A stretch of 56,598 nt of DNA from a virus. Lineage: Duplodnaviria; Caudoviricetes. The notes under the pieces are model-generated. The model searched no databases and had not been told where the DNA came from. It saw only the letters and a list, made by a program, of their open reading frames with translations. Every line of letters begins with the position of its first letter. Within the stretch, counting starts at the first letter, position 1. A program made the position numbers and the translations under genes. Positions 1 through 56,598 of the stretch are shown here, piece by piece. The stretch is from IMG/VR virus record IMGVR_UViG_3300032334_000481, positions 1 to 56,598 of that record. The stretch is one strand, 5' to 3'.

Positions 1-1
1 T

Positions 2-1348
2 GGAAGCAACGTGTCTATACTGTCTAACTAGATAATCTTTAACATCTTCACGTCTTGAATCTTGGATGTCAGTATCGATATCTGGAAAGTCATTACGTTC
101 TGGATTAATAAAACGGAAGAACAGAAGACCATGCTCAATAGGGTCAATGTCAGTAATGCCTAGTGCATAACAGACTAGAGAACCAGCAGCCGAACCACGA
201 CCAGGACCAACCATAATGCCTTCTTTCTTAGCCCAGTTAATCATGTTACGAACAACTAGGAAGTAAGGAGCAAAGTTTTTATCTTTAATGATTTGAAGTT
301 CTTCTTCAGCCCTAACATGATATGCAGGGTCAGCACCAACACCACGAGCAGTCAATCCTTCCATAGCAAGTTCATAAAGTTCTTGGTCTGGATTCTGATA
401 TTGTGCAGGTAGTAGGTCTAGATGGTCTTTGATATTATAATCTTCAACCTTATTCATAATCTCAATAGTATTGTCATACATATCTTGTCTTACGATACCC
501 TGGGCTTCCATAGACTTGTGCATCTCTTCATCAGATAGCAGGTGAATCTCGTAGTCTCTAAAAGTAATCTGACGGTCAGCACCATATAGGTAATCCAACT
601 TATCCATAAGACCATCAATTTCCTGACTACCAGCAAAGGTAGCATCTTTCTGAATCTTATTTGAATAAGTGTTTAGGATTAGTTTAAGTTCCTGAATCTC
701 ACGCTGTTCTGGACCTGCGTGGTGACAGTCAGGGGTAACAATAGGCTTGATACCAAACTCATCTGCAAGAGCAAGAATAGTCTTGTTAATCTCTGGTGGA
801 TTATGTGGCATAACTTCGATATAGTAGTCATCGCCAAAAGTTTTCTTAGCCCACTGTAGATGTTCTTTTGCAGCAGCAAAGTCATCTGCTTCAATTGCTT
901 TAGCAAGGAAGCCAGATAGACAGCCAGAAGTGATGATAAGACCTTCTTTATACTTTTCTAGTGAAGTCCAGTCCATACGAGGCTTCTTATAAAAACCCTC
1001 GGTCCAAGCAATCTCGTTTAGTTTATTTAGATTCTCAAGACCCTTTTCGTTTTTGGCAAGAATGATTAAGTGATTATACACAAGGTCTAGTGGCGTATCT
1101 ACACGCTCTTCTTTGTCTCTCTGGTCAAAGCGGTCTTGTGCAATGTATCCTTCGACACCAAGAATTGGTTTAATACCATTCTCAATAGCGACACGATACA
1201 TCTCACGGTGTCCAGACAAGGAACCGTGGTCAGTGATTGCGATGGCTGGCATTCCAATTTGAATTGCTCTGTCCACATATTCTTGTGGTGTTGCTATGCC
1301 ATCAAATAGCGAGTAGTGAGTGTGAACGTGCAGTCCAGCATAACTCAT
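2..1348 (-). CDS. dnaE: DNA polymerase III alpha subunit (DnaE-like), N-terminal part; runs off the window start
   Basis: Not in the ORF track; translated manually from ATG at 1348: MSYAGLHVHTHYSLFDG (PHP domain), TDHG, GPGRGSAAGSLV, FINPERNDFPDIDTD (catalytic Asp motif). Confidence 0.95.
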   Translation of the reverse strand, partial: MSYAGLHVHTHYSLFDGIATPQEYVDRAIQIGMPAIAITDHGSLSGHREMYRVAIENGIKPILGVEGYIAQDRFDQRDKEERVDTPLDLVYNHLIILAKNEKGLENLNKLNEIAWTEGFYKKPRMDWTSLEKYKEGLIITSGCLSGFLAKAIEADDFAAAKEHLQWAKKTFGDDYYIEVMPHNPPEINKTILALADEFGIKPIVTPDCHHAGPEQREIQELKLILNTYSNKIQKDATFAGSQEIDGLMDKLDYLYGADRQITFRDYEIHLLSDEEMHKSMEAQGIVRQDMYDNTIEIMNKVEDYNIKDHLDLLPAQYQNPDQELYELAMEGLTARGVGADPAYHVRAEEELQIIKDKNFAPYFLVVRNMINWAKKEGIMVGPGRGSAAGSLVCYALGITDIDPIEHGLLFFRFINPERNDFPDIDTDIQDSRREDVKDYLVRQYRHVAS

Positions 1349-1375
1349 ATAAAATTTTCCTTAAAGTTTAGAGCA

Positions 1376-1407
1376 ATGGGGGCAGAGAGCGAATCGTCTA
1401 CCCCCAT
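1376..1407 (-). terminator. GC-rich hairpin after the SSB gene, probable terminator or processing stem
   Basis: ATGGGGGCAGA...TCTACCCCCAT inverted repeat; the stem resembles the one after the capsid gene (32821-32852). Confidence 0.55.
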
Positions 1408-1420
1408 CACGATTAATTGA

Positions 1421-2074
1421 TTACCAGTCAGTGTTGCTGGATGTTAGAGATGGAGCATCAAAACCGAAGTAGAAATTCTCCTGCTCTGCGTAAGCGACTT
1501 CACGAACAACCTTTTCAAGATTGAATGGCTCAATGCCATCGAACTTGAATGGTTCTGTGTCTGGCTTAGTTGGAAGCAATGTGTAGTTGGTTTCAGTTCC
1601 CTGACCATTACGCTTAATCTTCCACTCTAGGTTCGAAATTGAACCAGTCTCAATTGCATACTCACGGAGATTTCCGAAAGCAGACTGCTTTGAGATACCC
1701 TGTGACCATACAGCCACATAAGGTGCTTCAGTACCATCGTCAATAATGACGTTACCATACCAGCGAAGACGTGAACGCCAACCTGACTTAGGCTCTTTAC
1801 GACCCATCTCACAACCGTAGCAGCGACCCTCGGAATCGATTGTACATACTGCCTTACGCTTGTAATCCTTTGGATTAGTGTGTTCTGCGATTACCACAGA
1901 TAGACCACGACTTTCATCGTAGTTTGCTGAATCTGTATCCAGTTCTTCAACGAAGCGAACCTTTGCAGATTGTCCGTCAGCCAACTTGACCCAACGAACC
2001 TTTTGACCATTGTTTTCATATTTAGGCTTATCCATAATTGCACCGATATCTTTTAGCCCTTTGATTACGCTCAT
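1421..2074 (-). CDS. Single-stranded DNA-binding protein, T4 gp32-like
   Basis: 217 aa; His/Cys Zn-like motif (H..CTIDSEGRCYGC), KIKRNGQGTETNY motif, acidic/aromatic tail, position between primase and polymerase. Confidence 0.7.
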   Translation of the reverse strand: MSVIKGLKDIGAIMDKPKYENNGQKVRWVKLADGQSAKVRFVEELDTDSANYDESRGLSVVIAEHTNPKDYKRKAVCTIDSEGRCYGCEMGRKEPKSGWRSRLRWYGNVIIDDGTEAPYVAVWSQGISKQSAFGNLREYAIETGSISNLEWKIKRNGQGTETNYTLLPTKPDTEPFKFDGIEPFNLEKVVREVAYAEQENFYFGFDAPSLTSSNTDW

Positions 2075-2105
2075 AATATTCTCCTTATGTTTTCTTAGCG
2101 GTATA

Positions 2106-3050
2106 CTAGTTTAGCATACTGGCAATAGTTTTGTCAAATGATTCGTCAATATTTTTTATTGCTTCATCAGACATATCGCCAATATCTTTATATTGTTTAT
2201 CTATTTTAATAACAGTAACACGAGAGCCAAGACGTTCAACTATCTTATCTTTCATGTTACCGCCAGCCTCATCATTATCTGCAATAACAATAATGTTATT
2301 AAAATACTTAATGAGTAGGTCTGTTTGAAAATTGGATACATTTGCACCCAACGTTGCTACCGCTGGAAAACCACACTGGTCTAAACGGATAGCATCAAAT
2401 GATGATTCAACTACATAGACTTTACCAGCAGTCTTTACACGATGTAGGTTGAACAAAGTTTTTGCCTTTGGAAGTCCTGGAGTATTCTTAAACTCTTTAC
2501 CCTCGATTGAACGACCAACAAAGCCAACAGGAATTCCATCTGGAGAGTGAACAGGTATAGTTACCATATCTTGTTTCTCAGAGAACCCAAGCAAGAACTT
2601 CCTGATAGATGTTTCATTGATTAATCTACCATCGTAGTATCTAGTTGCTCTTGGAGATTCCAATGCTTGCTGATTTAATCTTTTAATCTGCAACTCGTCA
2701 TACGGAACATAGTCTGGTTTTTGAACAAGTGTCTGATTAATCTGATAAGAAAGGTCAGTCTCGATTTCTTTAGACTTGATATAACGAACAGATTCAAAAT
2801 AGGTACGACCAGATGTATGCATAATCAGGGATGGCAAATCACAGACATGCTGGCAAGAGAAACAAAAGAATAGACCAGAGTTTTTGTCTACTTCACCAGC
2901 AGGTGAACGGTAGTTGTTGTGAAAAGGACAGAAAATAATATAGTCAGAATCTACTTCCGATTCGATTGTGATGCCTGACCCTGCGATAACTCTTTTAATC
3001 TGTTCTTTTGAGTAGGAATCATTTCTGTTCCGTCTATTCCTAATATCCAT
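2106..3050 (-). CDS. dnaG: DNA primase (CHC2 zinc finger + TOPRIM)
   Basis: CPFH...CFSC zinc finger; VVESSFDAI and ADNDEAG TOPRIM motifs; KDIGD. Confidence 0.92.
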   Translation of the reverse strand: MDIRNRRNRNDSYSKEQIKRVIAGSGITIESEVDSDYIIFCPFHNNYRSPAGEVDKNSGLFFCFSCQHVCDLPSLIMHTSGRTYFESVRYIKSKEIETDLSYQINQTLVQKPDYVPYDELQIKRLNQQALESPRATRYYDGRLINETSIRKFLLGFSEKQDMVTIPVHSPDGIPVGFVGRSIEGKEFKNTPGLPKAKTLFNLHRVKTAGKVYVVESSFDAIRLDQCGFPAVATLGANVSNFQTDLLIKYFNNIIVIADNDEAGGNMKDKIVERLGSRVTVIKIDKQYKDIGDMSDEAIKNIDESFDKTIASMLN

Positions 3051-3295
3051 AATGCTCTATTCTTTCCTATGTATGTACCATATACTGTTAATGTAAATTC
3101 GTAGTAATCTTGTTCGTTATTATATTTTATCGTAAACTGTGGGTCTATGTCAAGTCTTGGCACATACCCCAGTTCACACATTTCAAGTGTCTTGAGTCTC
3201 ACAAGTTCTAAGCGAAGCCTACCGATTGCGGCATCATTTTTAATGATACCATCAAAAGTAAAGTTCTTAATAGGTTTGTGATGTATATTCTCCAC
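2951..3295 (-). CDS. Hypothetical protein (GTG start, probably leaderless)
   Basis: 114-aa ORF; TATAAT lies 5 nt upstream of the GTG; its 3' end overlaps the primase start by about 100 nt. Confidence 0.65.
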   Translation of the reverse strand: MENIHHKPIKNFTFDGIIKNDAAIGRLRLELVRLKTLEMCELGYVPRLDIDPQFTIKYNNEQDYYEFTLTVYGTYIGKNRALWILGIDGTEMIPTQKNRLKELSQGQASQSNRK

Positions 3296-3307
3296 ACTCT
3301 ATTATAA

Positions 3308-4528
3308 CTAGTTATCTTCAAAATCCTTATAACGATAGTAACCTTTGTCAAAGTCCACCTGAACTAAGAACTCACCCATAAATCCGTTACGGTTCTTGCG
3401 GAAGACACACTCTAGAATGTCTGAATTGGTGGCACGACCAAGAGCAAGCACCCAGTCAGCATCGTAGGCAATCTGGCGTGACCATGCTGTTTGTCCCAAA
3501 GTAGGAACTGTATCTAATTTGGTAACGTCATCTGGTGTAGCAGACGATATAGAGATGATAGGCATTTCTTCGGAGATAGCCATCAACTTTAATTCACGAG
3601 AAAGATTCTTCATACGGACAGTTTCATTATCGGACTTCTGGTTAGGTGACATCAACTGCAGATAGTCTACAATAACTAGGTCAGGCTTGTACTGGTCAAT
3701 CTTACCACGAATAACTGACGGAGTTACTTCTCCACCATTATCATTAGAGATGATGTGAAATTCTGGCTTGCCCTGAAGTTCTTTCCTATGCCAACGCTTT
3801 AGGTCTTCAATGTCTACCTGCCCATTGCTAAGTTTACGATGTGACCAGAGACCTTCACCCATGATAGCAAACACACGGTTACGAACTTCTGTCTCTGACA
3901 TTTCGAGTGAGATGATTAGCGGTGACTTGCCTTGCTTCCATGCTTGAACTGCCATGTAGAGAGCAAACCAAGACTTACCAATTCCTGGATAGGCAAGGAA
4001 GACACCCAACTGACCTGGAGTAATACCAGCAGGTAGATAATTGTCAAATCCTGGCAAACCAGTCTTGATACCAATTGAACCTAGTTCATTCTGACGAGCA
4101 AGATTTTCAAAGTATGCAACAGCAGAATCAATATCAGTAGCATCGATGTCACGGATAACTGCTGTGTTTTTCTTTAGTTCTGATGTCTTCTGGATTAGGT
4201 CTTCTAGTGCCTTAGTACCCTGACCTGCTTGAACATCTGAAGCAGTAGTTCTAAGAACATCCTTTAGACTATCATTTAGAAATTCTGCCTGTAGTTCTTC
4301 TAGGTGATACTTAGTAGCACCAACACCATCTATAGGAGCAAAATCACGGAACTTATCTACAACTAAAGATACTGGTGGCACTGTACCATTAGTCTCAGAA
4401 TAGTTGCGGATAAAAGTCCAGATGTCATTGTGGGTTCTTAAGATGTTGTCCACGTTTGCTTGTAGCAGGACGTGAACCTGCTTATCTGCCAATACAGCAG
4501 AGATTAGTTTTGATTCTGTATTATTCAC
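3308..4528 (-). CDS. dnaB: DnaB-like replicative helicase
   Basis: Walker A AYPGIGKS, ISLEMS, Walker B IVDYLQLM, IAYDAD, KNRNG. Confidence 0.95.
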   Translation of the reverse strand: MNNTESKLISAVLADKQVHVLLQANVDNILRTHNDIWTFIRNYSETNGTVPPVSLVVDKFRDFAPIDGVGATKYHLEELQAEFLNDSLKDVLRTTASDVQAGQGTKALEDLIQKTSELKKNTAVIRDIDATDIDSAVAYFENLARQNELGSIGIKTGLPGFDNYLPAGITPGQLGVFLAYPGIGKSWFALYMAVQAWKQGKSPLIISLEMSETEVRNRVFAIMGEGLWSHRKLSNGQVDIEDLKRWHRKELQGKPEFHIISNDNGGEVTPSVIRGKIDQYKPDLVIVDYLQLMSPNQKSDNETVRMKNLSRELKLMAISEEMPIISISSATPDDVTKLDTVPTLGQTAWSRQIAYDADWVLALGRATNSDILECVFRKNRNGFMGEFLVQVDFDKGYYRYKDFEDN

Positions 4529-4829
4529 TTAGCCACTCTTTCGCCTTGAGCCTACGTTCTGCTCGTTCTTTGTTGTCTTGTTCTACTTGTTTACGTTTGT
4601 AAACAATGTGGTCTGCATAGTTTGCAAAGTATTTCCATGACGGATTTTCCGATACATCAAAGTAATACTGGAGTAGTTCATAGCATTCTGGTATGCCATA
4701 GGATTCAATAAGTGCATCTGCAGCCCATTGCTCAACATTTAAATTTAGGGATGGCTTTTCTTCGTACTTTGCAGTATGTAATTTACTGTAACGACTAAGC
4801 AAAGCCATACGGTCTTTGCGGTCAGCCAT
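4521..4829 (-). CDS. Hypothetical protein coupled to the helicase gene
   Basis: 102-aa ORF overlapping both neighbours. Confidence 0.75.
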   Translation of the reverse strand: MADRKDRMALLSRYSKLHTAKYEEKPSLNLNVEQWAADALIESYGIPECYELLQYYFDVSENPSWKYFANYADHIVYKRKQVEQDNKERAERRLKAKEWLSE

Positions 4830-5038
4830 TACTTATTCTCTGTCTCTTCTACAGATTCCTTGACTTTCTCAGCCAATCTTTGCTCAACAAATGCATACAC
4901 ACGTTCAAATGCTTCACCAGTTGTTTCTCCATTACGCTTACTATCTGATACAGATAGGTCAATACGCAATGATTGAAAGTTACCCAAGTTAAGCGTATAG
5001 CCTAGCCCAACTGTAACCTTAGTCTCATCGTTATTCAT
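4829..5038 (-). CDS. Hypothetical small protein
   Basis: 69-aa ORF with SD-like GAAAGGA upstream and a TAATG overlap with the next gene. Confidence 0.75.
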   Translation of the reverse strand: MNNDETKVTVGLGYTLNLGNFQSLRIDLSVSDSKRNGETTGEAFERVYAFVEQRLAEKVKESVEETENK

Positions 5039-5057
5039 ACCATTGTCCTTTCAAGAA

Positions 5058-5588
5058 CTAAATTGATTCATTCCAGATTGGCACAAATCTGCCATCTTCT
5101 GTCTTTGTATAAACCAGTATACCATCGCCCATACGCCTTGTCAACTCTTGTTTTGTAGGTGTTACATCGTTGGTTATTAGTTTATCTTTTCTTGGTCTAC
5201 CGTGGTGGTAGGAAGCAAGTATATCACGAATTTCCCTAACCTGTGATTCAGAATAGTAAGAACGGACCTGCCAGCCCCTCTCTCCGCCCTTCTGTGACCC
5301 CATAGGGAAGGGAATAATGCCTTTTAGCATTAATGCTGGCATATATTTCTTATGCCTGTTTACGAGGCTTGCAGCCTCTCCTACGGTATATGCTCTTTGC
5401 CTGTTCTTTTTAAAATCACTAACTAAACAACTTTCTATTTGGTCAAGTGTAATATTATAAACAGACATTATGCCATTAGAGTTATTCATGTGATATACAC
5501 GGACAAGGCTTCCATTTAAAAACCAAACTTTTTTATTCCCTGAAATAACAGGGGCAGCATTGTATTGCTCCATTGTTAAAGCAGCCAT
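5058..5588 (-). CDS. MerR-like helix-turn-helix DNA-binding protein
   Basis: YTVGEAASLVNRH...KGIIP...RSYYSESQVREIRDI matches the MerR/excisionase winged-HTH pattern. Confidence 0.65.
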   Translation of the reverse strand: MAALTMEQYNAAPVISGNKKVWFLNGSLVRVYHMNNSNGIMSVYNITLDQIESCLVSDFKKNRQRAYTVGEAASLVNRHKKYMPALMLKGIIPFPMGSQKGGERGWQVRSYYSESQVREIRDILASYHHGRPRKDKLITNDVTPTKQELTRRMGDGILVYTKTEDGRFVPIWNESI

Positions 5589-6016
5589 TACACTCCAATA
5601 GCAATTACACTTACGTCCAAAGTTACAACGCCATCTTTGTCATAATCAATTTTATAATATATAGCAGAAGTATCTATGCCTGTAATGGTTAGTGTTGCTT
5701 TTACTGTAGAAGAACTTTTTGAAACTAAGGTGGCAGTTGCTATTGGTGCTTGACCAAATTGTGTATTAAAAGATATTTGTCCAGTTGTTGGAGTTTTAGC
5801 AGTAACATTGGCAGAATTTAAAACGTTGACTACCCTGGCTTGAAATTTAATGTTACTTGTTTTTGCTGATGTTGGTTGATTTGTGTATGATTGAATTTGA
5901 GAGGAGCCAGTTGAAGCCAACTCTCCATTAATACTAATTAACGAACTAACAATGTCATAAAGGTACTGGGTATCAATTGGTTGACCATTGCTTGGTAGTG
6001 AAGGTACTTTTGCCAT
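5588..6016 (-). CDS. Putative small tail-tip/fibre protein (H-type lectin-like C-terminus)
   Basis: ISFNTQFGQAPIATAT...VSVIAIG pattern; leaderless TGGTATAAT-N6-ATG. Confidence 0.5.
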   Translation of the reverse strand: MAKVPSLPSNGQPIDTQYLYDIVSSLISINGELASTGSSQIQSYTNQPTSAKTSNIKFQARVVNVLNSANVTAKTPTTGQISFNTQFGQAPIATATLVSKSSSTVKATLTITGIDTSAIYYKIDYDKDGVVTLDVSVIAIGV

Positions 6017-6035
6017 ACTTTAATTATACCATAAC

Positions 6036-8057
6036 CTATAGCCTTAGTGATGTTACTAAGGAACCACCAACAATAGATATTGTCCAGTTAGCACTTGTTG
6101 TACCACTTCCAGCAACAGTTTCTGCATACATAGTTATAGATGTTGTAGAACTACTTGTTATTATGCCTTCTAGGTAGTCTGTTGGAGCAGCGGTTCTAGC
6201 AGCCCTTATTTTCATACCAGGGATAAGTACGTTACTTGTGTTTGTTACCGCAAAAGTTTTAGAAGCAGGAACTGTCATAGTGTTGCTTGTTGTAGATGTA
6301 AATGTGGGGGTTACTGAATTTTTAGGTATTTGAGAATCTGCTTTTATTACTAACAATGTTCCTGTTTTATAATCAACTGCTGTTGTTGTTGGTGGTAAAG
6401 ATACCCCATTTGATGAGTCGGAATAAATCCTTAATCCGATATTTCTGTCCGAACTAGAATACGGTAAACTCATGTTAGTTAAATTTACACTATATGGTAA
6501 AGTTGAGTCATTTGTTTCGAGGGTTGCGTAGGCATTGAAGTATGTACTTCTGCTTTTTGTTATACTCCACAAAGTATATTTATTTACATCTGTTACAATT
6601 TCAGACTCGTTATCATTAGATGCTAAAACAATAGCCTGAACAAACATCGGTTTTAGTTGATACTGCTCTATTGGAATACCAGTTTCTATAGTACCATTAT
6701 GGTTTGTGCTAGATGTGACTGTTGCATTATTTGCTATAAACACTATATCCCCAGATGCGGTATGACCAGTTGTTGGTCTGGTTGGATGTGAAATAGATGA
6801 AAGATTTCCTGCAGTAAAATCTTGACGAGAATCAACATCGATGGAAGTAGTAGAATTTATCTTAGTTATTTTGACAGCACCAGAACCCAAACTGCCAGGT
6901 GACCCTGCTCCAACAATCATCTGCCCAACTTCTAAATTATTTGTAAATGGTGTAACAGAAGTTATTCTTGCTGTTTTTACTTGTTCTGTATTATCTACCA
7001 AGCCTACAGTAAAAGTTTGAGATATTGTTGTCATTGCATATTGCGTATTTGATAAAACAATTATATTGTTGTCGTAATCAACTTGAGATACTATGCCATC
7101 TCCAAAATCTCCATCTCCACTAATTTTAGTTAACGACATTCCAGGAACAACCCCATAGTTAATTAAATTTTCATTTGTAACAATCGTACAACCACCTTGA
7201 GTTATGACTGCTGTTAATTTTGAAGTATTCATTTTTCTTGAAAAAGATATTTCATACTGATTGTCTGATGAAGTTTTAACGTACTCATAGTCTGTCCATG
7301 CATGTGTTCTTGTAATATTTGTAATATAGCCAGATGAGGTCCATGAAGAACCTGATTGAATATTAAAAACATTTCCAGAAGAATAAGGCTGACTTGCTTG
7401 TATTGCAAAAGTATTTCCTGGAGTTGTAGTTCCTGGTCCAGCATATAAATTTACTGTTCCAGATGAATCTGTTATTACTTTATCTAAATATGTTTTAAAA
7501 GATAATGAAGTGTTTCTATAGTCTGGATTAGAACTTGATAAAGTTAAAGTCCCAATATAAATACCACTACTTAGTGTGGGGGCACTAAGTGTTCCCCATT
7601 TTGCAAGAAATGACCACATATTCCAAGAAACATAGGCATCAAATTTTTTAACATTTGAATCAGTTGGGTTTTCCCATTTTAATTTAAAATCGTCTTGTTC
7701 TGGATAATGTATTCCATTTTCTTTATTAGATGTAATTTGTGTAATTTCACTGCTGGGCATTGTGGAATCCATATTAGTAGAACTGGTTGAAGATAAATTA
7801 ATTGCAGTTCCTCCATGTAAATCTGTTGGATAGTCTTCGTTTAATGGAGCATTAGAATAATTGGTTTGTAAAATTGTTGCATTTTCTGAACTATTATTTT
7901 TTTTTAAAAAATTTAAACTTATTGGATTAGACCATGAAGAAATTTGACTAGAATCTTGATAATTTTTTAATCTATATCTAAAGGTAATTCCAACCGAGGA
8001 CCCATCTGCTGTAAACTTATCAATATTATTTATTGGAATTACTATTTCTCTAGACAT
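6036..8057 (-). CDS. Minor tail / receptor-binding-type protein
   Basis: 673 aa, S/T/N-rich beta-type sequence, last gene of the tail-tip cluster. Confidence 0.6.
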   Translation of the reverse strand: MSREIVIPINNIDKFTADGSSVGITFRYRLKNYQDSSQISSWSNPISLNFLKKNNSSENATILQTNYSNAPLNEDYPTDLHGGTAINLSSTSSTNMDSTMPSSEITQITSNKENGIHYPEQDDFKLKWENPTDSNVKKFDAYVSWNMWSFLAKWGTLSAPTLSSGIYIGTLTLSSSNPDYRNTSLSFKTYLDKVITDSSGTVNLYAGPGTTTPGNTFAIQASQPYSSGNVFNIQSGSSWTSSGYITNITRTHAWTDYEYVKTSSDNQYEISFSRKMNTSKLTAVITQGGCTIVTNENLINYGVVPGMSLTKISGDGDFGDGIVSQVDYDNNIIVLSNTQYAMTTISQTFTVGLVDNTEQVKTARITSVTPFTNNLEVGQMIVGAGSPGSLGSGAVKITKINSTTSIDVDSRQDFTAGNLSSISHPTRPTTGHTASGDIVFIANNATVTSSTNHNGTIETGIPIEQYQLKPMFVQAIVLASNDNESEIVTDVNKYTLWSITKSRSTYFNAYATLETNDSTLPYSVNLTNMSLPYSSSDRNIGLRIYSDSSNGVSLPPTTTAVDYKTGTLLVIKADSQIPKNSVTPTFTSTTSNTMTVPASKTFAVTNTSNVLIPGMKIRAARTAAPTDYLEGIITSSSTTSITMYAETVAGSGTTSANWTISIVGGSLVTSLRL

Positions 8058-9456
8058 ATGGAGTTACTCCAGCGGCAAATTTAAACTCTACCAAACTCAT
8101 TGTTCCAGAATCTTTTGCAATAGGAAGTTCTGAATTAACAACAGTATATCCAACCAATCCATACAATGGATTTGTGTTTGATTTATTTTCAAATCTAATA
8201 GCGTCTAGACATATTGTAAAGTCAGTTAGTGTTGAACCAGAATAATCCTGAGCACTTTCTACACTAGAATAAATTTTTAATGTTCTTACACTGTCCCAAT
8301 TAAAATTTGATGTTTGAGATGTCAAAGTATCTTTAAGTTTTAAAGTAAGAATTTTGTACCTATTATTTTGCATTGGACCGCCAGCACCAGTTAGGTCTGA
8401 ATTTGTAAATTTAAAATGATATTTTGCAGAGTCTAAACCAGTTTGAGTAACAAATTCAAGCATTATGTTAATTGACATTGGTGTTGTTGTTGTAGTTGCA
8501 TTTTTATTAATTAGTGAAAATGCAAGTCTTAGTTCATCATTTTGAGAATTACCATTTAAATTTGCTACAAATGGAACCGAAATATAATTTGATGATGCTA
8601 TTGGAGTTAGGTCAGCCGAAAATTCTGACATATCTCCAGCAAGAAACATCACGTCACTTTGAAATCTTGGAACCTCTAATCTATTTATTCTAGATAAATT
8701 ATTAAAAAATATATTTTCTGCATTTGAAACAAAAGCCTTATCTGTTTTTATAATATTATTTGTTCCATCTGTTATTGCTGAATAATATGGAACATCAATA
8801 AAATCAGAACTACTATAATCAAAATAACTCCATGCTTCATTTTTAGTAAAATTTACAGCAATATAACTATCTTTCCCATTTGCATAAGTATTAGTTTCAC
8901 TTGGATATAATCCAAACTCAGTTATCCCATATCTATTTGCTAATGTTGAAGGTATCTCTGCTGTTAAAACAATTTTTGGAATATACCCCAAAATTGTTAT
9001 AGAATCTGTTATTGTTTGTGGGTCTGTAGGATTTGTTTTTTTATCTAATACTGTTATTGTTGTCGATGTAGAATCATAAATTTCATAAAATCCGTCAGCG
9101 TTGATTGCGGCATCGGGGTCGCTATTAGTAAATCCTGGAGAATTTGAAATTATAATTGTTGAACCAGGGTTAAATTGATTTCCTTTTGGAATTGTAAAAA
9201 TAAAAACATTTGCACCGTCAACAACCTCTTGACTTGTCTGTACTTCTGTTGCATAAAGTTCAAGTGACTCAACAACAATATTTCTTGAAGTTATTGGAAA
9301 TCTTCCCATTTCAAAATCTAGTTCTGTTTTTGCTGCATAATTTCCAATGGTTGTTGATGGCGTGGCTCCACAACCAATAGCAATATGAGATGCAAACGAT
9401 GTTGTTTGACCAATAAGGTATTTAGAAATAATGTCTCTGCCAGTTAGTGTAATCAT
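8050..9456 (-). CDS. Minor tail / baseplate protein
   Basis: N-terminus MITLTGRDIISKYL...IAIGCG...ELDFEMGR and ITEFGLY resemble tail-fibre attachment domains. Confidence 0.65.
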   Translation of the reverse strand: MITLTGRDIISKYLIGQTTSFASHIAIGCGATPSTTIGNYAAKTELDFEMGRFPITSRNIVVESLELYATEVQTSQEVVDGANVFIFTIPKGNQFNPGSTIIISNSPGFTNSDPDAAINADGFYEIYDSTSTTITVLDKKTNPTDPQTITDSITILGYIPKIVLTAEIPSTLANRYGITEFGLYPSETNTYANGKDSYIAVNFTKNEAWSYFDYSSSDFIDVPYYSAITDGTNNIIKTDKAFVSNAENIFFNNLSRINRLEVPRFQSDVMFLAGDMSEFSADLTPIASSNYISVPFVANLNGNSQNDELRLAFSLINKNATTTTTPMSINIMLEFVTQTGLDSAKYHFKFTNSDLTGAGGPMQNNRYKILTLKLKDTLTSQTSNFNWDSVRTLKIYSSVESAQDYSGSTLTDFTICLDAIRFENKSNTNPLYGLVGYTVVNSELPIAKDSGTMSLVEFKFAAGVTPYV

Positions 9457-9480
9457 AATATCTCTTTAATTATAACATAT

Positions 9481-9951
9481 CTAGGGTTTTTTGTTCAAAA
9501 ACTCAATTTCTATATAGAAATTAGATGCTTCGTCTTCTACCAGTATAACTAAATCCTTGTTATCCTCTGAAATATAGGCATCTAGATTGGGAGCAAAAGA
9601 TGAAATATCGTAGGTGGTTCGATGGCTTGGATATAATAAATAATTATTTAGATTTATAGCATAATCTGTTGTTGTGGATAAAATACCGTTTACTGGAAAA
9701 AGTAAATTTGTTGAAGAATAGGCAACTATGTTTTCACTAATATTTTTTATTGGAAAAGTATTTGGTCTTGTCAATAATTCTTCTGGCTCATATGCCAAAA
9801 ATTCTTGACCACCAATTTCATTAAAAATTGCACCAACCATATAGTCAACTGGAACCTCTCCAGTTTCTATAAATAAATTTGATGTAGCAATTTTAACTGG
9901 TTCTCTTTTATTATATCCTGTATCTTTCCTAGTTATTTTTGGCTTTGCCAT
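9481..9951 (-). CDS. Hypothetical tail-associated protein
   Basis: 156 aa, TAATG-coupled to the large tail protein gene. Confidence 0.65.
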   Translation of the reverse strand: MAKPKITRKDTGYNKREPVKIATSNLFIETGEVPVDYMVGAIFNEIGGQEFLAYEPEELLTRPNTFPIKNISENIVAYSSTNLLFPVNGILSTTTDYAINLNNYLLYPSHRTTYDISSFAPNLDAYISEDNKDLVILVEDEASNFYIEIEFLNKKP

Positions 9952-12900
9952 TAGATTACCTCCTCCAAATAAAGTTTCATAGATGGACCATCTGGACCCC
10001 TATTATATTCTATATGATAAACAACAAATCTATTATTTGGCAACTGCTGTACATTGTCAACGTTATAATTAACTTTAACAATGTCTCCTAACTGAATCAT
10101 TGGATTGGCAAATATGTCAACAGACATTGCTTTTTTAGGAACCATAATTTTTTCTACCATCCAATTCATTAAGTTTGATGCCATATCTAGGTTTTGAATA
10201 TATGTTCCAGATATTGTAAATTCTTTTCTACCATATGTATTTCTACTATTTTGTATAGTAACATATTTATTATTTAATTCAGAATATCTATTATAGTTAT
10301 TTAAGTTGCTTGTAGTAGATAAAAATTCGTCAACTGTTAAGTTATGGTCTGCCTGTTGTGTAAACGTTACCCCCTGAATTCTTAAATAATTTCCACTAGA
10401 CTCATCTAGGCTTAAAGCAAAATCTGTAACATTAAAAACAAGGAACTCTGCAGAATATGGGTTAGCCCTAAATCCTGAAACTAAATATCCTTGCAGTTCA
10501 TTAAAGGTTGGGGATATTTTAGAATACAATGCTGGGTATGCTTTTTCATATTTAACATTGAAGTAAGCACATTCACGCATTATAGTTCCAAATTCTTCGT
10601 AATATAAAGAATTACTATTTGTTCCGCTTGTAGTTATTCCAGTTAAAAATGATTCTACTACCCCTGGATTTATCAAATACTTTCTGTAAGCACTTGATGT
10701 TAGTTTTTCTACTGATAAAAATTGATTAAGTGGTGAATTCTTGGCTTCGAATTGTGTCTTTGGGTTGTCTGCAATTGCAAAAACATTATCAAACATACAT
10801 TTACCAGCACCACGAACAAACAAAGCAAAGTTTTTATTGTTATCATTGCTGCCTATAGCATCTCTATCTATGACTGTTGTTATTAATCTATTATTTAAAT
10901 ATAGATAAAACTTTACAACTTTACTTGATACTTCTTCAATCTTTATGGACAAGTCGTATACTGTTGAGTTTGCTTGACCCACAATCTTTCCCATACCAGA
11001 GAACAAACCAGAGTCAACTAAAATTGGTGCAGAACCATACCAAAGAGTAATTGGAATTGCTTCTTGTGATGTTTCACCCTTTAAAACTTTGTAAAAATAA
11101 ATATTTGGAATTGTTGTTATTTCCTTGTTTGAATCTACCTGCTCAATTATGCTTTGGCTTGTTAATGCGTCTATTTCAAAATAATATCCTGTGTGTGCTT
11201 TGGTGGTTGTGTCTAGTCTTATTGCTATTCCACCACCAGTGCCACTAATAATTGTACCATTTTTAATATCCATTTCGTCCGCACCAACAGGCAATTGATT
11301 AATTCCAGATATATTTTTATCTTTTTGTTTTCCAAGAATTTTCATTCTTGTTCCAAAATTAGTAAATGCTTCCGTGTATGGTTTATAAACATAAGATATA
11401 AAGTTATTAGAGTTTTTATCACTTTTTTGTATTCCAGTAATTGTAAGTGCAGAAGCGGCAACACTACCATTTGGTTTTGTTTTGTCTATAGTAGTTGTGC
11501 TTGGTGATTCGGTAAAATATGAGGTATCAAACATATCAAATGTCAATCCTGTTGTACTTGGTTTATTTGATAAGGTTGAAATTCCACTAACAGAAACCTC
11601 TTCAAGAGTTCTATTCAACACGGTAATTGTTTTATTGGTTCCTGTTGCGGTAAAACCTTTTGTTAAAGTAAAACTTTTATTATCTACTGCAACTGTTTTT
11701 ACTTTTGTTCCAGATGGAACTCCAGGACCAGTTACAATCCAGCCAACTTCTATATCTTCTGTAGTCAAGTCTCCAGTAAGAGTTACTGTTGCTGTTGGAC
11801 TATTTGATGTTGTGCAACCTGTAATTTCATATTTTGTTTGGTCATATTGATGATTATCTTTAAACATCCAAGAGGACTGCATCTCAAATGCTTTTTTGTT
11901 TTCATCTTGCAACCAGTGATTTGAAGAATCCAAAATTGTGTGATTTGTTGCTGTTGTTCCAAACTGAGCACGACCATGTTTTGCAATACCAGTAATGTTT
12001 CCATTAGAGTCAACTGTTGGTTCTGTATAGATTTTTATACGACCAGTTGGAAACATCTTTCCATTAAATCCAATTTGTGAAAAATATTTTTGATAGTCAT
12101 TTATGTTTTCTATCCAAACATTACTTGTTTGTGCTTCTATATAAAATGAAATATTTCCAGCGGTTAGATGATTATTGGTTACTGTGAAAGTATTATTTTT
12201 TGTATCTATAGATGTGACAATTGGTGCTGTTCCAAATTGACCAGCACCAGAACCAGTCTCTACAAGTTTCTGACCTATTGATAGGCTAAAAATATTTCCA
12301 CTTGTAAGGGTAATTTTATTAGTTCCTGTTAGAAGTGTTGCTCCAAAACCAGTTATTCTAGAACTTTCAACAGTATGTTCAACACCCTTATATTTTATAA
12401 TTTCTCCATTTGCATAAAGGTATCCTTCATATCTAGTAAGCCAATAAATAGATTGACCAAAATCAATTGTATTATTAATTATAGTTCCAGAACTTACTGA
12501 AGGAACTTCATCCGATAATGTTTTGTTCATTGGCATTGCACTTAGCACATAACTTGACTGTGTATTTATCTCTTCATTTGTTGGTCTTAGGGCTTCTGTT
12601 CCAGATACCTCCCAAAGCAAGACTGGTTTATGTTTATATGACTGATTATTATTAAGCAAAGATGCTTCTTTAATTGTTCCATAAGATTTTTGAATATATT
12701 TATTTGAATAAACAATTTTTCCATCATTAAAAACTTCATTGTTTTCCGAAGAAATACTCATAATGTTTGACAGTATTGACTGTGTTGCTGCATTTTTTAG
12801 AACACCTGTATCATTAAAATCTTTTGTTCCATATAACTCAATGTTAATTGGTCTTTCATCTTCAGATGGCATTATGTAGTTTTTAGACATAACAACAAAA

Positions 12901-14765
12901 TTATTAAATTCATCAAAGAACATTGCTGACTGAGTTGATTGTGCTAGATTGTTTAATACTTCTGCTACCGTTGTTTCTGGTGCCACATAAAAATACGGAA
13001 TAATATCTTCTGATTCTGTGCTTGTTTTATAAAATTTATAGTTTGAAAAACCAATGTTATCCAGTATAGTTGCAATCGCTTTACTTAATTTAACATTTTG
13101 CATTAAGAGACTTGGTGCTGTCATAGATTCAAAGTAGAAGTATAGGTCTCTTAATGTAATTGTTGCGTTTCTATCTTCATTAGAGATGGAAGGAAAACCA
13201 TCCGAATAGTATACTTTGATTGGAACAAAGTAGTCTACAACATTACTAGTTCTATCATCTGTAATTTGTTCATAGAATTTAATTTGTAAGTTTTTGGAAG
13301 AAATATCTGATATCAAACTTCCTGTAATTGCTCCAGCATTAAGCGTTAGGTCATTGTATGGGTTTAACGATTGGTCATAATCAAATATTGAAATCTCTCC
13401 GTTTGATGCTGAAAGTTGTCCAACTGGAATTCCTGTGTTTCCAATATCAGAGGCAATCTTTGTTACAGAATATGACTTTACTCTATCTGAAATATTTGCA
13501 GCAAGTCTTGGAGACATCTCTATCAATTCAAAGGATGAGTTTTGTTTGCTCATTGTGTTTACTACAATTCTTAAACCTTTGACAAATTGAAATTCTCTAT
13601 AGTTTGCTGAGTATACACTTGCTGGAGTTCCATAAAAATCTGGAGATGTTAGTTTAGATACATTAGAGGATTGTAGTGTTTCTCCTTCTTCTCTTAAATA
13701 CCAGCCATAAATTGGCACAAAAGAATTTGTTGTCCAGTCAGTTCCATTCCAAACATAATATGTTCCAGCATTAACATTTGTAGGGTCTAAAACTAAATAC
13801 GCATCTCCAACATAACCACCTATTGGCAATGATGCTTGCGAAGGATATTGTCCTAAATTTCTGAATCCTGTTGGCAATGTATTTGTAATTCCAAAAGCAA
13901 GTTCTATATATCCATCAGAACCTATGATTCTTTTTCCTGTTGAACGTATTGAAGAACTTGTAAACACTTTAGCATCTTGCCAAATATTGTTTGAATCTAA
14001 GTATTGAATCTTCCAGTCTTCTGGAGTTTTTTGATTAATCAATGCCCCTGTGTTTAATTCATTTTCATAAAATGGGTCTGGTAGTGACAAATTATTTGAA
14101 GTTTTGTATGTTCTTAAACTATAGTCACTTGCATGTGTTTGCATTTTTACAACAATTCTATTTGCTGGAACTGGTGTTGAATATACTACAAATGGTGCGG
14201 CATCATCAATGTAGTATTCTCCGTCAACCTTTTTAGTTTTTGATATACCCCTTTCAATCGAGTTAGTTGTTCCATCAACACGATAGGAACTCCAATACTT
14301 AAATTTATCATCTTTAGAAGAAAGATAGTACCTTGGCTGTAAATACATATTTTCATTTGGAAAATTTAAATACTGACCACCACTAAGATAGCGAAGTTTA
14401 TTAATACCTGAGCGTGGTCTAAAACGAGCAACACAATCTACAAGAGAATAAAGAATTTTTTCTGTCTCATTTTTTTTAACAAAAATATTTGGGGTATTGT
14501 TTGATGAATTTAAACCATTATAAATAAGAATATTTGAATCTGTTGCATTTGTATATGAACCCAAAACATCTGTGTTATCGTAGGAGGTTGCAACAATTCC
14601 ATAGTTATTCTCTGTTGGACTATCTATATTTGGTCTGTTTCTATAATTACCTAACAGTAAAATATTGTCAGAATAGTTTAAATTCCATTCTGCTAATATC
14701 AATGATTGAAGATTTATTGATGAAGATTGTTCAATATAGTTTTGAAGATTTGTATTCTGAAACAT
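9951..14765 (-). CDS. Large tail tip/hub protein
   Basis: About 1604 aa, two genes after the tape measure; hub-like motifs (LAQSTQSAMFFDE, ANPMIQLGDIVKV). Start moved to 14765 because of the TAATG overlap with the upstream stop. Confidence 0.75.
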   Translation of the reverse strand: MFQNTNLQNYIEQSSSINLQSLILAEWNLNYSDNILLLGNYRNRPNIDSPTENNYGIVATSYDNTDVLGSYTNATDSNILIYNGLNSSNNTPNIFVKKNETEKILYSLVDCVARFRPRSGINKLRYLSGGQYLNFPNENMYLQPRYYLSSKDDKFKYWSSYRVDGTTNSIERGISKTKKVDGEYYIDDAAPFVVYSTPVPANRIVVKMQTHASDYSLRTYKTSNNLSLPDPFYENELNTGALINQKTPEDWKIQYLDSNNIWQDAKVFTSSSIRSTGKRIIGSDGYIELAFGITNTLPTGFRNLGQYPSQASLPIGGYVGDAYLVLDPTNVNAGTYYVWNGTDWTTNSFVPIYGWYLREEGETLQSSNVSKLTSPDFYGTPASVYSANYREFQFVKGLRIVVNTMSKQNSSFELIEMSPRLAANISDRVKSYSVTKIASDIGNTGIPVGQLSASNGEISIFDYDQSLNPYNDLTLNAGAITGSLISDISSKNLQIKFYEQITDDRTSNVVDYFVPIKVYYSDGFPSISNEDRNATITLRDLYFYFESMTAPSLLMQNVKLSKAIATILDNIGFSNYKFYKTSTESEDIIPYFYVAPETTVAEVLNNLAQSTQSAMFFDEFNNFVVMSKNYIMPSEDERPINIELYGTKDFNDTGVLKNAATQSILSNIMSISSENNEVFNDGKIVYSNKYIQKSYGTIKEASLLNNNQSYKHKPVLLWEVSGTEALRPTNEEINTQSSYVLSAMPMNKTLSDEVPSVSSGTIINNTIDFGQSIYWLTRYEGYLYANGEIIKYKGVEHTVESSRITGFGATLLTGTNKITLTSGNIFSLSIGQKLVETGSGAGQFGTAPIVTSIDTKNNTFTVTNNHLTAGNISFYIEAQTSNVWIENINDYQKYFSQIGFNGKMFPTGRIKIYTEPTVDSNGNITGIAKHGRAQFGTTATNHTILDSSNHWLQDENKKAFEMQSSWMFKDNHQYDQTKYEITGCTTSNSPTATVTLTGDLTTEDIEVGWIVTGPGVPSGTKVKTVAVDNKSFTLTKGFTATGTNKTITVLNRTLEEVSVSGISTLSNKPSTTGLTFDMFDTSYFTESPSTTTIDKTKPNGSVAASALTITGIQKSDKNSNNFISYVYKPYTEAFTNFGTRMKILGKQKDKNISGINQLPVGADEMDIKNGTIISGTGGGIAIRLDTTTKAHTGYYFEIDALTSQSIIEQVDSNKEITTIPNIYFYKVLKGETSQEAIPITLWYGSAPILVDSGLFSGMGKIVGQANSTVYDLSIKIEEVSSKVVKFYLYLNNRLITTVIDRDAIGSNDNNKNFALFVRGAGKCMFDNVFAIADNPKTQFEAKNSPLNQFLSVEKLTSSAYRKYLINPGVVESFLTGITTSGTNSNSLYYEEFGTIMRECAYFNVKYEKAYPALYSKISPTFNELQGYLVSGFRANPYSAEFLVFNVTDFALSLDESSGNYLRIQGVTFTQQADHNLTVDEFLSTTSNLNNYNRYSELNNKYVTIQNSRNTYGRKEFTISGTYIQNLDMASNLMNWMVEKIMVPKKAMSVDIFANPMIQLGDIVKVNYNVDNVQQLPNNRFVVYHIEYNRGPDGPSMKLYLEEVI

Positions 14766-15370
14766 TATACCTCTTCCAGCGTTACTGACACATTCCAAAA
14801 ATCATAGTTATTAGTACCGCCACGCTTAACAATATTGTAATCAAAACTAGAAATAAACATTTCAATAACTTCGTTGTATTCTGCCAAGTGTCCGTATTGT
14901 CCAGACTCTGCAAAATTAGATTTTCTATCGTATGCTAAAAAAACATAGAACGAACCTGTGTGATTTTGATACCAATCAAGTAATTCATTTCCACCTGCAC
15001 CGCCATCAATTGTGAATGGCTTTATTGTTGATAGACCAGTTGTTACATCGAATTGTGGGTCAGTACGGAATGCTCTAGATGGCAACATATCCCAAGATGT
15101 AGAAATAGTCATTTTATCTGCAATGTGATATGAACGCATACGACCATTAATCATACGTTCACGTTTCTCAATACGCTCTGGTTTAAAAGATATTTCTTTT
15201 CTACCGTGGTCAGATAGTACTATAAAATCATCCCCTGCAGTAGCGGCATTTACTTCATATCCTTGTGGAACATAAACATTGTTAGAAATTATTGGTGGGG
15301 CATCTGACCATAACATAGCCTGTGGTCTTTTATATTTTTTTCTACCTGCTAAATATACACTATCTGTCAT
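14765..15370 (-). CDS. Distal-tail-like minor tail protein
   Basis: Directly after the tape measure; RMINGRMRSY and FWNVSVTLEEV pattern. Confidence 0.65.
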   Translation of the reverse strand: MTDSVYLAGRKKYKRPQAMLWSDAPPIISNNVYVPQGYEVNAATAGDDFIVLSDHGRKEISFKPERIEKRERMINGRMRSYHIADKMTISTSWDMLPSRAFRTDPQFDVTTGLSTIKPFTIDGGAGGNELLDWYQNHTGSFYVFLAYDRKSNFAESGQYGHLAEYNEVIEMFISSFDYNIVKRGGTNNYDFWNVSVTLEEV

Positions 15371-18300
15371 TATAGAACATTGCTCCTAAGTCTTTGTGAG
15401 TCAACTCTCTTAATCTGTCTAAGAACTGCATCTGCAATATCGTTGGCATCTGAAGAGTTTGCGTTAACTGTAATACTATAATTATACACTGATTCGCCAA
15501 CCGATGTTCCAGAATTCATTGAATTAAGTTTATCTATTCCAATACTATCTACCGCTGCTTTTCTAACTACAAATTCTCCTGGGGTAAGCATAGCAGGAAC
15601 AGTATCAGTTCCATAAATACCTCCACCAATAGCATAGCCTTTTGGAATAACCATACCACCAGAAGCAAAACCTCCCCAAGACCTAACTTCTTTATTTGCA
15701 ATATCTGTCTTCTTTGTCGTTGCATTAAGTCCAACCGAACCCAAATCTATGCCTTGTTGAATCAATGTTGGAATTTGGTCAATGGCATCGTTTGTTTGCT
15801 TATGTCTGTTAAACATAAAAGCAACTTTTTTATTATACGCAGTATATACTGTTTGAAGTTTTGCCTTGTTGTCTGGTGTCATATCTTTCCATTTAACATT
15901 TCCAACACCTAGTTTACCAGCAGCATCTTTATACGCCTTTTGTTTTGCCAAATAATCTGCTAACTCTGTATTATATGATGTAAATCTATTTTTTATAAGA
16001 TTAATTACATTTTTAGTTTCTTCTGGTAAGGCATTCAAAAGATTTTCTGATGCTTCTTTACCAGCAGCACTATTTAGAATATTTGCCATTCCAGTTGGGT
16101 CATAATAACTTTCTACGGTATCTTGTAATCCTACAAGTTTTGCAAAATCTTTTGTAAACGCTGCTCTTTGACTTTCTTTTACATCTGCATAAATAGATTG
16201 CATATTTCCACTTCTAACTGCGTTAGAAAGTTTGTATGCGTCTAGTTTGTAAGTGCTTGCTGCAGATACCTGTGCTGCAGTTGAAGCAGTGTTTGCCTTA
16301 GTTGCCTCTGCTTTAAGACCTGCAGTAGATGCTGCCTTTTTTAATTTTGATAGTTCAGCCGCTGACGTTTCAGGTTTAATTAATTTACCTTGGTCATTAT
16401 ATTTACCATCTTTACTAATTTTTCCTTTAGCATCATATTTTGTTCCAATAGGATTACCCTTAGCATCTTTTTTAGTATCCTCATCTTTATTGCCGCTAGA
16501 ATTGGAACCACTAGAACCAGTAGTAGGATTATATGGTTTTATAAGAGCCAAAGCCTTTCCATCTTTAAGAATACTAGCCATGTGCTTTGCAGATTTAAGA
16601 GCATTTTGTTCAATGTTGTATTGATATTGTTCTTCTTTAAGTTTGTACCCTGCAATTTTTTCAGCATTACTCTGAAGAATTGCTTCAAGTTTTGTGCGGT
16701 CAGTCAGAACACCATTGATTCTGACCTCAACCCCTTCAAGTTCTATCTTCCTAGCATTTTCAATGCTATCTTTTGCATCATTCAATGCTTGCTTCTGGTC
16801 ATTTTGTTTTGCTTGCAAAGCAGCCCTGGCTGCAGCAGCAATATCACCTTTTGACAATGCGTCAGCCAGTGTGAGAGTGTCTTGCTGTCTTTGATTGTTC
16901 TTTTCTTGAATCTTACCAATCTCGTCAAGAGCCTTTATACGTTTGTCGTACTTATCATTAATTTTCTTTTCTTTATTAGAAATTACATCAAGACCAGCCT
17001 GATACAATTCGTTGTCTTTTGCTAATCGCTCTGCTGGAGTTGCAAGAACATAGGTAAGACCAATCTCACTAGCATCTTTAATTTCTTTTAACTTCTTTAA
17101 AAGTGCTCCAGCATTAGCCCTTAACTTACCAGTCTTTTTATCAACAATTCTGTTCTGCTCTTCTTCAGTACCATTCATAAAGTCTCTAATAATTTCTGCA
17201 TCCGCACCCTGAGCCTTCATCAATACTGCTATACCACCCATTTGCTTGACTGCTGCATTTCCGTACTTCATAATTGCTTTATAAGAATCATTCCAACCAG
17301 TAGTAAGTTTTTGCTGCCAGTTGTTTGCTTCACGAAGCATCTTCACATATGGGTCAAGGATGGATGGGTCTGGTCCTTGCTTTTCATCATTTGTATCATT
17401 AGGGTCTACTGTTAAGTCTTGTAATGCTCCTGCTTGTGTAACTCTTTTTGCTTCAGAAAATGCATATTCTATTTTATATGTTTCAAGAAGTTTTGTATCG
17501 CTCATGTTAATATCTTTTCGAGCAGTAGAAGCCCATAATTTAATTGCTGGTATTAGTTCTTTATCTGCTTTAATTAGTGAATTAAATTCTGTTGTAAAAA
17601 TAATTTTATTCTTTTTATCTTTAAGTTTATTAAAGTAACCAGACACTTTGCCATCTTTCATGGCTTTTGCCAATTCCGAATTAGTTCCAGCAACAGTGGT
17701 AACTGTATCAACGGTTATTGTTGTTTTCTTACCATCCAATTCTTTATATATTCTATCTATTTCTTTTGCTTCATTTAAACCTTTACCTGCATAATATTCT
17801 TGAACTGCTTTCTTGCTAGTTTCATCCATTTCAAATACACCAGTTGTTTTGTTTGTTAATTCTAGAGCACTTGCTGTTGATGCTATTTCTTCTGATGTTT
17901 GTCCTACCTGATTATTTATAAGTGCAGTACCCTGTCCTCTATCCATGCTTCCTGCAATGCCAAGTAATTGATTTATTGCAGTTGGGTTTGTTTTAAGTAG
18001 TTCAAGTAGTGTATCTCCAGAAATATTCATATTCATTGCATTTTGCATTTGTGTTGTTCCAAGAGTTTTTGATGCAAGTAATTGAGTAAAGAATATTTCT
18101 TGTTGGTCACTAAAACCACTAAAGTTTTGAACAGCATCACCAACAGCCTTTGCGGTATCTTGGAATCCAGTATCTTTATATGCTTCTGTCAATGCGTCTC
18201 TAGCAGCCTGTGCTGTTTGACCAGTATTTCCAGTGCTGACTATGTTGTCAAAAAGAGTCTGCATTGTTTGCTGAGTATATGTTGTTAAATCTTGCTTATC

Positions 18301-21300
18301 TTTATCTGTTGCTTTTTCATTTAACGCTAAAGCATCTGTTGCAGACTGAATTGCATTCATTGCAGCAATAGTTGATTCATTTACTGCAGAACCCTTTGTT
18401 GCATCATCTGCGTTTGTATTACTTATTGTTGTAACTGCATCCAAAGCAAGTTTTATAGAATTTTTAGAAACACTTAGTGGTGTTCCATCTGGTCCAAAAA
18501 GACTAGTTATTTTTGCATTGATGTCAATACCAAATTGAGTATTTTTAATTTGCTTTGCTAGATTAGCAACAATACTTCGTGCCTGTGCTGGTGAAAGGAT
18601 TCCTTGAGCAATTGCTGTGCCCATTTGAGACAAAACTAATTGTGATGTTGCTTCTGGACTACCACTCTTTAATGATTTTCCTGCTTGTTCCGATAATGCT
18701 TTTCCAGACTCTGACTCCATGTAAGATTCACCAAATGTTTTTTTACCTGGCTGGATATAGAAGAAACTGCTCGCAGATGTTTCACGTCTCTTATCCATAA
18801 GTTCTCTAGCACCAACTTTTTTAGTAAACTCTGATAACTGAGCCATCGCCTGAGTTGATGCACCAAGTACTCTTACATTCTTTGCAGATGCATCTCTAAG
18901 TTCTTTAAAGTGTGCTTCTAACTGACCTGCAATAGTTACCACCGCCATCAAGCCACCGACAACCATACCAGCAGGTCCAGGAATCATAGACATAGCGGAT
19001 GTCATAGCACCAATAGCAGGTAGTGCTGCTTGAGCACCCTTACCAATATCACCAGGAACCTGAGTTAGCAAACCAGCCAAACCAGAAGCACCATACATCA
19101 TTCCTGTGGCTTTTCCTGTAAATTCATTTCTAGTAATCAATGACTTAAGACCTTTAGGCTTTTTAACTGTCATATTGTTTTTTTCTAGATATTCTTGTTC
19201 TTTTCTATTAATATATTCATCATTTTCCTGAAGTCTCTTCTGGTCTTTTTCATCTAATTGAACTTTTGCTCTTAACTGTTTATTTTCTTGTAGTGCTCTA
19301 TCATACTTCTTAATTGACAAAGACAATTCTTCTTCTAGATTTTCCTGAGTAATCTTTAAAGTTTTTTCCTGTGTGCTATCAACACCAAGCATCTTATCTG
19401 CAAATTTAGACCACAAAGAATTACTTTGAAGTTTTTCACCAGCAGAATCTACTTTGCTACCCAACTTTTTAGCCCATCCACCAAAACTAAATTTTTGAAC
19501 AACACCACCATCTTCATATCCAGGAATAACACCGCCCTTAGCATACCCTGGCAAATTACCAGAAATCATCTGCTGAATCATAGGGCGATGTCTAGCAGCC
19601 TGAGCAGCAGGAATAACAGCCTCACCTGGAGACAGCATGGCAGGAACTACATCGCCAGCACCCTTCGGTCCTGGAACTGAAAATACTCCATCAGCAAAGA
19701 AATATGGCTTTGGCTTTGTCTTTTGTCCTGGAACTCTGTATGGGTTTGTGCTCATTCCTTTAAAGAAAGTTTTTGCAGGTATTCCGTTTACAGTAAACTC
19801 ACTTACCTCTTTACCCCAGTCATCTTCATAAATCCATTCCTGAAGAGATTGCAACATTGCTATTTTGTTTCTAGCAATTCCAGAATATACCTCTTGTCCT
19901 CCATATCCTAAAGAGTATTTTTGATACCCTGGAAGTTCTCCCAAAATAGGTTTTCCATTTACAAGCAAGTCATCAAAAGTAGGTAATCCAATTCTTTTGT
20001 ATTTACCAGTTTTTTTACTAAATACAGATTTTCCTATATCACCAAATTCACCTTGAGTTATCATTGTAGCAATTTGTGCAAGTTGGTCTAGGTCATATGT
20101 TCTGTTCCAATCTTCAAACTTAAAACTCTTTAATCTTGAAGATGTGAAAACTTTTTTATTTGCCTCTGGCTTAGTATCATCTGCACTACTATACATCATT
20201 CTAGATTTAGGTAACCATTTAAAATCATTTTCAGAAACAACTCCACCACCTGCATACCCTGGAATTACTCCACCCTTATTTAAATGAAGTCCAAACATTG
20301 CCAAAACTATTTTTGCAAGTTGTCCTAAACCACTAGTAGCAGCCTTGAATCCTAATGGATTAGTTACAGCCATACTACCTAATCCTGCCATTCCTGCAAG
20401 ACCAGCATACGCTAAACCTTGTGCAACTTCACCAATTTTTTCTGGAGCAGCCTTTGCTATCTTTTTTGCTTTGTATCCCAATGTTTGTTGTTCTAAGTAT
20501 TCTGCACTTCTAGCAATCTGATTATCAAGAGCCTCATCGCTTCTCAAACGCATCAGTCTATCCATAGATGCTGTATTTAGTCTTTCTCTTCCGTTATAAC
20601 TAGCCTCTTTGGATTGTGCTAATGCAAGAGCAAATTGTGGGTTAGATTTAATTGATTGAATAACTGCATCATCTGATAATCCTTGTTTCTTTAAATCAAC
20701 TAGTTCAAGTAGAATGTTGTGTTTTAGTTCTGCATCAGAATATGAAGACTTCTTTTGTCCCATACCAGGAATACCAAAACTTCCCTTGGCATATCCAGGA
20801 ATGATACCGCCCTTAGCAAGTTCAATAGGCAAAGTCTCTTCCCACTCAATGACCTTTTCTGTTCCGCCACCCTTCTTAAAAGCAGCAATAGCATCTTCAT
20901 ATGCGTATAGGTCTGGATAAACTTGTTCCATCTTTAGACCATTCTTTTGTAGTCCTGGATGAACCACACGCTTTTCATCTACAGAAGCAAGATACTCAAA
21001 TAGTTCCATTGCTGTCTTATATGCTTCAGTATATTGTCCATCTCTATGAAGTTTAAGAACTGACTCATATTTTGTTAATGACCTGTCTTTGTATGCTACT
21101 GTACCAGCCTCGTTCGAATAAGTATCTGAACCAACCACTTGAGAACGATACTGTCCAAGTCTAGAAAGTAATGCTTCTTGTGGTGCTGGAACTGCTCCTG
21201 GAGTTCCTCCAGAATACCCTGGAACCATTCCACCCATGTTATATCCTGGGATAACTCCACCATTGGCAAGGAAATATGGTTTTGGTTTTGTCTTTTGCCC

Positions 21301-24300
21301 TGGAACTTTATATTCATTTAAAGATAATCCCTTGAAGAAAGTTTTTGCTGGTATTCCATTTACAGTAAAGTCACTTGCTTCTTTACCCCAATCATCCGCA
21401 TAAATCCATTCTTGAAGAGATTGCAATATTGCTATTCTGTTTCTAGCAAGTCCAGCATAGACCTCTTCTCCTTCATATCCCAGGGAATACTTCTGATATC
21501 CTGGAAGTTCTCCTAATAATGGTTTTCCATTTACAAGTAGGTCTTCAAAAGTAGGAACACCAATTCTCTTATACTTACCACTTTGCTTGTTAAATACAGA
21601 CTTTCCTATACCACTAAACTCACCTTGAGTTATCATTGTAGCAATTTGTGCTAGTTCATCTAGGTCGTGTGTACGACCCCAATCTTCAAATTTAAAACTC
21701 TTTAGTCTAGAAGAAGTGAAAACTTTCTTATTAGCATTTGGCAGAGTAGATGACTCATTAGAATATTGTCTTTCTCTATCTGACTTAGGGAGCCACTTAA
21801 ATTGTCCAGGGAATTTTTCTTCAATAGCATCTCTAGGTACTTTAGAGTTTGAACGAATATTATCGGTTCCTTCGGCATACCCTGGTAAGTTACCAGCAAT
21901 CATCCCCTGAATAAGTCCACTATGCTTTGCTGCTTGTTTAGCAGGAATAACTGCTTCGCCAGGCGACAACATAGCAGGTACTACATCTCCAGCACCTTTT
22001 GGACCAGGGACTGAAAATGTACCATTAGCAAAAAAGTATGGCTTTGGCTTTGTTTTTTGACCTGGAACTCTGTATTCATTTAAAGATAATCCCTTGAAGA
22101 ATTGTTTTGCAGGAATGTTGTTTACAGTAAAGTCTTTTGCGTCTTTGCCCCAGTCATCTTCATAAATCCATTCCTGAAGTGACTGTAGCATTGCTATTTT
22201 ATTTCTAGCAATTCCAGCATATACTTCTTCACCGTCATATCCTAAAGAATATTTTTGATACCCTGGAAGTTCTCCCAAAATAGGCTTTCCATTTACAAGT
22301 AAATCATCGAAAGTAGGTAATCCAATTCTCTTATATTTACCAGTTTTTTTACTATATACAGACTTTCCTATATCACTAAACTCACCTTGAGTTATCATAG
22401 TTGCTAACTGTGCTAGTTCATCTAGGTCATATGTTTGATTCCAATCTTCGAATTTAAAACTTTTTAGTCTTGAAGATGTAAATACTTTTTTATTAGCATT
22501 TGGTTTAGTTTCATTCTCATTGTAATGCATCATTCTTGATTTAGGAAGTTGAGTAAACGCTCCTGGGAATTGCTGTTCAATAGCATCTAAAACTCTTGGA
22601 GTACCCTTAGCAAGAGCAAGTGGGTCAATAACTTTAATTCCAAGTTGGCTAACAGAAGCACGAGTTTCTGGAAGGTCATCGTAAAACTCTTCGATATCAT
22701 ACCACTGCTGATACTTAGAAGTTTTGTCATACTTCATCTGTTCTGGTTTACGATAATCTTTGCTTGCTCTAGAAATTAGTTTTACACCATTTGTGTCAAT
22801 ACCCAATTTTTGCAGGGTATCCAGTGTAACAGCATCATAAGACTGTGGTCTTGCAGTCATAAGAAGAATCTTGTTACCACGAATCTGAGCATCTTTTAAT
22901 CTTTGAATAGCGGCAGGAATACCTTTAGGGTCTTTGGCTACTTCTTCCCACCAGTTGAGTCTTTGCTCTTTAGGTAAAGCCTTGTTTCTTTCTTGATGTG
23001 CTGGCATGAATGATGCTAGGTCAAGTAGTGTGTCATCTACGTCAAATACTGATGCTTTAGGCTTTCCTGTTCCTCCTGGAACAATACCACCAGCAGCGTA
23101 TCTAGCAACACCTTCAAAGAATCTATCTGCATTTAAATTAGACTCTTCTGAATTTTTTCCAGCAAAATATTCTTTATTTTTTAGTAATTCAAAGTTTGGT
23201 ATTGCATTAATTGGATTAATCCTAAGAGTGTTTCCACCTCTTTGTGTTCTATATGTTTGCCATCCACCCTGAGTTAATGCTTCTGGTGCTGTATCTGAAT
23301 CTCTCCATTGGAATGGTTTACTTCCTCTAGCAGTTAGCAACGATTCAATTTCGTTCATTGCTGCTAATTCTTGTGGTGTCTGTTTTCCTTCAAATTTAAA
23401 AGGAGTAGATGGATTTGTTCTAGCACGACTAATTGTATTTAAAATTTGTTGATAAGTTTCTGGACTAATGTTATCCCATGCTCCAGGAACAGTTTCTTCT
23501 CCTGCTTGAGCAAACCTTCTTGCATTAGCCATTGTTCTATGCTTTAATGCACTAACTAGTTTTCTAACCTCTTCTGGACTAAGGTCATTGGCAAATGTTC
23601 CTCTTGGAATAAAGTTTGCTTTTGATGGTTCGAAAGCACTAGGGCTTGTCGCACTCATCCTGAATCTTTCTAAGGTTTCTTCTGATACTTGTTGTGGTCT
23701 ACCTTGGGCATCTGTATTAGCAGAAATATCGTAAAAGACTTTGCTCATTTGTTCATTTGTTCTAGCATTTCCACCTGCTAATGCTTCTTGTGCAATTTGA
23801 TTTGTTGACTTAACTACTCGTCCCTGTGAGTCTTTTTGAGCAGGTGCTCTCATTATGCCAACTCTTTCTGCTTGGTCACGAATAAATCTAAAGCCTCCTC
23901 CCTCTAAAATTCCTGCAACAATATTACCCAAACTTTGGTCAGTGACTTCTGCTGTAGGATTTTGCAATACTGCAGAAACAATATTAGAATCTAATGTATT
24001 TAACATTGTGTCTACAGTTGACTGATTCATAAATGATTCAGACTTCGGGTCAGCATAATCACCAACATGAGAATATAGTTTTAATTTATCAAATTTTCCA
24101 TTAAACATTTGCCAGACGCTTGCAAACTCTTGTCCATTAGGACGTGCTAATCTACTATCCTTTTTTATTCTTTGGTTTAGTTTTGTTATCATTCTTGCAG
24201 TGACATTACCCAAAAGCAAGAAAGGACTTCTATCTAATTTTTCTGGGTCTACTCTAAACCCAGTATCTCTACTCATTCTATCTATGGTTGCATCTGAAAT

Positions 24301-27300
24301 TGCTTGGGTTCTACGTCCAGTTCTAGGGTCTCTGTCATTTGGACTTGAAATTTCGTTAACTATGTGAGTGTCTTGAATTCCAAAATAAGTATCAATTTCG
24401 TCATCATTAACTTTTCCAAGATTTTTTTCGTATGCAGAGTTCTTATCTGCCTGACTCATTTCCTCATATTTATTTTTTGGAACACTAGGAGTTCCAACAG
24501 AATATTGTTTTGGTTTTACCGCAGAATGCATTACTTGATACTTAGCCCAGTCAACAGACATACCTGCCTGAAGTCTTTGCTGCATATCCATATATGCTTG
24601 CTTTTCTTCTGGAGAAAGATTACCAAAGCCAGCAATAGTAGCCTGAAGTCTTGGAGCAACTGCTTGAATCTCTGCCTTAATTGCTGCATCGTATTCTGCA
24701 GGTGTCATGCTCTTAGCAATTTCTGATGTTGATTCAGCGAAGAACTTCTTAGCACCACCCTTTACACCAAGTAGGTTGATAATGGCTTGCTCTTCCATTG
24801 AATTAATTTTGCCACCAAGTTTACGTTTACCTGATGCTGTTTGGAATACCCCAGAAGTACCAACATCTGCGAGAATGTTTTCTCCAAGATTTCCAACACC
24901 AAGGTCCTTATCTCCACGAAGAAGAGAAGCAACAAGTTGTTTAATATAATTATCCTTGCTGAAAGTTTTTGGAACATCTGCTAGTCTTTCATCTACTGGT
25001 GATTCAAGAACTAGGAACTTTCTCTTATTGTCTGGGTCTGTTGGGTCCATCATTACACGAAGTGCTTGTTGTGGTGCTACAAGACCGTGTACATCACGAG
25101 CAATGGTTGTTCCTCTAATCTCTGCCATTGCAGAAACTAAGTCCATCTGTGGCTTTACAAATACCTTAGTGCCATCTGGCTTTTCGTATACCCCACCAAC
25201 ACCAAACGCAGGGAAAGAGTGACCAGTTGTTGGAGAAATTTGTGTTCCATAATTAGTTGGTGGAGTTTGACCATAAGGACCTGCAGCAACTTCATCGCTG
25301 ATTTCCTTCATAGTCTTACCTGTTCTTACAAGACCTTCAGTTTGTTTTTCGGTAAGTGGTCCAATAGTGCTTTGACGCATACCAACACCAGTAGTACCAC
25401 TTTCAAATCCAGGAAGATTTCCTCTAACCATGCCAGCAATTACAGGTGCATATTTTCTTGCATGTTTTGCAGGGATAACTGCTTCTCCTGGAGATAGAAG
25501 AGCAGGAACAATATCTCCTGCACCAGCAGGACCAGGAACCATAGATACACCATTAGCATATTTCTTAGGTGTTGCACTTGGGTCTCCAACTGGAACACCT
25601 GGTATACCAGCGTAACCCTGTTGTGCTTGTACTGCTTGACGATATGCTTCTGTAAGTTTATTAACTGCTTCAGTTTCTGAGGTAAATGTTTGACGAAGTT
25701 TAGCGTGGGCTTGGTCAAGAGAGTCAGCAATTGCAGCAGCCCTTAGTTGTTCTGTTGTCATGTATGAAGTTTGTTCACCAAGAACATCTGATGGCTTAGT
25801 TGTTTTATTAATGAAAGCCTTAATATTTGTGAAGAGTTTCATAATGTTTGCAATACCGTTTGCAATCAAACCAAACGTCATCAAAAGAACTGGACCAATA
25901 CCTGCAACAACAGTAACTAATACCGTTATAAAACTTTTTGCACCTTCACCTAGGTTATTAAATCCATCTAGAATTTTTCCAACAAATTCAACAATTGGGG
26001 TAACAGCCTTTAGGAATGCTTCTCCAACTGGTGCAAGTTTTGCTTGCATATCTTGAAGAGATTTTTGGAACTTAAACATTGGAGAATCTGAAATCTTTTT
26101 CATTTCTCGTTCAGATAGGATTGCTAACTCTTCTGCTGAGTTTTTAGATAGTTCTGCAACCTGCTGTGCCTGACTACCCTCTGCAATTACGTTTTGAAAT
26201 AGTGTAGACATACGAGAAAACTGGAATTTTCCAAACATTTGCTCAATAGCACGAGCACGGTTTAGTGGGTCAAGTGTATCTAAGGATTTAGCAAAATCAA
26301 CGATTGTCTTTTTTAGGTCACCTTTATTGTTTTCAACAATTCCTTTAATATTAATGCCAAGTTTTCCAAGGAACTCGGAAGCCTTAGCACTAGGATTAAT
26401 CATAGATGCAAGACCAGACTTAAGTGCGTTAGCACCTTCAGATGCGTTAATGCCACCTTCCTTCATTGCTGTAAGGAAGAACGCCAGGTCTTTAACATCT
26501 CCACCAAGTTGCTTTACAACTGGGGCTGCTTTTGGAATAGCAATAGTTAGGTCATCAATGCTTAGTGTTGTCTGGTTTTCTACTGCGTTAAGGAAGTCAA
26601 TATTTTTTCCTAGGTCATCGGCTGCAATACCAAAAGCATTTGTAAGACTAATTGTTGTCTCTAGTGCTTTCTGTTGGTCTACCCCACCGAGAACAGAAAG
26701 TTTTGCAGACTGGTCAATTTGCTGTAGTAGGTCTGTACCAGTCTTACCCATAGCGGCTGCTTGAGCAGCCATATCCATAGTATCTGCAACAGCAACACCA
26801 TATTTTGTAAACTCATTTGCAAGTGCTTGAACAGACTTAACCATTTTATTGGTCTCTGTTGTTGTAGTATTCATGTCTCCATAAACACGCTTAAACTTAA
26901 TAGAGGCTGCTTCAATTTGCATATATGACTTAGCAGCGGCAGAACCCATTAGGGTAAGTGGAATTGTAAAACCAACCATCAACTGGCGACCAGCCCATTG
27001 GGTATTCTTACCAAAGTTTAGAAGTTGAGTAGAGCCTTGCTTCATCAACTGGTTAAAGAGTTGCTGTTTTTGAGCAGCAATCTGTGTCTTTGTTGCAAGA
27101 CTATTCATGTCAAGTGCAAGTGGCTTTACAGCAATAGCCTTCATTGCACCATTAGCATCACGACCAAGTTTAATATATTGGGTTTGAACTTCTTTTACTC
27201 GTTCAATTGCTACTTGCTGGATAGTGGCAAATTCTGATTTAAATAATTTACCAAATGTTTTAGATGCTCCACCAGCATAGCGAAAATATTCGCCAATTCC

Positions 27301-27558
27301 CATTTTGTTTTTTTCAAGTGCTTCTGTAAAAGACTCTGCACTTGTTTTAATGGTTTTTATATTTGCCTGGAATTTTCCAGTTGCATTAATAGAGGTTACA
27401 AGATTTTGCTGCATTGCAGCAGCAGCCTGTGCATTTGCTGCACCTGCTTTTCGCATTGCTTGCTGAAAGGCTGATATTTGTTCCTGAAGTAACTTAAGTT
27501 GAGCCAGAGCATCTGACGTATCTATATTTACTTTTATGTTGGATTCAATATCAGCCAT
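15370..27558 (-). CDS. Tail tape measure protein with large internal cargo region (4062 aa)
   Basis: N-terminal TP901-type TMP domain (AFFLTAMKEGGINASEGANALKSGL), hydrophobic helices, coiled coils, C-terminal DTVPAMLTPGEFVV motif; follows the tail chaperones. Confidence 0.93.
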   Translation of the reverse strand: MADIESNIKVNIDTSDALAQLKLLQEQISAFQQAMRKAGAANAQAAAAMQQNLVTSINATGKFQANIKTIKTSAESFTEALEKNKMGIGEYFRYAGGASKTFGKLFKSEFATIQQVAIERVKEVQTQYIKLGRDANGAMKAIAVKPLALDMNSLATKTQIAAQKQQLFNQLMKQGSTQLLNFGKNTQWAGRQLMVGFTIPLTLMGSAAAKSYMQIEAASIKFKRVYGDMNTTTTETNKMVKSVQALANEFTKYGVAVADTMDMAAQAAAMGKTGTDLLQQIDQSAKLSVLGGVDQQKALETTISLTNAFGIAADDLGKNIDFLNAVENQTTLSIDDLTIAIPKAAPVVKQLGGDVKDLAFFLTAMKEGGINASEGANALKSGLASMINPSAKASEFLGKLGINIKGIVENNKGDLKKTIVDFAKSLDTLDPLNRARAIEQMFGKFQFSRMSTLFQNVIAEGSQAQQVAELSKNSAEELAILSEREMKKISDSPMFKFQKSLQDMQAKLAPVGEAFLKAVTPIVEFVGKILDGFNNLGEGAKSFITVLVTVVAGIGPVLLMTFGLIANGIANIMKLFTNIKAFINKTTKPSDVLGEQTSYMTTEQLRAAAIADSLDQAHAKLRQTFTSETEAVNKLTEAYRQAVQAQQGYAGIPGVPVGDPSATPKKYANGVSMVPGPAGAGDIVPALLSPGEAVIPAKHARKYAPVIAGMVRGNLPGFESGTTGVGMRQSTIGPLTEKQTEGLVRTGKTMKEISDEVAAGPYGQTPPTNYGTQISPTTGHSFPAFGVGGVYEKPDGTKVFVKPQMDLVSAMAEIRGTTIARDVHGLVAPQQALRVMMDPTDPDNKRKFLVLESPVDERLADVPKTFSKDNYIKQLVASLLRGDKDLGVGNLGENILADVGTSGVFQTASGKRKLGGKINSMEEQAIINLLGVKGGAKKFFAESTSEIAKSMTPAEYDAAIKAEIQAVAPRLQATIAGFGNLSPEEKQAYMDMQQRLQAGMSVDWAKYQVMHSAVKPKQYSVGTPSVPKNKYEEMSQADKNSAYEKNLGKVNDDEIDTYFGIQDTHIVNEISSPNDRDPRTGRRTQAISDATIDRMSRDTGFRVDPEKLDRSPFLLLGNVTARMITKLNQRIKKDSRLARPNGQEFASVWQMFNGKFDKLKLYSHVGDYADPKSESFMNQSTVDTMLNTLDSNIVSAVLQNPTAEVTDQSLGNIVAGILEGGGFRFIRDQAERVGIMRAPAQKDSQGRVVKSTNQIAQEALAGGNARTNEQMSKVFYDISANTDAQGRPQQVSEETLERFRMSATSPSAFEPSKANFIPRGTFANDLSPEEVRKLVSALKHRTMANARRFAQAGEETVPGAWDNISPETYQQILNTISRARTNPSTPFKFEGKQTPQELAAMNEIESLLTARGSKPFQWRDSDTAPEALTQGGWQTYRTQRGGNTLRINPINAIPNFELLKNKEYFAGKNSEESNLNADRFFEGVARYAAGGIVPGGTGKPKASVFDVDDTLLDLASFMPAHQERNKALPKEQRLNWWEEVAKDPKGIPAAIQRLKDAQIRGNKILLMTARPQSYDAVTLDTLQKLGIDTNGVKLISRASKDYRKPEQMKYDKTSKYQQWYDIEEFYDDLPETRASVSQLGIKVIDPLALAKGTPRVLDAIEQQFPGAFTQLPKSRMMHYNENETKPNANKKVFTSSRLKSFKFEDWNQTYDLDELAQLATMITQGEFSDIGKSVYSKKTGKYKRIGLPTFDDLLVNGKPILGELPGYQKYSLGYDGEEVYAGIARNKIAMLQSLQEWIYEDDWGKDAKDFTVNNIPAKQFFKGLSLNEYRVPGQKTKPKPYFFANGTFSVPGPKGAGDVVPAMLSPGEAVIPAKQAAKHSGLIQGMIAGNLPGYAEGTDNIRSNSKVPRDAIEEKFPGQFKWLPKSDRERQYSNESSTLPNANKKVFTSSRLKSFKFEDWGRTHDLDELAQIATMITQGEFSGIGKSVFNKQSGKYKRIGVPTFEDLLVNGKPLLGELPGYQKYSLGYEGEEVYAGLARNRIAILQSLQEWIYADDWGKEASDFTVNGIPAKTFFKGLSLNEYKVPGQKTKPKPYFLANGGVIPGYNMGGMVPGYSGGTPGAVPAPQEALLSRLGQYRSQVVGSDTYSNEAGTVAYKDRSLTKYESVLKLHRDGQYTEAYKTAMELFEYLASVDEKRVVHPGLQKNGLKMEQVYPDLYAYEDAIAAFKKGGGTEKVIEWEETLPIELAKGGIIPGYAKGSFGIPGMGQKKSSYSDAELKHNILLELVDLKKQGLSDDAVIQSIKSNPQFALALAQSKEASYNGRERLNTASMDRLMRLRSDEALDNQIARSAEYLEQQTLGYKAKKIAKAAPEKIGEVAQGLAYAGLAGMAGLGSMAVTNPLGFKAATSGLGQLAKIVLAMFGLHLNKGGVIPGYAGGGVVSENDFKWLPKSRMMYSSADDTKPEANKKVFTSSRLKSFKFEDWNRTYDLDQLAQIATMITQGEFGDIGKSVFSKKTGKYKRIGLPTFDDLLVNGKPILGELPGYQKYSLGYGGQEVYSGIARNKIAMLQSLQEWIYEDDWGKEVSEFTVNGIPAKTFFKGMSTNPYRVPGQKTKPKPYFFADGVFSVPGPKGAGDVVPAMLSPGEAVIPAAQAARHRPMIQQMISGNLPGYAKGGVIPGYEDGGVVQKFSFGGWAKKLGSKVDSAGEKLQSNSLWSKFADKMLGVDSTQEKTLKITQENLEEELSLSIKKYDRALQENKQLRAKVQLDEKDQKRLQENDEYINRKEQEYLEKNNMTVKKPKGLKSLITRNEFTGKATGMMYGASGLAGLLTQVPGDIGKGAQAALPAIGAMTSAMSMIPGPAGMVVGGLMAVVTIAGQLEAHFKELRDASAKNVRVLGASTQAMAQLSEFTKKVGARELMDKRRETSASSFFYIQPGKKTFGESYMESESGKALSEQAGKSLKSGSPEATSQLVLSQMGTAIAQGILSPAQARSIVANLAKQIKNTQFGIDINAKITSLFGPDGTPLSVSKNSIKLALDAVTTISNTNADDATKGSAVNESTIAAMNAIQSATDALALNEKATDKDKQDLTTYTQQTMQTLFDNIVSTGNTGQTAQAARDALTEAYKDTGFQDTAKAVGDAVQNFSGFSDQQEIFFTQLLASKTLGTTQMQNAMNMNISGDTLLELLKTNPTAINQLLGIAGSMDRGQGTALINNQVGQTSEEIASTASALELTNKTTGVFEMDETSKKAVQEYYAGKGLNEAKEIDRIYKELDGKKTTITVDTVTTVAGTNSELAKAMKDGKVSGYFNKLKDKKNKIIFTTEFNSLIKADKELIPAIKLWASTARKDINMSDTKLLETYKIEYAFSEAKRVTQAGALQDLTVDPNDTNDEKQGPDPSILDPYVKMLREANNWQQKLTTGWNDSYKAIMKYGNAAVKQMGGIAVLMKAQGADAEIIRDFMNGTEEEQNRIVDKKTGKLRANAGALLKKLKEIKDASEIGLTYVLATPAERLAKDNELYQAGLDVISNKEKKINDKYDKRIKALDEIGKIQEKNNQRQQDTLTLADALSKGDIAAAARAALQAKQNDQKQALNDAKDSIENARKIELEGVEVRINGVLTDRTKLEAILQSNAEKIAGYKLKEEQYQYNIEQNALKSAKHMASILKDGKALALIKPYNPTTGSSGSNSSGNKDEDTKKDAKGNPIGTKYDAKGKISKDGKYNDQGKLIKPETSAAELSKLKKAASTAGLKAEATKANTASTAAQVSAASTYKLDAYKLSNAVRSGNMQSIYADVKESQRAAFTKDFAKLVGLQDTVESYYDPTGMANILNSAAGKEASENLLNALPEETKNVINLIKNRFTSYNTELADYLAKQKAYKDAAGKLGVGNVKWKDMTPDNKAKLQTVYTAYNKKVAFMFNRHKQTNDAIDQIPTLIQQGIDLGSVGLNATTKKTDIANKEVRSWGGFASGGMVIPKGYAIGGGIYGTDTVPAMLTPGEFVVRKAAVDSIGIDKLNSMNSGTSVGESVYNYSITVNANSSDANDIADAVLRQIKRVDSQRLRSNVL
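19700..22590 (-). repeat. Three diverged copies of a ~180-aa domain in the tape measure (about 22040-22590, 21275-21832, 19700-20225)
   Basis: Each copy contains ANKKVFTSSRLKSFKFEDW...GELPGYQKYSLGY...VPGQKTKPKPYF, with high DNA-level similarity. Confidence 0.95.
22620..23060 (-). other. HAD-superfamily phosphatase domain (T4 PNK 3'-phosphatase-like) inside the tape measure
   Basis: FDVDDT (motif I), MTAR (II), QMK (III), FYDD (IV). Boundaries approximate. Confidence 0.75.
24520..25260 (-). other. PI3/PI4-kinase/HipA-like kinase domain inside the tape measure
   Basis: GVGGVY (Gly loop), VFVK (Lys), AE (helix C Glu), DKDLGVGN (catalytic DxxxxN), LADVG (DFG-like). Boundaries approximate. Confidence 0.6.
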
Positions 27559-27575
27559 TCAACTACACCGCTTTA

Positions 27576-27899
27576 CTAGCCGATTAAACCACCCATTAGC
27601 GAAGCATCGCTAAGTCTAATACCAGATGCCTCTTCGACAATCTTGTATACGGTTGGTAGGTCCAAAAGTTCTTCTAGAGACTTTGAATCCTTGGCAATTT
27701 CTGGAGCATATTGCTGAAGAGCAATCTGTACACACTCCATGAGAAGTGTCATTGACTTCTCGTTATCATCTGCCACATCTGCGATACCCTCAAATTTCTT
27801 CATAAAAGGTCGTAGAAGTGAGATTTTTAGTGGTCGTACTGAGATAGTTGTTCCATCTAGTAGTTCTACAGTTTTTGTTTCATTGATAGTTGTAGACAT
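27576..27899 (-). CDS. Tail assembly chaperone (short, gpG-like)
   Basis: 107 aa immediately before the tape measure; strong SD AAGGAGG and its own TGCTATAAT promoter. Confidence 0.7.
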   Translation of the reverse strand: MSTTINETKTVELLDGTTISVRPLKISLLRPFMKKFEGIADVADDNEKSMTLLMECVQIALQQYAPEIAKDSKSLEELLDLPTVYKIVEEASGIRLSDASLMGGLIG

Positions 27900-27944
27900 G
27901 AATCCTCCTTAAGGTTCTATATAATTATAGCATAGAATGCTTTC

Positions 27945-28637
27945 TTACATTACTTCATAATCAAGACCCATGCCTATACCAAATCCAGCCTTAGCGGCAC
28001 GCTGTCCTTGATAAGAGATAATATCATTAGGGTCGCTAGTTGCACCATTGGATGCTACCCTGGCTTTCATTGCTTCCCAAGGGTCTACTTCTTGTTTTCC
28101 GCTGGCTTCATCTAAGTCTACCCCTTGCATGGCAGCAAGAAACTTCTTTTCATTATAATCAAGTTCTCTAGTTGTTTCCAAGATTGCCATTAGTTCTGGC
28201 ATAGATATATGAGATTCTAGTTCATCAAAGTTTTTCCAAATACCCAAAACAAATATTTCAGATTCAAGTTTAACTAGGTCTAGTGTTTCCCACGAATTCT
28301 CTTTAATTGGTTTAGTTGCTTGATTACTAGAACCTGAATCTGTTTTATCTCCATTAATTTTAATTCCTGCACAATGTTCTATAATCTTATAGATTGTTTG
28401 AAGGTCAACAATATCTTCAACATCATCTATAGTTTTCGCTACTGGATAAAATTGTTTCATTGCTATTCTTACACAATCTGTTAAAACTCTAACAGATTCG
28501 TCATCATTTGTTGAAGAGTGTATCGTGTCAAATTTTTCCATAAACTCTTTTAAATATTTAATCTTTAATGGACTTATCTCTAAGATTGTTCCATCCACAA
28601 GTTGTATTTCGTTTATTTCATATATTTTAGTAGGCAT
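27945..28637 (-). CDS. Tail assembly chaperone (long, gpGT-like); N-terminal half paralogous to 27576-27899
   Basis: Shared LxDGT..PLKI..L..FM.KF..CV.IA..Q..P..DL.T.YKI.E..GI pattern; leaderless TGGTATACT-N6-ATG. Confidence 0.7.
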   Translation of the reverse strand: MPTKIYEINEIQLVDGTILEISPLKIKYLKEFMEKFDTIHSSTNDDESVRVLTDCVRIAMKQFYPVAKTIDDVEDIVDLQTIYKIIEHCAGIKINGDKTDSGSSNQATKPIKENSWETLDLVKLESEIFVLGIWKNFDELESHISMPELMAILETTRELDYNEKKFLAAMQGVDLDEASGKQEVDPWEAMKARVASNGATSDPNDIISYQGQRAAKAGFGIGMGLDYEVM

Positions 28638-28658
28638 ACTATAAGTATACCAAAAGAA

Positions 28659-28684
28659 ACTGCCCCAGGAATCCCCAGGGCAGT
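28659..28684 (-). terminator. Rho-independent terminator after the major tail gene
   Basis: ACTGCCC/GGGCAGT stem followed by TTCTTTT on the minus strand. Confidence 0.7.
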
Positions 28685-28712
28685 CTCAACGATATTCAGT
28701 TATTATTTAGTT

Positions 28713-29498
28713 TTAGAAGGTTCTATCTACAATCTTTCCATATGAACCTGAGTCATCTGGAAGTAGACGGAAGTTAACTTCGAATGCAGTTGCTGAATCA
28801 CGCTTTGCTGATACTGTTACTGAATCGATTGAAACAGCACGGTATGCAATGTAGACACGCTCTGCTGCGTCCGATGTAGTAGGGCTGGTTGAGTCAAATC
28901 CGTCCTTGTTCAAAAGACCTGGACCAACTGCAATAATACCACGCTCTACTGGGTAATCTCCCAAGTCTCCTGAGTTAATGTCTAGAACTGACTGTGTGAC
29001 TGCTGCCACACCTGCACTAGTTGTAGTCAAAGTTGCACCTGATGTAATTGAAGCCAAGTTACCAACTGTAAGTTGGGTCATGTTGGTCAAGTTAGACAGG
29101 TATGTAACCTCAGAGATTGTTGAAATTAGGTTTCCAAGACCTGGCTGATAGTCAACGTCCTTACCAGCAATTGCTAGAAGTAGGTTTTCTAGTGTTGCTT
29201 CAGCAAGAGTTGTCTTCAGTGTTACCTTCATACCCTGCTTGAAAATCTTAGCAGTATCTAGTAGTTGGTCTACCATAACTTCACCAAAATCTGGAGCAAA
29301 GGTAATCTCAAGACCGTTGTTGGTATAACCAACGTTACGGAACTGAGTAGCGTAACGGTCTGTTAGAGAAGTCTTGTAAGACTCACCACCAACGAAACCT
29401 GGAATTGTTGTTGCACTCAGTGACTGTGAATCTCTTGTCACAAAGAATGCTGCTGCACCAACGATAATGTTGGCATTTGTACCTCTTGTATATCCCAT
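28713..29498 (-). CDS. Major tail (tube) protein
   Basis: NIIVGAA...VGYTNNGLEITF...VDQLLD...TTLAEATLENL; position upstream of the chaperones; SD spacing favours ATG 29498. Confidence 0.85.
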   Translation of the reverse strand: MGYTRGTNANIIVGAAAFFVTRDSQSLSATTIPGFVGGESYKTSLTDRYATQFRNVGYTNNGLEITFAPDFGEVMVDQLLDTAKIFKQGMKVTLKTTLAEATLENLLLAIAGKDVDYQPGLGNLISTISEVTYLSNLTNMTQLTVGNLASITSGATLTTTSAGVAAVTQSVLDINSGDLGDYPVERGIIAVGPGLLNKDGFDSTSPTTSDAAERVYIAYRAVSIDSVTVSAKRDSATAFEVNFRLLPDDSGSYGKIVDRTF

Positions 29499-29572
29499 AT
29501 TTTTCACCACCTTTCATTGTGAGAATAATCGGGCTTTGTTTCCTCTATATAAGTATAACACGGTTTTAAAAA

Positions 29573-30097
29573 TTAATCTTGTTGGAGCATTGTATAGTCA
29601 TAATATATGACTAGTTTGTTACCGCCATACGTTCTTGCTGTAGCAAAATTGATAATATCTCTAGTTTCTTGAAGTTGAAATACTTTAAAATTGTGAAATC
29701 TAAAGTTTGGCTGGATACTTTCTCCTTCTACCAATATAGAGCCTTTTCTTGTGCACCATTCATTGAGTTCTTCTGCTGACTCATCTTCACGGTCAAGAAG
29801 TCTATTTACTTTTTCAGTAATCTTAATCATGTTAATAATTGAATTTTCGGCAGTAGCATAGAAATAGTATAGTAGTTCTTCACATTTGATATGTGGAAAA
29901 GGCGATTTACGCATACGGATAAGTCTGTCATATGTACACATAACTCCACCTGGAGGAAAGAATTCTGTGACATCATTAATTGTTGATGGGGTAGTTGGGA
30001 AGAATGGAACTGTATCAAATCCAAGTCCTTCTAATTTTTCTTGTAGATAGGCATTGACCCATAATACAGGCGTGTTTAAGATAGATGTTTTAGTCAT
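29573..30097 (-). CDS. Putative tail terminator/neck protein
   Basis: 174 aa, syntenic position before the major tail gene. Confidence 0.55.
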   Translation of the reverse strand: MTKTSILNTPVLWVNAYLQEKLEGLGFDTVPFFPTTPSTINDVTEFFPPGGVMCTYDRLIRMRKSPFPHIKCEELLYYFYATAENSIINMIKITEKVNRLLDREDESAEELNEWCTRKGSILVEGESIQPNFRFHNFKVFQLQETRDIINFATARTYGGNKLVIYYDYTMLQQD

Positions 30098-30777
30098 TAT
30101 TCTATTTTACCACCTTTTGCTGCCCAGCGATATCCAACCTGAAACCCAAGACCTTTTCCTCCACCTTTAATTCCAGAATTTAAATTATCTTTATATGGTC
30201 TAGGATTGTTAAAATGTTCAGTTATTCCACTAGTCATAATATATGATTGAGTAAAATAACTTTCAAAAAAAGTTTTTAATGTTTCTTCAAAACTACCAGC
30301 AACGCTATCTCCACCAGGTCTAGAAACAAGTGTTGGCTTTTTTGTAAAAACAACCTCTCCATCTTTCTCAAATCTTAAAACACCATTTGGCTTTGGCTTG
30401 ATAATAATTGGCATACCATTCTCCATGATGTTAGCCTTATCATAGAATGGTTCTGTTGAATTGTTTGAAAATGAGGTGGATTGTGAAAAAGTATAGTTAA
30501 ATGATAAACTATTTTTTCCAACAACAACATAGTCTATATCAAATAGCCTTGCTTCTGGAGAACCAGTTTGATACCATTCATAAACGTGATGTAGACTTTC
30601 TGGACTTATTCTAGCGTTTGTGTCTATAAAGTTTTTCAATGATTCTATAACTGATTTACCAAGGTTATCCATAATAACTGGTTTTGCTTCTTCTACCCCA
30701 TCTAAAAAACCTATAGAATAGTTAACCAAATTCTTTAAATCTTTTTGAAGGTTCTCTATCTGAAAAGAAACTATCAT
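30097..30777 (-). CDS. Putative tail completion/neck protein
   Basis: 226 aa; IIIKPKPNGVLRF...VVFTK motif typical of HK97 gp10-like neck proteins; synteny. Confidence 0.55.
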   Translation of the reverse strand: MIVSFQIENLQKDLKNLVNYSIGFLDGVEEAKPVIMDNLGKSVIESLKNFIDTNARISPESLHHVYEWYQTGSPEARLFDIDYVVVGKNSLSFNYTFSQSTSFSNNSTEPFYDKANIMENGMPIIIKPKPNGVLRFEKDGEVVFTKKPTLVSRPGGDSVAGSFEETLKTFFESYFTQSYIMTSGITEHFNNPRPYKDNLNSGIKGGGKGLGFQVGYRWAAKGGKIE

Positions 30778-31220
30778 AGGTCAACAGCCTGATTTTCTGA
30801 GCGTCTAAGAATAACTTTGTAATATTCCACTTTTCCAAATGGACCAACAATTGGATTGATAGTGGCAATTTCAAATAGTGTGGCATTACCAGAGCGTGGT
30901 CCTGCACTTTCACTATAAATTGATTCACCGTCTTTGCTACGAATATTAGTAACAACAATGTTTGTAATAGAATATAATGATTCATTACTTGATACTGTTA
31001 GGTCATTCCTTACTCTACCTATAATAGCATTATCAATATTAATGTTTGCTTCTGTTCCAACGTCCTGCTTAAACTTGCTACCGCCAACATTAAAGAAACA
31101 GGCTATAGTCTTATCTAGAACCCATTGCTTTTTAAGGTTTCCATATGCTCCAGTTTCAACGATTGGATAATAAATATCAGCAAGTAGTGGGTATGTGAAG
31201 TCAGTTGTTTCGCATATCAT
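30774..31220 (-). CDS. Putative head closure (stopper) protein
   Basis: 148 aa, beta-rich, follows the adaptor gene. Confidence 0.55.
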   Translation of the reverse strand: MICETTDFTYPLLADIYYPIVETGAYGNLKKQWVLDKTIACFFNVGGSKFKQDVGTEANINIDNAIIGRVRNDLTVSSNESLYSITNIVVTNIRSKDGESIYSESAGPRSGNATLFEIATINPIVGPFGKVEYYKVILRRSENQAVDL

Positions 31221-32377
31221 TATAGTATTGATGGCTTAAATACATTGCCCTTGTAGTTGTTAAGAATCTTATCAACGAGCATGTTGCCAGTTCCCTCCAA
31301 AAATTGTGGGGCAAATTTAATATCGAATTGGTCTGTACTATATTGTGTAACAAATCGTTTGTAATAATCGTTTGAACCACACTTTAATTCTTCAATAAGA
31401 ATTGTTGCAGCCCTTTCGACATCTGGTGGAATAGTCTTATATCCAGCATCTAGAATAAAAGTAAAATCGCTACCTTCTGGGAATGCAACATATCCACTAA
31501 TTGCTCCAGAATATAGACCTAGGTCTCCAGAGGCTGATGGAAGCCTTAGCGGTGTAGATTCATTTCTATTATAAAATCCATTTGCTTCTACCCTAGCGAT
31601 TGCTGAATTATCAAGCAATGTCTTATATTCGTATTCCCAAACTCTAAGAACGCTACCTGCTGTAGTAATATTTCCTGTTGTTGGGTTTGCAAAACTAAAA
31701 GATGTAGTTGTTGGAACTGCTGTAACAATAAATGTTCCACGGTATCCTGTTGGAATAACTGCAGAAATTGTAACGACATCTCCAATTTCATATCCGTGAG
31801 CAGTTGCTGTTGTTAGTGTAACTGTTCCAGATGATATTGTTGGAGTTTGTGTTGCAAGAGTGATAGCAACATCTTCACCATTATAGGTAAGAACATTGTT
31901 CTCATAAACTTTTAGAACTTTGTTGACATTGTGCCAAATAGGAAAATAATCTCCACCCTGTCCTTCTTTTACAATAACTAATTTATGATTATAGAAAGCA
32001 TCTCCATTTGCAGAATGGTCTAAAATATATCCATCCATAATTGACCTTGCAATAATTTCCCATTTCTTATATTCAGCAATGTCTGCTGCTGTGGATGCCA
32101 AAGTATTTGGATTAACATACGGACGATAAACACTTAGATTATCATCGACAACAACTTCTCCAGTTGAGTCTGTTACCCTAAATAAAAATTCACGGTCAAA
32201 CTGTACTTTTGAACGTGATAAAACATATGATATTTGTTTATTTGCATCAGATGTTAATGTTGTTGTTTCGTATGAGTGGTCCACCAAATCCTCAACATAA
32301 ACAGAATATGCAGTATTTGCTGCTGGTACATCCCATTTAGTTGTGATTGGATATGGTGGAACTCTCAATACTTCCAT
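31220..32377 (-). CDS. Putative head-tail adaptor with an inserted beta domain
   Basis: AGYKTIPPDVERAATILI and VDKILNNY connector motifs. Confidence 0.65.
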   Translation of the reverse strand: MEVLRVPPYPITTKWDVPAANTAYSVYVEDLVDHSYETTTLTSDANKQISYVLSRSKVQFDREFLFRVTDSTGEVVVDDNLSVYRPYVNPNTLASTAADIAEYKKWEIIARSIMDGYILDHSANGDAFYNHKLVIVKEGQGGDYFPIWHNVNKVLKVYENNVLTYNGEDVAITLATQTPTISSGTVTLTTATAHGYEIGDVVTISAVIPTGYRGTFIVTAVPTTTSFSFANPTTGNITTAGSVLRVWEYEYKTLLDNSAIARVEANGFYNRNESTPLRLPSASGDLGLYSGAISGYVAFPEGSDFTFILDAGYKTIPPDVERAATILIEELKCGSNDYYKRFVTQYSTDQFDIKFAPQFLEGTGNMLVDKILNNYKGNVFKPSIL

Positions 32378-32773
32378 TTAAGCAAATGCCTCCGCTACTT
32401 CGTCTGGTGTTGCTAGACGAATGCCTTTATGCTTTAGCCAAAACTCTACATGTCTTTTTGAAACAATATTGTATCCAATATTGACTTTTCCTGGTCCATC
32501 TGCATAAAGGTTGCGTGATGAAAAGATTGCAACTTTATTGTTTGCTGATTCTACTACAACCTCTTCTTTTTCTACCTTTGCTTTTTCAGCATTGGTAGTT
32601 GTTGAACCCATTACACCATCTTCATTGAATCCCAATGTAGGTGTATTCTTTTTAGGTTCTGGTGCTACAATTACATCTTCTACTACAACTTCTGCTGGTG
32701 TTTCTACAACGTCTTCAACAACGGTTTCAATTTCAACAGACTTTGTGGTAGGTGTCTTTTTTACTTCAGCCAT
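32378..32773 (-). CDS. Hypothetical protein with acidic low-complexity N-terminus
   Basis: 131 aa, SD AAGGAGG, own TGGTATAAT promoter. Confidence 0.75.
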   Translation of the reverse strand: MAEVKKTPTTKSVEIETVVEDVVETPAEVVVEDVIVAPEPKKNTPTLGFNEDGVMGSTTTNAEKAKVEKEEVVVESANNKVAIFSSRNLYADGPGKVNIGYNIVSKRHVEFWLKHKGIRLATPDEVAEAFA

Positions 32774-32820
32774 GATAAATCCTCCTTAGATTTATTTCAA
32801 TTATACCAGATAAATGTATA

Positions 32821-32852
32821 AAGGGGGCAGAGAAATTAATCCCTACCCCCTT
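32821..32852 (-). terminator. Terminator after the major capsid gene
   Basis: AAGGGGGCAG...CTACCCCCTT inverted repeat followed by T-rich sequence on the minus strand. Confidence 0.7.
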
Positions 32853-32874
32853 CAAATGGTAATGCATTACAGAA

Positions 32875-34023
32875 TTACTCTGTATCTGCATCTTGCCATG
32901 CTACTGCATCCAGTTCTTCCCATGCAATTCCAAAGCGAACGAATACTGTATATTCTACAGTGTCCTTCTTTGGTACATAGAAACGGTTTACAGTGATATC
33001 TCTCTGGAAGCCCCAAATACGGTTCTGTGGGAACGTTAGGTCAACGAATCCTGCAGGGTAGTAAGGAACTTCAAGAACAGGTACACCTAGAACACGAGTC
33101 TGACGTGCTCCACCAAAGGTCTGGTTTGCACCACCTAGGAACTCTCCACGAGAGCCTTCGGTAGAACCAATGTTAGCAATTACTGTACCGTTATTTCTAA
33201 CAATATTAGCAAATGTATCTGTACCAGCATAGAACTTTAGTCCGTTAGTGATAGCACGGTATCTGCGAGGCATAGCCAAGATAAGTGCTTGCATTTTTTC
33301 AACTGTCCATTCTGTAACTGCAGACGCATTGGTAACCTGGTGAGCAGCACCAGAGGTAGAACCTGCTGGAGTTGCCCAAGTAGAACCCTTTTCCAAGTTA
33401 ATGAATCCGTTCATAATGCTTAGGAACGAACCAGTTGAACCGTCACCGTTAATGGCTAGGTCTTCGATGTCGTTACCGAAAGCATTAGTCATAAGACGAA
33501 CTAGGTGGTCCTCCAAAGCGGCACCCTCGATGTTATCTTCGAGTGACTCTGCAGAAACTTCCCAGTCTAGACGAATCTTCTTAGTAGTTAGTTCAACCTT
33601 TGAGAAAGTTGCACCAGTGTTAGTATAAGTTGAAACACCCTGGTTTGCAGCACGAATAACACGGTCGCCCACGTTAATCTTCTCCAATTCCATTGTATTT
33701 GCTCTCATCGTTACTCTGCGTCCATCTTGTGCAAGTGTGGTTGCGTCCCAAACATAGTCGATAAATCGTCTTGCCTGTTCAGGGCGTAGGATACCAGTAC
33801 CTGGGTAAGTGTTGTTCGCAGTGCTAGATGGGTTTACACCATTTGCACCAGAGGTAACACCAAAGTTAGCGGTTGGGCTAGTGCTTAGGTATGTACCGTG
33901 TTCTGAGAAAGCAGCAGTTCCGTTTGTTGGGGAACCAGTTGCTCCGAAAGCACCTTCAGCGTTAGGAAAGTTCGAGACTGGACTAGCACCTGAAGGCATA
34001 TTTTTGATAATTTCTTCTGACAT
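32875..34023 (-). CDS. Major capsid protein (HK97 fold)
   Basis: GILRPEQARRFIDYV, ESLEDNIEG, NDIEDLAINGD, LGVPVLEVP; follows the protease gene; SD AGGAGGTG favours ATG 34023. Confidence 0.92.
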   Translation of the reverse strand: MSEEIIKNMPSGASPVSNFPNAEGAFGATGSPTNGTAAFSEHGTYLSTSPTANFGVTSGANGVNPSSTANNTYPGTGILRPEQARRFIDYVWDATTLAQDGRRVTMRANTMELEKINVGDRVIRAANQGVSTYTNTGATFSKVELTTKKIRLDWEVSAESLEDNIEGAALEDHLVRLMTNAFGNDIEDLAINGDGSTGSFLSIMNGFINLEKGSTWATPAGSTSGAAHQVTNASAVTEWTVEKMQALILAMPRRYRAITNGLKFYAGTDTFANIVRNNGTVIANIGSTEGSRGEFLGGANQTFGGARQTRVLGVPVLEVPYYPAGFVDLTFPQNRIWGFQRDITVNRFYVPKKDTVEYTVFVRFGIAWEELDAVAWQDADTE

Positions 34024-34047
34024 TTTATTTTTCACCTCCTAGTGAGT

Positions 34048-35298
34048 TTATTTTAGTAAATCGGATGTTGTGAGGAAACTTCCGCCCCATACTGATTTTT
34101 CCACCAGTACTGGTTCCTGAATGACCTCTCCGAGGTCACCAGACTTACGGAAAGCGGTGTCTGCTTCTACAGCATCAATACGCTTTCCAAGATTGTTAAA
34201 GTCTGACTCTGCATCTGCAACCTTTGAGGTAACAAATCCGAGGGACTTCTTTAGTTCAGCAACTTCTGTCAATAGTGATGCATTTGCATCTGCTAGAGAC
34301 TTTACAATTGCTGCAATGTCGCTAAAGGCTGTTGTAACTGTTGAGCCTAGTTCTGAAACTGCCTTAGCAATCTCTTCCTCTGGAACTGGAACAACTTCTT
34401 CTACAACTTCTTCTACATGTGTTGGGTCTGCTACTGGAGCGTCTTCAACAACTTCTTCTGTAGCAGGAGCGTCAACTACAACTTCTGCCTCTGGAGCGAC
34501 ATCTACTGATTCAACGTTTACGTTTTCATCGGTCATGTTATCATTCTCCTTTTTAATAATCTTAGAAGTATTAATGCCTTTAGCACTATCAACTAAGAAC
34601 TTTACCATGTCAAGTTTATCATTGTCTGACTTCTCGACAAAACCTATGTTTTGCATTTGTGCTCCAGTAACTGGACTTAATGCTGAATCCTCTTCTGAGA
34701 TTGTTACTAGTCCTGATTCTTTGTCCCAGAATACATTTTCTAGAACTGCTTCGGTACCCTCGCCAGTAATGGTGTCTACACCATCTACCTTTTCAACTGA
34801 TAGGATGTTTGCAAACTGATTTGCAGGACTGTCAACTAGGGATAACTCAACCAAGTCGTAATCCTTAATAATTCTAATAGCGGAATCGCTCTTCTCATCG
34901 TAGCCATCATCCCACTTGTTCATCTTACCGCCAATAGAAAAGCCTGTGTATGTTCCATCTAGAACCTTTTCCCATGCATCCTGAGCACCCTTTGAAACGT
35001 ATGCTGATACATAGATACCCTGATAGAACTTCTTTGTCTCTGGGTCAAAATACTTGTCTTCTTTGAATGCTACCATTTTGCCTACTGCTTTTGGTTGGTG
35101 CATCTCACGGATGTTACCACGGAATTTAGAGAAGGCTGATACAGATGCCTCTGGAGTAACGATATCATTCTGCTTGTCAATGTTATCAAGCGTGGCAAAT
35201 CCAGATACGATTCTACGTTCTGCATCTACCTTAGTGAGAGGCATAGAGATACGGACATTATTTCCGTCAATGTTAAAATGTGCCTTCTGAATACTCAT
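34048..35298 (-). CDS. Prohead maturation protease fused to acidic scaffold-like C-terminus
   Basis: IREMH, TGFSIGG, LVELSLVDSPAN motifs; E/V-rich linker and coiled coil. Confidence 0.9.
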   Translation of the reverse strand: MSIQKAHFNIDGNNVRISMPLTKVDAERRIVSGFATLDNIDKQNDIVTPEASVSAFSKFRGNIREMHQPKAVGKMVAFKEDKYFDPETKKFYQGIYVSAYVSKGAQDAWEKVLDGTYTGFSIGGKMNKWDDGYDEKSDSAIRIIKDYDLVELSLVDSPANQFANILSVEKVDGVDTITGEGTEAVLENVFWDKESGLVTISEEDSALSPVTGAQMQNIGFVEKSDNDKLDMVKFLVDSAKGINTSKIIKKENDNMTDENVNVESVDVAPEAEVVVDAPATEEVVEDAPVADPTHVEEVVEEVVPVPEEEIAKAVSELGSTVTTAFSDIAAIVKSLADANASLLTEVAELKKSLGFVTSKVADAESDFNNLGKRIDAVEADTAFRKSGDLGEVIQEPVLVEKSVWGGSFLTTSDLLK

Positions 35299-35357
35299 AC
35301 TACTAATTATAGCCCCTTTTTATGAAAGTGTTATGTAATTGTTATTATACCACTTTT

Positions 35358-36956
35358 TTAGGAGGAGCGTCTCCCCTCGCCCTTTGGATTTCTACCAGCA
35401 GTTGTAGCAGCATTATCTGCTTGTGCCTGTTGGCGTTGTGCATCACGCTCTCTATTACCTGCATTATTTGCATTTGAATCTGCTGCCTGTCTAGCAGTTG
35501 GTTGAACCATAGAATCGCTTTCTGAGCGTTCTGGCAAGTTAAGAAGTTCACGAGCCTCGTTAGGAACCATAATCTGGTTCTTAACATAGTTAGTAAGAAT
35601 CTGTGACTGAGCCAACTCATCAGTAAGAGTAAGTTCATTAAACTTAAATTCTAGAATATCTGTTTTTTCACGAATAATCTTATTAAGAATTTTTTCAAGA
35701 TTACGTTGTGCTGGTCTTGCTACCTGTTCTTTAAATGTACGGTCTTGTGCTAGTGAGTCTGCAATTGTTGAAGAACTGCTACCACCTAATTTAGACAATG
35801 GAACTTGGTGGGCAACCAAAATATCATCACGATTCTGTTCACGGTATTTTGTAAATGAGCCTTCTTGAACACCAGCCTCAATAGGTTCCATCTTGAACTC
35901 AACCTTATTGTTTTCAGTATCTCCTGGAAGTGGAATGTAAAGAGTTCTGTGAGACTGTCCCTTAAGACCTGTCTGCAAGAAACGGAATAGTTTGTCTTCT
36001 GCTTCTTGTGTAAGTTGTGCACCCTTTAAAGTCACAATATAACGTGGAACAGCCTTGTTATTGAAATAGTCAATATTGTATTGTGTTGCAAGCATATCGC
36101 CTAGTAATGCTGGCATAGCAGCAATTACATCTGGAACACCATAAAAAGTATTTAGTGGAGAGTATTCTTTAATGTGGATAATCTCATTTGGTCTTTGGTC
36201 ATCTGTAATATAGTTAACGTTCTTTGCACCAAAGTTACGAAAATAAACTACCTTGTTAGCAATAATTTGAACATACCCATCACGAAGTCTGCGAACACGC
36301 ATTGTTGATGCAGGAATATGACCAATATAACCAATCTCCCCTGTAACTGTTCTACCAACTTCAATGTATCCATTGCCCATTGTATGAACATCTGTAAATA
36401 CTTTTTCAAGGACGGATGAAAATGATTCGTCCTGGTTTAGGCTTTCTAGCCAATCTTTTAGTTGTACTTTAAGTCTTTCAATACGTTTACGAGCACGAGC
36501 CATTTGGTCTGCTGATGCTGCTTCTAGTTTTAGATTAGTTTTATCTGAAACAATAAAATCATAGCCAAGACCAACTGTATTTTCAACCTTGGCATCAATG
36601 GCAGCGTGGTTAGCAAATGAAGTGTCATAGTAGTTTGCTAGTTCGTAAAGATTGTATGGTGGGGTAATGACATCAAACAATGCATATGCATTACGGAATA
36701 CTACACCAGGATTAATAGCATTTGAACGTGCTTCTCCAATACCCATTTGAATTGCACCAGCAGATTCTAAATATGCATCATCTCCCAAAGCCTTAACCAT
36801 TCTAGAACTTCTACGTTTAAAGTTTGTTTGCATTCCAGAAAATGATTTAATTTCATCCCATGACTTAATGAATGGGTCGTGGTCAGCAAACTCGTTCTTT
36901 AGTACTTGTGCTTCATCTAGGCGAGCAGGAGTGTTAGCATATTCATAATAACTCAC
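35358..36956 (-). CDS. Portal protein
   Basis: GNGYIEV, EIIHIKEYSPLNTFYGVP, DILVAHQVP, PNEARELLNLP; upstream of the protease. Confidence 0.92.
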   Translation of the reverse strand: MSYYEYANTPARLDEAQVLKNEFADHDPFIKSWDEIKSFSGMQTNFKRRSSRMVKALGDDAYLESAGAIQMGIGEARSNAINPGVVFRNAYALFDVITPPYNLYELANYYDTSFANHAAIDAKVENTVGLGYDFIVSDKTNLKLEAASADQMARARKRIERLKVQLKDWLESLNQDESFSSVLEKVFTDVHTMGNGYIEVGRTVTGEIGYIGHIPASTMRVRRLRDGYVQIIANKVVYFRNFGAKNVNYITDDQRPNEIIHIKEYSPLNTFYGVPDVIAAMPALLGDMLATQYNIDYFNNKAVPRYIVTLKGAQLTQEAEDKLFRFLQTGLKGQSHRTLYIPLPGDTENNKVEFKMEPIEAGVQEGSFTKYREQNRDDILVAHQVPLSKLGGSSSSTIADSLAQDRTFKEQVARPAQRNLEKILNKIIREKTDILEFKFNELTLTDELAQSQILTNYVKNQIMVPNEARELLNLPERSESDSMVQPTARQAADSNANNAGNRERDAQRQQAQADNAATTAGRNPKGEGRRSS

Positions 36957-37351
36957 TAGTCATCACTTCCAAATTGGTCAAAAGTTTTCTTTGCATCGAT
37001 AAGTGCACCGAGGTCTGTTTCTGAAGGAATGTATCCTTGAGCCATTCTATCAATCTGCTCACTGTATTCTTCATCCGATACCTTGCGAACATTGGCAAAA
37101 AATACTGCCTGACCATCTGGCTTTCCTAGCCAAGATGCCTCATTACGAAGTAGAGCAATTCTAGACTCATCGCCTCGCATTGAGTCAATTGATAATGCAT
37201 TTCCTTCGTCATCTGTAAAAAATTTACCAGAACGTAACTGCCAAACGTAGATTCCATAGTCTGAAAAAGGCTCTTCTACGATAGAAACCTTTGTTTTACC
37301 AATTTGGTTGGGCATGACTTGACCAATATCTTTTGTAGTATCTATATTCAT
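36956..37351 (-). CDS. Hypothetical protein upstream of the portal
   Basis: ORF coupled to the portal; TGGTATACT-N7-ATG suggests a near-leaderless start at 37351. Confidence 0.75.
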   Translation of the reverse strand: MNIDTTKDIGQVMPNQIGKTKVSIVEEPFSDYGIYVWQLRSGKFFTDDEGNALSIDSMRGDESRIALLRNEASWLGKPDGQAVFFANVRKVSDEEYSEQIDRMAQGYIPSETDLGALIDAKKTFDQFGSDD

Positions 37352-37369
37352 AACCACTAGTATACCACA

Positions 37370-40300
37370 TTATGATACATTAGTGATATAAGTTTGACGA
37401 ATTGGTGTGTTTAAATATGTATATCCTCCATCAATTATGCCTAAATTATTAGTTATACTTGTTTCTCCAACAATTCTATTTGTTCCAGTAAACATAGAAT
37501 ACATGTTTGTTGAGGATATTGCGTTTGGTCCTAAAACATTTTCCCATGAGCCAGTATCACTAACAACAGACCATTTATACGAGGTTATTGAGTTCCAGGT
37601 TGTGTTCCAGTTTATTAGACTATTTAACCAATAACTGTTATCAATAATAAAATTCCAACTATAAGGTGTTGTTGTTAATGGTGATTCCCAGGTAAATGAT
37701 GTTATATCATTCCATGTTCCATCGGCAAACTTAAATTGATAATAAGATAAATTATCTATTGAAATTCCACCAATTAAATTAAACTCTCCTGTAATATCAA
37801 ATATAAGTGGTTCTTTAAAAAATATTCCAAGCGTGTACCAACGATTTGTGTTTATTGTTGGAGAATTATCATGTTTTCCATTTATAAAATAAAATACTTT
37901 ATCATCTGGTGTACCATTTAGTGAAGCAGAAATTATTGCAGTATCTCCATTTCCTGTTCTTGTTAAAACAACTTCAACGGTTTTATTTTTAGCCTTTATC
38001 TCAAAAACTTTTTCTGAGGCATTTGGAAATTTTGCATAAAAAGGAGAGGAACTAGTATCTAATTCTGAATTGTAAAATATTGATAATTGCAGCATACTTA
38101 TATTTGCTGTATCGTTAATTGGAATTCTAATTCCACGGACAGTATTAGCAACTGTTTTATCAAATCCAACTAGTCTAATTCCAGAATCTCTGCTCATGTA
38201 TGTATATGGATTTTCTCTTTTACTAATCAGAAATGGATTATATCCATTGTAGTTATATAATGATGTTGATGTATTATATGTATATGGGATGATTTCTGTT
38301 CCATATTTTGTTCCGATTGATTTTGTTGAACTTTCATCATATGCTTGTGATGATAGTTGCATTTTTTGAATTTGAATTAAATTATTTTCGGTATCTGCAA
38401 CATTAAAATCTATATGTATAACTAGGTTATATTCTCTAATGTCTATGCCAGTTGGTGGGTAAATTATAAATCCATCTACTACCTCGTATTTTGTTGTTTC
38501 CCAAGATACATCTGGAATGACTGTTCTATCCAAACTTGGCTCTACATTTGTAGTGAAAGTAGAGTCTGGCTGATAGGAATTAAACACTGGCTCAAATGTT
38601 ATATATGTTTTTATGTTTGAATTTTCATAATTATTAGTATCAAAGTATTTTTTAGAAGACACTGTTTTGTTTAATAGTGATGATTCATAATCAATGTTAA
38701 ATTGAATAAAGTTATACGGATATACCGTGTCATTTTCTACTTTACAAAATTGTGACAAAGGAATTGCATTTTTCCAATATCCATTAGTAAATACACCTAG
38801 CCTATATCCAGTACTTGTAAAATTTAAATAATCTTGGTATGGCTTAATCTCATAACTACCTACAATGTCATTTGCTACTGAACCTGCTATAGTTAAAACA
38901 TTGCTTCCGTCAACTGGATATGTGAATGTTCCAGATGATGAAACTAGAGATGAGCGTTTTGACAAATTTTCTTCTGTTAAGAATTTGACTGAATAAATAT
39001 TAGCATCGCATGTTTGCGAAACAGTTAAGTCATCATCTCCACCAATATAAACAATTAAATCGGATTGGTTAGAGAAGAAGTTTTTTACATCTGCCCCACT
39101 TCCCTGCTGATTTTGTGTCAAACAATATGTTATAAAAGCATCTATATCTATGCCAATAATAAAATTAAAATTTGAAGAATATGAAATAAGATTGTTTGTG
39201 TTTTCTGAAAATATCTCGTATTCTGTTCCTGACTGATAATTTATTCTATAGGAGATTGTAGAATTATTTACAATTATAGAAAAATATTGATTTGAATTTT
39301 CCTTATTAACAATTTTGAATAAAACTTGGTCTGAAGTTGGTAATGAAGTATAGTATCCATGAATATAAAAACCTTTTGTTTGCTGAGTCATTATATTTAG
39401 TTTTTCAACTTGTAAATTTGATATTGCAGTAGACATTGTTCCAGATTTTAGGTTAAATACTGTTCCAGAAATTGTGCTTTCTAAATCAGTAATGATTTTT
39501 GTATCTGAGTTTAGTGTTGCTTTGTTATATTGATAATTAGATATATAGTTGTTATCGACTACAACGTTGTCTGTTTTTGATTGTTTCCAACTGGCATTTG
39601 AAGTGTAATTGTAGTTAACAGCATATTTAGATTTAGAATAATCAACTACTATAGACTTTCCATTAAAGTTTCTAACTACGTTATCTGGAAAAGAAACTCC
39701 ATGTCCAAATCCAAATCTTCTTAAAGCCTGGACGGTATCTATCTGATAAGTGTATGTTGATATGCAGTCATAAGTACCCTGCCCAAATGAAAGATATTCC
39801 GTATCTGTTAATGTGTTCAAGTCTGTGTCTGATAGTGATAAATATATCAAATCTTCTCCATTTACTATCAGTTTAGATGAATTTGAAGTATTTACAATTT
39901 GAATTAAGAATGGTCTATTGAAATCTTTAATATATGCGGTTCCACTTTTACCACCAATTTGCAATATAAATGATGTCTGATTAACATATAAACCATTGCC
40001 ATCATCCGTTGCAGAATATGCACCAACAATTTTTCTTTTACCAAGGTATGGTTTTTCTATTTTTGTCCAGAATTCTAAAGTGTTATTATTGTATCTACCA
40101 TTGTAAGTAAAGATTCCTTTTGACGGTATGTTTATTGTATTATTTGAACCAGAAAAAAATACCGAATAGTCGGAACCAAAAACAATTGGAGCAACTTTTT
40201 CAAAGTTAACTGATGATGTTATAAACCCAAAATTATTTGCTGTATTTAAAGAACGAACTATTTTTCCAGTTATTGGTGATAAATTTTGGTCAAGGTCAGA

Positions 40301-40405
40301 AAGATTTATGCTGGCAAAGTTAAGCACTTCATCATCGAATATATATATTGACGTAGGATGTTCTTGCAAAATTTTTTCTGCATAGGAGTGTGATATATTA
40401 GCCAT
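37370..40405 (-). CDS. Large virion-type protein with LamG/ConA-like N-terminal region
   Basis: SYAEKILQEHP start, TLEFW, LIVNGE motifs; Trp-repeat C-terminus; 1011 aa. Confidence 0.6.
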   Translation of the reverse strand: MANISHSYAEKILQEHPTSIYIFDDEVLNFASINLSDLDQNLSPITGKIVRSLNTANNFGFITSSVNFEKVAPIVFGSDYSVFFSGSNNTINIPSKGIFTYNGRYNNNTLEFWTKIEKPYLGKRKIVGAYSATDDGNGLYVNQTSFILQIGGKSGTAYIKDFNRPFLIQIVNTSNSSKLIVNGEDLIYLSLSDTDLNTLTDTEYLSFGQGTYDCISTYTYQIDTVQALRRFGFGHGVSFPDNVVRNFNGKSIVVDYSKSKYAVNYNYTSNASWKQSKTDNVVVDNNYISNYQYNKATLNSDTKIITDLESTISGTVFNLKSGTMSTAISNLQVEKLNIMTQQTKGFYIHGYYTSLPTSDQVLFKIVNKENSNQYFSIIVNNSTISYRINYQSGTEYEIFSENTNNLISYSSNFNFIIGIDIDAFITYCLTQNQQGSGADVKNFFSNQSDLIVYIGGDDDLTVSQTCDANIYSVKFLTEENLSKRSSLVSSSGTFTYPVDGSNVLTIAGSVANDIVGSYEIKPYQDYLNFTSTGYRLGVFTNGYWKNAIPLSQFCKVENDTVYPYNFIQFNIDYESSLLNKTVSSKKYFDTNNYENSNIKTYITFEPVFNSYQPDSTFTTNVEPSLDRTVIPDVSWETTKYEVVDGFIIYPPTGIDIREYNLVIHIDFNVADTENNLIQIQKMQLSSQAYDESSTKSIGTKYGTEIIPYTYNTSTSLYNYNGYNPFLISKRENPYTYMSRDSGIRLVGFDKTVANTVRGIRIPINDTANISMLQLSIFYNSELDTSSSPFYAKFPNASEKVFEIKAKNKTVEVVLTRTGNGDTAIISASLNGTPDDKVFYFINGKHDNSPTINTNRWYTLGIFFKEPLIFDITGEFNLIGGISIDNLSYYQFKFADGTWNDITSFTWESPLTTTPYSWNFIIDNSYWLNSLINWNTTWNSITSYKWSVVSDTGSWENVLGPNAISSTNMYSMFTGTNRIVGETSITNNLGIIDGGYTYLNTPIRQTYITNVS

Positions 40406-40430
40406 ATCTACTATTCTATCACATAAGAAA

Positions 40431-40458
40431 ATACCCTGCCAAGTTAATGACAGGGTAT
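40431..40458 (-). terminator. Terminator after the RNR gene
   Basis: ATACCCTG/CAGGGTAT stem followed by TTTCTT on the minus strand. Confidence 0.7.
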
Positions 40459-40467
40459 CTTACCTAT

Positions 40468-42507
40468 TTAGTTTTTATCTGGAATTTTGATTTCACAGTA
40501 ATCGGTGGTACAGTAGGCTTCGCCTTGTGCTTCCAGATTGCCCACTCCGTCATAGATAGCAGAGAAATCAATCTTTGCCAATCTACCAATATAGTAGTCA
40601 TACTCATCTTCTGTAATTTCTGTATATGGCTGTTGTGGATAAACATCATTACCCATTGATAGGAATGATACCGCCTTCAACTGACCCTCATACATATTTA
40701 GAACAGAAGTGATATGTTGTGTTTCCTTTTCCTTATCAAAAGACAAGGTTACAGAAACTCCGTTGTCAGACCAATACTTCTGGGCAGTAGCAGCAAGTGC
40801 TGTCTTCTCAAATAGAGTGACATCCTTTTCTGCTCTCTTATGTCCAGATGCAATTGGGAAATATACTACGGAAGTATTTGCTGATACAAGGTCTGCTTCA
40901 ATCTTATACCCTGCTGCTTTGAACAAGTGTAGCATTGGGTCTTGGTTGCTGAAGCGGATTGCTCTTAGATAGAACTTTCCACCTGGACCCCAGTGAACAC
41001 CAGGGGTAGCACCAGAAAGAATTGACACAGAACCAGATGGCTTAACTGTAGTTACACGAATTGATTCACGAACACATAGCCACTCTGAATACTTGTTGTC
41101 ATAGTAACGAATCTTGTTATATCCATCATCCATCCACTTACGCACAGTTGGAAGACCATGCTCATCAGCAAATGATGCGATACCAGTTAGAGATGTTCCG
41201 ATTCTACGGTTTCTCTGCATAATACCGTTGGTCTGTTGCCAGTGAGTAGGAAGAAGTGTTACAGTCTTTCCATATAGGTAGGCAAACTTAAGAGTACGCA
41301 AGAAGTCTTCTTTGCTATCGTGACGGTTTAGGTGAACTTCTACAAGTGTGCATAGTTCATATGATTCCAATGGTTGTTCTGCACATGGATTGAATCCCAT
41401 AACACGGAAATCCTTCCCATCTGGAGCATCAGCCAAACGACCATAGTTTCTAGCAACATCTAGCCAGATAAATCCTGGCTCTCCGTTATCTGCAATGCGG
41501 TCTACATACTTTGAGTAGTCCATACCAACGGTTGCTGATACAGAGTTATTTGACATCCAAGCCCATCCTGGATTCTCTGGGTCATATGAGTTACGCTCAG
41601 GGAATACTTCTGGATTCTTTAGGTTAAGGAAGTCATCGTCTCCTTCTGCTCCCAAAGCAAGGGTAGCAGAACGTCTAACGTTTCCAGATACTACACAAGT
41701 ACCAATAAGATTAACTAGGTCAACAATAGCACGAGCATCTAGTGTTTCTCCTACACGCTGTCCTAGCACATGACTAATTCTTTCATGTAGTTTGATTAGT
41801 GGTGCTGGTCCTGACGCTACCCCACCAAATCCCTTGATAGGTGCACCTTCTGGGCGAATTTCAGAATAGTCAAACTTCTGGATACTCTGACCTGCACGAA
41901 GATATGAGTTGATTAGCAAGCGAGTTGCTTCTACCCAACCTTCACGAGTATCTGGAATTACATAGGTAACTTCTGGTTCTGATGGTGCATAAATAACAAA
42001 GTTCTTGTCTTTTCCAAGGGTATCAAAGCCAACTCCAATACCAAGCATAAGAGCATCCATTACCCAAGCAAACAACTGACCTGGGTCATTCTTGTCTAGG
42101 TCTTTTGTAGATACCATAGCACAATTCTGCAAAGCAGCAGAGTTACGCTTTTCCATTGTAAGTGGTGTGCCAAACGTCCACATACCACGACCTGGAGGTG
42201 TCCACTTTAGCGTGAACATACGGTCAAATGCTTCTTGTGCTGACTTCTGTGCCTTATAGTCATTCCATGGGAGACGATTCTCCTTTGCATGGTTTTTCTG
42301 GACAGAATACATACCTTCAATAACTCTGCGTACAACTTCGTACCAGCGTTCTTTAGTTCCGTCATCTTTGACTCGTGAGTAAGTGCGAACGAAGGTAATT
42401 TCACCTAGTGCGTTGCCACCTGCATCCACGAATCCAAAGGGTGATTCCAATGATTTGTACTTTTCGACAAAATCTGTTGGGAGTGTAAAAGAGAAAAATT
42501 CTGACAT
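40468..42507 (-). CDS. nrdJ: Class II (adenosylcobalamin-dependent, monomeric RTPR-type) ribonucleotide reductase
   Basis: RTYSR, PPGRG, LQNC, GNVRRSA, FNPCAEQPL..ELCTL, TTVKPSG, C-terminal CTTDYC. Confidence 0.93.
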   Translation of the reverse strand: MSEFFSFTLPTDFVEKYKSLESPFGFVDAGGNALGEITFVRTYSRVKDDGTKERWYEVVRRVIEGMYSVQKNHAKENRLPWNDYKAQKSAQEAFDRMFTLKWTPPGRGMWTFGTPLTMEKRNSAALQNCAMVSTKDLDKNDPGQLFAWVMDALMLGIGVGFDTLGKDKNFVIYAPSEPEVTYVIPDTREGWVEATRLLINSYLRAGQSIQKFDYSEIRPEGAPIKGFGGVASGPAPLIKLHERISHVLGQRVGETLDARAIVDLVNLIGTCVVSGNVRRSATLALGAEGDDDFLNLKNPEVFPERNSYDPENPGWAWMSNNSVSATVGMDYSKYVDRIADNGEPGFIWLDVARNYGRLADAPDGKDFRVMGFNPCAEQPLESYELCTLVEVHLNRHDSKEDFLRTLKFAYLYGKTVTLLPTHWQQTNGIMQRNRRIGTSLTGIASFADEHGLPTVRKWMDDGYNKIRYYDNKYSEWLCVRESIRVTTVKPSGSVSILSGATPGVHWGPGGKFYLRAIRFSNQDPMLHLFKAAGYKIEADLVSANTSVVYFPIASGHKRAEKDVTLFEKTALAATAQKYWSDNGVSVTLSFDKEKETQHITSVLNMYEGQLKAVSFLSMGNDVYPQQPYTEITEDEYDYYIGRLAKIDFSAIYDGVGNLEAQGEAYCTTDYCEIKIPDKN

Positions 42508-42575
42508 AGTGTTTCCACCTTTCCATAACTGTGATGTATAAAGTATACCACAGTTTTAAGAAAAGTCAAACACTA

Positions 42576-43661
42576 CTAACTTATTCTATAGGTTACCCAG
42601 GTATTAGTACCAGTTCTTCTAGACCTAAATCTTGCAGAAGTACCGAAAGCGACTGCTCCGCTACCCACAATAGTATGTGCAGTTCCTGCTGTTACTGTGT
42701 TTGACCCTGATGCTCCAGTATTTATAAATGACCAATCAAAGCCCATGTCTGTATAAGTGTTTTGGACGTTAGTATCCATCAAAGTGCCTGTAGGCAATGG
42801 AAAGTTTCCTGTAGTAGCACTAGACACCACAATAAAAGTTTGAAGGTCTGTATAAGTAAGTGTTCTGGCAGTTGATATTGTTGTAGGCGGAGAGGGCTGC
42901 CAAAAAAAGTTTTTTCCATTTAGAAAAGTACGAGAAGCAACTACGTTTGTTCCGATTTGAACAGTTGGAGTAGTTGTTCCTGTACCAATGTTTATACTTG
43001 CTGTTGTTGAGGTTGTTCCAATTCTTACTAAAGTATTATTTGCTCCAGTAGCAATATTTAAAGTTGAATCACCATTAGTAACAAGATTCAATTGTTTAGA
43101 ATAAGCAGTTGAAGACTTATCCATAATATTTACAGTAGTAGCAGGAACTCCACCAGAAGTGTATCCAGTAGTGTCTGTCCATCCGATAGCAACGGTAGAT
43201 GTATTGGAATCACCAATAAAAATTCTTCCATTACTGCCAAAACCAGTATCGCCATTATAGGTTATTGAACCACCTTGTAAATAAATATTTCCAGAGTATG
43301 CACCATAACCTTCAGCGTTTCCAGATTTAAGGTATAAATTACCAGAAGTAGCAATATCAGGTAATTCAGGGTCAGAGGTTAAAGAAGTAATTGCTGTACC
43401 AGTAGCCATAGTAACGTTAGAACTTGTTACAGTTACAAAACCAGTAGCATTAGTGCCAGCAATACCTGTAACAGATGTTCCTGCACCAGTAAACCCAGAA
43501 CCACCACCAGAAACAGTAGTCCAAATAGGTGTTGCACCTGCACCTTGTGAAGTTAAAACTTGACCAGAAGTTCCTGCTGCTGTAGAAAGGGTAAGTTGAC
43601 CATCAATATTTATTTTAGATAATGCTGGTAACTGGATTCCAGATAATTGTTTTTTTGCCAT
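42576..43661 (-). CDS. Tail fibre-type protein
   Basis: G/T/S-rich; GTSGQVLTSQGAGATP fibre repeat; leaderless TGGTATAAT-N6-ATG places the start at 43661. Confidence 0.7.
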   Translation of the reverse strand: MAKKQLSGIQLPALSKINIDGQLTLSTAAGTSGQVLTSQGAGATPIWTTVSGGGSGFTGAGTSVTGIAGTNATGFVTVTSSNVTMATGTAITSLTSDPELPDIATSGNLYLKSGNAEGYGAYSGNIYLQGGSITYNGDTGFGSNGRIFIGDSNTSTVAIGWTDTTGYTSGGVPATTVNIMDKSSTAYSKQLNLVTNGDSTLNIATGANNTLVRIGTTSTTASINIGTGTTTPTVQIGTNVVASRTFLNGKNFFWQPSPPTTISTARTLTYTDLQTFIVVSSATTGNFPLPTGTLMDTNVQNTYTDMGFDWSFINTGASGSNTVTAGTAHTIVGSGAVAFGTSARFRSRRTGTNTWVTYRIS

Positions 43662-43678
43662 ATATAGATTATACCAGA

Positions 43679-45028
43679 CTATCCAATTAGGACAATACGG
43701 TAAGTTGCTGCAGAAACAGTTGTAGATGCATTCCAAGTAATAGTTACATCTCCAGTTGGGGCAGAAGAACCTGCAGTCTGGTCAACCTTAAAGTCTGCAT
43801 CAACCAATAGACCACTAGAAACCTCATACATTTGAACTAGAATTCCTGGGGTATTTCCAATCAAGTGTGTTGTTGCTGGAATAGACCATGTTGCAGTTCC
43901 AGATGATGGAGTAATAGATGCATTAGTTGCAGTATATTTTTTCAATCCAGTAACAGCGGCTACTGCTGTTGTTACGAATGCTGTAGTAGCAATTTGAGTT
44001 GTATTAGTTCCAGCAGTTGCTGTTGGAGCAGTTGGGGTACCAGTCAAAGCAGGTGATGCAAGAGGTGCGGCATCAGTAATTCCATAACCAGATAGCGTAG
44101 TTGGTGTGGAAGAAATCTTTGACCATGCAAGGCTTGTAATCCATGATGGGTTTGCATATGAACCACTTGTATAAACTCCATTTGTAACCGTTCCTGCGTT
44201 ACCTGAAACAGAACCAGTAATTGTATTAGTTACAGTTAGGTTTGCTAGTGTTCCAACGCTGGTAAGTGAAGAGTTTACTACACCAGAACCAAGAGTTGTT
44301 GCATTAAGAACAGTTGTTCCAGCAATTTTAAATACCTTGCCAGTTAGAAGGTTTAGGTCTTCTGATGATGTCCATGCACTAGTTGCATTAACCCAGTTAA
44401 AAGTTTTGTCAGTTGCACCCTTTAGAGTAATACCTCCACCATCAGCAGTTGTATTATCTGGTGATGTTACAGAACCAAGTTCAAGGTTTTTGTCATCAAC
44501 TGTAATGGTTGTTGAGTTAACTGTAGTTGTTGTTCCGTTAACAATTAGGTCTCCACCAACGGTAACGTTACCAGATGTTGTAAGACTTGTTAGGGTTCCA
44601 ACACTTGTCAAAGATGATGCTGTTACCCCTGAATTTAGGGTAGAACCAGTAAGAGTCCCTGCTGCTGCAGTAACGGTAATATTGGCAGAGCCATCGAAGG
44701 AAGTTCCGTTAATTGTTCTAGCAGTCTGAAGGGTGGTTGCGGTAGATGCGTTACCTGTAAGGGCACCTACAAAAGTTGTTGAGGTTACTGAAGTAAGACC
44801 TGCGATTGTTGTTGCAGATGAACCAATGGTGATAGCAGTGCTACCAACTGTAACTGTATCAGCGGTGGTGGCTACGTTGAGGGTAGCAGAACCATTACCA
44901 AATACTAGTCTACCACCTGAGTAATATAAAGCACCTGCAGTTGTTCCTGCACCATGTGTGCTATTTAGCACTGGGTTCAACAATAGATTGCTATTTAAAT
45001 CTATGTTGGTTAAAAACTTTCTTGACAT
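43679..45028 (-). CDS. Tail fibre protein
   Basis: LQTARTING, PTTLSGYGITDA and APLASPALTGTPTAPT...TQIATTAFV fibre repeats. Confidence 0.85.
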   Translation of the reverse strand: MSRKFLTNIDLNSNLLLNPVLNSTHGAGTTAGALYYSGGRLVFGNGSATLNVATTADTVTVGSTAITIGSSATTIAGLTSVTSTTFVGALTGNASTATTLQTARTINGTSFDGSANITVTAAAGTLTGSTLNSGVTASSLTSVGTLTSLTTSGNVTVGGDLIVNGTTTTVNSTTITVDDKNLELGSVTSPDNTTADGGGITLKGATDKTFNWVNATSAWTSSEDLNLLTGKVFKIAGTTVLNATTLGSGVVNSSLTSVGTLANLTVTNTITGSVSGNAGTVTNGVYTSGSYANPSWITSLAWSKISSTPTTLSGYGITDAAPLASPALTGTPTAPTATAGTNTTQIATTAFVTTAVAAVTGLKKYTATNASITPSSGTATWSIPATTHLIGNTPGILVQMYEVSSGLLVDADFKVDQTAGSSAPTGDVTITWNASTTVSAATYRIVLIG

Positions 45029-45042
45029 TTCTTATTCTCCTT

Positions 45043-45402
45043 CTAAGACAAGTACGCATATCCTATGTAAGGTGATGAAAGTGTCACAGTAATTTGGTTG
45101 TTACTGATATATGCAATATCGCCTTCTAGTATATTACCATTATAATCTGTTATTACAACATTTGGCTTAAAAGATAGGTTATGTGTAATAGTCCATACGG
45201 AAAGACTTGCATTTTGTGTATGGGTGTAAGAAATGGTTTGGGGGTCAACTTTTGTGTATCCAAGATTGTTCCAAGTGGTAGTACCGTCACCAATTTTAAT
45301 TTTATTGGTATCAGTTTCTACCCCAATTTCACCAGCAAGCAGAACAGGGTTTGTGGAAGTCCAACGACTTGCAGTTCCCCTCTTCTGTTGCATGGTTGGC
45401 AT
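45043..45402 (-). CDS. Small fibre-associated protein with Mtd-N/hyaluronidase-N-like domain
   Basis: QQKRGTASRWTSTNPVLLAGEIGVETDT..KIGDG..W..L motif; WTITHNL C-terminal domain. Confidence 0.8.
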   Translation of the reverse strand: MPTMQQKRGTASRWTSTNPVLLAGEIGVETDTNKIKIGDGTTTWNNLGYTKVDPQTISYTHTQNASLSVWTITHNLSFKPNVVITDYNGNILEGDIAYISNNQITVTLSSPYIGYAYLS

Positions 45403-45403
45403 G

Positions 45404-45649
45404 TTACTCTGACACCTCTGTGCTTGCTAGAGAGTCTAGTTCCTGCTTGTAAACAGAAATCATCTGTTCTAGCAAATCTAGATTTTTATTAATCTCTGTT
45501 TGTGCTTGCTCATTTGGCTCTTCCTGTGCGTTAATTACGTTCAGGTTAAGGCTCAACTGGTAAGCCTCTACTGCTAGTTGCTGGATTCTTTGTGTCACTA
45601 CCGAAGTTCTTTCGTCAACGGTAAGTAATGAATTAAAATCAATAGACAT
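45404..45649 (-). CDS. Small acidic coiled-coil protein
   Basis: 81 aa, SD GAAAGGTGG, heptad pattern. Confidence 0.65.
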   Translation of the reverse strand: MSIDFNSLLTVDERTSVVTQRIQQLAVEAYQLSLNLNVINAQEEPNEQAQTEINKNLDLLEQMISVYKQELDSLASTEVSE

Positions 45650-45777
45650 TGATTAACCACCTTTCAAGTGTTGTATTTTTTAATTATAGCATATGATAGT
45701 GACTTTTAGGTTAATTCGTGGTATAATTTATATACGACACCCTTCAAAAAGGTGTTTTTCCATTAAAGGAGGAAAAT

Positions 45778-46323
45778 ATGAATAATTTAAAAATCAAAAG
45801 ATTACTCGCTACAGGAATTTTAAGTTTGACTCTGACTGGTTGCGTTACCCCTCAAGCCAGTGCTGCTGAAATGCCTAATAACAATGTTGTTACAAAGCAA
45901 CATGATTTCACAAATGATTTAGTTCACAATGCTAAATTAAATAAGAATACCGATAGGATGAAAGAAACCCTGATGAAAATATTTCATCGTATAAACAAGA
46001 CTCCATATGTTTTTTCTGGTTCTAGCATATATGGCTGGGATTGTTCTGGAATGGTTGTTTGGACATATAAACAATTTGGGATTGAACTTCCACATTCCGC
46101 CAACAAACAAGCACATGTGGGCAAGAGAGTTTCTAATCCAAAACTAGGAGACATTGTTGTATTTGCTTATAATGGTTCTACTAATTTCTACCACTCTGGT
46201 ATTTATATTGGCAAGGGTAAAATAGTAAACTCTAATAGTTACTATGGAACTACAGTCATTGAATATCTATCTGATTATAGTAATAGTCAAATAAGATTTG
46301 TAAGAATTGTTCCTACTATTTAG
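45778..46323 (+). CDS. NlpC/P60 cell-wall peptidase with a signal peptide/lipobox
   Basis: PYVFSG...WDCSG (catalytic Cys), GDIVVF, HSGIYIG; N-terminal KIKR + hydrophobic stretch + LTGC; SD AAGGAGG. Confidence 0.9.
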   Translation: MNNLKIKRLLATGILSLTLTGCVTPQASAAEMPNNNVVTKQHDFTNDLVHNAKLNKNTDRMKETLMKIFHRINKTPYVFSGSSIYGWDCSGMVVWTYKQFGIELPHSANKQAHVGKRVSNPKLGDIVVFAYNGSTNFYHSGIYIGKGKIVNSNSYYGTTVIEYLSDYSNSQIRFVRIVPTI

Positions 46324-46325
46324 AA

Positions 46326-48029
46326 TTATGCTCCAGCCATTACATACCAGTTAGTTCCATCAGCAACTAGAGTTGCAAACGAGCCTACAGTTGCGGAACA
46401 TATTAATGTTCCAAGTGATTGTGTTCCAGTTCTAGGCATTACTACTGATGCTGATGCTACAACCTGAAATGATGCTGATTTGTTTACAAAATTAAGAGTC
46501 CTACCAGCAGTTGCTGTTGGTAGAGTAACTGTTACAGTTGCTGATGAACCTGTAATATTATAATTTTTTTCACCAGCGGCAACAGTAAATGATGCTGATT
46601 TTTGTATTACAGAGTCACCAGAGTTAATAACTGTTCCGTTGATTGTAGTAGAACCTGTGCTTGTTCCAATATTAATTGTTTTTGTGCCTACTGCTGTTGC
46701 AGCAATATTAACAGTACCAGATGTTACGCTACCAAACATGTTTACTGTTGCTGTTGTTAGGTTTGTGTTAAATAAAGCCAATGTTCCAGTAGTAACGCTG
46801 GTTGCAATAATTGGATTGTTTATTGTGAGTGTTCCAGCAGATGTTGAACCAAGTGTTAGTGATGTTGCAGCGGCAAAACCAGTAATTGTTGCAGGAGTAG
46901 CAAATAACGCAAGAGTGGCTGCGTTACCATTTATTGCTGGAGCATTTAAGTTTAAGGTAGTTCCTGCCTGAACTGTTGATGTTCCAGCAGTTGTAGAACC
47001 AATCGTAAGTGCTGTTGCTGCACGACCAATATTTAAAGTAGTAGAAACTGTATCAAAAACATCCATAGATGAAGAGCCAATTACAGATGTTGCAAAAGTT
47101 GGCGATGTAGCCATAACATTTGCTCCAGTGCCAGTATATGTACTAAAGTCTGTTAGACCTGCTTCCCAAGCAGTGTTATCAGAAATACTTGTGCTAATAC
47201 ATGTAACCATTGCAGTTGTTCCTGGAATCACTGTTATGACTAAAGCGACAGCAGCAGAGGCATTAACTGTAATATTTGCACTTGAATTATTTACAATACG
47301 AAAAGTCCAGCCTTGAGCCAATGTACTTGTTGCTGGAAGTGTAACTGTTTGTGCTGTGCTTCCTGTAAATTGCTGATAATAAGAACTTGTATTTGTCAAA
47401 ACTACTGGTGTTCCAGATGTTGCGGTTGAGGTATATCCCATCAGATGTGTCATCGTTCTATTTGGATTGTTTACTGAAAGAACTCCATTAAGTGTTGTTG
47501 TTCCGCTAGTATTTCCAAGAGCAAGGGTTGACGAAGCGTTGGCACCAAGAACTAGGTCAGCACCAGTTCCAGAAGCAATATTAACATTATTGATTTTAAG
47601 TGTCTTACCAGTTGCAAGATTCCAGTTTTCAGATGTAGTCCAGTTAGCGTTTGTATTGTCCCAAAGAATGGTTTTGTTTGTTGTACCAAAAAGACTTACA
47701 CCTCCACCATCGGCAGTAGTATTTGTTGGAGAAGCAACTGCACCTAATTCAATTAATTTGTCATCAATTGTTATGGTTGTTGAATTAATTGTGGTTGTTC
47801 CGCCATTAACTGTAAGTGTTCCAGAAATTGTTACGTTACCTGATAAAGTTGGGTTTCCAGTATAAAGAGTATATAGGGCACCATAAATACCAGTGGTTTG
47901 GCTTAGTGTTGCATTTGTTGTTCCATAATATAACTGCTTAAGAGCAGTTTGAATATTTGCGGTATCCGCTAAGTCTGGAATAAATGTGGCAAGCGTTGTG
48001 CCTGTACCTGTACCAATTTGAGTAGCCAT
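46326..48029 (-). CDS. Tail fibre-type protein
   Basis: T/A/G-rich; shares the NSTTITxDDK..ELG..TADGGG..W segment with 43679-45028; VTLPTATAGR...DGTNWYV C-terminus. Confidence 0.8.
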   Translation of the reverse strand: MATQIGTGTGTTLATFIPDLADTANIQTALKQLYYGTTNATLSQTTGIYGALYTLYTGNPTLSGNVTISGTLTVNGGTTTINSTTITIDDKLIELGAVASPTNTTADGGGVSLFGTTNKTILWDNTNANWTTSENWNLATGKTLKINNVNIASGTGADLVLGANASSTLALGNTSGTTTLNGVLSVNNPNRTMTHLMGYTSTATSGTPVVLTNTSSYYQQFTGSTAQTVTLPATSTLAQGWTFRIVNNSSANITVNASAAVALVITVIPGTTAMVTCISTSISDNTAWEAGLTDFSTYTGTGANVMATSPTFATSVIGSSSMDVFDTVSTTLNIGRAATALTIGSTTAGTSTVQAGTTLNLNAPAINGNAATLALFATPATITGFAAATSLTLGSTSAGTLTINNPIIATSVTTGTLALFNTNLTTATVNMFGSVTSGTVNIAATAVGTKTINIGTSTGSTTINGTVINSGDSVIQKSASFTVAAGEKNYNITGSSATVTVTLPTATAGRTLNFVNKSASFQVVASASVVMPRTGTQSLGTLICSATVGSFATLVADGTNWYVMAGA

Positions 48030-48048
48030 ACGTTAATTATAGCACAAC

Positions 48049-49083
48049 TTAGTCTTTAAATAGGTCAAAACTAGATGATGTCATGGAATTAACATTTAAA
48101 TTAAGTTGGTTTTTTCTATTTTTAAATTTCAAGTTATGGTTACAGACATATAGCATATTTTTGGCAAGGTATCCCCAAACATATTCCTTATATTCATAAT
48201 CTAACATTCTTGTTGTAATAGCAATAGCCTTTTCACAATACTTTTTAGATTTTCTATATTTCTTTTTTATAAAAGAAACCATAGCAATATCAACTAAGAA
48301 TTCTCGTTCTAATGGTTGAAGTTTGTGAGCCTTATATAAATATTTCTTGTTTAATGTACAAATAAATAAATTCTTGTATTGTCTTGCTTTCTCCATTGGG
48401 TGCAAATCATCTTTAAACTTATTTAAAAATTCAAAAATTACATGGTTAGCCTGTTCTTTATTTTCTGCCATCGAAACTGCTATTTTATAAATCCAATATC
48501 TTTTATTATCTTTTTCTTCTTCAAAGGCATCTAAAATCATGTTTGAATATCTGTTTGTATTTTCGTGTTGATTTGAATAGTGATAAATCTGAAACTTTTC
48601 TAGCAAACCTTCTTTGTGGTTTTCATTTCTATCTGGAAACACTAACTCGTGAACAATATACTTCCATCTATATCCATGTCTTGCATGTACTTTATTGAGT
48701 AGATATTCGACCTGCGGTTGTGTTCTAGATTGGGGGTCTCTCCAAGACCACACATACCTATATTGTAGTTGAGTAAAACTTGGGTCAATAGATTCTAGGT
48801 CTTCTCGCCAACCTTTTGACAATCTTTCATCCATATCAAGAGATACACACATGTCAATATCATCTGGTAGCAAGGCAAGAGCAGCATTACGAGCATCATC
48901 AAAACGCCAAGGCTTAATAGAGATATCGACTACCTTAATACCAAGTTTTTTAGCAATACGTTTAGTCTTGTCTGTTGAACCTGTATCAGCAATCAACAGG
49001 TAGTCTGCATCTTTAGCAGAATCATACCATTCCTGTACATTTGTTTCTTCGTTAAGTGCGATTGTGTATACCGCAATTTTCAT
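48049..49083 (-). CDS. Glycosyltransferase family 2 with helical (TPR-like) C-terminus
   Basis: IALNEE, IADTGSTD, FDDARNAAL, SLDMDE (DxD), VHE. Confidence 0.88.
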   Translation of the reverse strand: MKIAVYTIALNEETNVQEWYDSAKDADYLLIADTGSTDKTKRIAKKLGIKVVDISIKPWRFDDARNAALALLPDDIDMCVSLDMDERLSKGWREDLESIDPSFTQLQYRYVWSWRDPQSRTQPQVEYLLNKVHARHGYRWKYIVHELVFPDRNENHKEGLLEKFQIYHYSNQHENTNRYSNMILDAFEEEKDNKRYWIYKIAVSMAENKEQANHVIFEFLNKFKDDLHPMEKARQYKNLFICTLNKKYLYKAHKLQPLEREFLVDIAMVSFIKKKYRKSKKYCEKAIAITTRMLDYEYKEYVWGYLAKNMLYVCNHNLKFKNRKNQLNLNVNSMTSSSFDLFKD

Positions 49084-49120
49084 ACCTAAATCCTTTGTTC
49101 GATATCTATTATAGCATTAG

Positions 49121-49585
49121 TTAGGAGACTGCAATTTCATAAAAACCAGACATGTCAAAATGTGTGGTGCTGTGTGCCCAAGATACTGGAGTATTGTATT
49201 TCCAGGCTAGGTCTGTTGTGCTACCCGAATAGTAAAGTTTCGCTTTGGCATTTGGACCATCAGCATCAATATCTACAATTGCTGCAATGTGATATCTAGA
49301 ATCAGTATTTGGATTATGTAGCGTTCCTCCACGAGCAGTAAATGTTTGCTTTGGCGGAAATGGTAGATTAAACTGATACTGACCAGTTCCTAAATTTGTA
49401 TATCCAGCAAAAGAAATATTCACACAAAAGAAAACCATGTTTCCAATTCTATTATAGTTTCCAGAGGCGGTTACGCCAGCAAAAGTACCAGTTGCGTCAG
49501 TAAACACTGGACTCCAAGTTCCATTCGTAGATGCAGGAGCACCCTGTGGTCCAGGCATTGCTACTAGTTTAATAACTGTTGCCAT
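49121..49585 (-). CDS. Putative fibre/receptor-binding head domain protein
   Basis: GTWSPV...GNYNRIGNMVF...NLPF pattern common at tail fibre C-termini. Confidence 0.6.
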   Translation of the reverse strand: MATVIKLVAMPGPQGAPASTNGTWSPVFTDATGTFAGVTASGNYNRIGNMVFFCVNISFAGYTNLGTGQYQFNLPFPPKQTFTARGGTLHNPNTDSRYHIAAIVDIDADGPNAKAKLYYSGSTTDLAWKYNTPVSWAHSTTHFDMSGFYEIAVS

Positions 49586-49619
49586 TACAAATCAACTCTT
49601 TTCATAAAACTATTATACA

Positions 49620-49916
49620 TTAAATAACTCCACCATCTACTTTTTCTAGAACAAGAGTGTTTGTGTTTTGGTCATAGGCTAGACCGCCACCTACGTTAAG
49701 ATTTCCTAAAGCCCCTGCTGGTCCCTGAATTCCCTGAATTCCCTGAATACCTTGGATACCCTGTATGCCCTGGTCACCCTTGTCGCCTTTTGCTCCAGGC
49801 ATTGGAATAAGTTTGACTGTAGGAGTAAATCCTTGATTAATAATTTTAACAATAACATCATTAGTATTATTAGGAACAACCTGTCCTAGAATTGCTGGTG
49901 AGTAGTAGGTTGGCAT
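49620..49916 (-). CDS. Collagen-like repeat protein
   Basis: GAKGDKGDQ(GIQ)5GPA Gly-X-Y run. Confidence 0.8.
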   Translation of the reverse strand: MPTYYSPAILGQVVPNNTNDVIVKIINQGFTPTVKLIPMPGAKGDKGDQGIQGIQGIQGIQGIQGPAGALGNLNVGGGLAYDQNTNTLVLEKVDGGVI

Positions 49917-50296
49917 TATGCGTTAACACTCACATCAGCAAGAACGGTTATTTTACCGATAACTGGTGTCCAGATTTCAGAATTAATGGTTACTTGTAGG
50001 TCAAAGGACATTTCTGTTACAACGTTTGCTTGTCCAGTACCCCATGTTTTTGTAAGTGTTGCAGGTGCAGTAATATCAACATATCCAGTACCAGCAGTGA
50101 CTGTTAGTGTATCAAAACCACCATCTTTTAGGTCATAAGCAGAACTTGTAAAAGTCCACGTTGAGATATCGTAATAGGTTGCACCGTCTGTTTGGTAAAA
50201 TTCAACACGGATTCGGGCGGTATCACCACGAACGACCTTCCATTGCACGAATGCTGGGTCTGCTCCAAAATTATCAGGGATATCGTAATTAGTCAT
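49916..50296 (-). CDS. Putative virion protein (BppU-N-like Ig fold)
   Basis: VVRGDT...FDLQVT...GKITVLADV pattern; TATAAT-N6-ATG suggests a leaderless start at 50296. Confidence 0.55.
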   Translation of the reverse strand: MTNYDIPDNFGADPAFVQWKVVRGDTARIRVEFYQTDGATYYDISTWTFTSSAYDLKDGGFDTLTVTAGTGYVDITAPATLTKTWGTGQANVVTEMSFDLQVTINSEIWTPVIGKITVLADVSVNA

Positions 50297-50320
50297 AAGA
50301 TTATTATACACTATAAATAA

Positions 50321-50370
50321 AGAACCAGTGCCTGAAGTGGGTATGAGAGAGAGTATCAGACACTGGCTCT
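50321..50370 (-). ncRNA. Candidate ~50-60 nt hairpin small RNA
   Basis: 15-bp stem AGAGCCAGTGTCTGA/TCAGGCACTGGTTCT with a 20-nt C/U-rich loop, just downstream of TGGTATAAT (about 50378-50386); no ORF. Confidence 0.45.
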
Positions 50371-50435
50371 ATGGTTAATTATACCATTTTAGGGATTTCT
50401 GTGTTTTGGTTTGACAAATCTTAAAAAGTATGATA

Positions 50436-50520
50436 CCCTCTTATCTATAGAGATAAGGGCTATATATTATATATTTATATATTAGTATATATTATAGTTT
50501 ATATATATTATATTAATAAT
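50436..50520. other. Inverted repeat followed by a ~60-bp almost pure A/T tract (candidate origin/unwinding element)
   Basis: CTTATCT/AGATAAG inverted repeat, then TATATATT-type run 50461-50520 with only two G and no C. Confidence 0.4.
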
Positions 50521-50813
50521 CAAAGTTCGGTTTTTTCTGATTTAATTTTCTTTTGTGTTTTGACACCTTCGGTGATTAAAATGTTAACTAGTGTATCTAG
50601 TTTTTCTTCTAGTTTATGTGATTTTTCTTCTAGTCGTGATACCTGGTCTTTTAATGATGACCCATGATTAGGTCGAAGTTCTGAAAGGTCTTCTTTAAGT
50701 TCATTTGACAGGTTTTTAATTTCGGCACAAATAAACCAGCGAATACCACCTACAAGGATTGCGACAATAGATAATCCACTAAGGATAAGTCCAGTCCAAT
50801 CAGTTATTGACAT
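50520..50813 (-). CDS. Holin-like membrane protein (one TM helix + coiled coil)
   Basis: Hydrophobic N-terminal helix; ELRPNHGSSLKDQVSRLE resembles the PNxGSSxxD motif of actinophage lysis-region membrane proteins. Confidence 0.6.
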   Translation of the reverse strand: MSITDWTGLILSGLSIVAILVGGIRWFICAEIKNLSNELKEDLSELRPNHGSSLKDQVSRLEEKSHKLEEKLDTLVNILITEGVKTQKKIKSEKTEL

Positions 50814-51031
50814 AATATAAATAATTATACACTAGGTTTTGAGTGTTTTCGATTTTTTCAAACGGTGAAAATATGAGACACCAAACCCTCATATCTGCCT
50901 GTATGCAATGAAGTTGCCAGATAGGGCAAATAAGGGTTTAAATGCCCCATAGAGACGATAAAAGGTATGCACCCTAACATCTATAGCCCCAAAATGTGAT
51001 ATACTATAAATCTACCGAAAGAGAGAGCGAT

Positions 51032-51214
51032 ATGGACGAAAAAGTACAATACGTCAAACACTACGAATCAAAAGAATATCTTGAAGCATGCATAGCAGCC
51101 AAGATGACATCAAAAGAGATAGCCAATCAGAGTAAAGTGTCATATAAGTTAATTAACTATTGGCTGATAAAGCATGGATTGCTTCGCAATACCCCAGACG
51201 TTAGGCTACCATAA
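51032..51214 (+). CDS. Small helix-turn-helix protein
   Basis: MTSKEIANQSKVSYKLINYWLIKHGL HTH; TGATATACT promoter and purine-rich RBS favour ATG 51032. Confidence 0.75.
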   Translation: MDEKVQYVKHYESKEYLEACIAAKMTSKEIANQSKVSYKLINYWLIKHGLLRNTPDVRLP

Positions 51215-51435
51215 TGGAAATCTTTATATTCCTTGCAGCAATGCTCTTCGTATTAGCATTTAACTTCATTTATGACAAATACAAAATGATTAATACCACC
51301 AAAAATAACCACAGATGCTACCTACCCAGAGAAAACTATCTAACATCCAAGAAAGAATGGCAATGTGGCAAATGCAAATCCTATTGGTACGTCAAATACG
51401 ACAGTTATGGTTCATACTATGTCAAAAGAGAATAA
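51214..51435 (+). CDS. Small membrane-anchored protein with Zn-binding-like motif
   Basis: N-terminal TM helix, HRC...WQCGKC; ATG overlaps the previous stop. Confidence 0.65.
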   Translation: MEIFIFLAAMLFVLAFNFIYDKYKMINTTKNNHRCYLPRENYLTSKKEWQCGKCKSYWYVKYDSYGSYYVKRE

Positions 51436-51548
51436 ACATACCGCCAAAAACTGAAAAAATTTGTTTTCTACAAAATCTGAATATTTTGATTATGTGTATG
51501 ATGCAGGGTTTCTAATAAAGAAATCAAATTTATTTAGTGAGCACACAC

Positions 51549-51684
51549 CACCACACGCATATGCAATCTGCTTGTGAGTGTATACCATACGCATAGTCGA
51601 TTTGATTGTAAACATACACTATACGCATACCTTATCTGTTTGTCAAGTGGTACTACACGCATACCCGATATTTTTAGAGATGCA
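51549..51684. repeat. Degenerate 34-bp tandem repeat, about 4 copies
   Basis: ACGCATA at 51555, 51589, 51623, 51657 (exact 34-bp period); consensus YACYAYACGCATAnnnnATYTGnTTGT. Confidence 0.85.
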
Positions 51685-51792
51685 CGCCCCGAAGGTAACA
51701 GTTTGATAACGAAACACTTAATAATGTGTGTTTATACTGGTAATGTCGGTGGTCTTGTGTATAATAGTAGTATCAAAAGAAATGGAAAATAT

Positions 51793-51927
51793 ATGTCATC
51801 AGAATCAAAAAAATACACCCTAGTAGAATACACCTTTGGTGGTCAGCGTGTCGTGTCTGCTATCCATCACCTAGACCTAATCAAGTTCCTAATTGAGAAC
51901 AAAGACGCTACTATAATCAAAAAGTAG
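51793..51927 (+). CDS. Small hypothetical protein (44 aa)
   Basis: MSSESKKYTLVEYT...; start placed after the promoter at 51744 rather than at the track start 51574. Confidence 0.7.
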   Translation: MSSESKKYTLVEYTFGGQRVVSAIHHLDLIKFLIENKDATIIKK

Positions 51928-51986
51928 TTTGTCAGTGGTATCCCCTATAATAGAATAATCAAACCCCTAAAAGAAAGAAATACTAA

Positions 51987-52157
51987 ATGAATATCTATTC
52001 ACTAATAATCACAGATGTAGCAACAGGCGTAGCCCCTATCTATGAAGTTCATAGTTGGGAAAAGGTTGAAGAAATTATCCGTTCCACTATGGAACTAACC
52101 AAGAATGAGTTTATCTTTGAAGTAGTAGGCAGAGCAAACTCTAAGTCGGTGAATTAG
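51987..52157 (+). CDS. Small hypothetical protein (56 aa)
   Basis: MNIYSLIITDV...; follows the promoter at 51930 and GAAAGA RBS. Confidence 0.65.
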   Translation: MNIYSLIITDVATGVAPIYEVHSWEKVEEIIRSTMELTKNEFIFEVVGRANSKSVN

Positions 52158-52159
52158 TT

Positions 52160-52327
52160 GTGGCTGATATCACTTATCTTGTTAGTCGTGTTGTTCGTAT
52201 GGGTAAAACAGTAGCCCCCTTTGCTATCGCAAAGATAAAAGCGTATGCGTGTAAGCGTTGCTATACAATCGCAAGCGTATCACTATTAGATAATAAAATC
52301 ACAGTAAAGAAATGTAGGTGTGTGTAA
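52160..52327 (+). CDS. Small Cys-rich protein (CxxC...CxC)
   Basis: GTG-start 55-aa ORF; TAATG-coupled to the next ORF. Confidence 0.5.
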   Translation: MADITYLVSRVVRMGKTVAPFAIAKIKAYACKRCYTIASVSLLDNKITVKKCRCV

Positions 52328-52401
52328 TGGGTATTGAAACAATCCTATTGTTAGCAGTAGCGTATCTATTCTTCAAGGATAAGGAAAAGAAGAATGACTA
52401 A
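52327..52401 (+). CDS. Tiny membrane peptide (24 aa)
   Basis: MGIETILLLAVAYLFFKDKEKKND; overlaps both neighbours. Confidence 0.4.
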   Translation: MGIETILLLAVAYLFFKDKEKKND

Positions 52402-52528
52402 GCCATTTATCTTCACAGGCTTAGGCTTATTCCTAATAACTGCTTGGTCATTCGTATCTCAAATACATTGGGGTAGTGTGATGGGTTGTGTAGCAGGATA
52501 TAGCCTAATGGATATGCTATTCAATTAG
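52394..52528 (+). CDS. Small membrane protein (44 aa)
   Basis: MTKPFIFTGLGLFLITAW...; AAGGA RBS; followed by a hairpin. Confidence 0.55.
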   Translation: MTKPFIFTGLGLFLITAWSFVSQIHWGSVMGCVAGYSLMDMLFN

Positions 52529-52675
52529 ATTGGTGGGTGTGTCGCTACTTGACATACCCCCAATTTTGGCGTGCGTCCCAATTATAACAAAATGATAACG
52601 AATAATGATAAATAGGTAAAATAGGCGTGTTTTAGGGGTCAAATGTCAGTGGTAGGGTATACAGTATAAGTATAA

Positions 52676-52733
52676 AGCAAATGAGCCTTAGCAAATAAAC
52701 GAGAAATCGGTGAGCCTAAGCAAATAAGTTGCT
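52676..52733 (+). ncRNA. Structured RNA hairpin 1 with two RUGAGC/CAAAUAAR internal loops (head-to-head)
   Basis: AGCAA-[ATGAGC]-CTTAG-[CAAATAAA]-CGA-GAAA-TCG-[GTGAGC]-CTAAG-[CAAATAAG]-TTGCT; starts a few nt after the predicted TSS. Confidence 0.8.
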
Positions 52734-52764
52734 AAAAGTTTCCTACTAATGAAAGGGGTCAGCA

Positions 52765-52956
52765 ATGACTTACTATGATAACTATGATGATGACGCTCAA
52801 TACGCTAAGGAAGTGTATTGGGATAGTAAGGGTATGGGTTATCTAAACCCTGCTCCTGCTCCTGTTGTGTATGTGAGAGATACCCAATGTCCTACCTGTA
52901 AGCGTTGGGGTTCTGCTAAGGCAGTTGCTTCACACGCTACTAAGTGTAAGGCTTAG
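52765..52956 (+). CDS. Small zinc-finger protein (63 aa)
   Basis: CPTC...H...C; RBS GAAAGGGG. Confidence 0.75.
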   Translation: MTYYDNYDDDAQYAKEVYWDSKGMGYLNPAPAPVVYVRDTQCPTCKRWGSAKAVASHATKCKA

Positions 52957-53080
52957 TATTTGGTGGTAGTATCACTACCCCAAAAAAACCGCACGCCCGA
53001 TTTATAACAAAATGATAACAAAATAGCAAAACACCCTAAAATAGCCCCTAAATGTCAGTGGTTAGGTGTATAGTGAAACT

Positions 53081-53194
53081 ATGAAAGATAAAAAGACAGA
53101 ACTAACCATAATGCTTGCCAAGTATGCGAGAGCAGGTATTCCCCTAACCCCAGCAGAGAGAAACCTAGTCAAGTATTTACTAAGTAAACAATAG
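53081..53194 (+). CDS. Small basic protein (37 aa), leaderless
   Basis: ATG 6 nt after the TATAGT of the 53053 promoter. Confidence 0.6.
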   Translation: MKDKKTELTIMLAKYARAGIPLTPAERNLVKYLLSKQ

Positions 53195-53295
53195 GTAAAC
53201 AATTTGCGAAACACCCTAAAAACAGGCTCAAATGTCAGTGGTTAGTGGTAATGTAATAATAGATAAATAAATAACTAATAAAAGAAAGGGTCTAA

Positions 53296-53415
53296 ATGAC
53301 TACTTATGAGATGAAAATGAGATACAAGGAACTTATGCGTATCGCAGAAAGCGAATGTATGCTCGCTAGTGAGTTTGATGAACTACAAGCGTTATTCGTA
53401 AAACTAAATAAATAA
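53296..53415 (+). CDS. Small hypothetical protein (39 aa)
   Basis: MTTYEMKMRYKELM...; RBS GAAAGGG; promoter at 53233. Confidence 0.65.
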   Translation: MTTYEMKMRYKELMRIAESECMLASEFDELQALFVKLNK

Positions 53416-53423
53416 ATAATCTT

Positions 53424-53495
53424 CGTTAGATAATGAGCCTAATTAGGTGAGCCTAGAAATAGCAAATAAACTAATTAGCAAATAAGTATCTAACG
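53424..53495 (+). ncRNA. Structured RNA hairpin 2 with two RUGAGC/CAAAUAAR internal loops (tandem)
   Basis: CGTTAGATA-[ATGAGC]-CTAATTAG-[GTGAGC]-CTA-GAAA-TAG-[CAAATAAA]-CTAATTAG-[CAAATAAG]-TATCTAACG. Confidence 0.8.
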
Positions 53496-53543
53496 CCAAC
53501 AAAACTAAATAAATAATAATCTACAAAAAGAAATGAGAAATAA

Positions 53544-53954
53544 ATGAAACTAAAAACTTGGAAATCTACCCAAATCCTTCTATCACTTAGCGACTATCGC
53601 AAGTTCTATGCTTCTATCGCAGAATTGCCTATTAGCGAAAAGCATTCCCTTATTCATAACAAACTAATTGGTCTTAGCACTATTTACCTAAACTATGACT
53701 TTGAGAATGACACTATGCTAACTCAAAAAAATAGTGAATGGAAATACTCTGCTGAATGCGATGCGTTCGCTATGAGTGAGTTTGCTAAAACTAAAAAAAT
53801 GCTTGCTGAACTTGATGAGTTAGGCGTTCCAGATTATCATAACGGAATGCGTGTCAGTGATGGCGAAACTTATTTCTTAGGTTTTCTAAAAATGGAATGC
53901 GTGTTGCGTTCTCGTGTGTTGCTTGCTCACTCGTGGAGAATAGAGCAACGCTAA
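53544..53954 (+). CDS. Hypothetical protein (136 aa)
   Basis: ORF track; purine-rich RBS; followed by a hairpin. Confidence 0.75.
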   Translation: MKLKTWKSTQILLSLSDYRKFYASIAELPISEKHSLIHNKLIGLSTIYLNYDFENDTMLTQKNSEWKYSAECDAFAMSEFAKTKKMLAELDELGVPDYHNGMRVSDGETYFLGFLKMECVLRSRVLLAHSWRIEQR

Positions 53955-54121
53955 TAATTTTTTGGTAGCAATACCAAAATTTTTGCCGCACGCCCCCAGC
54001 GACACGCCCGAAAAACATTGATAACACTATTGTTATAAAGGCATAAAAAGGTGTGTTTGTCCGCCTAAATGTCAGTGGTTAGGTTTATACTGTAAGTAGA
54101 TAAAAAGAAATGAGAAATAAA

Positions 54122-54235
54122 TTGAGTAAAGATACTGCCGAATGCTCCAAGTGTGGAGTTGTTATTGAGTTCGCTACAAGCGAAGAGTTTGAGAAATTGG
54201 TTGATGAACACATTCACCGCTATCCACTAGGCTAA
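54122..54235 (+). CDS. Small C2H2-like zinc-binding protein (37 aa, TTG start)
   Basis: CSKC...HIH; its stop codon abuts the next promoter motif. Confidence 0.6.
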   Translation: MSKDTAECSKCGVVIEFATSEEFEKLVDEHIHRYPLG

Positions 54236-54289
54236 ATGTCAGTGGTTAGTTGTATAATTGTAAATAGATAAAAAGAATAGGAAATAAAA

Positions 54290-54451
54290 ATGGTTGGAAT
54301 TATCTGTGTGTATGATGGAACTAAGACTTGGGCTTACATCTGCCCTACTTGTAAAGAGTATGATGGTCTAATGGAAATTAGCAAGGCAGTCAAAGAGTAT
54401 GACTTTATTGCTGAAATGTATGCTGATGAAATAGCGTTTATGCCTAGTTAG
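54290..54451 (+). CDS. Small hypothetical protein (53 aa, CxxD...CPTC)
   Basis: MVGIICVYD...ICPTCKEYDG; AGGA RBS; promoter at 54237. Confidence 0.7.
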   Translation: MVGIICVYDGTKTWAYICPTCKEYDGLMEISKAVKEYDFIAEMYADEIAFMPS

Positions 54452-54507
54452 CATAAATGTCAGTGGTATCCTGTATAATTGTAAGTAAGAAAAGAATAGG
54501 AAAATAA

Positions 54508-54678
54508 ATGTTAGATAAAGAATTTGATACTTTTAGACTAATGAATGAACTAAGACTAAAAGATGGTGTTGCTGGTGAAAACCCTGTTGCCTATGCCTAT
54601 GGTCTATGTTTTGGACAACTAACTCAAAAGCAAAAAGCGTTGATTGCTCAAATTGTAAATAAGATGGAGAATAAATAA
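54508..54678 (+). CDS. Small hypothetical protein (56 aa)
   Basis: MLDKEFDTFRL...; AGGA RBS; TAATG-coupled to the next ORF. Confidence 0.7.
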   Translation: MLDKEFDTFRLMNELRLKDGVAGENPVAYAYGLCFGQLTQKQKALIAQIVNKMENK

Positions 54679-54950
54679 TGAAGTTCAATGTAATTAGTGA
54701 TGCTGGACACGCTTGGCTTGAAGTAAGCCTAGACCAATTTCCTAACGCCAAACAATTTGGAACTGGCTGTGGATACATAAATGGTAATACAATTTATCTT
54801 GAAGAAGACTTTGAAATGCCACAATTCTTAGGCGACTTAGTATTCAACGGAACTCCAATGAGCGAAATACAACTTAGCGAAATTGAAGTTGATGATGAAT
54901 GGTATGGCAGAAACTATGCTCGCAATGAAGACTTATTCTCAATAAAATAA
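54678..54950 (+). CDS. Acidic hypothetical protein (90 aa)
   Basis: SDAGHAWLEV...IYLEED motif, which I recall from uncharacterised phage/plasmid proteins. Confidence 0.75.
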   Translation: MKFNVISDAGHAWLEVSLDQFPNAKQFGTGCGYINGNTIYLEEDFEMPQFLGDLVFNGTPMSEIQLSEIEVDDEWYGRNYARNEDLFSIK

Positions 54951-54969
54951 ATAGTAAAGGAAAATAAAA

Positions 54970-55176
54970 ATGGTAAAAGTTGCTCTGGTAATCTCAACTC
55001 TAATTCTAGGAATTTTTAGTTTTGTAATTGCTGACGCTTATTCTTACACTGCCCTAATCAATTCTCAAGAGAGTTATCAAGTTCTCTCTGGTCAGTGGGC
55101 GTTAGTTGGAACTGAATTAGTAATCGGTTCGCTATTGCTGGCAGTTGGTTTCATAATCAAATCACGCAAACGCTAA
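54970..55176 (+). CDS. Small two-TM membrane protein (68 aa)
   Basis: Two hydrophobic helices, basic C-terminus; AAGGA RBS. Confidence 0.7.
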   Translation: MVKVALVISTLILGIFSFVIADAYSYTALINSQESYQVLSGQWALVGTELVIGSLLLAVGFIIKSRKR

Positions 55177-55321
55177 TCAAAATAATTTTGGGGCTAACTA
55201 CCCCGAAATTTCCGCACGCCCCCGAATTATAACAGTTTGATAACAAAGGGTGTTTTGCTATTGACAAATGGCGTTTTGTGTGTAATAATAGATATATAAA
55301 TAAATAAAGCAACAAAAGGAG

Positions 55322-55390
55322 CCACGACAGTGAGCCTAGCAAATAAGTCGAACATCTGTTCGAATGAGCCTAGCAAGTAAATGTCAGTGG
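55322..55390 (+). ncRNA. Structured RNA hairpin 3 with two RUGAGC/CAARUAAR internal loops (head-to-head)
   Basis: CCACGACA-[GTGAGC]-CTAG-[CAAATAAG]-TCGAAC-ATCT-GTTCGA-[ATGAGC]-CTAG-[CAAGTAAA]-TGTC(A)GTGG; downstream of TTGACA at 55261. Confidence 0.8.
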
Positions 55391-55430
55391 TATCCCTTAT
55401 AATTGAACTACATAAAAAGAAAGATAACTA

Positions 55431-55598
55431 ATGAAGAAACCTAGAATGACAGTTGCCGAAAAGCGTTTTGAAACCCTAATCTCCAAGTTTGTATTTGTTG
55501 AGAATGGTGGAAGACTAATTGATAGCCCCCAGTGGAAAATGCTAAACAAGCAGACCCAAGACGCTTACATAACCCTAATCGCAACTAAGACACGCTAA
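55431..55598 (+). CDS. Small basic hypothetical protein (55 aa)
   Basis: MKKPRMTVAEKRF...; promoter at 55382. Confidence 0.65.
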   Translation: MKKPRMTVAEKRFETLISKFVFVENGGRLIDSPQWKMLNKQTQDAYITLIATKTR

Positions 55599-55652
55599 CC
55601 CTAAATGTCAGTGGTTAGTTGTATAATTGAAATCTAAAGAAAGAAGAAACTA

Positions 55653-55751
55653 ATGGAAGATTGGAAAATGGCGTTAGCCGAAATTCAAAAGTCAATGAGA
55701 GAAGACTTTATCTCTCAAATCAAAACTTCAAAAGAAAAGGAAAATAACTAA
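55653..55751 (+). CDS. Tiny hypothetical protein (32 aa)
   Basis: MEDWKMALAEI...; promoter at 55606; TAATG-coupled. Confidence 0.55.
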   Translation: MEDWKMALAEIQKSMREDFISQIKTSKEKENN

Positions 55752-55912
55752 TGGAAGAATTCTACAAGAGCAGAGAAGAAGATTTTGCTAAGTGGATTGA
55801 AAAAAATCAAATGCTGATTGACAACAACTTATTTACAGCAAAAGAAATTTTTGAACACGCTTATACACTTGGAGCGTTGTATGAAATCAAAAGTAGAAAC
55901 GGAGAAATCTAA
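55751..55912 (+). CDS. Small hypothetical protein (53 aa)
   Basis: MEEFYKSREEDFAKW...; AAGGA RBS. Confidence 0.65.
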   Translation: MEEFYKSREEDFAKWIEKNQMLIDNNLFTAKEIFEHAYTLGALYEIKSRNGEI

Positions 55913-55913
55913 A

Positions 55914-56114
55914 ATGGACATTAGAGAAAAGTTTACTCAAGAAGAACTAGAAGAACAGTTTGATGAAATGCTAGATGAAACTTATCCAGAATTCAAAATT
56001 GGTTATTCAACTTTTTATCCATCACAAATTTTAGCAAACTGCGACCCAATCGCTTATCAAATCTCTGTTGATGAATACATAGATTTTCTTCAAGAGCAGG
56101 AAGACGAAGAGTGA
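55914..56114 (+). CDS. Highly acidic small protein (66 aa)
   Basis: MDIREKFTQEELEEQFDEMLDETYP...CDPIAY...; GGAG RBS favours 55914 over the track start 55818. Confidence 0.75.
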   Translation: MDIREKFTQEELEEQFDEMLDETYPEFKIGYSTFYPSQILANCDPIAYQISVDEYIDFLQEQEDEE

Positions 56115-56350
56115 TAACTTTTTTTATTCTACTAACAGTTGTTTTGCTAGTAGTGTTTTTTATTAGTTGATTTTGTGGGTGTAGTATTTATACTATGCCC
56201 CAAAATTGCCGCACGCCAAATCTGCCTGGACACACGCACGCCCCGACACGCCCGAAATCATTTAAGAAGATTAAATAATTTTCCCCGATTTCCTATTGCC
56301 AAATGTCAGTGGTAGGGTGTAGAATAGTATTATCAAGAAAGGAAAAACTA

Positions 56351-56479
56351 ATGGCTAAACACTATGTAATTATGGAATACACTAACGCTAAGGGAGAAAC
56401 TAAGACGGAAGCAATGCGTTCGGTTGACATCGCTGAATTTCTAACCAAATACCCTAACGCCAAGCGTGTCTATGGCTAA
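56351..56479 (+). CDS. Small hypothetical protein (42 aa), likely paralogue of 51793-51927
   Basis: MAKHYVIMEYT...DIAEFL; GAAAGGA RBS; promoter at 56304. Confidence 0.7.
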   Translation: MAKHYVIMEYTNAKGETKTEAMRSVDIAEFLTKYPNAKRVYG

Positions 56480-56531
56480 ATGTCAGTGGTCGCTGGTAAA
56501 ATAATAACATCAAGAAGAAATGGAAAATAAA

Positions 56532-56597
56532 ATGGAAAAAGAAAATAGATACACTTTTGGTGGATTTGAGTATGGCTCACAGGGTCAGTTTCACCTA
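56532..56597 (+). CDS. Partial hypothetical protein running off the window end
   Basis: ATG after the promoter at 56481; open to the end of the window. Confidence 0.5.
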   Translation, partial: MEKENRYTFGGFEYGSQGQFHL

Positions 56598-56598
56598 A

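What the first reader, a model, noticed from the sequence alone, without database searches (positions are those of the whole stretch)
52676..55390. Recurrent RNA internal-loop module (RUGAGC / CAARUAAR): 6 copies in 3 hairpins, with covarying A.G/G.A closure
Seen: three non-coding hairpins (52676-52733, 53424-53495, 55322-55390) each contain two copies of the same 6x8 asymmetric internal loop. The flanking stems differ in sequence and length but all pair (AGCAA/TTGCT, CTTAG/CTAAG, CGTTAGATA/TATCTAACG, CTAATTAG/CTAATTAG, TCGAAC/GTTCGA, GACA/TGTC). In all 6 loops ATGAGC faces a strand ending in G and GTGAGC faces one ending in A, consistent with a swapped non-canonical A.G/G.A pair. The helix on the GC side always begins CU/AG. 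Two hairpins end in GAAA tetraloops on the transcribed strand. The loops are head-to-head in hairpins 1 and 3 and tandem in hairpin 2, so the module is portable and always paired. I do not recognise it as a known riboswitch, ribozyme or k-turn. Inference: a phage early-RNA system, such as a bivalent decoy/sponge for a dimeric host protein or defence factor, a ligand aptamer, or a put/nut-like antitermination element for this terminator-rich region.
Basis: partly seen in the sequence, partly recalled or inferred. Interest (0 to 1): 0.92.

Follow-up and report, generated by a model that had tools for sequence, protein, structure and literature searches.

The report
Modular phage early-leader RNA hairpins
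Three hairpins in the early region of an uncultured tailed phage carry repeated copies of one nearly invariant internal loop, and the same module recurs, with covarying stems, just after promoters in over a hundred related phage contigs, so it is a real structured leader RNA absent from Rfam 15 whose partner and function are still unknown.

Summary
Three + strand hairpins (52676-52733, 53424-53495, 55322-55390) each hold two copies of a 6x8 internal loop, 5'-RUGAGC / 5'-CAARUAAR. The same module occurs in 163 hairpins from 137 sources, including the window. These are uncultured phage contigs of about 37% GC, and some are complete genomes of 100-108 kb. The stems differ and covary. In 90 partner modules whose loop letters I did not fix, 75 match the 12 core loop bases exactly and 15 differ at one or two. 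Apical loops are often GNRA. The element sits on the sense strand: a promoter-like site lies upstream in 140 of 151 contexts (11 in the mirror control), and an SD-ATG lies downstream in 138 of 151 (7 in the mirror control). Rfam 15 gives no match, INPHARED gives no credible match, and no paper in the searched library holds the motif letters. It is therefore almost certainly a functional structured RNA in phage early leaders. Its function is inferred only. My best guess (about 0.3) is a recognition platform that acts on the transcribing polymerase, like nut or put sites. The rivals are an RNase III-type processing or stability site, an Aca-like regulator operator, a decoy, an aptamer and a DNA site. 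The host is unknown and no partner protein was identified.

The parts
52676..52733 (+). Hairpin 1. Two modules head-to-head, with stems AGCAA/TTGCT, CTTAG/CTAAG and CGA/TCG and a GAAA cap. It starts about 10 nt after the TACAGT -10-like hexamer of a TGTCAG-box promoter-like site and ends 31 nt before the ATG at 52765.
   Evidence: 69.7 bits, E 1.1e-15
53424..53495 (+). Hairpin 2. Two modules nested in tandem, with stems CGTTAGATA/TATCTAACG, CTAATTAG/CTAATTAG and CTA/TAG and a GAAA cap. It lies between the 39-aa ORF (53296-53415) and the 136-aa ORF (53544-53954).
   Evidence: z -2.69; 32.4 bits; the same layout with different stems occurs in L060, L125, L176 and L018
55322..55390 (+). Hairpin 3. 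Two modules head-to-head, with stems GACA/TGTC, CTAG/CTAG and TCGAAC/GTTCGA and an ATCT cap. The 3' half of the basal stem is the TGTC of the next TGTCAG box. The minimum-free-energy fold extends the basal stem to about 55318-55394.
   Evidence: z -3.84; 61.3 bits
52642..52665 (+). Promoter-like site upstream of hairpin 1: AATGTCAG box, a 10-nt spacer, then TACAGT.
   Evidence: AATGTCRG: 14 matches against 3.71 expected; the class is seen in relatives. No transcription data.
55261..55289 (+). Sigma-70-like promoter upstream of hairpin 3: TTGACA, 17 nt, AATAAT, with TG before the second hexamer.
   Evidence: 11 of 12 matches
55380..55405 (+). TGTCAG-box promoter-like site that overlaps the 3' end of hairpin 3 and precedes the 55-aa ORF at 55431.
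   Evidence: the same hairpin-then-box arrangement occurs in 54 of 152 contexts in relatives

Best explanation
Tier 1 (about 0.85): these are copies of a structured RNA element absent from Rfam 15, made as part of the 5' leader of early transcripts, or occasionally an intercistronic spacer. The phages are a group of uncultured tailed phages. The unit is a portable module. A 6-nt strand 5'-R-U-G-A-G-C faces an 8-nt strand 5'-C-R-A-N-U-A-A-R. One side is clamped by a helix that begins C-G, U-A. The other side is closed by an R.R (or sometimes canonical) pair. Two or three modules are built into one hairpin, head-to-head across a 4-5 bp helix or nested.

Inferred fold: a stacked non-Watson-Crick loop with U2-A7' cis-WC, G3.A6' sheared, A4.U5' trans WC/Hoogsteen, N4' bulged, and G5.A3' and C6.R2' pairs. 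This is a sarcin-ricin/loop E-like or UAA/GAN-like core.

Tier 2 (about 0.3, inferred): the module is a recognition platform read co-transcriptionally by a conserved trans factor. That factor could be a dimeric or multimeric RNA-binding protein, or RNA polymerase itself. Binding would mark the elongation complex that has just left an early promoter, in the manner of lambda nut or HK022 put sites. The polymerase would then read through the hairpin-plus-U signals that punctuate the early region.

Shown: the structure, its conservation, its strand, and its position relative to promoter-like and ribosome-binding-like sequences.
Not shown: transcription, any binding partner, or any effect on termination.
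For: Structure:
- In 102 distinct head-to-head hairpins, 81.8% of cells pair, against 59.8 +/- 0.8 in shuffles.
- The covariation score is 0.407 against 0.109 +/- 0.007, with 0 of 500 shuffles as high.
- Slid registers pair in only 26-46% of cells.
- The inner helix shows CUAG, CUAAG/CUUAG, CUGAG/CUCAG, CUAC/GUAG, CUAU/AUAG and CUAAU/AUUAG.
- Nested and triple layouts recur with unrelated stems.

Loop conservation:
- Among 90 partner modules chosen only by inner-helix complementarity and at least 7 of 12 loop matches, 75 match 12 of 12, 14 match 11 of 12 and 1 matches 10 of 12. The 14 changes at position 2' are all A to G, one is at position 4' and one at U2.

RNA rather than DNA:
- 25 of 39 four-base apical loops are GNRA. 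A further 13 loops parsed as CGAAA read by eye as C-GAAA-G.
- Interior wobble positions are G.U 13 against A.C 5.

Sense strand and promoter-proximal position:
- A promoter-like site lies upstream in 140 of 151 contexts, against 11 of 151 in the mirror control.
- An SD-ATG lies downstream in 138 of 151, against 7 of 151 in the mirror control.
- The -10 hexamer ends mostly 30-39 nt before the first UGAGC.

Points toward elongation control:
- The element is not next to the ribosome-binding site. The median distance to the ATG is 55 nt, and in 54 of 152 contexts a whole promoter-like site lies in between.
- The downstream sequences shown begin different ORFs.
- There are 1-3 copies per genome.
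- Stable post-gene hairpins lie in the window's early region.
- HK022 putL is likewise about 70 nt long and lies just downstream of an early promoter (PMC9378689, passages read).
Against: - There is no transcript evidence. Contigs from an RNA library overlap relatives of hairpins 2 and 3, but the tool warns that this does not show transcription.
- The consensus scan finds no excess of terminators (5 against 4.5 expected). In three complete relatives I saw many internal promoters and only weak terminator candidates, so the need for antitermination is unproven.
- put has two separate stem-loops and nut has boxA plus boxB. Neither resembles this architecture.
- No N-like or other partner gene is shared between the window and the main clade in what I could see. 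The small basic ELRRSNAA protein is present in 3 of 3 complete genomes but absent from the window and from its relative's record.
- Folding energy of hairpin 1 is no better than that of shuffles, and the opposite strand folds about as well.
- The retrieval patterns fixed part of the motif, and many sequences are related, so the counts are not independent.
Confidence: 0.3

Rival explanations
1. RNA processing or stability element. A double-stranded-RNA endonuclease (RNase III-type) or another RNase would recognise the pseudo-symmetric rod and cut in or near the loops. This would trim early leaders and intercistronic spacers and leave stable ends, as at the T7 early RNase III sites (recalled, not checked here).
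For: The element occurs in leaders after strong promoters and also between cistrons (hairpin 2). The head-to-head form has dyad symmetry that would suit a dimeric nuclease. It precedes different ORFs.
Against: Twelve near-invariant loop bases exceed what RNase III is known to need (recalled). The helices are short: 4-5 bp between the loops and 2-6 bp at the top. No cleavage data exist. Contig ends in the RNA library cannot show ends of RNA molecules.
Confidence: 0.2
2. Operator for a phage-encoded regulator acting after transcription starts. This would resemble the hairpins just downstream of the transcription start that Aca1 and Aca2 dimers bind in acr-aca operons. It would give feedback control of a burst from strong early promoters.
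For: [quoted passage not shown] Two symmetric modules would suit a dimer.
Against: No HTH or RHH family was found in 10 window early ORFs or in exemplars of 10 of the commonest neighbouring protein clusters. The window has no member in the six commonest early protein clusters of the main clade, yet it keeps the loops unchanged. The element ends a median 55 nt from the ATG, so it does not occlude the ribosome-binding site.
Confidence: 0.2
3. Decoy or sponge RNA. An abundant immediate-early RNA would titrate a host RNA-binding protein or defence factor through its repeated loops.
For: In many relatives it is driven by near-consensus promoters (TTGACT, 17 nt, TGnTAtACT) and lies upstream of a second promoter-like site. 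A leader transcript could therefore be its main product. Some loci have tandem promoter-hairpin units with 2 plus 3 modules.
Against: Model R1 finds only one hairpin in each of three complete 100-108 kb genomes. I saw no terminator after the hairpin that would define a separate small RNA. It also occurs in ordinary 5' UTRs.
Confidence: 0.1
4. Ligand-binding aptamer (tandem riboswitch).
For: The internal loops are highly conserved and repeated, as in some tandem aptamers.
Against: I saw no alternative pairing with a terminator or the SD by eye. The element precedes different small ORFs. There is no Rfam match even at E up to 10.
Confidence: 0.05
5. DNA-level element: direct-repeat binding sites for a promoter activator or repressor, or an extruded single-stranded DNA hairpin.
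For: In 54 of 152 contexts the hairpin abuts the next promoter-like box. In the window it overlaps that box. Both strands fold with similar energy.
Against: In nested layouts the two halves of a module are 10-44 nt apart. Stems covary. GNRA caps occur on one strand only. Orientation is strongly tied to transcription. G.U exceeds A.C, 13 to 5.
Confidence: 0.05

Closest known systems
HK022 put RNA (putL, putR)
   Same: It is about 70 nt of structured nascent RNA. putL lies just downstream of an early phage promoter, and putR lies further into its operon. It acts in cis on the transcribing polymerase (PMC9378689, passages read). The size, the promoter-proximal position and the occasional internal position match.
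   Different: put is two stem-loops in a V shape with a triplex. This element is one rod with 2-3 copies of an identical internal loop. There is no sequence likeness and no Rfam hit. No effect on RNA polymerase was tested.
Aca1/Aca2-associated 5' UTR RNA motifs of anti-CRISPR operons
   Same: [quoted passage not shown]
   Different: Those are inverted repeats of about 20 nt that resemble the DNA operator and end about 20 nt from the start codon. This element is 50-70 nt long, its conserved part is two large non-canonical loops, and no aca-like gene was found.
Sarcin-ricin / loop E (G-bulge) and UAA/GAN internal-loop motifs
   Same: A UA on one strand faces a GA on the other in antiparallel register (U5'A6' against G3A4), next to a U2-A7' pair. 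This fits the tWH-tHS-cWW part of the sarcin-ricin signature (PMC3854523, passages read). It also fits the UAA/GAN signature ccUAAg/uGAagg (PMC2615604, passages read).
   Different: The position of the bulged G is A, U or G here. The loop is 6x8, not 3x3. There is no 3D data. The mapping is my inference from sequence.
Lambda nut sites, T7 early RNase III sites and the LicT/SacY RAT hairpin (all recalled, not checked here)
   Same: These are leader or intercistronic RNA hairpins in early operons that a protein reads. RAT has two internal loops clamped by a dimer.
   Different: boxA/boxB, the T7 loop sequences and an overlap of RAT with a terminator were not looked for or not seen here. They are analogies of working principle only.

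Membership tests
Any Rfam 15 family | Score at or above the family's gathering threshold in cmscan | tested here: not met
   There are 0 matches in the whole window at gathering thresholds. At E up to 10 over 52600-55450 there are 3 chance-level snoRNA or lncRNA hits, and none lies on a hairpin.
Kink-turn | A 3-nt bulge followed by tandem sheared G.A/A.G, with a GA on the non-bulged strand abutting the canonical helix (definition recalled) | tested here: not met
   The 8-nt strand CAAAUAAR has no GA next to either helix. Only the 6-nt strand has a GA (and the alignment).
UAA/GAN internal loop | 5'-UAA-3' facing 5'-GAN-3' between Watson-Crick pairs (signature ccUAAg/uGAagg, PMC2615604) | tested here: inconclusive
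   UAA and GAG are present and invariant. They sit inside a larger 6x8 loop, and the register of the basal stem puts U2 opposite A7' rather than opposite the base after UAA. No structure is available.
Sarcin-ricin / loop E | Base-pair signature tHH-cSH-tWH-tHS-cWW with a bulged G (PMC3854523) | not testable with these tools
   The sequence can be threaded as A3'-N4'-U5'-A6'-A7' against U2-G3-A4-G5. The bulged position is A in 89 of 90 and U in 1 of 90 partner modules, and G in one window module.
HK022 put | About 70 nt, two stem-loops, promoter-proximal, protein-independent antitermination through the RNA polymerase beta' zinc-binding domain | tested here: not met
   Size and position are met. 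The two-stem-loop architecture is not met, because this is a single rod. Activity cannot be tested here.
Aca-associated RNA motif | A short inverted repeat directly after the TSS of an operon that encodes an HTH or RHH Aca protein | tested here: not met
   The position is similar. No HTH or RHH family was found in 20 proteins scanned: 10 window ORFs and exemplars of 10 of the commonest neighbouring clusters. Absence from whole genomes was not shown.
Lambda-type nut site | boxA consensus plus a boxB hairpin whose loop binds an arginine-rich N peptide | not tested
   I made no boxA search. An arginine-rich 46-aa ELRRSNAA protein lies about 2.5 kb downstream in the main clade, but it is absent from the window.

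The most novel reading that the evidence does not exclude
The repeated loop is a self-folding S-turn-like module that binds a universal host machine directly, with no phage protein. One version is a put-like RNA that makes RNA polymerase resistant to termination. Another is an immediate-early decoy that disarms a host RNA-targeting defence. Either would be a new class of protein-independent phage takeover RNA, built from a portable, countable unit.
Probability: 0.15. Interest if true: 0.85.

Novelty: new variant of a known kind. Interest (0 to 1): 0.62.

Why it matters
Structured leader RNAs that steer phage early expression are known from only a handful of model systems (nut, put, the Aca-bound hairpins, RNase III sites).

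This element adds one with several unusual features:
- It is widespread in uncultured freshwater and wastewater phages.
- Its 12 core loop bases are nearly invariant.
- It is modular: the same loop is used two or three times in different topologies.

That makes it an attractive target for structure determination and for fishing out its partner. If the partner is RNA polymerase or a defence protein, the element would expose a new takeover mechanism. If it is an RNase or a regulator, the element gives a compact, portable control part. It also supplies a ready covariance model for annotating these phage genomes.

Tried and rejected
N4-like phage idea. I first guessed that the 4062-aa ORF was an N4-type virion RNA polymerase and that the hairpins were DNA hairpin promoters. 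PHROGs shows that the ORF is a tape measure protein, so I dropped the idea.

Cultured relatives. blastn of 52400-55700 against INPHARED gave no match. Hairpin 1 alone gave two 18-nt chance matches (E 6) inside Clostridium phage capsid genes. The portal is at most about 45% identical to portals of Streptomyces phages. The host is not inferred.

Genome contigs. The strict pattern gave 24 hits. My own estimate is that about 20 are expected by chance. At least 8 hold a full hairpin. These sit in MAGs labelled with many phyla, which I read as mis-binned phage contigs and not as host evidence.

Partner search.
- All-against-all clustering of 6183 ORFs from 137 sources found small early protein clusters in up to 88 sources. 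The six commonest have no member in the window.
- Pfam gave only GP88 and DUF6171 and sub-threshold hits.
- The ELRRSNAA protein lies on the same strand within 6 kb in 19 of 34 sources that have enough flank. It is present in 3 of 5 records searched. It is not a universal partner.

RNA data. One metatranscriptome run (X20) and three runs of DNA or unknown kind were laid as contigs. RNA-library contigs overlap relatives of hairpins 2 and 3. The tool states that this does not show transcription, so I do not count it as evidence. The habitat labels (freshwater, wastewater) come from the run table only.

Other checks.
- The first crude G.U against A.C count was confounded by alignment register. 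I redid it on interior positions only.
- Mini-ORF idea: with a 5-bp inner helix, RUG...UAA reads M-S-L-S-K-stop. With the commoner 4-bp helix the stop is out of frame (68 of the 102 rows of alignment A1 have no base at the fifth pair). I rejected the idea.
- The weak model hit at 50865-50942 (11.9 bits) has no convincing module.
- I considered type III antitoxin repeats, CRISPR-like repeats, hairpin and twister-sister ribozymes, ANTAR, TRAP and CsrA sites from memory only. I set them aside because the nested layout or the loop sequences do not fit.
Supplementary files of papers were not opened.

Rows dropped.
- L118, L074, L204 and L207 were removed as false clusters by eye (from then on).
- Head-to-head hairpins with a central segment longer than 17 nt or an inner-helix mismatch above 1 were left out of the alignment.
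- L128 rows were replaced by the identical window rows.


Full report
WHAT IS THERE. The window is a 56.6-kb virus record. Structural and other large genes lie on the - strand. They include a portal and a 4062-aa tape measure protein. The last 6-7 kb holds small + strand ORFs. Each contains two copies of an internal loop in which 5'-RUGAGC faces 5'-CAARUAAR. RTGAGCCT occurs 8 times in the window (2.61 +/- 1.66 expected; 0 of 100 shuffles reach 8), and 6 of these are in the hairpins. AGCAARTAAR occurs 6 times (1.39 +/- 1.22 expected), all in the hairpins. Energy alone is unremarkable for hairpin 1 (z -0.11) and moderate for hairpins 2 and 3 (z -2.69, -3.84). The opposite strand folds about as well. 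Thermodynamics therefore neither proves the structure nor picks the strand.

RELATIVES. The 24 are close to my own chance estimate of about 20, but at least 8 hold a full hairpin. A half-site grammar found 163 hairpins in 137 sources: 128 of 185 viral loci, 8 of 24 genome loci and the window. Four clusters were dropped by eye as false. Layouts, with 5 for a UGAGC strand and 3 for a CAAAUAA strand: 5353 head-to-head, 125; 553533 triple, 19; 5533 nested, 6; others, 13. These sources have 32-45% GC with a median of 37%. Three complete genomes of 100-108 kb, two of them with direct terminal repeats, each hold one hit to the model. The contig of a closer relative of the window (85,019 bases) holds three hits within 4 kb, like the window.

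IS THE STRUCTURE REAL?
- I aligned 102 distinct head-to-head hairpins and counted pairs for the three helices.
- 81.8% of cells pair, against 59.8 +/- 0.8 in shuffles. The covariation score is 0.407 against 0.109 +/- 0.007. Cells changed on both sides number 371 against 131, with 0 of 500 shuffles as high. Slid registers give 26-46% paired.
- The basal and apical helices were not filtered, and they vary freely.
- The inner helix is 100% paired with compensatory types. My filter allowed at most one mismatch there, and the retrieval pattern fixed CCT..AG in one arm, so that figure is partly built in.
- The nested layout of hairpin 2 recurs with unrelated stems in L060, L125, L176 and L018.
- A covariance model from the alignment finds only the three hairpins in the window.

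THE LOOPS.
- To avoid circularity I took loci that hold one exact contiguous module. I located the partner module only by complementarity of the inner helix and at least 7 of 12 loop matches.
- Of 90 distinct partners, 75 match 12 of 12, 14 match 11 of 12 and 1 matches 10 of 12. None scores 7-9. The 16 changes are A to G at position 2' (14), A to U at 4' (1) and U to C at U2 (1).
- The closing position pairs A.G 93, G.A 54, G.U 24, A.A 10, C-G 10, G-C 6, U-A 4, C.A 2, A.C 1 and G.G 0 of 204 loops.
- The two inner-helix pairs next to the loop are C-G (101 of 102) and U-A (102 of 102), with the retrieval caveat above.

RNA, AND WHICH STRAND.
- 25 of 39 four-base apical loops are GNRA (GAAA 13, GCAA 7, GUAA 5). 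Another 13 loops parsed as CGAAA are, by eye, C-GAAA-G. UUCG-type caps also occur.
- At interior stem positions flanked by Watson-Crick pairs, G.U occurs 13 times and A.C 5 times, beside 475 Watson-Crick and 15 other pairs. This is a mild strand signal.
- A promoter-like site lies within 110 nt upstream on the motif strand in 140 of 151 distinct contexts, against 11 of 151 for the mirror image. An SD-ATG lies within 130 nt downstream in 138 of 151, against 7 of 151.
- The -10 hexamer mostly ends 30-39 nt before the first UGAGC. In hairpin 1 of the window the gap is only about 16 nt.
- The leader before the hairpin is usually A/U-rich, of the form AAUUAAAUAAAGA. By my reading it carries stop codons in several frames.
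- Together these results place the element on the sense strand as one of the first structures in early transcripts. Transcription itself is not shown. RNA-library contigs overlap relatives of hairpins 2 and 3, but that cannot prove expression.

IS IT KNOWN? Rfam 15 gives nothing at gathering thresholds and nothing on the hairpins at E up to 10. No paper in the searched library contains the motif letters. INPHARED phages have no credible match. The element is not a k-turn by sequence logic. The UA/GA core can be threaded onto the sarcin-ricin signature (tHH-cSH-tWH-tHS-cWW; PMC3854523) or onto the UAA/GAN signature (PMC2615604). That threading is inference only.

WHAT DOES IT DO? Nothing here tests function. 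The facts that constrain it are these:
- It is promoter-proximal.
- It is not next to the ribosome-binding site. The median distance to the ATG is 55 nt, and in 54 of 152 contexts a further promoter-like box starts within 25 nt after the hairpin.
- It precedes different ORFs.
- There are 1-3 copies per genome.
- The loops are unchanged between the window and the main clade, although the window has no member in that clade's six commonest early protein clusters.
- Modules come in twos or threes, usually with dyad symmetry.

I read this as a recognition platform for a conserved factor. The platform would be loaded as the RNA emerges. Elongation control of the nut or put kind is my single most likely mechanism, at about 0.3. 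putL is also about 70 nt long and lies just after an early promoter. Against this reading:
- The terminator scan shows no excess.
- Relatives have many internal promoters.
- The architecture matches neither put nor nut.

The rivals are an RNase III-type processing or stability site (0.2), an Aca-like regulator operator (0.2), a decoy (0.1), an aptamer (0.05) and a DNA-level site (0.05). About 0.1 is left for something not listed.

VERDICT. It is a widespread, covariation-supported, modular RNA motif of phage early leaders that is absent from Rfam 15. Its mechanism is open. Caveats:
- Pattern-based retrieval fixed part of the motif.
- Many sequences are related.
- The host is unknown.
- There are no transcript or binding data.

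Noticed in passing
window 52642-56486, + strand: AATGTCAG boxes lie 10 nt upstream of TAnnnT hexamers in front of most small early ORFs. AATGTCRG has 14 matches in the window against 3.71 expected, and 10 of them are on the + strand in this stretch. In relatives the box directly follows a TTGACA-like -35. A conserved TGTCAG in the promoter spacer is unusual and may be a factor-binding site.
   Followed up: partly
window 52568-52600, 52989-53019, 53985-54038, 55212-55249: After each post-gene hairpin there is a repeated box, CCGCACGCCC (or GGCGTGCGTCCC), followed by TTATAAC-N-GATAAC-like words. Relatives carry CGACACGCCG or CGGCGTGTCG upstream of their -35. This could be an operator or an UP-like element.
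   Followed up: no
window 15370-27558, - strand: The tape measure protein is 4062 aa long. An internal stretch (aa 1499-1645) matches a polynucleotide kinase PHROG (E 1.5e-11).
   Followed up: no
L024:7335-7481 and 47 other loci; G002:C1:17703-17831, G003:C1:59735-59833, G005:C1:70179-70313: A family of basic proteins of about 46 aa has an invariant ELRRSNAA motif followed by a KKKYxRK tail and has no Pfam match. It lies about 2.5 kb downstream of the hairpin on the same strand in the main clade. It is present in 3 of 3 complete genomes and absent from the window and from the record that holds L208. It might be an arginine-rich RNA binder.
   Followed up: partly
L157:2950-3140: A divergent early control region lies between oppositely oriented hairpin units. 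It holds a perfect DnaA-box word, TTATCCACA (3034-3042), and repeated GCACGTCC words. Twelve loci show such divergent hairpin units 1.1-2.5 kb apart. This may be an origin of replication.
   Followed up: no
relatives, e.g. L038:2960-2990 and L004:3775-3800: The -10 region of the promoter-like site after the hairpin is a 7-bp palindrome with a 3-nt loop (GATAGGA-TAG-TCTTATC). The halves change together between phages and hold a G.T pair. The window has no counterpart.
   Followed up: no
relatives with triple-module hairpins, e.g. L134, L146, L157:3440-3480: A second small hairpin with covarying stems (GGTTAGC..GCTAAC, GGTTAGA..TCTAACC, GATAAC..GTTATC) sits between the triple-module hairpin and the SD.
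   Followed up: no
L186-L209 (genome contigs): Contigs with the full hairpin are binned into MAGs labelled Bacteroidia, Flavobacteriia, Rhodobacteraceae, Methylococcus, Beijerinckiaceae, Bifidobacterium and others. The labels disagree with one another, so they give no host.
   Followed up: partly
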